Translations under genes and position numbers: made by a program
NCBI GenBank assembly: GCA_043228905.1
Contig: JBHGNT010000006.1
Coordinates: forward strand, 4,278,001-4,342,000
Origin: Azolla caroliniana
Taxonomy: Eukaryota; Plantae; Polypodiophyta
Direction: 5' to 3'
Length of the DNA stretch: 64,000 nucleotides
The notes under the pieces: generated by a model
Database searches by the model: none
Seen by the model: the letters and a program-made list of their open reading frames with translations, nothing else
Told to the model about the DNA's origin: nothing
Part shown: piece by piece, positions 1 to 64,000 of the stretch
How the letters are laid out: each line of letters opens with the position of its first letter
Numbering within the stretch: the first letter of the stretch is position 1

Positions 1-286
1 ACCATCCTCGATGTATTAAAGCTATAAGACAACTTGCACAAGAATATCCTTTGAGCTCATCCTTTGATTATGCTTTATGTACTATTTTTGTGAGTTTATT
101 TCTATTATAGACAAAATTGTTGGCCTAAGTTCATAATAAAGCTAAAGATTTTAGGAAAATGGTGAAATTGATTGAAAGAATTTAGTTCTTTTATATGAAT
201 ATGTTGCTTATTTTGACAAAAAATAAAGTATTATCTACTTAGGAAATGCACATGCATTGTTTATGAAGGTGTCTTTAATTACACCT

Positions 287-2860
287 TGTCTCTTCTCTCT
301 CTTAGAATTTAGTCTCGTCTTGGTTCCACTCTACTCTACTCGCCCGTGACAGTTTGTTCACCTTCCTCTTTCTTGCTACCATGTCCGACTCCATTGACAA
401 CTTAAACCAAGTAATGGCAGCCTTGCAACAACTTCAACTAAAAAATGAAATTCTTCAAGAATCATTACAAGAGCTTCAAACCGGCACATCCAAAAACCCA
501 CCACCCGCTGAGCCACACCCCCCAATGGCACCTAGCCCAACCACTTCCCCTTCCCCATCCATATGTCCTCGAACCTACCGTCAACCTACTGAACCAAATT
601 CAATAGCACGAGGGTGCATGTTTGCAACTTCATCAATCAAATTTGGCTTATCATTCGCTTATAACCCCCAACATTATGCAAGCGATTTTTTCGGGTCGGC
701 CTTGTCAGCACCCTTCTCTCCAGACCAACGCATGTGTGGTTTACACCATAGGCCGAGACCTCATCCCCGCTCTTAGAAAACTTCCCCACCTTCCTTGATG
801 AGCTTGAAGCCACATTCGGAGAGATAGTCTACACTTCAAAGTTTCATCAGATTGCATGCAATGTCAATTGGGATGACCAAGCCTTATGCAACGATTTTCG
901 TCAAGGCCTTTGAAATGATGTCAAAACTCTTCTCTTAAACTTTACAGAGCCCACATCGTTGTCTCAGGTAATCTCCCAAGCCGTTCAGTGTGATAATCAA
1001 CTTTTTGAGCTTTGTTAAGAGGAAAGTGGGAGTCGAGAGTTTCAATCTTCCTCCCGAAATGCACCAATTGCAAGGTCATACGTATCAGTTTCGCCAACCA
1101 TGCCAAATTTGCCATTCTCCAATGATACTCATACCTTGATGGAGGTTGACCCATACCCCTGTGGAGGTCAACCACACTCAGTTCCAACCATCAATTGATG
1201 CCCAACGATAACATCGATGTGACAATGGCCTCTGTCGCTCCCCGGCCATGCCATCTGCCACTGCCCGGTGTGGGGCCCTCAGCACCAATTGCACCATGAA
1301 CGTCTTGTGAGGGTTTCTTGACAACAGGAAAGCGACCAAGTCCAGCTATAGTAGGAGCCATGACGTTGGATGCTTTCTTTACTCAACTTCTCCATGCTCC
1401 TACAATTCAATTATGCCATCAAGAGGTTTTGCTTTGAAAGTAAGTCATTGTTTTGGGTCTACTTCAATACAATCCCATGCCTTGCTCGATTCATGTGCAT
1501 CTACTTGTTTTATCGATATCTTGTTTGTCCGAACACACAATATCCCCATTGTCCGTAAATCGACAACAACCCATTACAATTTGCCCCCCTCCCCCCCCCC
1601 CCCCCCCTTTATATAGTGATGGGAGAGACTCAATATCTCCTACTACATGCAAACATGATGTTTTTTCCCTAACACGAGTGTTCATGCACACTAGATGTCT
1701 TAGCCTTTTCTATCATACTTTTTCTTTTTAACTCAAGTGTTCATGCACACTAGATGTACATGAATAACTTTCTTTATCATGCTTTTTCTCTTAACTCAAG
1801 TTTTTATGTATGAATAACTTTTCTTTCATGTTTATCTAGAATATTTACGTGGGATCAACTTTTGTATAACTAGAATCTATAACTTTATACTCATAATGTG
1901 TTAGTATAATAGTAAGGCTTGGAATTGTTAACATGGAGGTATTGGGTTCAAATCTTGCCCTATGCTTGTAACTAGGGTTTTCCTATTCTTTGCAAACTAT
2001 GGGTTCCAACCTTCGTTCAACATTTCCATTCCTACGATTTCTGTCAATCCATCGGTAGAGACGAGTGCTCGCATCCAATATAAGGGGATCAGGTTGACCG
2101 TCATTGCTTGGCCACACCGACCTTTGTAGTCGGCGGCATGATTTGGCGCTACATCGCCACATCGCCATCACACGTCCCTACGCTAAATTGGACTACAAAA
2201 AACTTGGCCCCTTTTATATCATCGAGCGAATCAAACCAACTCCCCTTTCGGCTAACGATTCCCCCAACATTCAAGATTCACAATGTTTTCCAGGTTTCCC
2301 TCCTTGAACTCTACCATCCTTCTCGAATTTTGTGGAATTGTCGAGAAGGGAGAAGTATGAGGTTTGACCAAATCCTTGACTTACGCTTTCATCGTCGACA
2401 ATTTAAATATTTGGTGCTCAACAAAATGCTCCGAAGGCCATTTCAGTTTTTCAACAATGGTACCCACATAAGCCGATCGTAGGTCTTAGGAGGCAGCCTT
2501 AAATGGAGGAAAATGTCACATACCTATGCCACTGTGGAATGTAGGGGTTGAACCCATGACCTCTTGGTTTCCATTGGGTAATCTTATCAACTGAGCTACA
2601 TCCATTTGGGCATTATCATATAAAATTCACTTTGATGCATTGTAAGTTGAACACTAGAACTTTCTAGAAACTTCTAGAGAATGCATTCTCTAGAATATTC
2701 CTAGCTTGCATGCATACCTCCACCTTCTTGTATCAATACTCAAATGCACCTTGATTCTAATAAAGGTGAACAACACTAGTTACGGAAGCATAAGTTGAGT
2801 TCTTGTTCTCATTCTCTTGTCTCTTGTCTCTCTTAGTATTTAGTCTCGTCTTGATACCAT
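287..2860 (+). mobile_element. Degenerate Ty3/gypsy chromovirus-like LTR retrotransposon with internal deletion
   Basis: The 3' end of the 5' LTR (287-351, ending GTGACA) matches 2817-2860. Gag-like remnants lie at 354-1000 and a protease-like HALLDSCASTCFID at ~1480. Integrase C-terminal/chromodomain-like peptides (LGPFYIIERI, KIHNVFQVSLL, DQILDLRFHRRQFKYLV) lie at 2200-2420. A PPT AAATGGAGGAAAA is followed by the 3' LTR starting TGTCACA at 2514. RT/RNaseH are absent. Confidence 0.8.
1565..2100 (-). mobile_element. LTR fragment inserted in the gypsy element, reverse orientation
   Basis: Interrupts the host between protease and integrase. It has a minus-strand TATA (CTATATAAAGGGG) at ~1607-1617, short tandem repeats (AGTGTTCATGCACACTAGATGT twice) and a tRNA-like module at 1895-1965. 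Boundaries are approximate. Confidence 0.5.
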
Positions 2861-3204
2861 TTTGTTGTAAACCAATTGTCTCATGGGCCAATTTTGGTCT
2901 TCGAAGACGCTAATATGTCTTCCTTCCTTCCTTTCTCTCTCTCTCTAGTGACTTATGCCACTTACATTACACATGGGACACATGAAACTCTTGACATGCT
3001 ACATCATACAAGAAACTATTCACATTCTAAGTGATACCCAATGTGAAGGAATGTAATTTGTTGTGAATAATACGTCATCCAATTGGGCATTAACTAGTAA
3101 GTAACAACAAATCTCTTTAAACCATTGAAGATTAGGGTTAACTCCTCCATGTTGATAGTAATGTTTGTTTTTCTCTATTCTCCTTTTCTGTAGATCCAAT
3201 ATTT

Positions 3205-3365
3205 GTAAAAGCACTCACATTTTCTTTGATAAGTTTGGATTTGAAATCTACACAAACATCCGAGGATGTAGATTCTCTTCCATTGTAATGGTTTCATCAT
3301 CGATGTTGTATCTAGAATTGAAAGTTTTTTCATGTAGAAGGTTGTTACGTTTTCCATGGTAAAAT
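3205..3365 (-). pseudogene. FAR exon-4-like remnant
   Basis: The reverse complement reads [34 protein letters not shown] with frameshifts. It aligns to exon 4 of the FAR copies at 38801-39038 and 47103-47340. Confidence 0.8.
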
Positions 3366-4220
3366 AGTGAGATAATTTACATTGATTGGTTTTTTCATGT
3401 AGATTTTTTTAAAATCTATGGTAATTAACGAGATATTTAAATCTTATATAATGACCATTAAAGATGTTCCTTTTCTTATTTTCCGTTAATTTCAATCAAG
3501 TGCTTACTTAATGACAAGATTGGCACCCAACATGATTCGATTGAGTTCTATGGATGACTTCTGTCCTTACACTACTACCCAATGAAACAAATCAAGATGA
3601 TTGTGAAAAAATTAGTTTTCCAATGATTGATCAAGATTGAAAGCATAATAAGGAGAGCAACACATAAAAGGGAGGGCTTAGATTGATGAAATTCTAATGC
3701 CAAATATAAAAGTGTAGATTGGATCATTACACGACTTTGTTTTAGACTCACCGCTGTCGTGCATTAATATTTCAAGTTTGAGACGCAAATATAAAACCAA
3801 ATTTTCTAATTGTGGAGTCCCACTCTTGAGCACTAATGGCCCATAAGTGTGACCCAATATGGGTATGGTGAATCGAGACTGTGTTTATATGTATGTATAT
3901 GTTGCGAAAATGATGTCGTGATGTAGTGTGTTGACGAGAGGAAAAGTGTCGGACTCCAGTTATTTTATGGAAGGTTAAAGGCATGCTAGAATTAGAACAA
4001 TTGTCAAATGCAAACTACTCATCATATATCAACGTTTCTCTTAGTGTATGTAGATAGAAAATTAACAAATTGATTAAGTTTAGCGAGTGAAATAGAAATT
4101 GGTCATGGAATTGTATCAATTGAGGCAAGCTTAGAGAGTGAAAAAATTGTATGCAGTGAGGGCGAAATAGAAATTGTATGTAGATAAATAAAATTACTAG
4201 CCCATTTTCTTTAAGGTTGC

Positions 4221-4386
4221 TCACAATTTGGAACCGTGCCCCCTCAATACATGTTGCCTTAAGCCCGGAATGTGTATCTTTTTTATATAAATATCCCAAT
4301 CAATGTCATTGAAATCAACGCCAAATACTTGTTTTTCTTCAGTTGATACATCTTCATGGAGTTGTCGTGTATTTGAATTGTCAAAT
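4221..4386 (-). pseudogene. Orphan FAR terminal exon (copy D)
   Basis: Intact 166-nt last exon encoding [55 protein letters not shown], with an AG acceptor. Intron homology stops at ~4510. The 3' flank (3340-4220) is homologous to 35620-36670 and 43830-44880. Confidence 0.88.
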
Positions 4387-4988
4387 CTATAAAAACAGGA
4401 ACATGTTGGTTGATATGGAGGAATCACAATGAAGTTGAGCATTGTTTAGTTATGTATTTTGTTGCATGAATTTACTTCTAATAAAATGTATGCAAGATTT
4501 GGTGTTTATTTTTTTTTCAAAACAAAATATCCTTCCATCAGTTACGTAGAAAGGTCATAACGGTTCTAACACACAAAATATTTTTTCCCAAGCCCGTCTT
4601 GTGTAAGATAATGGCCGAGGAAACAAATCTATGCAATAGCAACTCGATACTCTAAGGCCGATTTCCACCCATTCTATTCCAAAAGCTCGCTTCGTGGTAC
4701 TAGTGTATCAAGTACTTTTCGAGAACGAAGGAACACGTCTCCTCATCTCTACTATGATTACTATTACTATGGTTTTTCTTTCTCTTTGTTTGTTATTATT
4801 AGCGAGTAGTATGTTGGGTCGAGATGGGCGGGCGGACGGACGCCCACACAAAAAGAAGACGTCCGGACAAAAAGAAAAGGCCATTGACAGACATCCATCC
4901 CTCAAAGCCCTAATCTCTGCCGCTTCCACGATCACGAAGAAGACGCCATCACTGTGAATCGACCAACGCTCCTTCTTCCGGAATAGCT

Positions 4989-7768
<2,780 letters not shown>

Positions 7769-8309
7769 ATGGATAGGAACTGAGATTTTTGTCTATTACT
7801 GCTGAGCTTTTGGTCGTGCATGGTTTGAACCGGCAAAGTAAAAGTTACGTCATTGTGTTCCTTCTCTTATTGTTAATGAATGATATTCCAAAATATAACG
7901 TTTTTGAAGTTTATCAAGGATTGACTGGCTAAATCTGAGATCATGTGTTTACCAAACAACTGTTGGTGATTTATAAAGGTCATTTTTTTTAAAGGACTGA
8001 CTAGCTAAACCTGAGATTGCGTGTTTACCAAATCACTGTTAGTGATTTACCAAGGTCATTTTGTTTGAAACAAAAGGGCTCTGGCCTTAATTAATGGCAA
8101 AGAGCATGATCAATGGCAAATTTGACGTGCACAGGAAGAGTTTTCTCAAAACCATCCTTCTTGGATATCTAATCAATAATTTGGTGCATTAAAATAACAA
8201 AATTGGGACAAGAGAATAAATGATCAGGGATAGTGGAATGCTCTATACATTCAAAAGTTGCTTGTGGCGTGGAAGACGGGAAGAGGAAAGTGGTTGCCTC
8301 ACCCATAAA

Positions 8310-9680
8310 GCATTCATCTTAATCCACATTTAACTAAGCAAATGATAAGTGAAAACAAAAGTTCCAATCATAGATTGACATATTCGCATTCATAGGCCTC
8401 AACGAATGCATATGATTATGAACACAGACAGGTACATGTAAACATCTTCATCTTTACTTTTGGGAGAAAAAGTTTTTGTAAAAAAAACTTATCTTGCGAG
8501 CGAAGAAGCCTCCCTATGCATCCTATTCTTGGCTTAGAAAGTAGGGTTTTGGCAGAACACCCTATTTCATTTGAAAACATAACTTTGACCATATTTCCTC
8601 TTCTCGGCTCATATCCTCATCTCCCCTTGCATCCTCTGCCCAAGGTAAAATATGGTATGGTTGGCTCATCCAGCCTAATGTTTCTCTAATGATGTGATAC
8701 CTTCTTGCCTACATCTTGTTCTCAACTTGCAAACATAGGGTTTTCTTGAAACACTAATTAATTAATTAGTGTTTTTTGAATGAATGAATTTATAGTGAAT
8801 TAAATAAATTTTATTATATAATTTTTTTTTGAAAAATGAATGGTTTTATAATATTCTTGGGGCCATTTCTTATTCTTGATTATTGCAAATATCATACATG
8901 ACGAATATCACGTATGTGTCAATCTATGGTTTCATTGCTATCACTAGCAATGGGCTTGGTTTGATTTCTTCGCATGTGTCAATCTATGGTTTCATTGCTA
9001 TCACTAGCAATGGGCTTGGTTTGATTTCTTCGCGTTGAAACCAAACTGAATTGAACCAAACCATTTATATAAAACAAAAACTGAACCAAACCTTTTTTGA
9101 GCTTTCAAGCCATTAAACCAAACCTTTAAGCAAAGGTAAACCAAACTATTTAAACCAAAACTGTTTAGGGAAAAGTTGAAACCAAACCAAGCCATTTAAT
9201 AAAAAGTTTAAACCTAACCACATTTAACTCAAACTACTTAAAAAATTAAATAAATAAAAATACACTAAATTAAATAAGCATCTATGGTTAAATAAATAAA
9301 TAAATAAATAAACATTAATTAAGCCATTAGATTAAATAAATATTTAAGTTAATTGAATTAAATCAATAAAAAACATTAATTAAACCATTAAATTATATGA
9401 ACATTTAAGGGATAAAAAAAGTTAGCCCAATAACCAATAAACCTTTAAACCAAACCACTTAAACCTATAAACCGATAAACCCTAGTTTCAAAACCAAGTT
9501 GAACTAAATCGAACCGTTTACTAATAATTAAAACCAAACCAAACCATTTAATTATTTTGGAACTTATAAACCTTTAAACCATGGTTTAATGGTTCGGTTC
9601 GGTTTGAACCGAAACCGGGCCCATTGCTAGCTATCACTTATCCTCTTGAGTTTAGTTATTGATAGATTAATGCATGTAAT
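8310..9680. mobile_element. Putative long-TIR (Mutator-like) non-autonomous element
   Basis: AATCATAGATTGACATATTCG (~8366) is an imperfect inverted match to CGTATGTGTCAATCTATGGTT (8911). The inverted similarity (GATAAGTGA/TCACTTATC, TAACTAA/TTAGTTA) continues beyond the nested hAT insertion. No TSD was identified. Confidence 0.45.
9005..9629. mobile_element. Non-autonomous hAT-type element (MITE-like)
   Basis: TIRs TAGCAATGGGC...GCCCATTGCTA, a perfect 8-bp TSD GCTATCAC (8997-9004 and 9630-9637), subterminal AAACC/GAACC repeats and an AT-rich core. Confidence 0.92.
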
Positions 9681-9809
9681 ATGGTCAATGTTTTTGGGTA
9701 TTTTCTTGATGTCTTTAGCTTGTTGATGTCATCATTTTGGTGGATGTGGACCTCTTAAGCCAAGCTTGTGGCTAGTAATCATGATCAATTGAAATTGTAA
9801 AACGCTAAC

Positions 9810-10022
9810 TACCTGATACATATGGCAACAATGATTTTGATGTATGTAGGAAGTGAGTTGACAAACTGATTAAGTTGTTATCTCATTTGGGTACAGGTGT
9901 AATGGAATTGTAATAACTTAGGCCAACAAGATGATTGTAACTTAGATGATATAATTGAGAACCATCTCTCCCATTGCCTTTGTAAGCACATATGTGTATT
10001 GCAAAGCAAAGTCACTTGCCCT
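9810..10022 (-). pseudogene. Collapsed FAR remnant (5' part of exon 5 fused to FAR 3' flank)
   Basis: 10020-9959 reads [21 protein letters not shown] behind an AG acceptor. 9860-9920 matches the FAR downstream flank (compare 36190-36240). Confidence 0.8.
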
Positions 10023-10377
10023 AGTAATATCACAAGATCAATTATCATCTCTCTCCTTGGAGACACCTACACCACTCGACCTCTCCCTTGTTGAAGCAGA
10101 AAACCAAAGAACAACCAAACGCCCTTGGATGCCGGGCCACAAAGCAACTCGTGGTGTAGAAGCAATTAAGAAAATAAGGAAACATGAGTTACACAACTTA
10201 GAAGCTATGGTTTGGGTACCTTTTATATTGGGACCATGGTCTACACCTACCTAGAAACCATTTGACCTCCTGCTTTAATAGACATATATATTATGTTAAC
10301 TATATGCCATGGTGGAATCTAGGGGTTGGTCTCCATTGGGCACCCTTACCAACCAAGCTACATCCATTTGGGCATCC

Positions 10378-11042
10378 TTACAATTGGATCAATATGAGGT
10401 TCGATGAGGAGGACTTCTTTTCATAAATAGGTTGGAGCTTCTCCCACAATGCAAATGCCAATGTCTCTTTGGCCATACTGAAGTAGACGTTCTCGATGTC
10501 GTGAAGATTTTCGACAATGGTGGGTATATCAAGTAGAGCGGGCGAGAACAGGGATGTGCAATGATTGCACATGTACATTGAGCTAAATGTAAATAGAAAT
10601 AAAAGGTAAATGTAAAGGGTGCTAGAGTGCACAAAGGCGTTAGTGAGAGGTAGATGTGATGTGTACTTTAGTGCACACACATGTTGTAAGGTAGGTAGTA
10701 GGTAGTGGGGTGATTGGGAGAGATTAAAGGGGAGTTAATGTACCACTCCCCTAAAATCGAGGCAAATATCCTCCTTTGAAAAGGAGGGGAATATTTGGCC
10801 TCCTTTATGGTAATGTCCCTCCCTCGAGATATAAAAAGAGGCGAGGGGGTTCTTCTTGGGCTCTCTCCAATGGATTTGTAAAAAGAAACAAGAAACAATA
10901 GATACAACGGTGATGATATACTACGAATTCTATCGTGGTTGGGCCGAAATCATCTCCATGCCCATCGTGTGTCCGAGTCAACCGAAATCGGTCGGCCAAA
11001 GTACACATTGTCATCCAATCCACGACATTGTCGGCTGTGAAG
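10378..11042 (-). mobile_element. Copia gag and RNaseH fragments split by a gypsy-type LTR fragment
   Basis: A gag piece ENVYFSMAKETLAFALWEKLQPIYEKK lies at 10378-10496 and an RNaseH end ADNVVDWMTMCTLADRFR at 10930-11040. Between them is a segment starting TGTCGTGAAGATTTT (10497) with a TATA at ~10829. Confidence 0.6.
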
Positions 11043-13250
11043 TGTTGGACAAAAAGTCCTACTCTGACCATTGTATCTTATTGTGAACATTCCCTATATT
11101 TAAGGCTTAGTTTCCTCTTGAGTGTTGGACGAAAAGTCCTTCTCTGACCATTGTATCTTACTGTGAACATTCCATGTAGTTAAGGCTTAGTTTCCTCTTG
11201 TATAACTAGGAGGAATTTCTCCTTATACAACTAACGAATGATAATATAGATAATTCTCTTTGCCATAACTATTTAATTGTCTCTATATATTTTCTATCTT
11301 TACATATTGTATTGATAATAGTGCACTATACTCTCATGCTTACTCCATGCTTGCTAGTTCTACAACAAGATCCACACTTGCTTCCACATAGTCGACCAAA
11401 GTTGACTAATAGATTACTCAACTAGACACTATAACTATCAACAAGTGGTATCAGTGCGATCTTGAAATCGGACAACATCAGTATAAGATAACTAGGAGGA
11501 ATTTCTCCTTGTACAACTGACGAATGATAATATAGATCTTCTCTTTGCCATAACTATTTAATTGTCTCTGTATATTTTCTATCTTTGCATATTGTATTGC
11601 TAATAGTGCATTATACTCTCATGCTTACTCCATGCTTGCTAGTTCTACAACAAGATCCACACTTGCTTCCACATAGTCGACCAAAGTTGACCAATAGAGT
11701 AGTCAACTGGACACTATAACTATCAACAAGTGGTATCAGAGCGATCTTGAAATCGGACAACATCAGTATAAGAAGAGGTAGAAGCTCTAAAGGAAAGGAC
11801 CAAGCCGACTAATACCTTCAAAAGAACAATGGCTTCAACATCTAGTACAGGTTGTCAAATCAGAAAGTTCGATGGAAAAAATTTGCCCTATAGAAGGAGA
11901 TGACGCAGGACATGTCGATCAAACGCCAGATCGAAGCGGTCTGGCACAACAATAGACTGTCAATGATGACAGCCATAGAGTGGCAGAAACTTGACGAGAT
12001 TGCAAGTTCGACAATCCAAATGCATCTAGCCGAAAACGTCTACTTCAGCATCATTGGCGAAACAGTTGACTGCATTCACTCTATGGGAGAAGCTTCAATC
12101 AATATACGAAAAGAAGTCGAGATTCTCCGAACTCATCTTGATTCGACAACTACTCAATATGATGGTGAGGGAGATAGAGCTAGCAACCTCCCATATCGAC
12201 ATCTTCGGTCAGGTGCTGACCAAACTCTCCTCACAAAGCCTAAATTTCGAAGATGAAATCAGGGAGATTGCACTCCCTTTGAGCCCCCCGAAGAGTTGGG
12301 AAGTGTTCTGCCACCATAGCCAATTACTCGATGAAGGAATCGGGCGGTGCTATTCGAAGAGCTTCGAAGAAAGTCGATGGGACTCACCATCGACGATAGT
12401 GGCAAAGCACACTTCTCCGGTGGAACGGTTCAAAGGACTAACCACGACCATAGCAGTCTGAGAAGGAGAAGTGACCGATAATGATTGAAGTCGAGAGGTG
12501 TGCCTTCGAATGCCTAATCCACACATTGCAGAAAGCCCGGCCACCACATGCCGACTGTTGGTCGTTGAACAAGAAGGGAAAAGGACAAAGACTTGAGCGG
12601 AATGCAGGCTCTTCCGACTTGAACCATCCTTCAACCGAAAACTAGATTCATGTTGCTGAATCACCAGCAGGAGAAGGCTCGTCGACCGGTGAATCCTGTA
12701 TAGTGCAGAAGATGCACGAATGTTGCTGCTTGATTCGGACGCCACCATAGAGAATAGTTTTCAGACTATTCAAGTGCATAATCATTGCTGAATGGAAGCA
12801 CCATCACCCTGCACCAAGTGAGGCACGTACCCGAACTAAAGAGGAGTTTAATATTCATCAGTATGTGGGCCGAAGATGGGTACACGATAACACTCAATGA
12901 GTCGTCATGGCAAATTGGAAAGGAAATCTACACATTGACCATGGCCTCAAGTTCAATAACTTGTACCCCCTTACAATGTATAGAATTTGCGGCGCTAGTG
13001 TCAGCGGTCTCCATGAGGATCCTAATGCAATTATGGATTCTGAGCTCCGAATGAAAAGTTAAGATTGAAACAATAAGATTTGAATGATGGGAGTCGAATC
13101 TACCTACACTAATTGAGGTTAGAGTCTAATTGTGACAAGACATTCTCGCAAACACTTGGATAGTCATCACGTTGGCTCGGGAAAATGTGGATGCATGAAA
13201 GCCCGAAAAACGATTGTCATGTGGGCCCATGAATCCACAAAAGCCAAAAA
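11043..13250 (+). mobile_element. Degenerate Ty1/copia 5' portion with internally duplicated LTR/PBS
   Basis: The LTR starts TGTTGGAC (11043 and 11123) and ends CAACA (11443 and 11728). Each end is followed by an iMet PBS TGGTATCAG(T/A)GC. A decayed gag/protease (MASTSSTGCQIRKFDGK..., LHQVRHVPELKRSLI) is related to the element at 53105-58612. Confidence 0.85.
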
Positions 13251-13290
13251 TCAATTGGGCTTTAGAGAATTCCTAAATTCATGATGTGAG

Positions 13291-14430
13291 AGATTAAGGT
13301 TTGTGTTCCTCATCTGATCAGTTTTTACTAGGGCAGGCAAGAGAAGAGAGGTGAATTGCGAAAATGGTGATGTTAAATGGCAAACAATCTTTGAAACACC
13401 AAAGTTTGAGGAGTGAAAAATCTCCTGGGGTTGACATGTGAAAAATATTGAAGTCCTTTAGGAGTTTGAGGAAATAAACAAGCAATATAGGGCTACCAAA
13501 AGATTTAGTTAGGAAAAATTGTTCTTAAAAAAGATTTCTCAACAAAGTGCTATGTTTCAATTTAGTATGGCATTTAGGTCAATTATGAAATTCATGTGCA
13601 TTAGAGGAAATAATAAAATGTATGGGTATTTGAGGAAATAAAGTAATTATAGAGTTTGTCACCTTAATATTTTTACTAGAAAAATAGCTTCCTTCCCTAA
13701 AGCATTAACAACTGGAAGTTCATCGATTCAAATTAATCGTTTGCATGTGGTAAATAATGTAAATTTACAAGGAAACCAAGAACAACCTATTTTCATTCCT
13801 TTATATATTAGAAATTTACCATTGGAAAATGTTGTAATTTTAAGTAGATCTTAAGAGAAGGGATGTTTCGTGAATTGAATCACATCCATTTTTTGTCATC
13901 ACTCTTGTTTTAATGAACCAAAGTTTTTTATTTAATTCTTAATAAATGAGGGGTCTGAGTGTCTTACCAATGTAATTGTTTCTTCATTTCAGCCTAAGAT
14001 GATTGGGAACTCTTGGCTTGAGTTTTCCATTAGTTACAAGCCAGTGAAACATGGAAGACCTAGAATTGGTGCTACCCACTCGTCATGGTTCATTCCTTTG
14101 AAATTGATAGATAGGAACTCTAGACATTTTTGTCTGTTACTGCTAAGCTTCTGGTCTTGGATGTTTTTTTACTAGCAATGTAAATGTTACGTCATTGTTT
14201 TCCTTCCTTTAATGTTAATGAATGATATTCCAAAATATAACGTTTCTGAAGTTTATCAATGATTCACTGGCTAAACGTGAGATCGTGTGTTTACTTACCA
14301 AAGTACTGTTAGTGATTTATCAAGGTCATTTTGTTTGAAAGGACCTATTGGTTAAACTTGAGATCATGTATTTACCAATGCACTGTCCGTGATTTATCAA
14401 GTTCATTTTGTTAGAAACAAAAGGTTCTGT
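13291..14430 (+). pseudogene. Partial duplicate of RPS15 (distal intron 4, exon 5, 3' UTR)
   Basis: Aligns to 7081-8085. The exon copy at 13993-14106 keeps the AG acceptor and the frame (a compensating -1/+1 shift), but the stop TAG has become TTG. Confidence 0.9.
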
Positions 14431-17400
14431 GCCTTCCAAGGTGTTTAATTAGAATAGGTGTTGAATCTATGTGGGGCACATTGTACATTATTATTACTTT
14501 TGAGAACATAGGGTTGATAGGGATGAATTTCCAGTTAATAGAATAACGCGTGTGTAGAAACATTACTAGCATACTGTCTTTAGGTTTGTTCACAATTTGG
14601 AACCAAGTCCCTTCAATACATGCTTCCTTAACCCTTGAATGTGAATCTTTTTCATGTAAGTATCCCAATCAATGTCATTGAAGTCGAAGCCAAATACTTT
14701 TTTTCTTCAGTTGATAGATCTTCATAGAGTTGACGTATATTTGAATTGTCAAATCTATAAAAATAGGAATAAGTTGGTTGATATATGGAGAATTAGGATG
14801 AAGTAGAGCATTGTCTATTAATGTAATTTGTTGCATAAATTTCTATCTATAGTTACTTCTAAGAAAATCTATACATGATTTGATGTTAATAGACAAACAT
14901 ATGACTATATCAACCATCGTGTAAACATGAGAGAACATAAAACACGAAATCCAAACATACATGCATAGTGGAGACAATAAAATCTATTAATGTTGTTGTT
15001 TCATGTGTCTGCAAGATAATATCTTATAAATAAGAGGTATGAAGATGTCATTGTGTATAGAACCAATGTATATTCACGATATGTAACCAAGATGTGTTAA
15101 GTGGGACCTACCTTCCTCCATAGAACGTATAAGGGTGATATATATTCACTATTTTGAGTGCGCGCTCATTGGCTTTGAGAGCTTGTTGTTGGTATGACTT
15201 GGAAGGCTTTGGAGTTGAACCCTAGACATAGTAAAGCACAATATTGCTTAGTATTTTTGGAGTTGAGTATCGACTCTCCATTATTGAATGAGAGAGTGAT
15301 ATATTGTAGTATTTTTTATCATACAATCAATAGAATTGTCTTCTTATTTTTGCTAATTAAAAAGGAAGATAATGAAAAGTGCCCCACAAGAGAAGAAGAC
15401 ACTCCTGAGACAAATGGCCATTCTTGGCTTGAAGAAAATATATAATTAAGTATGACACTGTGATGTTGGGTGTCACATTTGTGTCTCTTGGCGTCTTGAT
15501 AATCTAGTTTTATATATAACGATTCATTTTTTATATAGGAATTCTAATCCAAAAGTGGATATAATAAAGTTCGTTAAGGGGATTCGTGGCATCATTTGAG
15601 TTAAGTATATAATTAAGGAATGCGATGAGAATAAGCCATCAAATAGTATTCCTTACACTCTAGATGTGTTTGATACACTCATGCCTTTGCTCCAAAATGG
15701 TGCGCTTGACTATGGACATGTAGACCAGCCAAGTGAGTTTCAAAGTTCTGAAAATTTCCAGCAAATAAGTGCTGAAAATGCACGAAATGTCCAACCAAAC
15801 ATGGTTGAACATTTGTAACAAAATGTGGTTTAAAATGAGCATGAAATTCAGCCCACGCATGATGTACATATTGAAGATGTATTACATAATGAGTGTATGT
15901 CTATTAAGAGTGCACAAAGTATGTCAAATTGGAAAATTGAGTGCACCTTTACTTGGTAGAACAAGATCAAGCTCTCACCATGCATCAAGTAATTTTGTGG
16001 ATTATTCTATTGTTGCAATAGCATGTAATGAGGAGCCACTTACTTTTGAAGATGCATGTGATGATCGACATTGGATGAGTGCTATCCAATTAGAAATAGA
16101 TTCCATACATAAGAATGGTACTTGGGAGTTATGTGAATTGCCAAAAGGAAAGAATGTCATTGGTACTAAGTGGGTTTACAAGATTAAACGAAAGTCTGAT
16201 GGTAGCATTGATTGCTAAAAAGCTAGATTGGTTGCCAAAGGATATGCACAACAATATGGCATTGATTATGAGGAAACTTTTGCACCTACTTCATGCATGA
16301 CTACCATTCGTACCATGGTTGCGTTGACTACCCAAAGAGGTTGGAAAGTGCATCAATTGGACATAAAAACAACTTTCTTAATTGGTGATTTGCAAGAAGA
16401 AGTTTATGTGAAGCAACCTCTTGGATTTGTTATGAAAGAGAAAGAGCATATGGTTTGTCGCTTGCATAAAACCTTGTATGGTCTAAAGCAAGCTCCACGT
16501 GCATGGTATGAAAAAATCCATAAGCACTTGATTGTTCTTGGCTTCACCTGTAGTCCAATTGAAATCACACTTTATGTATGCAAAGATGGGGTTGATCTTA
16601 TAGTGCTCGTTCTCTATGTTGATGTCATACTCTTGGCTGGGTGATGTGATGGAAAACTTGATATTCTTATGGCTGATTTGCAACATACTTTTGATGTCAC
16701 TTATCTTGATCTTTTGAGCTACTATCTTGGCACCCAGTTTGTATTTGTTGAAGGGGGAATGGTTATGCATCAAGGAAAGTATGTTGAAAAACCACTTCAA
16801 CGTTTTGACTTTGAGGATTGCAAACCCGTTTCTACACCTATGGAGATAGGATTTAGGTTCTCAGTTGAGGATTCTAGTGATGCATTTGATACTTCTCTTT
16901 ATCAACAAGTTGTGGGATGTCTTATATATGCATGCAATATAGTATGTAGTTTCCTAGTTGAGTCGATTCATGCATAGCCCTGACAAGCAGTGAAACATGT
17001 GTTTAGATATCTTAGGGGCAGTTTGAGCTTGGGTCTCTTTTATGGCAGAGGTACTCAGCCATGCTTGCATGCTTTTACAGATAGTGATTGGGATGCTTGT
17101 TACGATACTCGCGTGTCCACTAGTGGTAATTGATTTTTCCTTGGAAAGTCATGTATATCTTGGTTGAGTAAAAAGCAACCTACAGTGGCGACATCAAGTT
17201 GTGAAGCTAAGTACAAAGCAATTTTCACAGCTACAGTGGAGTGTATATGGCTGAGACGCGTTTTGATGGATCTTTGCATGGAGATTGATGTTGCTACACA
17301 TATTCTCACAGATAGTCAGAGTGCATTGGTTGTTGCACGACTATATTATCACTATGTGAGAGAGCACCTTCATGCAAGAGATATTGATTTGGTATATGTA

Positions 17401-17577
17401 CCTACACAAGATAATGTGGTAGACATATTCACCAAAGCTCTTCCACAAGAAAAGTTTGAAGCATTTCACAAAGCTTTAGGCTTATTTCCCTATGGGGGCT
17501 GATATGTTACTCCTTGTATGTGTTCACATCATTTGCTCTAGGGGGGTTTGTTACACTTGTGTTCCTCAACTAGATTT

Positions 17578-20500
17578 TGTTTTTAAGAATTAGGTAATTA
17601 AGTAAGGGTTGATTAGACCTAATTATGTGATTAAGTTAAGCGGAAGATTATGTGATATGTGTGTGTGTGTGTGTGAGAGGAAGACAGAGAGGAAGTTACA
17701 CTTATGAACACAAAGACAAGATGGGGGATGATTAAGTAGAGTGTATATTAAAAAGCATCATAAAATACAAAAATACCTACAATGAGGTATATATAGATCT
17801 CATCTGCAAGGGTGCACATGTGTGAGAAGAATATAGGTACTAAGGTGTAAGTCCTATATTAAATGTACTTAGGAGTGGAGGATCTAGAATATCCCACTTA
17901 AGTACCACTTAAGTACAAGGTCCTATTTAAGGATTTATAGTCAACACTTGGAACTAGATTCTATCTAGGAAACTACGAAGTTACATGGTTGACTAAATAA
18001 CTAAAACTAGTTGAGCTTTATATCTCAACACACCCCCTCAAGCTCAAGTGTGAGGCGTCCGACATCCTGTTCTGCTTTCGGCGTTGTCTGGCTTTCGACG
18101 TTAGCATTTTCGTGGTAGTTTTGGTTCCTCCCCCTCAAGCCTGTGACAAAATCTTGGGTTGATTGCTTTCAACTATCGTGGGCCATGAGCTACTTATGTA
18201 GAGTTCTTGGGCTCTTATTCGGCCGCTACCTTCATCGCGAAAGCATAATGATGGGCCATGTACTCGTTGTAGCCGAGTTAAGTGACGAGGTTCTTTTCTC
18301 TAGATGAGCGTCGAAGTTTTTCGCTCGCTGATGTGAGCGCCTTCTTGACTCCGGGTCTCCGCATGATGGGTACACCAAACTCACTGTCTAGTGAGTGAAC
18401 CGACACATCCGAATCACTATCGTAGAGGTGGTTGACTTCGTATTCGGGCATCTTACCTTTGCCTTTGTTTGATCTAGCCCCTAGTTGAGATGCGCTTGGA
18501 AGGTTTGAAGGCTCGTGTGGTCCACTTAGCTCGGTAGAGCTTGTATTGTCCTTTGGTAATGGAATTGTCCGAATATCGTCCTCCGAGTTGACGTTCAACT
18601 CTTCCCCAATCGGGTCAGGTGGAGTCGAATCAGGCTTATACCAAGATGCCAATTCGTCGAAGACTACGTCTCGACTTACCCGAACCGCTCGGATCGAAGG
18701 GTTGAAGCACATGTATGCCTTCTTCTCGGACGAGTATCCTACGAGGATACATTTCTCCGACTTTGCATCGGGCTTCTGTTGGTTTTCATTGGGGATGCGT
18801 ACATTCGCAATGCTTCCGAACACCTCGAGGTGCGATAGGATCGGCTTCCTTCTAACAAGGAGCTCGTATGGAGTTGGCTCATGCACTCCATTAGTGGTGC
18901 ATCAATTCATGAGATAGACAGCCGTGGATGCTGCTTCGGCCCAATAGAAGTTCGGCATGTGCTTGTCATGCAACATGGCCCGTGCTACCTCGATTATTTG
19001 TCGATTCTTCCTTTCGGCGACTCCATTTTGTTGGGGAATGTGTCGGCACGAGAATTCTCTCCGAATGCCTTCACCTTGGAGGTCGAAGAGGAATTCATTG
19101 GAGAAGTTCTCCTTGCCTCCATCCGATCATAAGCATCGAATGTGCCGACCGATTTCTTTTTCGACTTATATCTTGAGCTTTTGAAAGTGGGAGAGCACTT
19201 CACTTTTCTTCTTCATCGGAAAGATCCATGTGTACCGCGAGTAGTCGTTGATAAAGGTGACGTAGTATCGGAATCCACTGATCGTCGGTGTTTGAGCCGG
19301 TCCCCATACATTCGAGTGTATGACCTTGAGGAGGCCTTTGGTTACAGAGCTCTCCTTCGGGAATGGGAGTCAATGTTATTTGTCGAGTTGACATGCATTG
19401 CACACTCGATCGAATTGTTTCGACTCGAAGGCTTGGAGTCCGATGATGATTCCCTTTTATTGCATAGCTCGGAGCCATTGGAGGTTGACGTGGCCGATTC
19501 TCTTGTGCCACAACTCGATGCTTGTCTCGGTTTTGAGATATTTGACATACATGGCTGATTTCACTTCGTTCGAATCAAGGATGAACATGCGACCGTCCCT
19601 TGGCTATGAGTCGGCCATCTTTCTCGATGAAACAACCTTTGTTGTTGAAGCGGACTTGCTCCATGATTTGGCCGAACGAGACCAAATTCTTTATTATTGT
19701 GGGCACGTGGAAGACATTCTTGATGCAAATTTGTTCGCCTTCTTTCTCGAATGGGACATTGCCAATGTGCCGAATGGGATGTGTGGTGTTGTTTCCCGTC
19801 TTTATGAAGTCACGAAACCACTCTTGGTGTGACGTCATACGATGTGAGGAACTGGAGTCAACGAACCACACGTTTTCCGAGTTGGAGGTGCTCGTGAAGT
19901 TAGAGACCAACATAGAGTTCGCTCTATGTCTCATTACGAATAGTCCACCATAATCGTCGTATTCAGAGTTGGTAGCGTAGTTTGTGACTTGTCATCTTGT
20001 CGAAGCTGACTCCTCTTCTTTCGGCACTCCTCTTCGCGATGGCCGATTTTGCCGCAATAGTTGCAAGTAGCGGGTCACGTTTGCTGACCTTGTTCAGCAT
20101 GGAAGCTCCACCTTCCCTTGAAGGTACCTTGATGGCTTCCGACTTCTTGTCGAAGGTTTGAGTTCCCTTCATGAGATGGGCCGAATTGACCTCTTCTACC
20201 ACTGCGACCTCATCCTTGGCCACGTCCCAATTCGAGAAGAACATTTGTCCTTCTGACGTCTTGGTCTTGGTTCAGATGTGGTTCTCTTAGACCAATAACA
20301 TTGATTGGAGGTCGAAGAACGAAGGCGTATTTTCTCTCGCCAAGATTGCCATCCTCAACGGGTCGAATCGTTGTGCGAGGCCACCCAAGCATACTTGAAC
20401 CATCTCGTCTTCGTCAACGTTTATGTTGATGGAACCAAGTGAGTCGCAAATGCTCTTGATCTTGGCGGTGTAGTCCGACACAGACATATCTTAGTGCCAA

Positions 20501-22439
20501 ATGTTGTTCAACTCTTGCTAGAGTTGAAGTTTGCGGGCGGTTGTGTTGGCGGCAAACATTTTCTTCAAGTTCTCCCACGCCTCTTTAGGCGTCTTGGCAT
20601 CTTGAATGTGGCTAAGCATGTGGTCATGGACACATGTTGCCAAGCATTACATTACTCGACTCGCCACTTGCTCCCATGTTGAGTAGTCGACGTTCTTTGG
20701 GTCGTGTTGATTTTCTTGTGCACCGTTCATGTAGCTCCAATACTCTTGGTGGACGAGGTATTGGTTCATCTTGTACTCCCAAGATGAATAATTGCTCCGG
20801 TCTAGCTTCTCACTAGGGAGTGAACTACCCATTTGTGTGTTCATGTTGATTGTAGTGTCTTCCGTTGTTGTGGTGTGGCTTAGCTAGAAGCGTGGCGTTG
20901 CGCAGACAAAAGATAAGGTGAAAGTGAGGAAGGAATCACTAAGATTATGGACAGAAGAGACGAAAGAGTAGAGATGAAGTGAATAGAGATCAACAGGATA
21001 TGGCAAGGTAGGATTTTTAAGAAATATGAGATATGGCAAGATAAGATATAAAATGATATTTCAAAACATGTAGGAAATTTATAATCATTATCATGAAAGA
21101 GTTACAAAATGGCTGCGAGCGTTGTTGGACCTTCGATTTTTGTCTCACAAAGTAACCACACTTCCCTTCCTTTATAGTAGACCATAATCTTCCCTTCAAA
21201 AATCTTTCGACGAGGATAAGACTCGAACCACCGCCCTTCAGTTGTGAGTTGAGGACCACAACCGCCAAGCTAGTTCTCCTCTAGTCTTTTAAAGATACCT
21301 CTCCCTCTTTGTCTATTATGATCTATTATAATTCTCTCTTGATCCAATATAATTAGATTCAATCTTATTTCTTGGTATCTTTGTGACTACATCCCCTTCT
21401 CTTTTTATAGCAAAGGGATAGTCTTGTATGTGGTCCATGTGGCGTATATGCAAATAGGTTCTTGCATGTGTGCTATATGGTGCACATGTAATACCAATGT
21501 TTACAATATTTAATGCTAAGTGATTGTGACTGAGGCTTTCAAAGTTGAGGTGGTGGGTTTGAGTCCTCTCTAGTGCATGTAATGCAATTGTTTTTCTTTT
21601 TATGGCCATTGTATATATTGTATACTATTTATATAGACTACATATTGTGAATGTTGGCTAATTGGTAACATGTGAGGCTCATAAGGCAGAGGTTGTTAGT
21701 TCAAGTCCTCTCTTGTCCTCATAATAGAGTGTTTTACTTTATTCACCTATATAATGTATAATATTATATAAAACACTATCAATATTCTTTTTATTTTAGT
21801 TATGTATTTATCTTATTGTAGACTTTTGATGTGAAGCTTTCATACTTCACGATATCATTTTACTTCACGTACACGTGCTACGTAGCGGCACTACGGTAGT
21901 GGGTAACCGGATTTTGTTGTTTGCGTCTCGAACACACAATCATGGAGAGTCGGGTGGGCTTAGTGGATGTGCTAAACCACACACTCTAATACCATGTTAA
22001 GAATTAGGTAATTAATTAAGGGTTAATTAGTACCTAATTATGTGATTAAGTTAAGCGAAAGATTATCTGATATGTGTGTGTGTGAGACGAAGACAGAGAA
22101 GAAGTTACACTTATGAACACAAAGACAAGATGGGGGATGATTAAGTAGAGTGTATATTAAAAAGCATCATAAAATACAAAAATACCCACAATGAGGTATA
22201 TATAGATCTCATGTGCAAGGGTGCACATGTGTGAGAAGAATATAGGTACTAAGGTGTAAGTCCTAAATTAAATTTACTTAGGAGTGGAGGATCTAGAATA
22301 TCCCACTTAAGTACCACTTAAGTACAAGGTCCTATTTAAGGATTTATAGTCAACACTTGGAACTAGATTCTATCTAGGAAACTACGAAGTTACATGGTTG
22401 ACTAAATAACTAAAACTAGTTGAGCTTTATATCTCAACA
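17578..22439 (-). mobile_element. Ty1/copia element B lacking RT/RNaseH, copy 1, nested in the LTR of A
   Basis: LTRs at 17578-18030 and 21995-22439. PBS TGGTATTAGAG is next to 21994 and PPT TGAGGGGGTG is at 18031-18040. Gag (EKLDRSNYSSW), protease (WFVDSS) and integrase remnants are present. The 5-bp TSD is decayed (GATTT/ACTTT). Confidence 0.9.
20866..21854 (-). mobile_element. Gypsy-type solo LTR with three tRNA-like modules
   Basis: Absent from the paralogous site at ~30658. Termini TGTTGTGG...TTCACGATA resemble the 60189 LTR reversed. The minus-strand TATA is at ~21402-21411. The decayed flanks read CCGT/TCAT. Confidence 0.8.
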
Positions 22440-22689
22440 ACTTTGATGTGAACCTTTCCCAACACATGGGCACTTTTTACTCTAGTGCTAGCTAGAGGTT
22501 TTTTCCCCATGTTACCACATACACGACTCACTCATATGTGGTGGTACTTAGTACTTAGGGATATATTTTTCAGCTCTTACTTGTTTTGTATTACTCATCA
22601 ATAGAGAGAGCTATTCCAACCATTGTCTTATTTGTGTGCTTCTCGTGTGTCTCTCACTCTTCCACACACACCCAACAAGGATGGTCTAC

Positions 22690-23300
22690 AGGTAGTTGTA
22701 ACATGTCAAAACGTTTAACAATGCAATGGCGTCTTCCTTGGGCTTGGTATAATTCCTTAAATGTGCTAAAACAATATTCACACCCACCATCGCTCAACTA
22801 GGTATCAACGTGGATATTCTCATTGGAAGCACTCTACTTGATATGTATGCAACATGTGGAAGTTTATGAGATGCGTATAAAATCTTCGATGGTCTGATAT
22901 CCCTCAAGGTGGGTGCCGATCACATGGCTTTACATGAAGGCATGCTCATACATGTTGAAATCATGGATCGAGGCATACAAAAGGACCTCTATACCATAAT
23001 GTTTTGCTTGGGTTTTACGTTAAATGTGGAAAATAGAGGATGCTTGGTCAAGTCTATCAACGAAGGATTCATGGCTAGCCATTGTCTTACACAAGATGGG
23101 TTGGGGAAGGATGTCACTTCCTTTCCATCTATTTTGTATTTTGTAGCTGATAATTTTTTCAAAACTAATGGAAGGATATGTTTTCTTGAAAAAAAAAAAT
23201 TCACACCCACTATCGGTTTGTAGTTGTTGAATGGATCTTTGTATTATATTTTCTCCTAATCGGATGCCATTTTTGAATGCTCAAGTTGCTTGATATTTGG
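22690..23300 (+). pseudogene. PLS-class PPR gene fragment, copy 1
   Basis: Reads DILIGSTLLDMYATCGSL*DAYKIFDGL, ALHEGMLIHVEIMDRGIQKDLY and FYVKCGK. These are typical PLS PPR motifs, here with stops and frameshifts. Confidence 0.78.
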
Positions 23301-24448
23301 TTTCTAAAAAGGTTATAACTTTAAAATGACTATAATCATCGACAAAGCTAATAAAATAATGAGATCTAGTTATTGATTTTGTAGGCGATTCATGTATTTG
23401 GCAGTGATGGACACATACGGTATAGGTTACTGATTTTGGATACTTACCATGGCCGAGGTAACAAAGACCTAAATCATTTGTACTCCTAGCTGGTAGTTAA
23501 GATTACTGCACAAACCCTTTTTATGTTTAATAACATTTTAATGGTCTATCCTTGCCAATTATTAAATAATCTTTGAGAGCAACAAAGAGGATTAGTTTGT
23601 GGAATGTTATTAACAGCCATATGCATTTGTAATCCCTATGGTTCATACTACAGATTACACGTATAGAGACAGAGTTTTCCAGGACCACATTCGCTAGTAT
23701 AGCAGGTTCTCATATAATTAAGCTCGTCCAATTTTAAGAAATCTGCATTACTAGGCTCTAAACTTTAATCTTTAACCTGGCTACAATGAGCAGTCAATTA
23801 ATATACCTTTGGCAACGAAGCCAGTGGCACCAGTTATGAAGATGTTCTTGTCATGGAGGAAAGGGATGATGGCAAGGCCCGGTGGAGAATGCAGGTCATG
23901 AGGGAGAGATTGAAAAGGCTCCAGGAGCTCCTCAGACCGCGAGCTACTGCACTTCCTACTTCTGTTAGGGTTGGGAAGTACTAGCTTTGAGCCCATGGTC
24001 TCCATGAAGAAATAAAGATTTATTGATGACTAGGGAATATGGAGAAGAAGAAAGAGAAGAGAGAGAGAGAGAGAGAGAGATAGATATAGATGATTCCTTT
24101 TGTTGCCTATGGCTTATATTGGGAAGGGGGCTAGGGTTCACATCCATTTATAAAGATGGGGGTACTCAATAATGGGGGCCAAATGAATTGATAGGTAGCT
24201 TACTAGCTATGGATGATTTGAAATCATTAAATATATACCCAATGGGTTGGGACACATATTGGAAATTTTAATTGAGTTTTACAAGTTGATGGCTAATATT
24301 AGTCATTATAATTGTGCACTGTATTTCTGATCTACAGGATGGTTTGAACCCATGATAATAGCGACATATTTAGGTGTACTCAACTATATTAGACATGGTC
24401 GGTTAATCCTCCAAGTGACCTCTCTCAAATTGAGGCTCAATCAGAGCT

Positions 24449-24787
24449 CGTTAGAGAAAATAAAATGTATTTCTCTTAAATCACATGGGCCTCAACCCAT
24501 TATTTAAGAAGATAAAAGGTACTAATTAGGTCAACGCATGAGAAAGATATTATTATTACATCATACAATGTTCAGTTAGTGGCAGGCAGGATTAAGTCAA
24601 CCTATTATTTAAGCAACCCTCGTTAGAGAAAATAAAATGTATTTCTCTTAAATCACATGGGTCTCAACCCATTATTTAAGAAGATAAAAGGTACTGATTA
24701 GGTCAACGCATGAGAAAGATATTATTATCACATCATACAATGTTGAGTTAGTGGCAGGCAGGATTAAGTCAACCTATTATTTAAGTA
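24449..24787. repeat. ~170-bp tandem duplication in FAR-C upstream region
   Basis: CGTTAGAGAAAATAAAATGTATTTCTC...CCTATTATTTAAG occurs twice here. It is single-copy in the homologous FAR-B upstream region (41453-41642). Confidence 0.9.
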
Positions 24788-27369
24788 GATAAAGGCATTG
24801 TTTAAGTCAACCCATTATTGCAATCAATAGTCTGATGTGTTGTTAAGAAAGGAGCAGCGGACAAAATGGTGAACATCACAGAAAACATTTTTGGCGAGGA
24901 CCCGAGAAACCCTCATTTTATTATCTTACATACTTAGTGATAAATAGTGAGAATTACCTTTTTGGCCTTTCTCACTATCTATCAATCTCCCACTAAAGGC
25001 CAAAAATGTATGGTGCAATATACACATCAATGTATGGTGCAATATACACGTCAACATAATGGTGTGTGGAGCGCAAAAATAGAACACTCTTAGAGATGGC
25101 ATGATGTATGGTTAAAGGAAAGCATCTTCCTAACAAGTTTTGGATGGAAGCGGTTATGTGTGGAAATTATGTGTTGAATCATTGCCCTACAAAAGGATTG
25201 AGAATCATTACTCCATATGAGGCTTGGAATGGACATAAACCTATGGTTAGTCATTTGCGTGTGTTTGGTTGTTTGGCATATGCTCTTGTGCCATCACAAC
25301 ACCGTCACAAACTTGATGACAAGGCAAAGAAATGCATATTTGTTGGTTATAGCGCTAAAAGTAAGGGATATCGTTTGTACCATCCATTGACGGACACAAT
25401 TATTGTGAGTTGACATGTGGTATTGTTGAAAATTCAACTTTCCCTTTTCTTGAATGCGAAAAGCAACTAATAGTTAGCTCACAAGATGTGTTTGATACGC
25501 TGATGCCTTTGTTCCAAAATGGTGCGCTTGACTATGGACATGTAGAGCAGGCAAGTGAGTTTCAAAGTTCTGAAAATTTCCAGCAAATAAGTGCTGAAAA
25601 TGCACGAAATGTCCAACCAAACATGGCTAAACATTTGCAACAAAATGTGGCTGAAAATGAGCATGAAATTCAGCCCCCACATGATGTACATTTTGAAGAT
25701 GTATTACATAATGAGTGTATGTCTATTAAGAGTGCACAAACTATACCAAAGTGGCTGAAACAACAAATTGAGTGCACCTTTACTTGGTAGAACAAGATCA
25801 AGCTCTCAACATGCATCAAGTAATTTTATGGATTATTCTATTGTTGCAATAGTATGTAATGAGGAGCCACTTACTTTTGAAGATGCATGTGATGATCCAC
25901 ATTGGATGAGTGCTATGCAATCAGAAATGGATTCCATACATAAGAATGGTACTTGGGAGTTATGTGAATTGCCAAAAGGATCATTGAACACTACAAAACT
26001 AGAGTGGTTGTCAAAGGATATGCACAACAATATGGCATTGATTATGAGGAAACTTTTGCACCTACTTCACGCATGACTACCATTCGTACCATGGTTGCAT
26101 TGGCTGCCCAAAGAGGTTGGAAAGTGCATCAATTGGACATAAAAACAACTTTCTTAATTGGTGATTTGCAAGAAGAAGTTTATGTGAAGAAACCTCTTGG
26201 ATTTGCTATGAAAGAGAAAGAGCATATGGTTTGTCATTTGCATAAAACCTTGTATGGTCTAAAGAAAACTCCACGTGCATGGTATGGAAAAATCCATAAG
26301 CATTTGATTGTTCTTGGCTTCACATGTAGTCCGATTGAAAGCACACTTTTTATACGTAAAGATGGGGTTGATCATATAGTGCTTGTTCTCTATGTTGATG
26401 ACATACGGTTGACTGGGTCATGTGATACAAAACTTGATATTCTTATGGCTTATTTGCAACCTACTTTTGATGTCACTTATCTTGGTCTTTTGAGCTACTA
26501 TCTTGGCATCCAGTTTGTATCTGTTGAGGGGGAAATGGTTATGCATCAAGGAAAGTATGTTGAAAAACCACTTCAGCGTTTTGACTTTGAGGATTGCAAG
26601 TCGGTTTCTACACCTATGGAGATAGGATTTAGGTTCTTAGTTGAGGATTCTAGTGATGCATTTGATACTTCTCTTTATCAGCAAGCTGTGGGATGTCTTA
26701 TATATGCATGCAATACAAGGCCGGATATACAGTATGCAGTTTCCCAGTTGAGTCGATTAATGCATAGCCCTGGCAAGCAGTGAAACATGTGTTTAGATAT
26801 CTTAGAGGCACTTTGAGCTTGGGTCTCTTTTATGGCAGAGATACTCAGCCATGCTTGCTTGCTTTCACAGATAGTGATTGGGCTGGTTGTTACGATACTC
26901 ACGTGTCCACTAGTGGTAATTGCTTTTCCCTTGGAAAGTCATGTATATTTTGGTTGAGTAAAAAGCAACCTATAGTCGCGGCATCAAGTTGTGAAGCTGA
27001 GTACAAAGCAATTTTCACAACTACAGTGGAGTGTATATGGCTGAGACGCGTTTTGATGGATCTTTCCATGGAGATTGATGTTGCTACACATATTCTCACA
27101 GATAGTCAGAGTGCATTGGCTATTGCACGACTATATTATCACTATGTGAGAGAACGCCTTCATGCAAGAGATATTGATTTGGTATATGTACCTACACAAG
27201 ATAATGTGGCAGACATATTCACCAAAGCTCTTCCACGAGAAAAGTTTGAAGCATTTCGCAGAGCGTTAGGCTTATTGCTGTGTGGGGGCTGATCTGTCGC
27301 TCCCTGTATGTGTTCACATCATTCGTTGTAGGGGGGTTTGTTACACTTATGTGTTCCTCAAGTAGGTTT

Positions 27370-30300
27370 TGTTATTAAGAATTAGGGAATTAATTAAGGG
27401 TTAATTAGACCTAATTATGTGATTAAGTTAAGCGGAAGATTATCTGATATGTGTGTGTGTGTGTGTGTGGGAGACAGAGAGGAAGTTACACTTATGAAAA
27501 CAAAGACAAGATGGGGGATGATTAACTAGAGTGTATATTAAAAAGCACCATAAAATACAAAAATACCCACATTGAGGTATATATAGATCTCATGTGCAAG
27601 GGTGCACATGTGTGAGAAGAATATAGGTACAAAGGTGTAAGTCCTATATTAAATGTACTTAGGAGTGGAGGATCTAGAATATCCCACTTAAGTACCACTT
27701 AAGTACAAGGTCGTATTTAAGGATTTATAGTCAACACTTGGAACTAGATTCTATCTAGATAACTACGAAGTTACATGGTTGACTAAATAACTAAACCTAG
27801 TTGAGCTTGATATCTCAACACACCCCCTCAAGCTCAAGTGTGAAGTGACCGACATCCGGTTCTGCTTTCGGCATTGTCCGGCTTTTAACGTCAGCATTTT
27901 CATGGTAGTTTCGGTTCCTCCCCCTCAAGCCTGTGACGAAAGCTTGGGTTGATTGCTTTCAGTCATCGTTGGTCATGAGCCACTTCTGTAGAGATCTTGG
28001 TCTCTTGTTCGGTTGCTACCTTTATCGCGAAGGCATAATAATGATGGGCCATGTACTTGTTGTAGCCGAGCTGAGTGATAGGGTTCTTTTCTCTAGATGA
28101 GCGTCGAAGTTTTTCGCTCGCCAATGTGAGCACCTTCTTTACTCCGGGTGTCCGCATGATGGGTACACCAAAATCACTATCTAGTGAGTGAACTGACACA
28201 TCTGAATCACTGTCATCGGGGTGGTTGACTTCATATTCGGGCATCTTACCTTTGCCTTTGTCTGATCTAGGCACTAGTTGAGATGCGCTTGGAAGGCTTG
28301 AAGGCTAGTGTGGTCCACTTAGCTCGGTAGAGCTTGGATTGTCCTTTGGTAAAGGACATGTCTGAATATCATCCTACGAGTTGACGTTCAAGTCTTCCTC
28401 AGTCGGGTCGGGTGGAGCCGAATCATGCTTATACCAAGATGCTGATTCGTCGAAGACTACGTCTCAACTTACCCGAACCGCTCGGATCGAAGGGTTGAAG
28501 CACTTGTATGCCTTCTTCTTGGATGAGTATCCTACGAGGATACATTTCTCCATCTTCGCGTTGGGCTTCTGTCGGTTTTCATTCAGGATGCGTACATTCG
28601 CAATGCTTCCGAACACCTCGAGGTGCGATAGGATTGGCTTCCTTCCAACAAGGAGCTCGTATGGAGTTAGCTCATGCACTCCATTAGTGGTACATCAATT
28701 CATGAGATAGACGGTCGTTGATGCCGCTTCGGCCCAATAGAAGTTCGGCATGTGCTTGTCATGCAACATGGCCCGTGCTACCTCGATTATTTGCTAATTC
28801 TTCCTTTCGGCGGCTCCATTTTGTTGGGGTGTGTGTCAGCACGAGAACTCTCTCCAAATGCCTTCACCTTAGAGGTAGGAGAGGAATTCATTGGAGAAGT
28901 ATTCTTTGCTTCCATCCGATCATACGCATCAAATGTGCCGATTGGTTTCTTTTTCGACTTGTCTATTGAGGTTTTGAAAGTGGGAGAGCACTTTGTTCTT
29001 CTTCTTTATCGGAAAGATCCACATGTAGCATGAGTAGTCGTTGATGAAGGTGACATAGTATCGACATCCACCGATCGTCGGTGTTTGAGCCGGTCCCCAT
29101 ACATCCGAGTGTATGACGTCAAGTTGGCTTGTGCTTATGTAGCTCTCCTTCGGGAATTGGAGTCGATGTTGTTTGCCGAGTTTACATGCATTGCACACTT
29201 GGTCGACTCATTTCGACTCGAAGGCCTGGAGTCCGATGACGATTCCCTTTGATTGCATAGCTTGGAACCGTTGGAGGTTGATGTGGCCAATTCTCTTGTC
29301 CCACAACTCGATGCTTGTCCTGGTTTTGAGATCTTTGGCATACATGGCCGATTTCACTTCATTCGAATCAAGGATGAACATGGGACCGTCTCTCCGTCGC
29401 TTGGCTATGAGTCGGCCATCTTTCTCGATGAAACAACCTTCGTTGTTGAAGCAGACTTGCTCCACGATTTGACCGACCGAGACCAAATTCTTTGTTATTG
29501 TGGGCACGTGCAAGTTTGTTCGCCTTCTTTCCCGATTGGGACATTGCCGATGTGCCGAATGGGATGTGTGGTGTTGTTTCCCATCTCTATGAAGCCGGAT
29601 CGATTCTGCGTTCTTAAGTCACGAAACCACTATTGGTGTGACGTCATACGATGTGAGGCACCGGAGTCGACGAACCACAGGTCTTCCGAGTTGAAGGTGC
29701 TCATGAAGTCAGAGACCAACATAGAGTTCGCTCTATGTCTCATTACGAATAGTCCACCATCTTGGTGACGTAGTTTGTGACTTGTCATCTTGTTGAAGCT
29801 GACTCCTCTTCTTTCAGCACTCCTCTTCGCGATGGCTAATTTTGCCGCAAGAAGTGCAAGTCGTGGGTCACGTTTGCCGACCTTGTTCAGCATGGAAGCT
29901 CCCCCTTCTTCCGAAGGTAACTTCATGGCTTCCAACTTCTTGTCGAAGGTTTGAGTTCGCTTCATGAGATGGGACGAATTGACCTCTTCTACCGCTGCGA
30001 CCTCATCCTCGGCCATGTCCGAATTCGAGAAGAACATTTGTCCTTCTAACATCTTGGTCTTGGTTCGGATGTGGTTCTCTTAGACCAATAACATTGATTG
30101 GAGATCGAAGAACGAAGGTGGATTTTATCTCTCCAAGATTTCCGTCCTCAACAGGTTGAATCATTGTGCAGGGCCACCCAAGCATACTCGAACCATCTCG
30201 TCTTCGTCGACGTTAATGTTGATGGAACCAAGTGAGTCGCAAATGCTCTTGATCTTGACAGTGTAGTTCGACACAGACATATCTTAGTACCGAATGTTGT

Positions 30301-31837
30301 TCAACTTTTGCCGGAGTTGACATTTGTGGGCGGTCATGTTGGCGGCAAACATTTTCTTCAAGTTCTCCCACACCTCTTTAGGCGTCTTGGCATCTTGAAT
30401 GTGGCTAAGCACATGGTCGTGGACACATGTTCTCAAACATTACATTACTCAACTTGTCACTTGCTCCCATGTTCAGTAGTTGGCATTCTTTGAGTCAAAT
30501 CGATTTTCTTGTGCACCGTTCATGTAGCTCCAATACTCTTGGTGGACGAGGTATTGGTTTATCTTGTACTCCCAAGATGAATAATTGCTCCGGTCTAGCT
30601 TCTCACTAGGGAGCGAGCTACCCATTTGTGTGTTCATGTTGATTCTAGTGTCTTCCGTTTTGCTTTTCTTCCTTCGATCATGTACATGTGCTACGTAGTG
30701 ACACTATGGTAGCGGATAGCTGGATTTTGTTGTCGGTGTCTCGAACACACAATCACAGAGAGTCGGGTGGGCTTAGTGGATGTGCTAAATCACACGCTCT
30801 GATACCATGTTCAAGAATTAGGTAATTAATTAAGGGTTAGTTAGTACCTAATTATGTGATTAAGTTAGGCGGAAGATTATGTGATATGTGTGTGTATGTG
30901 TGTGTGAGAGGAAGACAGAGAGGAAGTCACACTTATGAACTCAAAGACAAGATGGGGGATGATTAACTAGAGTGTGTATTAAAAAGAATCATAAAATAAA
31001 AAAATACCCACAATGAGGTATATATAGATCTCATGTGCAAGGGTGCACATGTGTGAGAAGTGACAGGAATACACGCTCCCGATGAACAACGCTCGGCCAC
31101 AACCGAGCCTAGGACCAAAACACAGAAAACGGGTAATGAACGCACGACACAGTGAAGAGAAGAGTACACAGGATGTTAACGTGGAAAACCCAAACTAGGG
31201 AAAAACCACGGTAGCCCACAGACTGCAAACTATCACTATATCACAATGTACAATAGTAAAGCACCGAGGCAACGACCTCGAGCTTACTATCTTCGCCACA
31301 GGCGGCGGTTACAACAGAGGCAACGACCTCTTCCTCTCTCTCTCTCTCTGTACACAATTACACACACAAAAAAAACTTGCGCCAACAAGAGATGAATACA
31401 ACTACACTACACTAAGTTTGCCCTAAGTCATATTTATAATAATATGAGATTTTCGGCTATTTACAAATATAGCCCCTATGGACTCTCAGAAACATATTTA
31501 CGAATATGTCCGTTCATCCGGTGAGCACTCCTCACCAGGCCTGCATCATCCGGCTCTTGCCGGGCACTCATCATCCGAGGCCGAGTTTGCTCATCAACAC
31601 TGTTCTTCTCACTTCCCATCCGGAGGGACGTGTTTGCTAACAAGAAGAATATAGGTACAAAGGTGTAAGTCCTATATTAAATGTACTTAGGAGTGGAGGA
31701 TCTAGAATATCCCACTTAAGTACAAGGTCCTATTTAAGTCTTTATAGTCAACACTTGGAACTAGATTTTATCTAGGTAACTACGAAGTTACATGGTTGAC
31801 TAAATAAATAAACCTAGTTGAGCTTGATATATCAACA
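27370..31837 (-). mobile_element. Ty1/copia element B, copy 2
   Basis: LTRs at 27370-27820 and 30808-31837. A perfect iMet PBS TGGTATCAGAGC lies at 30796-30807. The flanks read GGTTT/GCTTT. The RT deletion is the same as in copy 1. Confidence 0.9.
31061..31642. mobile_element. Solo LTR (582 bp) inside the LTR of B copy 2
   Basis: TG...CA termini and a perfect 5-bp TSD AGAAG (31056-31060 and 31643-31647). The other three B LTRs show the empty site. Confidence 0.92.
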
Positions 31838-32124
31838 GCTTTGATGTGAACCTTTTCCCTATACGTGGGCAATTTTTACTCTAGTGCTGGCTAGAGGTTT
31901 TTTCCCCATGTTACCACATACATGACTCACTCATATGTGGTGGTACTTAGTACTTTAGGATATATATTTCAACTCTTACTAGTTTTGTATTATTCATCAA
32001 TAGAGAGAGCTATTCCAGGCATTGTCTTATTTGTGTGCTTCTTGTGTGTCTCTCACTCTTCCACACACACCCAACAAGCATAGTCTACAAGTAGTTGTAA
32101 CATGTCAAAATGTTTAAGAATGCT

Positions 32125-34862
32125 CTATATATATTGTGCTTGAGATAAAGAAATCATGCCTTGACTACAATTTCTTTTAACTTCAATTCCTAGAAAATAA
32201 GACATGGGACCTAGATCAATGATTGGAAATTTGGCCTTTAATTCTTATTTACATATAGCGAAATACGATAGAAAATTCGATACTAATGATAGGTCATCTA
32301 CATACACCCTTATTAATATGAAGTTAGATGCGTTCGTCTAAATATATAGATATATATATAATCGAGCATAACCAGTACTAAGAAGAAAAGAGTGTGAACA
32401 GTGATACCACACTCAAGGTGATTGGCGAAGTCCATAGATAGATTTCCAAAGTCGACATATGTGATTTGGGAATTGAGCACTTTTAAATTAAGGTGGTTGT
32501 TGCATGTAGACTTCTTCATCGAGTTCACCATGTAAAAGTGTTGTTTGAATATCCAAATGATGAAGTTCAAGGTTCAACGATGTGGCAAGTGCCACGAGCA
32601 TACGAAAAGACATTATCTTTACATTGAGAGTAAAAGACTCTTTGAAATCAATTCCGGGTACTTGCAAGAATCCTCATGCAATGACTTGAGCTTTATAACA
32701 TAGGCTTTCTGAGATATTCTTGTTTAACTCGGAGTACCCACTTACATGTGACTATATTCCGGTCCATGTCTCCTTTTTCCACAAAAATCTATGTCTCATT
32801 ATTTTGGAGAGCATTCATTTCATCTTCCATTGCTTGGCCCCACTTGTGTGCATCGTGTCCATTTAAAGTGTCTTCAACATTTAGGGGCTCATCACACTTG
32901 CATCTTTTTCAGGTACTCATCCAAAACATTCCTCTGTTTCTTATTAGGTTGTAAAGATTCATTCCTCGATGTAGTGCCCAAGTTCATTTTAGAGTATGTA
33001 TGAATGAAAATTGTAGAGTTGATGTGTGGTGGGGTGGAGGCTATAACTGTAGCGTAGGAGCGATTGTGATTTTCCTCTTTGGATGATGTGATGGGCAAGT
33101 GGCAGAAGGTATTTTCCACAAGATTGTGCTTTGGGATTTGGGTTTGGTAATTTACGTTGTCATGAAGATTTTCGGCAATAGTGTGAAAATTGTGAGGAAC
33201 ATACAAAATCGAATGTGGTTCTTCTCTCAAGATATGAAACAATAATAGTAAAGATACTATTTTAAATAAGTTTAATATCTTGCTACGAAAAGATGGACGT
33301 CTTGAAGAGCTTTCGAATGCCCTTTACTACATAAGAAATGGACAACTAAGTGTCAAGTTATGTGGGTATGAAGATTGCGAAGAAGAAGAGAAAAACAAAA
33401 TTGTGAGATATCCTACATAGACAGTACAAATAAGGATCCCAGAGTATATAAGCATACCAATATCTCTTCATAATATATCTATGTGTTTGGAGTATAGTAA
33501 AGGTGAGTTGTATGACTTGACGAATGGATGCAGCCAAGTCCATTGGTTTTGGACGGAACTGGACTGGTGACCAAACCGGTGGACGGCACCCGATGGGTCC
33601 GGATGGACTGGACGGGAAGATTTATCGCGATGCATGAGGTCTTGAAGTTTTCCGGTGTGAAATGAACAAAATAGTCTAGTTCTTTGGAGGTCAAGTGAAG
33701 GTGTAATATGCACTTAAACATTTGTAGAAAACAAGACTAAAAAGCCTAGTAAAAACAAATTTGTATATGAAAGGGTGCAAGTAAGAATTTGAACCTTGCA
33801 CTTCCAAGTTGAAAGTCAATAGAAAACAAGACTAAAAAGCCTAGTAAAAACAAATTTGTATATGAAAGGGTGCAAGTAAGAATTTGAACCTTGCACTTCC
33901 ATGTTGAAAGTCAATAGGCTTACCACTAAGCCAAATCATATCTACCAAAGTTTTACTTTTGATCATTTTACATATAAATTCTTATACATGAGTGCTTAGA
34001 TGATGACATGGCAAACATGCATTGCATGCATGTCTTGCACCCTTACATGCACCATATGCATGGGGGAATCTATAAAAGAGTGGAGGAATCAAGCAAGAAA
34101 AAACTAATGAAAATTTTGGGAAAAATAAGAAACTTGTTATCCTATTGTTGATGTATCTTGTCTCTCAAATCTAAAGTTAAGCGTTTAAATCTTTATCTCA
34201 ATCTCTCTTTCTCCATATCAATCTCTCTCAATCTATCGTAAATACTTTCTCGCTAAAGCTAGTACAAACTTCAAATCCTTCTGGTCCAGAACCCCTGTGG
34301 TTCCGCCTCACGATCCGCACAGTGACGGATTTTCACGACAACGTGGCAAGGTTTTGGGTGTCTTTTGGTTGTACATGTAAAGATTTTGTTAGATCATTAG
34401 TTGTATTTGTGATTGATGGTTGTACCTTTGTTTCATATTGGGTAGTTATGGTCGAGTCATCAAAAATTACGCTTTGATTGAAGATAAATTTTTTTGATGT
34501 CGTATCATAAAGTCGATAGGCATTATACCCGTGAACGTCACCATATCTGACGACGATAGTTTTGTTTGCCCAAACATCGGGTTTGTTTTTTTATTCTCAG
34601 GTACATATGTGTAATCCAGACAACCAAATATTCTAAGACCTTTTACACATGGTTTATGTCCATACCATAATTTGTATGGTATCATTAATCCTACTGAACG
34701 ATGACAGATTCGATTTTGTAGATAACATGTTGTACCAACAACTTCTTCCTAAAATTTTGAAGGTGGCTTATCAACTTAGAGCATGCTTCAAGCGGTGTTT
34801 AGAAGACTTCTATTTTTCCATTCTGCTACTCCATTTTTTCGTGGAGTATGAGGTGTCGAAAT
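32125..34862 (-). mobile_element. Highly decayed copia internal fragment (integrase-RT)
   Basis: IPYKLWYGHKPCVKGLRIFGCLDY at 34685-34600 and RT-like remnants at 32150-32900. Absent from the paralogous site at ~22726. Confidence 0.72.
33158..34340 (+). mobile_element. Gypsy-type solo LTR (1183 bp)
   Basis: Inverted termini TGTCATGAA...TTCACGACA and a 4-bp TSD ACGT. TATAAAAG at 34071. An internal ~95-bp tandem duplication (33725-33917) overlaps a tRNA-like module. Confidence 0.85.
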
Positions 34863-34864
34863 AC

Positions 34865-35420
34865 GATGGCGGCTTCCTTGGGCTTGGGATAATTTCTTCA
34901 ATGTACTAAAACAATATTCACACCCACCATCACTCAACTAGGTATCAACTCGGATATTCTCATTGGAAGCACTCGTATAAATTGTTCGATGGGCTGAGAT
35001 CCCTCAAGGTGGGTGCCGATCACATGGCTTTACATGAAGGCATGCTCATACATTCTGAAATCATGGATCGAGGCATATAAAAGGACCTCTATACCATAAT
35101 GTTTTGATTGAGTTTTACGTTAAATGTGGAAAATAGAGGATGCTTGGTCATAGAGGATGCTTGGTAAAGTCTATCAACGAAGGATTCATGGCTAGCCATT
35201 GTCTTACACAAGACGGGTTGTGCAACGATAGTCACTTCCTTTCCATCTATTTTGTATTTTGTAGCTAATACTTTTTTCAAAACTAATGGAAAGATATGTT
35301 TTCTTGAAAAAAAATATTCACACCCACCATTGGTTTGTAGTTGTTGAATGGATCTTTGTATTATATTCTCTCGTAATCGGATGTCATTTTTGAATGCCCA
35401 AGTTGCTTGAACTTTGGTTT
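34865..35420 (+). pseudogene. PLS-class PPR gene fragment, copy 2
   Basis: Paralog of 22726-23300 with an additional small deletion. Confidence 0.72.
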
Positions 35421-35569
35421 CTAAAAAGGTTACAACTTTAAAATGACTATAATCATCGACAAAGCTAATAAAATAATGAGATCCAGTTATTGATTTTGTA
35501 GGCGAGGGTCCACAAATGTCATTATGTACAAGTTGTAATGGATTTTGGCATTTGCTATGCTGAATTGGA

Positions 35570-35640
35570 AATGGATGTTGTATCCAGAATTGGAAGTTTT
35601 TTCATGAAGAAGGCCTTTAAGTTTGTCATGGTAAAATAGC
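35570..35640 (-). pseudogene. FAR exon-4-like remnant
   Basis: The reverse complement reads [20 protein letters not shown]. It sits at the same position relative to the terminal exon as the 3205-3365 remnant. Confidence 0.65.
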
Positions 35641-36670
35641 CAGAGATTTAAATTGGTTGTCTTTTTGTAGAAGGCCTTTCATGTAGATGATTTTAAAACC
35701 ATCTACAGGGTTATGACATCCAACATGATTCAATTGAGTTCTATGGATGACACCAATCCTTACACTACTACCCAATGAAACAAATCACGATCAATGCGAA
35801 AAAAGTTAGTTCTCCAATGATTTATCGAGATTGAAACCATAATAAGGAAAGCTATGCATAAAAGGGAGGGCTTAGATTGATAAATTTCTAAAACTAAATT
35901 TAGAAGTGTAGATTGGACCATTACAAGACTTTATTTTAGATTCACCACAAGTGTGACACAATATTGGTCTAGCGAATGGGGATTATGTTTATATGTAGGT
36001 ATATGTTGCAAAAATCATCTCGTGATGTAGTGTGTTCATGGGAGGAAAAGTGTCGGACTCCAATTAGTTTACGGAAGTTTAAAGGTTAATTTATAGGAAT
36101 CCTAGAATTCTGTTGAACGGTTGTCTAATGCCAACCAGCTCATGATATATCAACAATTCTCTCACTGTATGTATATAGAAATTAGCAAATTGATTAAGTT
36201 GTTATTTTATTTGGGTACATCTGTCATGGAATTGTATCAATTGAGGGAACCTTAGTAACGGAAAATTTTGGTCCCACATGGGTGGTGAGGACAAATTTAT
36301 AGGAGGTTGTACACTTAAAAAAGTTTCATGATGTTGTTTAACCATTAGAGAAGGTTCACATAGCAACATTTACAAGATGATGTATTTATAATTGAGATAA
36401 ACCAAAACAAGTGGGAAGCTTAATATGTATCCTTTACATAAGTTTTAGGCCTTCAACTAACATAAGAGGTAGTTCATTTTTTCGTTTTGGCAAATCATGC
36501 ATAGCACATTTTTACTATTCATAAGTCATGGCAAGAGCATCAACTTCAAATTTTGTGAAACACTTAAGATAAATAATTGAAATGTTTATTTATTTATTTC
36601 TCTACAAGAATGTTTTAATAGAAATAAGGAGCGCCTAGAAAAACTACTAGCGCACTTTCTTCAAGTTTGC

Positions 36671-39600
36671 TCACAATTTGGAACCGCGTCCCTTCAATAC
36701 ATGCTTCCTTAAGCCCGGAATGTGTATCCTTTTTATGTAAGTTTCCCAATCAATGTCATTAAAATTGAAGCCAAATAATTGTTTTTCTTCCATTGATAGA
36801 TCTTCATGGAGTTGTCGCGTATTCGAATTGTCAAATCTATAAAAACATGACATGTTGGTTGATATTAGGATGAAATAGAGCATTGTTTAGTTATGTATTT
36901 TGTTGTATGAATTTCGATTGATATTTACCTCTACGAAAATGTATACAAGATTTTTAGTAGATAAACATATGTTTAAATTAACATAAACATACATGAGAGA
37001 ACATAAAACATGAAATCCAAACACACATGCATAGTGGAAACAATTAAATCTATTAATGTAGTTGTTTCATGCGTGTGCTAGATAATATCTTAGAAATAAG
37101 ACCTAAGAAGATGTCATAGATGTCATTATGTATAGAACCAATATATGGTCATGATATGCATCCAAGATGTGGTAAGGAGGACCTACCTTCCTCCATAGAA
37201 TGTGTAAGGGTAATAAAGATTCGCTAGTTTGAGTGTGCGCTCGTTTGCTTTCAGAGCCATTTGCTGGTACAATTTGGAGGACTTCGAATTTGAACTCTAG
37301 ACATGGTAAAGAACAATGTAGGTTACCATTTGTGGAATTGAGTAGAGTGGGTAATGTCCATGTTTGAATGAGCAAGAAAGTGATATCATATCATTGTGGT
37401 CTTTTTATAATACAATCAATATACTTGATTGCTTAGCATTTATGGATTTGGGTAGATAATGTCTATGATCGAATGACCAAGAGAGTGATATCATATCATT
37501 GTAGTGTTTTTATTATATAATCAATATAACTGTTTGTTTTTGCAAATATTCTTGATATGGCGTGTCCCATTTGTGTGTCATGGCATCTTGATTCTATACT
37601 AAATTGTATAAAATTATATTGCATTTTCTTATTTTAGGATTTCTAATCCAAATTTGGACATAGTATAAAATTCATCAAGGTGATGCATGGGGTCATTTGT
37701 GTTAAGTATGTAATTAGTTATCTTCAATTAGCAAAATTGGATATAATCAAATTCGTGAAGGGGATTTGATGACTTCATTTTTGTTCATTATATAATTAGT
37801 TACTGTGTGTTCTTAACGTGAGAGCAGAGACTAAACCAGTAATTAACGAATGTGATGACAGTAAGCTATCTGTCACACTAGTATGTAAAATACTTGCATA
37901 ATATAAAATTTATAATATGTACCTCGGATTTGGAATCAAGTTGAGATAATGATTCTGTATAGCTCTCCATATCTGGGTACAGTTGAAACTTCGAGTTTCT
38001 GATAGGTTTTCCACTATTGTCCAAGAAAGGCTGCTCTTCAAAATGTTCTTCCATGAATCGCTTAAAGCTTGACACAGGGAAAGGATTGACCGTGGAGGAT
38101 GCCACCTGATAAATTTCTAGTCCTGGCTTGCAAGCATGTTTCGCCATGGCAGCAAGCATTGCATTGGCCACCATATCCACAGGTACCTACATACACTCAT
38201 AAGCACGCCTTACACTCTGCATACATGCCAAAATGACCAATATAATGCATATATATGCCCTACCATGTAAGTAAAGCATTATACCAAAACTAGCTGGCTG
38301 GTTTTATATTGCATTCCAATTCTGCAGATTTTTGAATGTAAAGCTATAACAAGGAAGATATATATACTAACCACATCAATCAGACAATTCGGATCCATGG
38401 GGAAGCCTCGGAGTTGACCCTTTCCGTATGATATAAACAGGGGATCCATCATCCTTGTGTTCAACAAAAACAAAACAAAACAAATCCATGCATTACAGCT
38501 CAAGAGAATTGTTATGTTCCATGATGTTTTTCCTGCAAAAATATGTACCTGTTGCCTTCGATCCAGCCTGGGAACGGGTCTTGGAATGAGCTCTCCACTA
38601 TACTTGGCCTCACAATCACTGTTGGTAGATCATCTCTCATACTGTCTACAACCATCTCCCCCATTGCCTTTGTAAGCACATATGTGTCTTGCCAACCATA
38701 GTCACTTGCCCTATTAACATCATACATATATGAGAGCCATAGGTCATTTAATTGAACATTATTAAGTCGCAATTAGTTACTAATCTACGATTACGCCTAC
38801 CTTTCGAATCCTAACTCCTTCATTTTGATGGTAACATGGTTTTTGCTATCCTCCTCTTCTGTACTCCCAATGTTATTGAAAGCACTCAGATTTTGTTTGA
38901 TAAGTTTGGACTCGAAATCCACAAACATCTGAGGATGCAGATTCCCTTCCAATGTCTTGATGGTTGCATCGGCGATGTTGTATGCAGAATTGAAAGTTTT
39001 CTCATGTAGAAGGCCTTTACGTTTGCCATGGGCAAAAGCTGCATAATTTCACAAAAACCATGGGAATCAAAAGCTCTGCACATGCATACCAAGTAAATTT
39101 GAAGGTTTTGAATGGAGATTAGAATATGTCACCTGTAGACACATGCATGAAAAGTTGTAGGTGCAAACAACTTTTGGCCAATTCCGTAATTCTTCGAGGG
39201 CCTTCGGTGTTCATATTAAGCGCATAATCATACCTATCCAATATGATTGTGTTGTTATGCAGAATGTTTGAGCTCACTCACATTTAGGTCATGGACTAGG
39301 TAGGGAAGAGAGAAGAATCAATTGATCTATCCATTCTTAATCTCACCTTTCATCGAAGCCTGTGGTAGCAGCAGAATTAACAATTACATGAAGTTTGGTA
39401 GCAAGGGAGGTGAATGTGGAGGGATCCATGGCCAGCATTTCCTTTGTCATGTCACCGACCACCACGCTTATATTTTTCTCCATGAAAGCTTCATATTCTT
39501 CAGCATGGAGAGATCGCAAGCATTCGAATAAGTCGCTCCGCAAGATCTCCTCCTTCAGCCTGCGTATTGCGCAGGTTGCATCTTCTGCTTTGATGAGTAA

Positions 39601-41042
39601 GTAGAGCTGCCTCACGTTCGGTTGCACCCTCAGTATCTTCTCCACCAGGACTGCAAATCTTTGGAAGCATCAGCTCTTCTTCTTTTCTTTTAAAAAACTA
39701 CTACTACTACTACTACTCATCGTCTACGAATTATTCTACAGTAGGAGAGGAAAGATTATAATGTACTAAGCTTGATATTGTGCAAGGAATTTCGAAATTT
39801 TGAGATTGTAGAGCATTGTTAAGTGATTGATTAGTTCCCAACTACTAACTTGACTTGTAAATGGATATGTGTGATTGAGATTGCAAACAGATCAAATAGT
39901 TATTTCTCTCACCAATATCTTCGAGGACTGATCCTACAAGCCGACGTTTAACGTTTAGTATTTATTAGTAATTGTCAAATCAAAGGACAAGAAAGAATTC
40001 GGCAAGCTCAATGCCTAATTCTTTCTAGGACAAATCTTTATATTATGTTTTTAGGACAAATCTTTAGAGCCATCTGCTCTTCTTCTTTTCTTTTAAAAAA
40101 CTACTACTACTACTACTAATCGTCTACTAGTTATTCTACAGTGGGAGAGGAATGATTATAATTGTACTAAGCCTGATATTGTGCAAGGAAATTCCATTTT
40201 ATCAATGTTTTGAGTTCCCAACTAATAACTTAATGTGGAATATCATTAATGTGGTACGCAATACGAATCACATGTTATGCTTAATATATAGGTACTGAGC
40301 TTATGGTGTTTTATAATGATTAGGCTTCGCAGCCCAAAGAAATTGCGGTGAGTTCTGGACTTTAATTTTTGTGAAGGAAAGAGCGTTGTATAACAAATCT
40401 GAATAGTACTAGCACTGGAGGACATATAGCCTTATTATGCACATAATATATGTATATGTGCACTTTTAAATTAAATGGTCCCCCCTATCACATTGTAAAT
40501 CTGGATAGGGGAGCATTAGCAGCAATGTGATAGGGGAGCATTAGCATCACTTTAATCCTGACATGGGAAGAAGGATGGGAGAATGATTAAAGCATGGCCA
40601 ATAATGAGTTTGGGCATTGATAATGATGGGATTGGTGGAGCAGAGAATCATAACCTTTGGCAATGAAGCCAGTGGCACCAGTTATGAAGATGTTCTTGTC
40701 ATGGAGGAAAGGGATGATGGCAAGGCCCGATGGAGAGTCCTCTCGCTCATACTGCGGCTCCTGAGTCTGCAAGGAGCTGCTGCATATGAATGTTGTTGTT
40801 GATGATGATGATGATGCGGTATAGTTGTTGCTTGTGTTAGGATTGGGAAGTACTAAACTCGGCCTAATTCCACCAATATTGGCAGCACCCAGTTTTCTTG
40901 CCAGTAATGGATCATGATGAAGATGATGACCATAGTTAATGCTGCAGGGCTTCATACATCTGGCTGCATGAATCAAAAAAGCATGGCTGCGTTGGGGATT
41001 AATACGCATTTGATATGGGGAGCTAATTAACTGTGAGCCCAT
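36671..41042 (-). CDS. FAR: Fatty acyl-CoA/ACP reductase, MS2/FAR2-like (copy B), 9 exons, 604 aa, C-terminal SKL
   Basis: Exons 41042-40655, 39650-39347, 39233-39133, 39038-38801, 38710-38549, 38453-38372, 38186-37923, 37296-37187 and 36836-36671. All are GT-AG and in phase, totalling 1815 nt. Motifs: TGATGFIAK (NAD(P)H binding), [18 protein letters not shown], catalytic [33 protein letters not shown], and a C-terminal male-sterility domain ending [11 protein letters not shown]. Confidence 0.93.
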
Positions 41043-41816
41043 GGCGTCCACGAAGAAATGAAGAATTATAATGGATGACTAGGCCAAATGGTCCAGAAGA
41101 AGAAAGAGAATTATTGATAACTTTCGTTTCCCTGTGCTTGTTTGGGAAAGGGGGGTGGGGTTCTCACATCCATTTATAAAGATGGGCGAAATGGATTGAA
41201 CGGTAGCGATGGATGATTTTGGATCATTAAATATTTATTCCCCAATGGGTTTGGGACAGATATTCGAATCTCTAATTGAGTTTTACAGGTTACTGGCTAA
41301 TATTAGTCAAATGTTATATAATTGTGCACTGTATTTCTCATCTACACGATGGTTTGAACCCATGATAATAGCGACATATATTAAGGTATTTATTACACAT
41401 GCTCCGATTAATCCTCCAAGTGACCTCTCTCAAATTGAGGCTCAATCAGAGCTCGTTGGAGAAAATAAAATGTATTTCTCTTAAATCACATGGGCCTCAA
41501 CCCATTATTTAAGAAGATAAAAGGTACCGATTAAGTCAACCCATGAGAAAGATATTAGTATTAATCATACAATGTTGAGTTAGTGGCAGGGAGGTATTTC
41601 ACAACTACCTACCTGTCATTTAAGTCAACCTATACTTTTAAGCACATATAAAGGGTATTGATTAAGTCAACCCATTATTGCAATCAATTTGTCTGATGTG
41701 TTGTGAAGCAAGAAGGACCAGGAGGACGATTTTGGCGGGCACACGAAAAGCCCTCATTTTATTATGTTATATACTTAAGTCATAAATAGTGAGAATTACC
41801 TTTTTGGCCTTTCTCA

Positions 41817-42020
41817 CTTTTTTTTTTGGTAAAATATCAAGATTATATTAAGTGCATGTATAAAAAACCACTATTACAACTTGTCATTTGGAATTCCACG
41901 CAATTATTGGCACATTTGGGATACATTACAAGGATTATCAGTGTTGCAAGGGCGTGCGCCACATTTAAATGAAGATTCTCTATCTCTTCATTGGACATTT
42001 GTGGGGGGCGGGGGGAACAA
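41817..42020 (-). mobile_element. Probable LINE 3' end with poly(A) tail
   Basis: A T-tract begins exactly where homology with the FAR-C upstream region (24976) ends. Confidence 0.4.
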
Positions 42021-42920
42021 CCAAGCTTGTTAGGTACGTTAGATATGGTACGGATACCATACGTATATAACGTATTAATACGTGTATAGTACCTCCCAAT
42101 TTAAAAATACGTTAAATACGTTTTTAAATATGTTAAATACTTATAAAATACGTTAAATACGTTTTTAAATATGTTAAATACTTATAAAATACGTATTTGA
42201 TGCATTTCACGCATTTTACATATAGTACATTAAATACTTCTAGAATTTGAAATTTATTTACCTTTCTAAAAAATCTTTGTAATATTGTAAAAAGCATCTA
42301 TGTTTACACAATTTTGTGATGTACATTATAGTTCTACGTCCTAAAATACATATATGACATTTGAACATTTCACATCCTAAAATGCTTATAATACGGATGT
42401 CGACATTCACTTATTCTATAAATCAGTGTAAGTGTGTATCACGATATTCTATTTCAAATTGTAATTATTTACGATTATGGATTCATAGATTGTGTAATCA
42501 TCTACGATTATCACACTTAGGATAGGTTTTTGTCTTCTTTTCTCTCTTCTTCATCTTCTTCATCTATCTTTTGTGATTATCACAGTCAGAGTCAGGACAG
42601 GTTTATGTCGTCTTTTCTCTCTTCTTCTTCTTCTTCTTCTTCTTCTTCGTCGTCGTCGTCATCTCTTTTGTTCTTCCTTCTTTTTGCTTCCTTTTCACTA
42701 AAATCTTTTTTTTCTTTTGCTTTTTGTCAGGGTTTTACTTATATTTTTTTATAAATACGTATTATACCTATTTTTTCAAATGTACGTTAAATACCGTATT
42801 GGACAAATGTACATGATATTTGACTAAACAACATTGAGATATAGTACGTACTATACAAATTATGAGGTACTATACGTACTTAAACATTAAATACGGGTAC
42901 GTAAACAACTTAAGTATGGT
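42020..42920. mobile_element. AT-rich non-autonomous DNA-transposon-like remnant
   Basis: Clusters of TACGT/ATACG motifs at both ends, a ~41-bp tandem repeat at 42104-42190 and TCT/TCG microsatellites. The terminal inverted similarity is weak. Confidence 0.4.
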
Positions 42921-42959
42921 TTGAACGAATGACATTTATCATACAAATTTTGTTCTCAA

Positions 42960-43820
42960 TTTGGTTAATCTTACCCTTCATGATCAGGTAATCCTGCATT
43001 TGCTCCTTCCCAAAGTTGAAGTTCATGTTGTCGAACTTCTTGAGACTCATCTCTGATGACCCGTATGGTGAAGACATTCCTGATTTGGGCCGACTGATTG
43101 AGAATTTCTATTTGGTTGGCTATGATTGATAAGGGGGATGCAACCAACTGGTTCACCCGAATTTGATCTTGCCGAATTGAACACAAACTGAGTGGATTGA
43201 TTCAGATGTCACACTGAGTGTCTACAACCAAGGAAGAGGGTACAAATGACTGGCCTACTTGAGGACCTGTGCTCTAGTCAAATAGAGTGCAAATCTACAA
43301 AGTGCCTATTCTTATCATGGGATAGAATCTTGAGAGTTGCCAGTCGGAAGATTTTTGTTCGACAAAAATCTTGAGAATTTGTTCTATGTACTTTTAGAGA
43401 TCTTGAAGTCTTCAATGGTCAAAACATGAGTGTTGGTGATGAGACTGATGACGAATGGCAACGGAAAAGAACCCCAGGCTTTGATACCAAATGGTTGAAA
43501 TGGTCGTGAATGAAGGTAATATGAAACAACACTATAGTGTGAAGAAGAACATGTTGAAGCAAGATGAACAGAGTGAAACTGAGACACCTTAGCAAGATCA
43601 ACAAGAACAATAGAGAGAGACAGAGAGGCACACAAGATGTAAATAAATATTTTGGGAAAATAAATAAATTATTTCCATATTAGTCAATATGTTAATACAA
43701 GAATGCAAGTAAGTTGAAGTTAAAAACATCTAAACACTACAGGTTGAAGTTATTTTGGGTCCAAGACCCCCGTGGGCCCGCTGAACTAGCACACGCACAT
43801 GCACACGCATATACACAACA
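42960..43820 (-). mobile_element. LTR retrotransposon 5' remnant
   Basis: An iMet-type PBS TGGTATCAAAGC lies on the minus strand at ~43478-43489, next to an LTR-like segment. Confidence 0.55.
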
Positions 43821-44883
43821 ACTTCCAGCATGATTCAATTGAGTTCTATGGATGACATCAGTCCTTACACTACTACCCCATGAAAATAATCACGATAAAT
43901 GCGAAAAAAAGCTAGTTCACCAATGATTTATTGATATTCAAAGCATAATAAGGAGAACAATGTGTAAAAGGGAGGGTTGGATTGATGAAATTCTAAAGCT
44001 AAATAGAAGTGTAGATTGGACGATTACACAATTTTGTTTTAGACGCATAGTTGTCGCGCATTCATATTTCAAGTTTGAAGCGCAAATATAAAACCAAATT
44101 TCTAACTTTGGAGTCTCACTCTTGAGTATTAACGGTCAAGAGAATCAAGACTATGTTTATATGTATGTATATGTTGCGAAAATGACGTCGTGATGTAGTG
44201 TGTTCACGGGAGGAAAAGTGTCAAACTCCAATTGGTTTATGGAAGGTTAAAGGTTAGGTTAAAGGCATGTAGAATTAGAACAATTGTCAAATTCTAACTA
44301 CCTCATCATATATCAACAATTCTCTCAATGTATATAAGCATAAATTAGGAAATTGATTAAGTTGTTATATTATTTCGGCGACGGTACATCTGTCGTGGAA
44401 TTGTATCAACTGGGCCAAGCTTCGTGACTGAAAATTTTTGTCCCACATGGGCGGTGAGGACTAAATAGGAAGTTATACACTTAAAGAAGGTTCACATATA
44501 CAACATTTACAAGGTGATCTATTTATATTTGAGATCAACGAAAACAAGAGGGAGGCTTAATATGTATCCTTTACATAAGTTTTAGGCCTTCAACCAAAAC
44601 AAGAGGTGGTTCATTGTTTCCATTTCCGAAAATCATGCTTAACATGTTTTTACTATTCATAAGTCATGACAAGAGCATCAACTTCAAATTTTGCGAAACA
44701 ACATTTAATATAAAGAATTGGATTTTTTATTTATTTCTGTTATATAGACACATTGACATTATACAAAAATGACATGAGTGGCATGGAATGTGGGAAAACA
44801 TATTCTTGATAGGGATGAGTATCAACCTAATAGAAATAATGAGCGCCATGAAAATTTACTAGCATACTTTCTTCAAGTTTTGC

Positions 44884-47800
44884 TCACAATTTGGAACCAC
44901 GCCCCTTCAATACATGCTTCCTTAAGCCCGGAATGTGTATCCTTTTTATGTAGGTATCCCAATCAATGTCATTGAAATTGAAGCCAAATACTTGTTTTTC
45001 TTCGGTTGATAGATCCTCATGAAGTTGTTGCACATTTGAATTGTCAAATCTATAAAATCAGGAACATGTTGGTTGATATGGAGGTATTAGGATGAAGTAC
45101 ATCATTGTTCAGTTATATATTTTGTTGCATGAATTTCTATTGATATTTACCTCTAAGAAAATGTATACAAGATTTGGTGTTAATAGACAAACTTATGATT
45201 AAATCAAGCATTGTGCATACGTGAGAGAACGTAAAACACAAAATCCAAACACACATGCATAGTGGAGACAATAAAATCTATTAATGTATTTGTTTCATGT
45301 GCATGCTAGATAATATCTTATAAATAAAAGCTAAGAAGATGTCATTGTGTATAGAACCAATGTATATTCACGATATGTAACCAAGACGTGGTAAGAGGGA
45401 CTTACCTTCCTCCATAGAAGGTGTAAGGGTAATAAACATTCGCTATTTTGAGTGCGTGCTTGTTTGCTTTGAGAGCCATTTGTTGGTACAATTTGGAGGA
45501 CTTTGGATTGGAACCCTAGACATAGGAAAGGACAATATTGCTTAGCATTTGTGGAATTGAGTAGATAATGTCCATGATTGAATGAGCAAGAAAGTGATAT
45601 CATATTATTGTTGTGTTTTGATCATACAATCAATATAATTGATTGATTAGATTTATGGAATTGAGTAGATCATTGTCCATGATTGAATGACACAGACAAT
45701 GAGTGATATCATATCATTGTAGTGTTTTTATCATACAATCTATATGATTGTTTGTTTTGGCAAAATAAAAAGTAAGAGAATGAAAAATGGGCTACAAGAG
45801 AAGAAGAGAGTCATGAGACAAATGGCTATTCTTGATTTGGCGTTTCCCATTTGTGTCTCATGGGCGTCTTGATTCTGTATTAAATAAGCTTATAGCATTT
45901 TATTTATTCTAGGATTTCTAATCCAAAATTGGATATAATAAAATTCGTGAAGGAGAGACATTTGTGTTCAAGTATATAATTAGTTATTGTTATAAACAAA
46001 ATTGGATATAATAAATTTCGCTAAGGGGATTTATGGCGACATTTGTGTTAAGTATACAATTAGTTATTATAATTAGCAAAATTGGATATAATCAAATTCG
46101 TGAAGGGGATTATTCATGGCATCATTTGTGTTAACTGTATAATTAGTGACAGTAAGCTATCTTTCACACTGGTGTCTAAAATACAGCATAACATAAAACT
46201 TGTAACGTACCTCGGATTTGGAATAAAGTTGAGATAATGATTCTGCATAGCTCTCCATATCTGGGTACAGTTGAAACTTCGAGTTTCTGATAGGTTTTCC
46301 ACTGTTGTCTAAGAAAGGCTGCTCTTCAAAATGTTCTTCCATGAATCGCTTAAAGCTTGACGCAGGGAAAGGGTTGACTGTGGAGGATGCAACCTGATAA
46401 ACCTCTAGTCCTGGCTTGCAAGCATGTTTCGCCATGGCAGCAAGCATTGCATTGGCCACCATATCCACAGGTACCTACATACATCATGTTCCCGATCAGG
46501 GTCTCGTAAGTATGGATTACACTTCGCATACATGCCAGAATGAACAATATAATGCATGTATGCATTATTGCCATGTGAGCAAAATCACTATACCAAAACT
46601 GGCTGGCTGGTTTGATATTGCAATCCGATTCTGTAGATGTTGTTGAGATGTAAATCTATAACAAGGAGTATATATACTAACCACATCAAGCAGACAATTT
46701 GGATCCATGGGGAAGCCTCGGAGTTGACCCTTTCCGTATGATATAAAGATGGGATCCATCATCCTTGTGTTCAAGAAATCAAAACAAATCCATGCATTAC
46801 AGCTCAAGAGAATTGTTATGTTCATGATGTTTTTCCTGCAAAAATATGTACCTGTTGCCTTCGATCCAGCCTGGGAACGGGTCTTGGAATGAGCTCTCCA
46901 CTATACTTGGCCTCACAATCACTGTTGGTAGATCATCTCTCATACTGTCGATAACCATCTCTCCCATTGCCTTTGTAAGAACATATGTATCTTGCCAACC
47001 ATAGTCACTTGCCCTATTAACATCATACATATATGAGAGCCATAGTCATTTAATTGAACATTATTAAGTCGCAATTAGTTACTAATCTACGATTACGCCT
47101 ACCTTTCGAATCCTAACTCCTTCATCTTGATGGTAACATGCTCTTTGCTGTCCCACTCTTCTGTAGATCCAATCTCAGTAATAGCACTCAGATTTTGTTT
47201 GATAAGTTTGGACTCGAAATCCACAAACATCCGAGGATGCATAATCTCTGCCATTGTCTTGATGGTTGCATCAGCGATGTTGTATGCAGAATTGAAAGGT
47301 TTTTCATGTAGAAGACCTTTACGTTTACCATGGGCGAAAGCTGCATTCACAAAAAACAATGGGAATTTAAAAAAAAACTCTGCACATGCATACCAAGAAG
47401 TAAATTTGAAGGTTTTGATGGCGATTAGAATATGTTACCTGTAGACACATGCATGAAAAGTTGTAATAATTCTTCTAGGGCCTTCCGTGTTCATATTTAG
47501 CGCATAGTCATACCTATTCAAGATGATTGTTTTGTTTTTAGCAGAATCATTGAGTTCACTCATATTATGCCATGCAATAGGGATTATAGAGGTAAATCGA
47601 TGGATCTATCCTTAATCTCACCTTTCATCGAAGCTCGTGGTAGCAGCAGAATTGACAATTACATGAAGTTTGGTTGCGAGGGAGGCGAATGTGGAGGGAT
47701 CCATGGCCAGCATTTCCTTTGTCATGTCACCGACCACCACACTTATCTTTTGCTCCATGAATGCTTCGTATTCTTCGGCATGGCGAGATCGCAAGCCTTC

Positions 47801-49334
47801 GAATAAGTCACTGCACAAGATCTCCTCCTTTAGCCTGCGTTTTGCGCAGCTTGCATCTTCTGCTTTGATTAGTAAGTAGAGCTTCCTCACGTTCGGTTGC
47901 ACCCGCAGTATTTTCTCCACCAGGACTATCAATTGCACAATACAGTATGCATTTTTATATGATATTAATTAGGACAAATCTTTGGAGCATCTGCTCTTTC
48001 TTTCTTCTGTTTTTTGAAACTACTACTACCCATCGTCTACTAGTTAGTTAGTCCACAATGGAGTGGAAGAGTTTATGTACAAAAACTTGATATTGTGCAA
48101 GGAAATTCGATTGTATCAATGTTTTGAGTTTGTAGAGAATTGTTAAGTGATTGATTAGTTCCCAACTAATAACTTGACTGGTAAATTGGATACGTATGAT
48201 GGAGATTGTAAAACAGATAAATAGCTATTTCTCAGGTCCAATATCTTCGAGGACTATAGAGTGCTAACATCCTAGAAGGTGAGGATTGCACAAACCTTTT
48301 TAATAATTACGTTTTAACATTTATTATATTCATTAGTAATTGTCAAATCGAAGAACAAGAAAGACTTAGTGCATGCTTTAGTGATTTATCTCATAATGTG
48401 GAATATTGTTAATGGTACGCAATTCTAATCACATGTTATGCTTAATATATATAGGTACTGACTGAGCTTATGGTGTCTTCTAATGATTAGGCTTCGCAAA
48501 CCCAAAGAAATTGTGGTGAGTTCTAGACTTTAATTTGTGAATGAAAGAGCGTTTATAACAAATCTGAATAACATCGGAGCACATAATAGCGTTACTCTGA
48601 AAATGGTCCCCGATCACATCGTAAATGTGGAGAGGAGGAGCATATGCCACAATTAGAAGGCTCTAGTATGAAGCATCACATTAATCCTGACATGGGAACG
48701 AGGACTGGAGAATCATTTTAAAGCATGGCCTATAACGACTTTGAGCATTGGTAATATGTGGGAGGGGATTAAAATGATGATGGGATTAGTGGAGCAAGTC
48801 AATCAAATTACCTTTGGCAACGAAGCCAGTGGCACCAGTTATGAGGATGTTCTTGTCATGGAGGAAAGGGATGATGGCAAGGCCCGATGGAGAGTGATCC
48901 GGCTCATAATGCAGGTCTTGAGGCGCCAAGAGTTGCTGCGTGCCACTAGGTCTCTGCAAGAAGGAGGGATCAAGGAGCACCTGAGTCTGCAAGGAGCTGC
49001 CGCATGATATTGATGATGATGATGATGATGATGCAGAGTTAGGATTGGGAAGTACTAAACTCCGCCTAATTCCACCAATGTTGGCAGCAGAGTTAGGATT
49101 TCTTGCCATTAATGGATGCTCCTCATGATGATGATGATGATGACTATCACCATTTTTGTCGCCTGCATGAATAATCAGTAATGCACCACCACCATAGTTA
49201 ATGCTGCAGGGCTTAATATATCTGGGTGCACGAATACTAGCATGATTACTTTGGGGATTGAGACGCATTGGATATGGGGATCTAATTAACTTCAGTGTGT
49301 AGTTGTAAGACTGTGAGCCCATGATGGCGTCCAT
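44884..49334 (-). pseudogene. FAR: FAR copy A, 9 exons, frameshifted in exon 3
   Basis: Exons 49334-48812, 47925-47622, 47513-47439, 47340-47103, 47013-46852, 46763-46682, 46474-46211, 45515-45406 and 45049-44884. Exon 3 is 75 nt against 101 nt in copy B, which gives a premature TAA at 47327-47325. All other exons are open, and the gene ends KGRGSKL*. Confidence 0.85.
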
Positions 49335-49844
49335 GAAGAAATGAGGAATTATTGATGACTAGGGAAATGGAGAAGAAGAAAGACAAGAGACACAGAGAGA
49401 AATGATTTGTTCCCTACGCTTATGTTGGGAAGGTTTGTAGGGTTCACAACCATTTATATAGACTTGGGGGGGGGGGGGGGGGGAAGGGTTTGAGCAATGA
49501 ATTGAAAGGTAGCGATGGATGATTGGGATCATTAAATATAGACCCAATTCAATGGGTTGTTGGACACAAATTCGAAACTCTAATTGAGTTTTGGTCATAT
49601 ATATATATACCCAATGGGTTGCTTGGGCCATATATCTATCGGTCGACACTCGGAACCTTGATGTATGTTGAGATTCCTAAATCAGGATGGTAATAGGTAC
49701 GCAGGAAATTTATGACATCCCAAAACGTGATTCAATTGGTCGGCCCCATTAAAATGGTTGAGTAGGAATTTATGATGTCCAAAGTGTGTGATTGAACGCG
49801 AGGATTCAATTGAGTAGTTATATTGATGAGATCATGTGCTTAAT

Positions 49845-49990
49845 TAAAAATGTGATGATTCAATTGAGTAATTCTATCGATGACATCATTCCTTACACTA
49901 TTACTGCTACGAATTAATTTAAAATGTGATGATTCAATTGAGTAATTCTATCGATGACATCATTCCTTACACTATCACTGCTACGAATTA
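49845..49990. repeat. ~74-bp tandem duplication upstream of FAR-A
   Basis: AAAATGTGATGATTCAATTGAGTAATTCTATCGATGACATCATTCCTTACACTA occurs twice. Confidence 0.9.
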
Positions 49991-52900
49991 TATCTATAGA
50001 ATGGGGATTGATTGATTCTTGTGGGCCCCATTAACTGATAACGGCTTCGCCTCATCAAATTCGAAAGCACTTTATCGAAAAATCAAAAGCAACTTATATA
50101 AAATTGGAAAAGTAACTTATACAAAAAACCAACACGTTTTATATAAAAATCGAACGCAATTTATATAGAAACATCGAAAAACGATTTATATATGAAATTG
50201 AAATGCACTAGAGCTTGTTTGGGATAATTCATAACCCGAATCAATCAAACAAAACAACCACCGTCCACAAATAGTGACGATATCTGATGGGCAATCTACA
50301 GGAAGCAATAATAGCCAATACTGACAGGAATTAATAAAAAAAGTAACGAACACACAAAGAATTTTATCGTGGAAACACCAAATGGGGGTTAGGGTACCAA
50401 AACTTCCACTATAACTCGGTTTAGAAATGGGTACCCACAACTTATTGAGAAGGGGGTATGTGTTAGGTTTTCTGTCCACATTTTTTGATTGTAAATGGGC
50501 CCAGGATGCCCATAACTCTTTATTTTTAAATACGGTGCGAAACAGAGTCACACTTGATGTATTTACACATCTATCCTCGCTTCTTCTTCTTTTTCAAAAA
50601 GATTTCCTTCGTTAGTATTAAGAAAACTACCAGAGGCTCGGCTACAAAAATGTAAAATAAAAAAGTATTATATAAATGTAAAATAAAAAAGTATTATATA
50701 CAATAGAAATCGTCAGGGCAAGGACCAGGGGTGTTGATATCTCCATAATGGTCCTTTAGAGGATATTGTGAACAGAGGCAACTTTCTCCATAATTGCAGT
50801 AATTTTTTCTTTTTCTTCAGAACAACCTCCGAAGAGCCTGGCATATTAGCATATTGGCCCCCCACAACCGTTGAGAGAATAGGAATTATGGACTCATATC
50901 GTCTTTTACAACGATACTTCCATAATATCCATAATGTAACCGTGGATACTGTTTTCCATTCATGGGTTGCACGCATTTGTTTACGAGGTTGCTGAAAATG
51001 GGAGACAGTAATTAGATGTCTATTGATGATTGTCATAGCCTCCGGAGCATCATCTACTTCATACAACAGGAGACTAGAATGAATAAACCCCCATATCGTT
51101 CATCCCCAAGAGAAGAGGCAGCATGCATTAATTGTCAAGAATAAAGAGATAACTTTATTCCATACCTGTTGGGCTATTGAGCATGACCAGAGAGCATACT
51201 TGGTCGTTACCTGCATCTCACCGCAATAACAACATTGTCTAAGACTAGTTTCCACATCTCCTTTCAATGACTGACTTCCTGGTAGTGTTGCATGTAGTAA
51301 AAGCCATCTGACGAGAATATATTTGGTTAGTCCGGTTCTGTAATAAATTATTTGAGGGTGTATAAGGCTGCAATTTATTGTCTTGTTGAATATGGGAATA
51401 AAAAATACATCCGTTTGCAAAAAATCCTTTAACATAAAGCATCATGTCCTTCATAAGGCATCCAAACCACATATGCTCCTGCATTAATTGAAGTTGCGTC
51501 CAAGATTGTGAGAAAGTCGTTGAGATTTCTATTGTCATTGTTTTTGCCCCATATACCGACTGTAACTGCTTAAGCCGATCCACTTCTGGCATCTGCTAAA
51601 ATTGATTCCAGGATCTCACTGATGTTGTTGGCCCATTGTCAACCTTCTTAAGTTCCATGTCCTTAGCCCCATCATTTGTGCTCCATTCGACTCTGCGGTT
51701 GGTGTGTCCGTGACAATTTGAATGCCTTCCAACTGGAAGCATTAATTGTTTTCGTCATCGTCCTTGCTTCTGGAGTTACCATCGTCACCGTCATTGGTTC
51801 TAGAGCTACCATCATCAACATCCCTTTGTTTTCTATCTTCCTTGCCATCTCTATCTCTTAGTTTCTTCTCATCATCGTCTTTGTCTTTTAGATTCTTCTC
51901 ATCCTTCACATCTCTATCTCCTAGTTTCTTCTCATCATCATCTCTATCTCTGCACTCCTTATCATCTTCCACATCCCTATCGTTGCATTTTCTGTCATTG
52001 TCATCCTTCTCCTTGTGTTTCCTACCGTTTTCATTTCTATCTATGTGTTTCTTATTATCTTCGTCCCTTTCTCTACGTTTCCTATCACCTTAATCTTGTC
52101 TTCGTGTTTTCTATCATCCTTTATATATGTGTCTTTGTGTTCCTTCAGAACCTCAACATCTCGATCTCTATGTTTCTTATCCTCTTCATCTCTTTCTCCG
52201 CTTTCATCATTGCCATAGTCAAAGTCGTTGCTTCCAAAGTCGCTTAGTCAACATCATTGCAGTCATTGACACATCAAATCTAGTATTCTTGTTTAGCCCC
52301 ATCTTCTCTCCTTGATTTCCATCTTTGTCTTTATGCTCTTGTATTTGTTCCTAGCGTCTTAAGTTCCTCATTTCATCGCTCCCAACTTCCCGAGTTTCTA
52401 GCCTCATCACGTCGAGTTCCACGTTTGTAACCTTATCGGCCGTAGCCTTGTCATCTGTGCTTTGTCGTAGTCTAGCGTTGGTGTGTCCGTTGTCGAGGAA
52501 ATCCTTGCGGATGCGTAGAAGTCGGGTAGGACCACGGGGGTCCCGAACCAAGGAATTGAGAAAACGAGGAGGGAGGAGTTTGAGGATCGCGTAGGTCTCG
52601 AGACCATGGGAAAACAGGTAAGGTTAGCGAACAAGGGAGGGTAAGGGAGTCGTGCGTAGACACGGACACAGGCAAGACACTAAGAACAATGTCTGTTAGG
52701 TAGAGAAGGTTTCTATTAAAACAACACAGGTGCACAATGTTGTGGGTGATTACAACCGGATCAGAGCCGGTGATGGAGCGCAGAGCTTGGCAATAGCCAG
52801 ACACAAAGGTACGTTGGCACGCTAAAGGTTGATCCCCTGGACGGGAGCACTCGGGCGTCTGACGCGTGCAGGGGAAGCGCCTTCCAAAGACCTATCCTTA

Positions 52901-53104
52901 CTTTCCTCTCTGTATCTCCTCTTCTCTCAGAAATGGCATCCCGAAGACAGTCGAAGGTCATCCCCTTTATAGCACAAGGGGCAACCGTTACAAGCATTTA
53001 TGACCCGTCGCTTTTCCTTCCAAGATTCTCTTCCCTGATTCACTCCCCTCGTAACTCTCCCTACATATGCGATGTTCTATTTCTTCTTTAATGCTCTAAC
53101 TACC

Positions 53105-53192
53105 TGTTAGAGACAAAGTCGTCTATGCGGAAGATCAAGAAGCATTCGAGTCTGTTCTGTACCTGCGTATGACAGTTTCTAGGTCGTTGCAC

Positions 53193-53223
<31 letters not shown>

Positions 53224-56200
53224 CACAAAAGACTCTATATTTCATAAAGCAACAAAATACAAACACCCCACCTTACAAAAAGGTTACAAGGTCAATATAT
53301 ATAGTGACCGACTTAGGGCAACTACCCTTTATGCTAATTACACAAATGGCCTAAAGGGATAGTGTGAATACGTCCATTATACACTTGTATTCGACACTCC
53401 CCCGTAATGGGCGTATACATGGGTTATCTAAGATTACAGGTATAAACTTAGGTTCTCGGACATATCAGTTTGTTCGAGTCGGCAGGGTCCGAAGGCGGAA
53501 GACCGAACTGGTCGGGTTGGAAGTGTCGAAGCCGATCATTAAGGAGCTGATGTCGGTTGTCGGGAACCATCCTGCGCTGTGTCCGACTCTAACCGGACTG
53601 GTTTGTCGTTACGCCCATCTGATGTCGAAGAGACCGAAAGCGGTCTGCCGAAAGACACTTGGTCATTCCATCTGCGACATTGTCGGTTGTGGATATTTTC
53701 TCTAGACCGATTTTCCCTGAAATGACGCAGTCCCGAACGAAGTGATATCGAACGTCGATATGTTTGGAGGCGTTGTGGTGAACCGGATTTTTTGACAAGG
53801 CAACAGCACCTTGACTGTCGCTGTAGACAACTGGAGCCGAGTCATGGTCGACTTGCCGAAACGTGTGCGCCAGCCGGCCGAGCCACAAAGCTTCTTTTGC
53901 AGCGTCGGACGCAGCTACATATTCTGCTTCAGTCGTTGAGGTCGTTGTGCACTCCTGAAGTTTCGACTTCCACGAAATTGCTCCATTGCCGAATTTGAAG
54001 CAGTATCCGGTTGTTGATTTCCGACTGTCTATACAGCCGGCGAAGTCCGAGTCGGTGTAACCGACTACGCCTGAGGTTCGGTTCGGACCGAAAAGAATGC
54101 CGTGGTCTTTTGTGCCAGCCAGATATCTGAACACATGCTTGACTGCGTTCCAATGCGATCAGCCAGGATTGTGCATAAATCTGCTAACGACTCCTACGGC
54201 ATGAGAAATATCAGGCCGTGTCGCGACCATCAGGTACATAAGGGAGCCGACTGCCGGTGCATACGGTACCGACTTCATATTTTCCCCCTCCGAACCGGAT
54301 GTCGGGCAGTCTCGCTGAGAGAGCCGAAGATTCATGGGGAGCGGGGTTGAAGCAGATTTGGCTGATTGCATGTTGAAGCGTTCCAAGACACGTCCGATAT
54401 AGTCGGTCTGAGACAAAAAGAGATGTCGTTTATCGCGATGCCGACTAATCTTCATGCCGAGTATGTGTCGTGCCGGACCGAGGTCCTTCATGGCAAACTT
54501 CAACCGCAGTTGCCGAATGAGATCGGCAAGTTCGCCCGCGTGGCGTCCAGAAATTAGCATGTCGTCCACGTAAATGATGAGGAAGATGGGTGATCCATCT
54601 TGAGCTGTGTTGGTGAAGAGACAATGGTCCTCATCGCTTTTTGAGAAGCCGATCGATTGGATGAAGTCGTCGAACTTCTTGTACCATTGTCGCGGTGCCT
54701 ATTTGAGGCCGTATAGACTCTTCCTGAGTCGGCAGACTAGATGTTCTTGGCCAGTCGCCACGAAGCCTTTTGGCTGCTCCATATAAATTTCCTCGTCAAG
54801 ATCACCATGGAGGAAGGCTGTTTTGACATCTAGCTGAATCAGCTCCAAGTTGTCGGCTGCCACTACGCCGAGTAGGAAACGAAGGGTTGTCATTTTCACC
54901 ACTGGTGAAAAAATCTCGTCGAAGTCGACGCCATATTCTTGTCGGAAGCCCTTCGCAACTAATCTGGCCTTGTACTTTGGGGTGGTCGAATCAGACGTCT
55001 CTTTTAGTCGATAAACCCACTTGCAAGGAAGAGCACATCGGTTCCTAGGTAATTCGACCAGATCCCAAGTCTTGTTTGCCCGGATGGAGTGCATTTCCGA
55101 CTCCATCGCCAGATGCCAGGTGGCTGAATCGACAGATGTCGATGCTTCTTCGTAAGACGTCGGTTCGCCGGCGTCGGTGAAGAAAATTCCAGGAGAATAC
55201 CTCTCCGGAGGTTGCGACAGTCTCTCGGATCGTCGAGGTATGATTGGATTGGTCGCATCGGGTATCGAGGTCGGATGGTCCGAAAGCGAATCATTCGGCT
55301 GTGCCGAGTCGGAGTTGTCCGAGTCGGGAGTGTAAGGTTCAGCTACCCGTGAAGCTGACCGTGTGTTAAGAGCGGGGCCTTCTTGAAGGGTCGGCACATC
55401 GGAAAATGTTACCCTTCGGACTTCGGTCGGTGTTTCGACTGATGGAGTCATAGCCGACTCGTTGAACACAACGTCCGAACTTCGAACGATTTGTCTGCGT
55501 TTGGGGTCCCAGAGTCGGTATCCCATTTCGCCGTCTGATCCATATCCAAGGAAAATGCATTTCCTGGACCGAGGTGCAAGTTTTCGGCGATCATCTTTCG
55601 GAATAAGGGCGTACGCCTCGCATCCGAAGATCCTCAGCTTGTCGTAATTCGGCTTACTGCCGATCCATAGTTCCTGAGGAATTTGAAGTCCTAGAGGTCT
55701 ACTTGGCGACATATTGATTATGTGTACTGCCGTGAGTAGAGCCTCTGCCCAGAAGCCATCCGACAGTCCGGAGTGTTGGAGCATGGAAACTATCCGTTCT
55801 TGGATTGTCCGATTCATTTGTTCTGCAATCCCATTTTGCTCCGGACTGTGTGGTGCCGTAAATTCACGTCGGATGCCGCGTTGTCGGCAGAATTTGACGA
55901 ATTCCTCGGATTTGAACTCTCCCCCATTGTCAGTCCGAAAGCATTTCAGTTTTCGGTCGGTTTGATTTTCTACCATAGCGAGCCAATCGGAGAAGATCGA
56001 GAAGACACGATCTTTGGTGCGAATTGGATAAGCCCACACCTTTCGAGTCGAATCGTCAATAAAACTGACGAAGTAAGAGGCACCGCCGAGAGACTGATGC
56101 GGCATTGGGCCACAGACGTCCGAGTGGACTAAATCGAGAGGTCTCGTTTCTCTTGGTGCTGATGTCGGGTGTGATGCGGCTGCTTGTTTGCCATACTGGC

Positions 56201-58406
56201 AATGCTCGCAGAATTGATGGTCGGAGAAGGAGAGTTTAGGGATGTATCCGGCTCTAGATAGGTGCGTAATGCCGGCCTTGCTGAGGTGTCCTAATCTTCT
56301 GTGCCATAGTGATGACACAGGAATATCCACCAAAAACAGGTTACCCTCTCTGAGCGTAACGTGTAACGGATACAGTGAGTGTATCTTGGGTCCTCTAGCA
56401 AGCAGGAGGTTCCCCCTGTGGAGTGTCCACCCTCCCGAAGAAAAACCGGCACGAATGCCGTCTTCATCTAGTTGTCCGACTGAGATCAATGGCCTTGAGA
56501 GCTCGGGTACATGTCGGACATTGTGAAGTACAAGTGTAGAGCCACCTGCAAGGTTGAGCTCTACTGTGCCGATTCCAATGATGTCGCAGTGTTGCGAGTT
56601 GCCGACTCGAACTGAGTCGGAGTGACGGATCGTATATTGCCGAAATTGGGATCGATGAGGAGTCACGTGAAATGACGCACCCGAATCTAAGAGCCATGTG
56701 CTCGATTCTTCAGTCGTGAGCAGAACTTCTGATCCGACTGGATTTTCGATTGATAGTATATTCGGGTCGTTTGGTAGCACATCAGCTGAGAAGCTGACGT
56801 AATTGATCTCCTCATGCCGGCCACTCTTCTTGTCTGATTTCTGAGACTTGTCGTTCTTGTTCTTGAGTGCGCGGCAGTCGGCTTTGATGTGTCCGGGTTT
56901 CTTGCAGTAGTTGCAGATTCGGTTATCCCGTGACTGGCTCCGTCTTCGCTGATTGTTCGGCGGTCGTGAGGAATCTCTTCCTCTTATGTTCGATCGGTCT
57001 GTCGAACCTTGTACTACATAAGCGTCGTCTGTTGAGTCTTTGGCGAAAGACTTTCTCCGAGCTGCTTCGGTCAGGATTGCGCTCGTGACTTCGGAGTATT
57101 TGACAGCCGTGGTTGACGCGTTGCACACGGTTGTGACGAAAGTTTCCCATGATGAGGGAAGGCTACTCATGAGTATCATTGCTCTGAGTTCATCCTCGAT
57201 TTCCGTCCCCTGAGATGAGATTTGGGAGCTTATGCTTTCGTACTCATTAAGGTGTGCTTGAACCGAATCGGATTCTTTCATCCGCAAGTTGTAGAGGCGC
57301 CGGATCAGAAACATCTTCGTTGCGGCGACCTTCTTTTCGTAAGTGTCCGACAGTGTTTTCCACAGTTCGAATGCTGTCGTACACGATTGCACCGTAAAAT
57401 ATACCGATTCCGATAGGTGCATCCGAATCGTGGCGCGGACGATTCTGTCCAGCTTCTGCCACTCAATTGGTTTGTATCCTTCTGGAGGTTCTTCATTTTC
57501 GATGGGATCGATTTGCCCCTTGACTATGAGATAGTCCTGCATTTGCTCCTTCCAGAAGTTAAAGTTCGATCCATCGAACTTTCGTAGACTCATTTCTGAC
57601 GAGCCGGATGTTGATGCCATCAAATTCGGTTTCGGTTGACGAAGCTCGGTTCGGAGTTGACTACGAACCTTGTTGGAGTGCAGCCGGTTGGCTCACCCGA
57701 TATCGTTCTAGTCGGATTTGAACCCGAGTCGGTTCGGCTTCGGATATATGTACTGTTGAACTTGCTCGAATTGACTCCGGTAACTTGAGGGACAGAACCG
57801 ACTGGTCTTCCCGAATGTTGCCGAGTCGGAGTGAGCCCGGTTCGCTTCGGATATGTATGCCGAATACCGATTATTGAAACCGATTGTCTGGACCGATTTT
57901 GCTTCGGGTGACTGCAGCGACGAGAGAGACGGATCCAACTGATCCTCCAGAATGTCGATCAGCCGGATGAAGCACGAATTGGGGTTGTTGTCTTGAGACC
58001 GATCTGCACCGAGTGGTTACAATGAGCGGCGAGCAGCGTTTGTTGACCTCTTCGGATGCCGTTTAACCGAGTGGAGCACGATCGTGTCAATGTTGCACAA
58101 GGGGATTTCACCTCGAGCGGTTACGATCACAAGGAACAGAGTACAACCGGCTGGCTTACTCCAAGCGAAGATGATCTAACGCGATGAGATGCAAGCCTCG
58201 TTTTTTTTTTCTTCTTCTCTCTTCTTCGAATGACGCAAGAAACCGAATGCTGTGCAGGCTGAGACGACGGCCGACAGCGGGTTGAAGGACCGAATGCTGC
58301 GCAGGCTCTGATACCAGATGTTAGAGACAAAGTCGTCTATGCGGAAGATCAAGAAGCATTCGAGTCTGTTCTGTACCTGCGTATGACAGTTTCTAGGTCG
58401 TTGCAC

Positions 58407-58439
<33 letters not shown>

Positions 58440-58612
58440 CACAAAAGACTCTATATTTCATAAAGCAACAAAATACAAACACCCCACCTTACAAAAAGGT
58501 TACAAGGTCAATATATATAGTGACCGACTTAGGGCAACTACCCTTTATGCTAATTACACAAATGGCCTAAAGGGATAGTGTGAATACGTCCATTATACAC
58601 TTGTATTCGACA
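53105..58612 (-). mobile_element. Full-length young Ty1/copia retrotransposon
   Basis: Near-identical LTRs at 53105-53396 and 58319-58612, 5-bp TSD CTACC, iMet PBS at 58305-58316 and a PPT next to 53397. Confidence 0.97.
53589..57623 (-). pseudogene. Copia gag-pol polyprotein, single frame with two nonsense codons
   Basis: CCHC knuckle (CNYCKKPGHIKADC), protease LLDSGAS, integrase (HSDVCGP, RTDNGGEF), RT YVDDML and RNaseH YTDSDFAG. In-frame TAG at 54699-54701 and TGA at 54159-54161. Confidence 0.93.
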
Positions 58613-60188
58613 CTACCTAGTGCCCCTCCGTATACTCATGCCTAGTACTTTTCCTATTTGATTCTCTCGAGGCGTGCACTCGCGTAAACCGGTGTTCCTA
58701 CGCGTTTCACCTTGTTTCTACCTATGGCCCGGAATCTTCACGACACCATGACAAGCTCGAGATTGCATCAAGGGATCTATTAAAGCCAACCCTCCTTGGG
58801 TTTTGGGCCTAATCAAAACTTCACACGCCACCTTGGCCACTACACGAGACCCATTTTTCCCCCCCCAAAGGAAGTTACGTACGAAGCTTTGAACTTTCAT
58901 GATTGCCGACCTAGAGAACAACTAAACCGATGCAATAAACCACATTGAGGCCAACAACACCAAGTTTATGATCACAACCTGGCCTGCAAAGGATAGGTGT
59001 TGAGAGTCCCAATATACTAGCTTACGCTTGATTGATAACAACAATGGAGATAACATCGCTTCATATGGTAAATCTATACCAACAAGACAACCTAAGTAAC
59101 GAATGGGCTCCCCATGATTAAGCCAATGAAATGCAGGGCATGGATACCATGGTGGATGTGGTTCATCACTTACCCAAAGGGCTACAAATTTATTCCAATT
59201 GAGAGAAGCTCCAGTAGCATCTGAAAATATCTACAAAGCATTATGTACCCGATCAAGATTAATAACATTTCCATGAATATAAAGAGCAGTGTCATCTGCA
59301 AACTTGGCATCAAGAACTGTCGTGTTTGCAATAGATAAGGCTATTGCTTGGGTGGCTGCGATCGAGGATCTGAGAAACGATGATAGAGCTTCCCCAAATA
59401 GAATGAAAAGAAAAGGTGTTAATGAACAACCTTGTCTGACAGACCTGGAAATTGGAAATAATTTACCGTAGCCTCCAGAAAACAAAACTGAGCTAGAAGC
59501 ATGTCTATATAATGCAGACACCTTTTAGCCATGCACGTGGAAGCCCTAATCTTAAGAGAACTGCATCCAAGAAGTCCCAATCTACTTTATCATATGCTTT
59601 CTCAAAATCTAATAATAGTATAACAAGGAACTATTTATGATGTTGAGCCAATGCGGTCATCTCCCAAAAAAGGAAGATATTGTCAAAAATACTTCTGCCT
59701 TCACGGATCCTAATTGTGTATCATGTATAATCGAGGGAAGCATCGGGCGCATTCTATTGGCTATAATCTTTGCTACTATTTTATAGACGGCGTTAAGCAA
59801 AGTTATTGGACACCATTTTGAAATTTCATCACATCGAGCATCTGATTTTGGAATCATGTAAATGATTCCTTCCGTCCATTCATCGGGCATATGCCATGTT
59901 GAGAATATTAAAATAACTACTCTAGTAAGAGTAGGTCCCGTCAAGTCCCAATAATGCAAATAAAATACCATACCTATGGCATCCTTCCCAGGACGCACAT
60001 ATTTTGCGAGGGATTTAGTTGTTGTCCAGACATCAGTGTCTGTAAATGGTTGAAGCAATTGAGAAGTCATTACATGAGTGACGTTTTGTTGTACTTTTTC
60101 TAGTACAAGTTGTCTCTTATTAATATCCTCCTCTGAGAAGGATTTAGCAGATAGAAACTGATGATAATATGTCGTAGTTATGTCCCGT

Positions 60189-63100
60189 TGTCGTGAAGAA
60201 TGTGCATCACGATATAAAAATGAGCTTAAATGTCGCATTTAATAATATTTGAGAGACTTGAACCCACATCCTTATATACGAAGTACAATGTACATACCAC
60301 TAGGCTACGCTATTTATTTGTAAAAGTGTCTAATAAATGTGCTTCATGATATAAGAATGAAGCTACATATTGTATTAAGTAAAATTGAGAGACTTGAACT
60401 CTCAACCTTGTATGCCAAACACAAAGTATACACCACTAAGCTAGGTTAGTTATTTTAAAATACATTTCATCATTATACTTATTGCATATCTATTCTCATA
60501 CATGGGAGCTCAAGCGAGCATGATGGCTACCATGCATCACGTGCAATACATGTGCGCCAAATGGCAATCATGCATTACATGTAACTCATGCATTGCATGC
60601 ATGCCATGCTCCCATACATTACCATCTGCATGGCAACAGTTATATAAAGAGGGGCAAGGAAAACAAGGGATCATCAAGAGAGAGTGAGAAAATAATACAA
60701 TCAAGTAGAGAAGACTAGCTCATTGTGTGGAGAACCTCTTGTTTCGAAGTTAAGGTCATGGGTTCAAATCAAGGGTCGGTAGAGAATGGGTTCAGTTTGC
60801 GATCAAGGATTGTAAAGTTGGTAAAATATTGTCTTTTTAATATACATCATGTTTATATCAGATACTCTTGATTCTTAAATCATTCTTTCTCTCTATCTTG
60901 CTTCTTGAATCATATATTGTCTCTATCTTCTATCCATTCTCATCTCTCTCTCTCTCACACATTACTCATAACTCTTCTTCTTGCTATTCTTAACCTTTCT
61001 AACATCACCATACAACCCTTATTAAAATTTAAGTTCCTTCAATTCCCCTTAACCTTAGTCTCTCCGACTTCGCCGCACAAACCACAACTACCCCGACACA
61101 TTTGGTGAACTCGACGTGAAGGCGGCAACAAGAAGAAATGGAGGAGCAAATGAGGCTTATCTATACGATGGTGGAACAAATGATGCGAGAGGAAGGGATG
61201 ACGGCAAGCATCGACAAAGCCGTCGACAATATTCTTACTCGAGTAGGAATCTTCAAAGGTATAAATTTAACAAAATTTCTGAAGATTTACAATGAAGAAA
61301 TGCTTAAACGTGGTGTCGACAAAGCTGCAAAAATTAATAGCTTTAGTCGAGTCGTTGCGATTGGGCTACAAGAGAGGATCCAAGAGCTCCAAAGGGAGAA
61401 TCAGACATGGACAACGTTCGAAAGACCATTACTCAATGAATACAACCTCAACGATATGTCGAAGATGACAAGGCGAGCTTTCATGGATTGGGTAGAGTCT
61501 AATAAACATTTAAGTGTTTTGGAAGTATTAAAAGAGTTTTCTGAAAGATTTGAGCAACTAAAGGCCGATAATAATAAAATAAAAAATACTTTCGAGTACT
61601 TTAAGTATTCTGGATTAATAGATAATGATGAAGAAATTCAGGATATGTTTGAAGAATTAAGTTTCGAAGATACAATAAGTCATTTGGAAGCAATGGAGGA
61701 CGAGGAAGAAATTCAAGTTCCTGTCCATTCTATCAAGATGTACGAGGTCATTGAAGAAGTTGCTCGAAAGGATCATGAGGCATATGTGATGACAAAGTAC
61801 AAGACAATGGAGAAGAAGGTTCATCCTATTGTTGCTCCACTTCCAAGGGATAGTGAAAGGGCAATCAAAGAAGCTGTTGCAAAGCCAATCATAAGAGACC
61901 CACGAAAGGTAGGACATGCGTTTACTCCGGAAACAATACAAGGGATGAAAATAGGAGGGGGTGACTTCCTATTACCCGCTGAAGAAAAGCATTTCAGGGA
62001 GATGTTAAAAAGGCATGGAAAGGCGTTTGCATTCCAACCGGAGGAAATAGGGTGTGTGGATCCAGAAATTGTGGAGCCCATGGTTATATTCACTATCCCT
62101 CATATTCCATGGAACTTTAAGCCAATACCCATGCCTAGGGCTAGAATCCCTCAACTATTAGAACTTTTGAAAGAAAAGATAAGGATGGGTATCTTGGAAC
62201 CATTGAACGCTCCTTACTCGAGTCGATGGTTCACTGTGTTAAAGAAAGATGGGAGACTCCGATTTATCCAAGATATGCAAAGGTTCTTAGTGGTCGACAA
62301 AGAAAATATGCACAGGCGAAAAGAGAGCTATGGGGGATAGTAACAGCAGTAAAGACAAACAGAGATTACTTAATTGGTGCTGAAGTAATAATAGAAACAG
62401 ATTATTTGCCTATTCTTGGTATCATAGCTAATTGTGATATTCCAGATGGTGTATCTATATTAGATGGTGTATCTATATTAGATCAGTCAACCCTGAAGTT
62501 CGACATATTTCTGGGAATAGAAATGGAGTAGCAGATATGTTATCAAGAGCAAGGTATGAGGAAGAGGAGATTCCAAACTCGGACGATGAGGACAAAGAAC
62601 AAACAATCCTTACCACAAGCATTACCCGGGAAGGAGGAATGCAGTTTCTAGAAGAGGAGTATGAAGAAGAATTCAAGGAAATAGGGAAATACCTACAAAC
62701 CTCTGACATGTACAAAAGTCGATCTAGAAAAGAGTTCGCACAGTTTCGCAAGAAAGGGCCCCATAATTTCTACCTGCATGAAGGATATCTATGGCGACAT
62801 CCGAAAACCAAGATTCGAAACCCGCAAAGAGTAATAGGTTCTGAAGGGCAAAGAAAGGAGATAATCAAAGAGCTGCATGACAAAGAATGGGCTGGTCATC
62901 GAGGAGTCGGGGCCACTTTCAGTAAGATTAAAGAACAGTTTTGGTGGCCTCGATACTATGAGCAAATAAAAAAGTATGTGGAAACTTGTCCCACCTGTCA
63001 ATATTATTCAAATGTAAAATTTTGTGATGAATTACACCCAACATACTCACCGGGGGTGCATTACAAGTGGATGATAGATTTGGTAACAATGCCACTTGGA

Positions 63101-64000
63101 GTAGGACAAAAGAGATACTTGGTTCTTACTAGAGGAGATCTAACAAATCAAGTGGAAGGTCGTTCATTGCGAACAAAAGGGACATTAGGAGTATGTCAAT
63201 TCATCTTGGAGGACATTGTTTGTAGATATGGATGTATCGGGAAGATAGTGGCAGATAGGGGAGAACTCAATTCTCCAGAAGCTCAAGATTTTTTCGACAA
63301 AATAGGAATTCAACTTTCTTTGACAACGGCGTACAATCCAAAAGCTAATTGAAAGGTAGAAAGGGGACATGGGCCAATAGTCAAAGCTTTGCCAAAGGCA
63401 TGTAGAGGACAGGTTAGTGATTGGCCAAAAACCTTACCCTATGCACTATGGGCTGATAGGACAACTCACAACATTGTTACTGGATATATGCCTACAGAAT
63501 TAATCAGAGGACAGAAGCCAATAATGCCAATTGAAGAAAAGATAACTACATGGGTTGTGTTGCCTTGGGAATCAGAAATGAGTAGGGAAGATTTACTTGC
63601 GGTTCGAATACGACTACTTCAATCAAGGACAGAAGACATAGAGAAAGCAGCTACTAGATTGAAAGAGGCAAGAATCAAGAATAAGGACAGATTTGACAAG
63701 CTGAAAAGAATACGACCAAGTAAGGTGCAAGAGGGAGATTGGGTATTAGTATATGATAGTAGCCTAGATAATCAATACAGTACTATTCGGAAGTTTGCAA
63801 AAAGATGGATTGGACCTTATGAAGTTAGGAAAATAACAGATAAAGCCACATATTTCCTCAATGAATTAGATGGGACAGAAATTTGTATCCCAATTGTAGG
63901 GAAAAGGATTAAAATATTTAAAATGAGGGAGTCATTAGAGCCCGAATTTTATGAAGAAGTAGAAGAACTAAAAGAATCGGAAGAAGTGTTGGATGAACTC
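60189..64000 (+). mobile_element. Ty3/gypsy non-chromovirus-like element, internally deleted, runs off the window
   Basis: The LTR runs TGTCGTGAAG...GACACA (60189-61100). The PBS TGGTGAACTCGACGTGAA resembles the complement of the plant tRNA-Trp 3' end. A gag/RT-start ORF lies at 61138-62340 (PYSSRWFTVLKKDGRLRFIQD), followed by an RNaseH piece and integrase (HHCC, IVADRGE) at 62537-63920. Confidence 0.9.
60383..60449 (-). other. tRNA-like module (best-preserved example) inside LTR
   Basis: A-box TAGCTTAGTGG, anticodon-like arm TTGTG-TTTGGCA-TACAA and perfect T-arm GAGAG-TTCAAGT-CTCTC. The acceptor stem is poor, so it is not called a functional tRNA. Confidence 0.7.

Follow-up and report, generated by a model that had tools for sequence, protein, structure and literature searches.

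A fatty acyl reductase (FAR) gene of Azolla caroliniana, referred to here as copy C, encodes an MS2/FAR2-type protein ending in the tripeptide SKL, a canonical PTS1, and from its sequence we judge it somewhat likely that PEX5 imports the enzyme into peroxisomes, alone or in a distribution shared with plastids, where it would convert acyl-CoA to fatty alcohol. The gene lies in a window of 64,000 nt (assembly GCA_043228905.1, contig JBHGNT010000006.1, positions 4,278,001-4,342,000 of the forward strand), which is the whole stretch of DNA analysed, and occupies positions 41042-36671 of its minus strand. The gene model has nine exons, with GT/AG borders at all eight introns, and predicts a product of 604 amino acids with no internal stop and the C-terminus GRGSKL-stop, so that the intact FAR with a C-terminal SKL announced in the preliminary description is borne out by a frame open to the last codon.

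All exons are read from the minus strand. Exon 1 (40655..41042) holds the start codon, a leader of 105 residues that is acid-poor and basic with a poly-Ser stretch, and the GxxGxxA dinucleotide-binding motif; exon 2 (39347..39650) falls in NAD_binding_4 (PF07993); exon 4 (38801..39038) is divergent and shorter than its fern FAR2 counterpart; exon 5 (38549..38710) carries the catalytic YxxxK; and exon 9 (36671..36836) encodes the Sterile domain (PF03015), its last 12 nt (36682-36671) being SKL and the stop. Exons 3 (39133..39233), 6 (38372..38453), 7 (37923..38186) and 8 (37187..37296) rest on the gene model and on contigs. Pfam matches above the curated cut-offs were obtained on three of the six exons scanned, with PF07993 on exons 2 and 5 and PF03015 on exon 9. 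Both motifs by which FARs are defined, GxxGxx(G/A) and YxxxK in the wording of a 2022 review (PMC9783961), are intact, at residues 122-128 and 354-358, respectively. By both domains and both motifs copy C is an alcohol-forming fatty acyl reductase, its reductase activity being predicted. A C-terminal membrane anchor of the animal FAR1 type was considered and ruled out, as the C-terminus has no hydrophobic segment: the most hydrophobic 19-residue window (1.69, at residue 421) lies within the core, and none of the top five windows includes the tail.

The closest full-length relatives of copy C are fern FAR2 proteins, at 50-54% identity, followed by seed-plant FAR2 at 44-49%; word searches with single exons, which are weak searches, gave no close full-length relative among 5 and 27 candidates. 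Two quick trees of 44 and 25 rows, built on a hand-picked subset of the available proteins with SH-aLRT as the sole support measure, place copy C inside the fern FAR2 group (SH-aLRT 96-99), in agreement with the MS2/FAR2-type ancestry first proposed for it, on a stem branch of 0.74-0.77 changes per column. The rows labelled Pinus and Ginkgo in these trees are presumably of those genera, judging by the prefixes of their identifiers. Over exons 2-9, dN/dS is 0.25-0.35 for all six pairs among copy C, the neighbouring copy D and the related loci L002 and L004. This nesting on a long stem, together with the low dN/dS, indicates by sequence comparison that the clade of copy C is a functional, fast-evolving, tandemly expanded and lineage-specific offshoot of fern FAR2 under purifying selection.

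Copy C is the one whole gene in a small tandem array. The 12-mer that encodes SKL and the stop, TCCAAATTGTGA, occurs four times in the window, always on the minus strand, at 4221, 14590, 36671 and 44884, exactly where the preliminary description had placed it, and the residues before SKL do vary among copies (RGHG, KGLG, KGRG) as it had stated. Copy D (44884..49322, minus strand) has nine exons that are 89-97% identical to those of copy C, a 146-residue leader and an SKL end, and is frameshifted in the window by a 26-nt deletion in exon 3. Copy B is a remnant (14590..23996, minus strand) split by Copia insertions, with exon 1 at 23996-23807, its leader shortened in frame to 39 residues, exon 8 at about 15223-15112, and an exon 9 in which a 1-nt deletion puts SKL out of frame; no exons 2-7 were found within its region. 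Copy A is reduced to a last exon (4221..4386, minus strand) ending in RGHGSKL and a stop, with an exon-5 fragment at 10022-9960. The persistence of SKL in four copies had been offered as a sign of conservation, and while the 12-mer is indeed present in all of them, the argument carries little weight because three of the copies are broken or remnants and because 10 of the 97 possible 12-nt windows from the final 108 nt show no variation among the four (naive P 0.044, for a window chosen post hoc). We have therefore discarded the four-copy invariance as a sign of selection.

Transcript evidence was drawn from a sequencing run (X1) that was chosen by its species label and taken by guess to be RNA, but its contigs are spliced; from a further run, X2, no contig aligned. 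They bridge all eight introns of the gene model, intron 1 being bridged by two contigs, and they come from sister copies, since none of the 33 aligned contigs is at least 99% identical to copy C, contigs being informative of presence and not of absence. One contig agrees with copy D at 12 of the 12 listed exon-4 differences and reaches 99 letters into exon 3, where no gap is listed, and copy D is therefore apparently whole in the X1 sample despite its deletion in the window. Three of the five contigs aligned to the end cross the stop codon, with no difference listed at 36671-36682; two of these show the 12-mer unchanged, as judged from the smallest listed distance between a difference and the alignment end (31 letters), and the third is unreadable there. 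SKL is thus the true end of spliced sister transcripts, in agreement with the stop codon that had been read from genomic sequence, and the splice joints of X1 contain no alternative last exon.

Comparison with related loci shows how far the tripeptide extends. A metagenome scan returned 19 loci, 11 of which are close to copy C (78-94% identical in exon 9, with a common intron and 3′ flank), and these end in SKL (5), SKV (3), SRM (1) and SNM (1), the tripeptide being lost in one (L011) by a stop at the Ser codon. All four tripeptides appear in the consulted table of validated PTS1 signals (PMC3427985, Table A1), so that 10 of 11 close loci end in a validated PTS1, though these loci are closely interrelated; L002-L006, with 0-5 differences in 165 nt, cannot be counted as independent, and L002-L004 have intact exons 2-9. 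By a hand count, 15 of the 21 single base changes that alter an amino acid of SKL remain on published lists, and hence SKV alone says little and only the double variants SRM and SNM are informative. Among ordinary FAR2-type proteins, by comparison, a search with a fern homologue gave 120 matches, 115 with a readable end, and none of the 115 tails, including five from the fern group, is a canonical PTS1. The fern-group tails are SAM, SII, SSV, STSS and SSVQ; three of them have the same length as SKL, and the Ser and the position of the stop are therefore probably ancestral. Conifer-type tails read TKLE, TKMV, TKVV and TKLEA, that is T-K-L/M/V followed by one or two residues, so that K followed by L, M or V is possible while non-terminal, which weakens the case that these residues were chosen for targeting. 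The expectation that orthologues should carry SKL thus holds in part: ordinary fern FAR2 proteins are without it, but 10 of the 11 close loci of the offshoot keep PTS1-compatible ends, and by these sequences the tag is confined to the offshoot clade within fern FAR2.

PTS1-like ends also occur elsewhere in the family. Among 150 FAR representatives at 50% clustering, 34 divergent ones from unrelated lineages terminate on their own shortly after the FAR domain, the other 116 having been dropped as fragments, fusions or unaligned ends, and 5 of the 34 match [SA][KR][LMI] (Turnera SRI, Silene SRL, Lupinus SKM, Papaver SKL and one more, SKI), against no match among 340, 510 or 850 internal tail windows. 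The binomial P for 5 of 34 comes to 2e-6 when chance is estimated by tail composition and to 0.003 when the background is set at 3%, in a test devised after the tails had been seen. Among the five, two models are defective, the nucleotide-binding start being missing from one and YxxxK from the other; counting the three intact models gives P 0.001-0.08 depending on background, and pooling with orthologues (5 of 146) gives P 0.003-0.45. The intact proteins, those of Papaver, Lupinus and Silene, are leaderless (2-10 residues before the core), and the Papaver SKL end is present in all three members of its cluster. A single clade uniting the five with copy C is rejected (p-AU 0.000125, LG+G4), and the ends SRV (P0095) and TRL (Diphasiastrum) are likewise on the validated list. 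Taken together these tails are suggestive of repeated PTS1 gain in divergent FAR paralogues.

The SKL of copy C is predicted to be accessible. The fern homologue P0157, which the solved FAR structure 7eoz matches with an E value of 1.6e-153, was modelled with AlphaFold2 (alignment of 53 rows, mean pLDDT 75.6); in this model the last helix stops at residue 718 of 726 and is followed by eight coil residues, the last three with pLDDT below 50. The tail of copy C is equal in length, and by homology its SKL would sit on a free 8-residue tail. Its last 12 residues contain no acidic ones, basic and non-polar residues preceding SKL, and in the experiments described in PMC9542071, as far as the consulted text goes, SKL withstood upstream inhibitory patterns save an all-acidic one.

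The main difficulty lies at the other end of the protein, for because copy C keeps a plastid-like leader, plastid-only and dual targeting are real rivals to import into peroxisomes alone. This leader had been left out of the preliminary description. With 105 residues it is of ordinary FAR2 length (median 107 in 104 seed-plant FAR2), and its first 50 residues include 5 Ser+Thr, 6 Arg+Lys and 1 Asp+Glu, where the seed-plant medians are 10, 7 and 1, the Ser+Thr count falling below the 5-95% range of 6-14. The first ATG is in a strong context and Met is absent between residues 30 and 186, so that no leaderless form is evident, and a leaderless isoform made by leaky scanning was set aside as unlikely. 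It is a serious possibility, though one we hold to be the less probable course, that the leader, as a functional transit peptide, is the first to capture the protein, leaving an inert SKL derived from a KGRG-S/T-K-L-like tail on an enzyme that reduces plastid acyl-ACP as MS2, DPW and FAR6 do. The length and acid-poor composition of the leader, the strong ATG and the lack of a downstream Met before the core all fit such an enzyme, as do the non-terminal T-K-L/M/V of conifer-type tails, the same-length S-x-x tails in three of five fern-group sequences and the loss of the tripeptide in L011; one review adds that a PTS1 usually yields to an N-terminal signal, yeast Mrp7p being a case in which the PTS1 goes unused (PMC9549241). 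Set against it are the two-change variants SRM and SNM, both still on the validated list, a leader that swings between 39 and 146 residues among neighbours, and unrelated leaderless plant FARs with canonical PTS1 ends.

The unsteady leader also bears on the idea that neither signal works well and that the protein stays in the cytosol or associates with the ER as CER4-type FARs do, both ends drifting. The low Ser+Thr of the first 50 residues, the large in-frame indels of the leader and the frequent amino-acid changes in the tail among close loci would agree with such drift, and still we consider it very unlikely: without a working leader, import by PEX5 is the default for an SKL protein. SKL on a free tail is moreover a strong plant signal, to judge from the consulted part of PMC9542071 and the P0157 model. 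Slighter still is the chance that copy C is a duplicate already silent or dying out, whose targeting is immaterial; it lies in a decaying array, its three fellow copies in the window being broken or remnants, yet its frame is open, its splice sites are canonical throughout, its dN/dS is 0.25-0.29 against D, L002 and L004, and splicing is seen in sister copies that end alike. Within the preferred reading of import by PEX5, dual plastid-peroxisome targeting of copy C is on its own an unlikely but substantial option, and a mainly peroxisomal enzyme is on its own a slightly less probable one.

If PEX5 does import copy C, a plausible course would begin with duplication of a sporopollenin-type plastid FAR2 to give the offshoot, whose ancestral S-x-x tail would then have become a PTS1 as the constraint on its plastid leader relaxed, as the 39, 105 and 146 residues of three neighbouring copies suggest. 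PEX5 would bind the tail and import the enzyme, either unopposed or against competing import into plastids, and in the peroxisomal matrix acyl-CoA and NADPH would yield a primary alcohol, to judge from the chemistry of the family and the compartment. The substrate would come from the acyl-CoA pool supplying beta-oxidation rather than from plastid acyl-ACP, and the alcohols would probably serve surface or specialised lipids rather than the spore wall. To our knowledge, ether-lipid synthesis, the role assigned to a FAR of the alga Guillardia, seems unlikely in a land plant. In a broader and tentative extension, which we hold to be less probable than import of copy C itself, land plants may possess a third FAR class of paralogues repeatedly re-routed to the peroxisomal matrix (in the fern clade, independently in Papaver, Lupinus and Silene, and perhaps in lycophytes) that turn the acyl-CoAs of beta-oxidation into fatty alcohols, in which case the fern array may be seen in mid-switch, its leader decaying and its PTS1 kept.

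A matrix FAR, if true, would extend the lipid metabolism of plant peroxisomes by a reductive branch that can reach chain-shortened acyl-CoAs. It could account for unusual alcohols in ferns and in other lineages, and efforts to engineer fatty alcohol production in peroxisomes would gain native enzymes. The leaderless FARs of Papaver, Lupinus and Silene are candidates for such a matrix enzyme that are free of the dual-signal problem. The consulted portion of the 2022 review (PMC9783961) restricts plant FARs to plastid and ER, and in it neither 'peroxisom' nor 'fern' occurs, and this agrees with the picture from which the preliminary description had started. The literature searched, mostly judged by title and the start of the abstract, gave no report of a peroxisomal land-plant FAR, and peroxisomal localisation of copy C is plausible as a candidate feature new for the plant FAR family.

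Among known enzymes, the plastid FARs AtMS2/FAR2, rice DPW, maize Ms25, AtFAR6 and moss PpMS2-1, as presented in that portion of the review (PMC9783961), resemble copy C in their two domains, motifs, clade, N-terminal extension and conserved end, but copy C differs from them in its long stem, its shortened exon-4 and C-domain segments, its tandem expansion and its canonical PTS1. The ER-type FARs (CER4/FAR3, FAR1/4/5 and wheat TaFARs) have the reaction family, and likely the use of acyl-CoA, in common with copy C, but belong to another clade (copy C is 34-36% identical to two such proteins) and are without a leader. Two CER4-like proteins, from Papaver and Lupinus, also end in SKL or SKM. Outside land plants, a FAR of the cryptophyte alga Guillardia theta with the PTS1 end SRL is peroxisomal when expressed in a diatom (PMC9244630, from the part consulted), and is like copy C in its C-terminal PTS1 and in matrix import, which is predicted for copy C; unlike copy C it is assigned to ether-lipid synthesis with AGPS, and the part consulted mentions no leader issue. 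Mammalian FAR1 links fatty alcohol synthesis to peroxisomes, as is proposed for copy C, but is held by a C-terminal membrane anchor (PMC9113324; PMC9549241, both as partly consulted), whereas copy C is without a C-terminal hydrophobic segment. A plant precedent for two coexisting signals is a different enzyme, Arabidopsis PGL3, which according to the consulted part of PMC11103113 can reach both plastid and peroxisome, its activity being mainly needed in plastids.

Over the 165 nt of their last exons, two close loci from the metagenome scan, L008 (421-640) and L007, show just two differences. Both lie within the C-terminal tripeptide, which reads SKV in the former and SRM in the latter, and the 3′ flanks part immediately beyond the stop codon. 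This confinement of the differences to the tripeptide, together with the divergence of the flanks at the stop, suggests that recombination between paralogue ends lies behind the pattern. Several database ORFs that derive from metagenome assemblies (P0001, P0002, and P0278-P0284) continue past the end, the TGA behind SKL or SNM being translated as Trp, and this read-through is a gene-calling artefact on plant DNA. Among lycophyte fatty acyl reductases (FARs; P0069 and P0021), the C-terminal ends are TRL in Diphasiastrum and FRL in Selaginella, the former of which appears among the validated PTS1 tripeptides of Table A1 in PMC3427985.

Exon-4 fragments are found downstream of several FAR copies, both in the window (3359-3139 and 35631-35574) and in two further close loci (L005, 3230-3272; L006, 2529-2571), pointing to an older, degenerate FAR copy carried within the tandem unit. 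Intron 1 of copy C, the whole gene of the array, contains an internal duplication of 140 nt, 90% identical (39654-39793 and 40057-40194), adjoining the exon-2 acceptor. In copy D, exon 3 (47513-47439) has a 26-nt deletion from which the matching spliced contigs of run X1, presumably RNA, are seemingly free, and the discrepancy seems to be either an allele difference or a feature of the assembly. Retroelements are represented by a 5.2 kb duplicated Copia block of 89.5% identity (15662-20866 and 25484-30659), one copy of which lies within gene copy B, a young Copia retrotransposon (53105-58617) with 99% identical LTRs and a coding region broken by stop codons, a probably LINE-like reverse-transcriptase fragment (58925-60238), and a probably Gypsy-type retrotransposon with an integrase zinc-binding domain (61120-64000), extending past the window end.

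The N-terminal leader is nearly absent from the Selaginella FAR models, and in exon 1 of copy B (23996-23807) about two-thirds of it is gone, with the reading frame, the start codon and the core start retained. The leaders of both C and D include a nonapeptide of the form R-[IL]-x5-H-A, at residues 13-21 of copy C (41006-40980) and in the corresponding stretch of exon 1 in copy D; copy B does not have it. The prototype of the PTS2 signal is RLx5HL, which the nonapeptide of C and D resembles, but with a proline inside and Ala as the last residue, and because of these two departures and its absence from copy B, the likeness to PTS2 in these leader sequences may be a matter of chance.

Follow-up and report, generated by a model that had tools for sequence, protein, structure and literature searches.

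tRNA-like A- and B-box modules in the LTRs of Phygy-type Gypsy retrotransposons as candidate docking sites for the Pol III machinery

The window, which is the whole 64,000-nucleotide stretch of Azolla caroliniana DNA that was analysed, ends in a Gypsy element whose 5′ long terminal repeat (LTR) contains three tRNA-like modules, each with an A box and a B box. The question raised by this locus is what sequences resembling an RNA polymerase III (Pol III) promoter do in the LTR of a retrotransposon with a presumed Pol II promoter of its own. The element and its left flank were composed of the following features, where L numbers here and below are handles of individual loci.

60185..60188: 4-bp left flank CCGT, the NCGN target motif of Phygy; the right target site duplication (TSD) lies past the window end
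60189..61098, plus strand: 5′ LTR (TGTC...GACA) of a degraded, putatively Phygy-type Gypsy element, with 76–80% identity to parts of the L001 LTR
60216..60220, minus strand: T5 run, candidate Pol III terminator, 33 nt past the B box of module 1
60243..60314, minus strand: module 1, antisense, in U3 (A box 60307–60297, B box 60264–60254)
60379..60450, minus strand: module 2, antisense, in U3 (A box 60443–60433, B box 60400–60390)
60460..60641, plus strand: CATG-rich upstream block with 11 CATG, 4 CATGCA, and 1 CACGTG
60641..60649, plus strand: TATA box, presumed from its position to be the Pol II promoter
60709..60785, plus strand: module 3, sense (A box 60716, B box 60761–60771), 75 nt past the TATA
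61103..61120, plus strand: primer-binding site (PBS), which we take to be of the tRNA-Trp type; the same PBS recurs past LTR ends across loci
61120..64000, plus strand: gag-pol remnant with the zinc-binding and core domains of integrase

The three modules lay where the original prediction had placed them, with A and B boxes at tRNA-like spacings of 43, 43, and 45 nt. The predicted LTR start also stood, whereas the end, given as 61100, was moved to 61098 because the termini of relatives read TGTC...GACA. Against a generic A- and B-box consensus, module 1 had 0 mismatches, module 2 had 1, and module 3 had 3, so that the sense module was weaker than the antisense pair. Such combinations were rare in shuffled sequence. 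Among 2,000 dinucleotide-shuffled versions of the LTR, two modules with at most 2 mismatches appeared at a frequency of 0.0005, and three modules with at most 3 mismatches never appeared; pairs of A and B boxes with at most 1 mismatch numbered 6 in the whole window, compared with a mean of 0.1 (maximum of 1) in 20 shuffles. Position 60726 in module 3 was G in most contigs of the family, which matches the A-box consensus. Modules 1 and 2 were the two halves of one 137-bp tandem duplication with 76% identity, which rules out their independent capture. A T4 run followed the B box of module 2 after 5 nt, and the nearest T4 to module 3 was 62 nt past its B box. In run X20, labelled ‘RNA? (probably DNA)’, 32 contigs fell on modules 1 and 2, a count that carries no information on expression. 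The element was inserted beside the RT remnant (59657–60238) of a LINE, and a remnant of the same LINE hosts a young Copia element (53105–58617), with LTRs 99% identical over 299 bp and a 997-aa ORF broken by stops.

Modules were also found in three other LTRs of the window.

1677..1970, minus strand: part of an LTR belonging to the L019/L024 family, in which a single antisense module lies (A 1902, B 1945 in plus-strand coordinates)
20866..21854, minus strand: solo LTR of the L017/L032 family, flanked by CCGT/TCAT
33158..34340, plus strand: solo LTR of the putative Phygy-type lineage with a perfect TSD, ACGT/ACGT

The solo LTR at 20866–21854 had been predicted to repeat the layout of two antisense modules, a TATA, and one sense module. 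This layout was recovered, with one antisense module formed by an A box at 21655 and a B box at 21698, a second with a B box at 21556 and a damaged A box, a TATA near 21409, and a sense module (A 21272, B 21229). The LTR was missing from a duplicate site near 30659, which identifies it as an insertion, and was hosted by the first of two Copia remnants of about 90% identity on the minus strand (15662–22724 and 25484–32123). In the solo LTR at 33158–34340, a single antisense module (A 33933, B 33890) preceded a TATA by 138 nt. Module halves containing the B box were duplicated locally at 33725–33917 (95–98 bp) and at L017:3300–3390 (44 bp). At 24350 and 41360 (both minus strand), in duplicated intron-like sequence, a B-box-like motif was accompanied by a weak A box, with a score near background. 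Tandemly duplicated first exons at 40587–41078 and 48786–49358, each ending in an NAD(P)-binding motif, presumably resemble plant fatty acyl-CoA reductases.

By the PBS, the NCGN flanks, and the domain order, the window element and its relatives appear to be Phygy-type Ty3/gypsy elements. The window gag-pol remnant had two large internal deletions relative to L001, in which the 710-aa and 1158-aa ORFs (gag and pol) with RT, RNase H, and integrase were intact. In Pfam comparisons, the pol ORFs of L001 and L032 had the order RT–RNase H–integrase, and no chromodomain was found in them. An ORF longer than 1,000 aa was present in 13 of the 22 module-bearing loci. The NCGN target was seen at 60185 and at both ends of the 33158–34340 LTR, and in decayed form around the solo LTR at 20866–21854; CG occupied positions 2–3 in 8 of 14 candidate 3′ ends of loci, some of which are probably false ends. 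The named integrase relatives came from Riccia and Ceratopteris, so that the host is likely a plant without seeds. The window family was highly repeated, with 1,038–1,716 contigs per run matching the LTR region in four sequencing runs from three organisms. A search of viral contigs for relatives of the element gave none, and the assembled-genome contigs gave 1 short relative without an LTR, which was not included in the tree. The integrase of this plant Gypsy also occurred on L081, a 2.6-kb contig inside a Streptomyces assembly that is likely a contamination. The features of the carrier were well matched to the accessible part of the REXdb description of Phygy, namely RT–RH–INT without a chromodomain, a tRNA-Trp PBS (the dominant type, 81%, in the supplement), a 4-bp NCGN target, and an interior filled by the coding region (Neumann et al. 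2019, PMC6317226).

For comparison across the lineage, 41 modules were collected, of which 5 were dropped: 4 lay outside the LTRs of the lineage, and L067:4594, though within an LTR, had a weak B box. Dereplication of the remaining 36 at 80% identity left 30. The tRNA fold was not conserved in them. ARAGORN called 0 tRNAs in the window and none in 22/22 module-bearing loci. Comparison with a covariance model was also negative, with 14.8–16.6 bits for modules 1 and 2 against the Rfam tRNA cut-off of 29, and with no match in the whole window or in 10 module-bearing loci. Over the 30 modules, 48.3% of cloverleaf cells were paired compared with 49.6% after shuffling (acceptor 40.5%, D 50%, anticodon 41%, and T 65% of cells), and RNAalifold over the modules gave no consensus fold. 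The acceptor, T, best anticodon, and D arms did not exceed partner-swap nulls (p = 0.46–0.98), and a shifted anticodon register gave p = 0.09. The anticodon-like arms described as clear in the two antisense modules did pair at 5/5 positions (with G–T), but only one base off the register set by the conserved AGGT loop, and modules 1 and 2 folded no better than their own shuffles (z of +0.88 and −0.82). Identity as a tRNA gene was therefore rejected, and the suggested tRNA-like small RNA found no support as a cloverleaf, with no covariation in any arm across the 30 modules.

The promoter-like parts of the modules were kept instead. The distance between the A and B boxes was 43 or 44 nt in 29/30 modules. 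In what we take to be tRNA numbering, G46 was invariant (30/30) and A44 and G45 were conserved in at least 90%, and none of these three positions was in the search motif. In 12 pairwise LTR alignments between relatives, which are not independent and whose reference was picked by its boxes, 280/315 box positions (89%) were identical, compared with 344/463 (74%) between the boxes, 1605/2220 (72%) in the adjacent flanks, and 2361/3051 (77%) elsewhere. Part of this box conservation stems from the search itself, which found the modules through their boxes. Within the window family, variants with a share of at least 12% affected 3/44 box, 17/64 interior, and 13/153 flank positions; the boxes varied less than the interior (p = 0.011) and were no better conserved than the flanks (p = 1.0). 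The expectation that the boxes would outlast the flanking LTR sequence was thus borne out between families and not within this one. On the strand of the module, TTTT was found within 40 nt past the B box in 19/25 U3 modules and AAAA in 3/25, against a background of 21–32% of windows, and in only 1/5 sense modules downstream of the TATA. CAA motifs upstream of the modules (5/30 against a background of 21%) were not enriched.

The modules combine an A box and a B box at tRNA spacing, AT-rich upstream sequence, and a downstream T-run, which are the features of a type 2 Pol III promoter as listed in the accessible part of PMC13578239. They occur across the lineage, though optionally, and what is conserved in them is the promoter and not the tRNA. 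In anatomy they correspond to a minimal type 2 Pol III unit that has lost its tRNA fold. Because the boxes and their spacing were kept and the tRNA shape was not, docking sites for the Pol III machinery are the likely reading. Binding of TFIIIC and TFIIIB to the modules is probable on this evidence. The recruitment of TFIIIC and Pol III envisaged in the original prediction fits the box sequence, the 43–44-nt spacing, and the T-runs, which were kept where other LTR sequence could not be aligned.

Selection on a short RNA transcribed from the modules as Pol III genes, such as a T-arm hairpin acting as a decoy or silencing regulator in the manner of a foamy virus, is unlikely. The complete units of boxes and T-run in the 19 U3 modules are what such genes would show, and the only two variable B-box sites of module 2 were the T-stem pair 52–62, which switched together between G–C and A–T across runs (77/82%, 67/59%, and 41/36%); however, cross-mapping from module 1 or the presence of two subfamily haplotypes may account for this linkage. 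In 4/12 family groups, an extended hairpin around the B box exceeded chimeras in stability by 5.7–6.4 kcal/mol, and the inner hairpin of module 1 paired in all 4 stem variants. Across families, however, the chimera test was not significant (7/12, p = 0.20), the anticodon region beat chimeras in 2/12, no arm rose above the partner-swap nulls, and the interior was the most variable part of the modules.

The lineage sample consisted of the best 80 of 237 metagenome loci; since these are repeats assembled from short reads, some may be chimeras. LTR modules were present in 21 of these 80 loci, absent from 38, and unscorable in 21. Weight-matrix matches numbered 25 in 51,871 bases of 3′ LTR and 0 in 272,817 internal bases, with a background of 2 matches at a score of at least 20 in 1.41 Mb of shuffles. 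With a more sensitive model, L044 became a degenerate module and L003 a B-box-only site, and 32/36 module-less LTR stretches remained under the 95th percentile of shuffles; module-bearing LTRs scored 30–46 (inflated by training), which made the score distribution bimodal. B-box-only sites with the AGGT extension and no A box, located in L003 (3′ LTR +581 and +733), L044 (+418), and L078 (+521), resemble extra-TFIIIC sites.

On the integrase tree, with 23 rows positive and 32 negative, module presence switched 9 times, a count that leaves out the unscorable rows and L003, L021, L026, L065, and L076. The close sisters L011 and L014 had 94% integrase identity and only 80 nt of U3 in common, and differed in module state; the close sisters L078 and L033 also differed in module presence, although the integrase identities computed for L078 were out of register and were disregarded. 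The distant families L028 and L053, with 67% integrase identity, yet shared 73% identity over 274 nt of U3 with the module region. Since close sisters differ and distant families share the module region, U3 is exchanged as a block. Among family representatives, module-bearing U3s were richer in CATG (p = 0.00015, 11 versus 19 families) and poorer in CpG (0.63 versus 0.98 observed/expected, p = 0.003), in families that are not fully independent.

The CATG-rich block before the TATA of the window LTR was also present in other module-bearing families. A CATGCA/TGCATG-rich block bearing CACGTG preceded the TATA in the window (60460–60641), L039, L078, L050, L017, L032, and L052. These motifs resemble, as we assume, the RY and G-box motifs of B3/ABA-regulated promoters, which hints at activation linked to spores or desiccation. 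LTRs mostly without a module bore short tandem repeats, in AAACCCTAAT-like (presumably telo-box-like), TTTCGGA-like, and CCGGTT-like arrays (L018, L048, L063; L033, L050, L080; L012), which may be alternative promoter designs.

That the modules are optional and travel with U3 (9 state changes over 55 labelled rows) would also be expected of old tRNA or SINE relics, carried as neutral passengers of the CATG/TATA promoter block and conserved only through the search method, and the equal variability of boxes and flanks within the window family points the same way. A SINE-sized tRNA-like repeat exists outside these LTRs (window 2598, 10360, and L046:3080), and SINE insertion is proposed as the source of such LTR sequences in the accessible part of Kojima 2024 (PMC10886601). 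Such a neutral origin of the pattern is nevertheless rather improbable, given the bimodal scores of module-bearing and module-less LTRs, the spacing that stayed fixed despite a diverging interior, and the tandem duplication of the module, which arose separately in two families. SINE hallmarks were scarce among the 30 modules: a poly(A) tail followed 1/30 and 10-nt flanking direct repeats 0/30, and flanking repeats of 7 and 8 nt numbered 9 and 4 against 5.7 and 2.2 expected. The modules accordingly did not show the TSD and the A-rich or simple-repeat tail of independent SINE insertions, both of which old insertions could have lost.

The repeat itself, of about 100 bp and with both boxes, was found in three unrelated contexts (window 2530–2610, minus strand; 10300–10375, minus strand; L046:3066–3160), and may represent a short SINE from which the LTR modules could have arisen. 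Its copy at 2530 lay directly past the integrase end of a degraded chromovirus-like element. A module as a family trait of the chromovirus-like LTR was not established, as the repeat at 2598 recurs in unrelated contexts and is not in the left end of that element.

Orientation was biased. The 30 modules comprised 21 antisense and 4 sense modules in U3 and 5 sense modules downstream of the TATA. Most module-bearing families had a single antisense U3 module, some had a sense one, two had sense modules only, and many relatives had none. The layout of two antisense modules, a TATA, and one sense module, described as conserved, was therefore confirmed for the window family and the solo-LTR family and for no others. 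In LTRs with a recognisable TATA, the closest antisense module began 138–287 nt away from it, and the sense module lay 75–166 nt past it, in the transcribed part. In total, 26/30 modules pointed away from the TATA, and 4/30, together with the dropped L067:4594, pointed towards it. In the window family and the solo-LTR family, the TATA has modules on either side that are directed away from it, so that their predicted TFIIIB sides would face it.

A Cassandra-like role, in which the modules make genomic RNA, was rejected. The modules are mostly antisense (21/30), a T4 follows the sense B box in the window LTR after 62 nt, and the 5.6-kb interior of L001 contains 19 T4 runs, so they cannot make genomic RNA.

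The antisense bias suggested one further use. Pairing of U3 with primer tRNA has precedents in HIV-1 U3 and in the bipartite primer site of Ty3, and with 21/25 U3 modules antisense, the RNA of the 3′ U3 would be complementary to the D and T loops of a tRNA and could pair with the primer for strand transfer. The 3′ end of the primer deduced from the PBS was matched at only 5.4/15 positions on average, however, and the two families with sense modules only stand outside such a scheme. The modules might otherwise attract elements that seek Pol III, but the family alignments held no nested element just upstream of the modules, and the flanks of the element itself follow NCGN. Both ideas are very improbable.

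If the Pol III machinery does bind, its benefit might consist of repression or a road-block, by damping the LTR promoter, stopping read-through from the host, or ending RNA in the 3′ LTR. The sense module lies in the transcribed part, and both tRNA-gene-mediated silencing and Pol II road-blocks are known in yeast, where tRNA genes can repress neighbouring Pol II promoters or stop the elongation of Pol II, according to the accessible part of PMC4228148. Strong blocks would harm replication because genomic RNA has to cross U3 and R, and the module-bearing families are highly repeated in several organisms. A gain of this kind is quite improbable.

The preferred reading is that the boxes in the LTRs of these autonomous Phygy-type elements are TFIIIC/TFIIIB-binding DNA sites that would act as a chromatin barrier for the element's own Pol II promoter, which is quite possible but tentative. 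The module would descend from a captured tRNA gene or tRNA-derived SINE and would have been retained by selection at each transposition cycle. The Pol III machinery would dock on the LTR modules and shield or tune the promoter of the element, and short Pol III transcripts of 75–105 nt would be by-products. The least certain step is the benefit, by which nucleosomes and silencing marks would be kept off the CATG-rich, CpG-poor promoter after insertion. Against this reading speak the dispensability of the modules (38/59 scorable loci were initially classed as module-less), the modules directed towards the TATA, the lack of CAA enrichment, the scarcity of T-runs after the downstream sense modules, the flank-like variability of the boxes within the window family, and the repressive effects of yeast tRNA genes on Pol II. 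The accessible part of PMC4228148 describes yeast Pol III complexes with barrier, insulator, and nucleosome effects that do not depend on the product. A broader form of the proposal, in which autonomous plant retrotransposons carry an exchangeable tDNA-type insulator in U3 that in some families brackets the Pol II promoter, is doubtful though conceivable.

If correct, these LTRs would contain an element-borne anti-silencing device based on TFIIIC, and the first tDNA-type barriers in plants, in many copies in fern or moss genomes; in the accessible text of a review on chromatin barriers in plants, the TFIIIC/tDNA barriers cited are those of yeast and animals only (PMC9540200). Active sites in repeated LTR copies would scatter many TFIIIC sites through genomes. 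The sister families with and without the cassette offer a natural comparison for TFIIIC barriers in plants and for their use by retrotransposons against silencing.

Pol III promoters in LTRs are known from non-autonomous TRIMs, in which they are thought to drive the RNA of the element. In Cassandra, the analogue named in the original prediction, the sequence is derived from 5S rRNA and drives the transcript of a non-autonomous element, which is not the case here (PMC10886601, accessible part). Helenus (TRIMp3), whose LTRs contain tRNA-like sequence, is closer. In the accessible part of Kojima 2024 (PMC10886601), Helenus elements are non-autonomous, 311–1263 bp long, and proposed to be transcribed by Pol III, with one family known in plants (Selaginella, with a 120-bp LTR), and their autonomous partners must use Pol II promoters. 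As in Helenus, the tRNA-like LTR sequence was conserved around boxes A and B and is unlikely to be a working tRNA. Unlike Helenus, the carriers here encode gag-pol, have a TATA, and contain 1–3 modules, mostly antisense; they are neither short and non-autonomous nor dependent on the modules as genomic-RNA promoters. Because an RNA-driving role is excluded in carriers that code for gag-pol, the modules must serve another purpose or none. The same source states that tRNA-like pieces occur in ‘not a few’ of the LTRs in Repbase, with an analysis confined to TRIMs, so LTR modules may already be catalogued without comment.

In the literature covered by the search, which most subscription papers and the Repbase entries lie beyond, no description of A/B-box modules was found for Phygy or for the LTRs of other autonomous plant elements. 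The accessible part of PMC6317226 gives Phygy as Physcomitrella-specific and makes no mention of tRNA-like boxes in its LTRs, whereas the elements here carry them. The theme of a Pol III promoter in an LTR is known; what is new is its occurrence, as predicted promoters, in autonomous plant elements. Pol III boxes have been described in BLV (PMC12498455, accessible part). Bovine foamy virus, likewise an autonomous LTR retroelement, has a short Pol III unit in its U3, apart from the Pol II promoter; in the accessible account, the function of its cassette resides in a structured RNA that can be complemented in trans, whereas the modules here have tRNA-gene spacing and no conserved fold (PMC7693620). 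The proposed action of TFIIIC-bound DNA without a useful RNA is shared with the ‘extra-transcriptional’ tDNA and ETC sites of yeast, which the accessible part of PMC4228148 presents as fixed host loci, whereas here the putative site is carried by a mobile element, in a plant.
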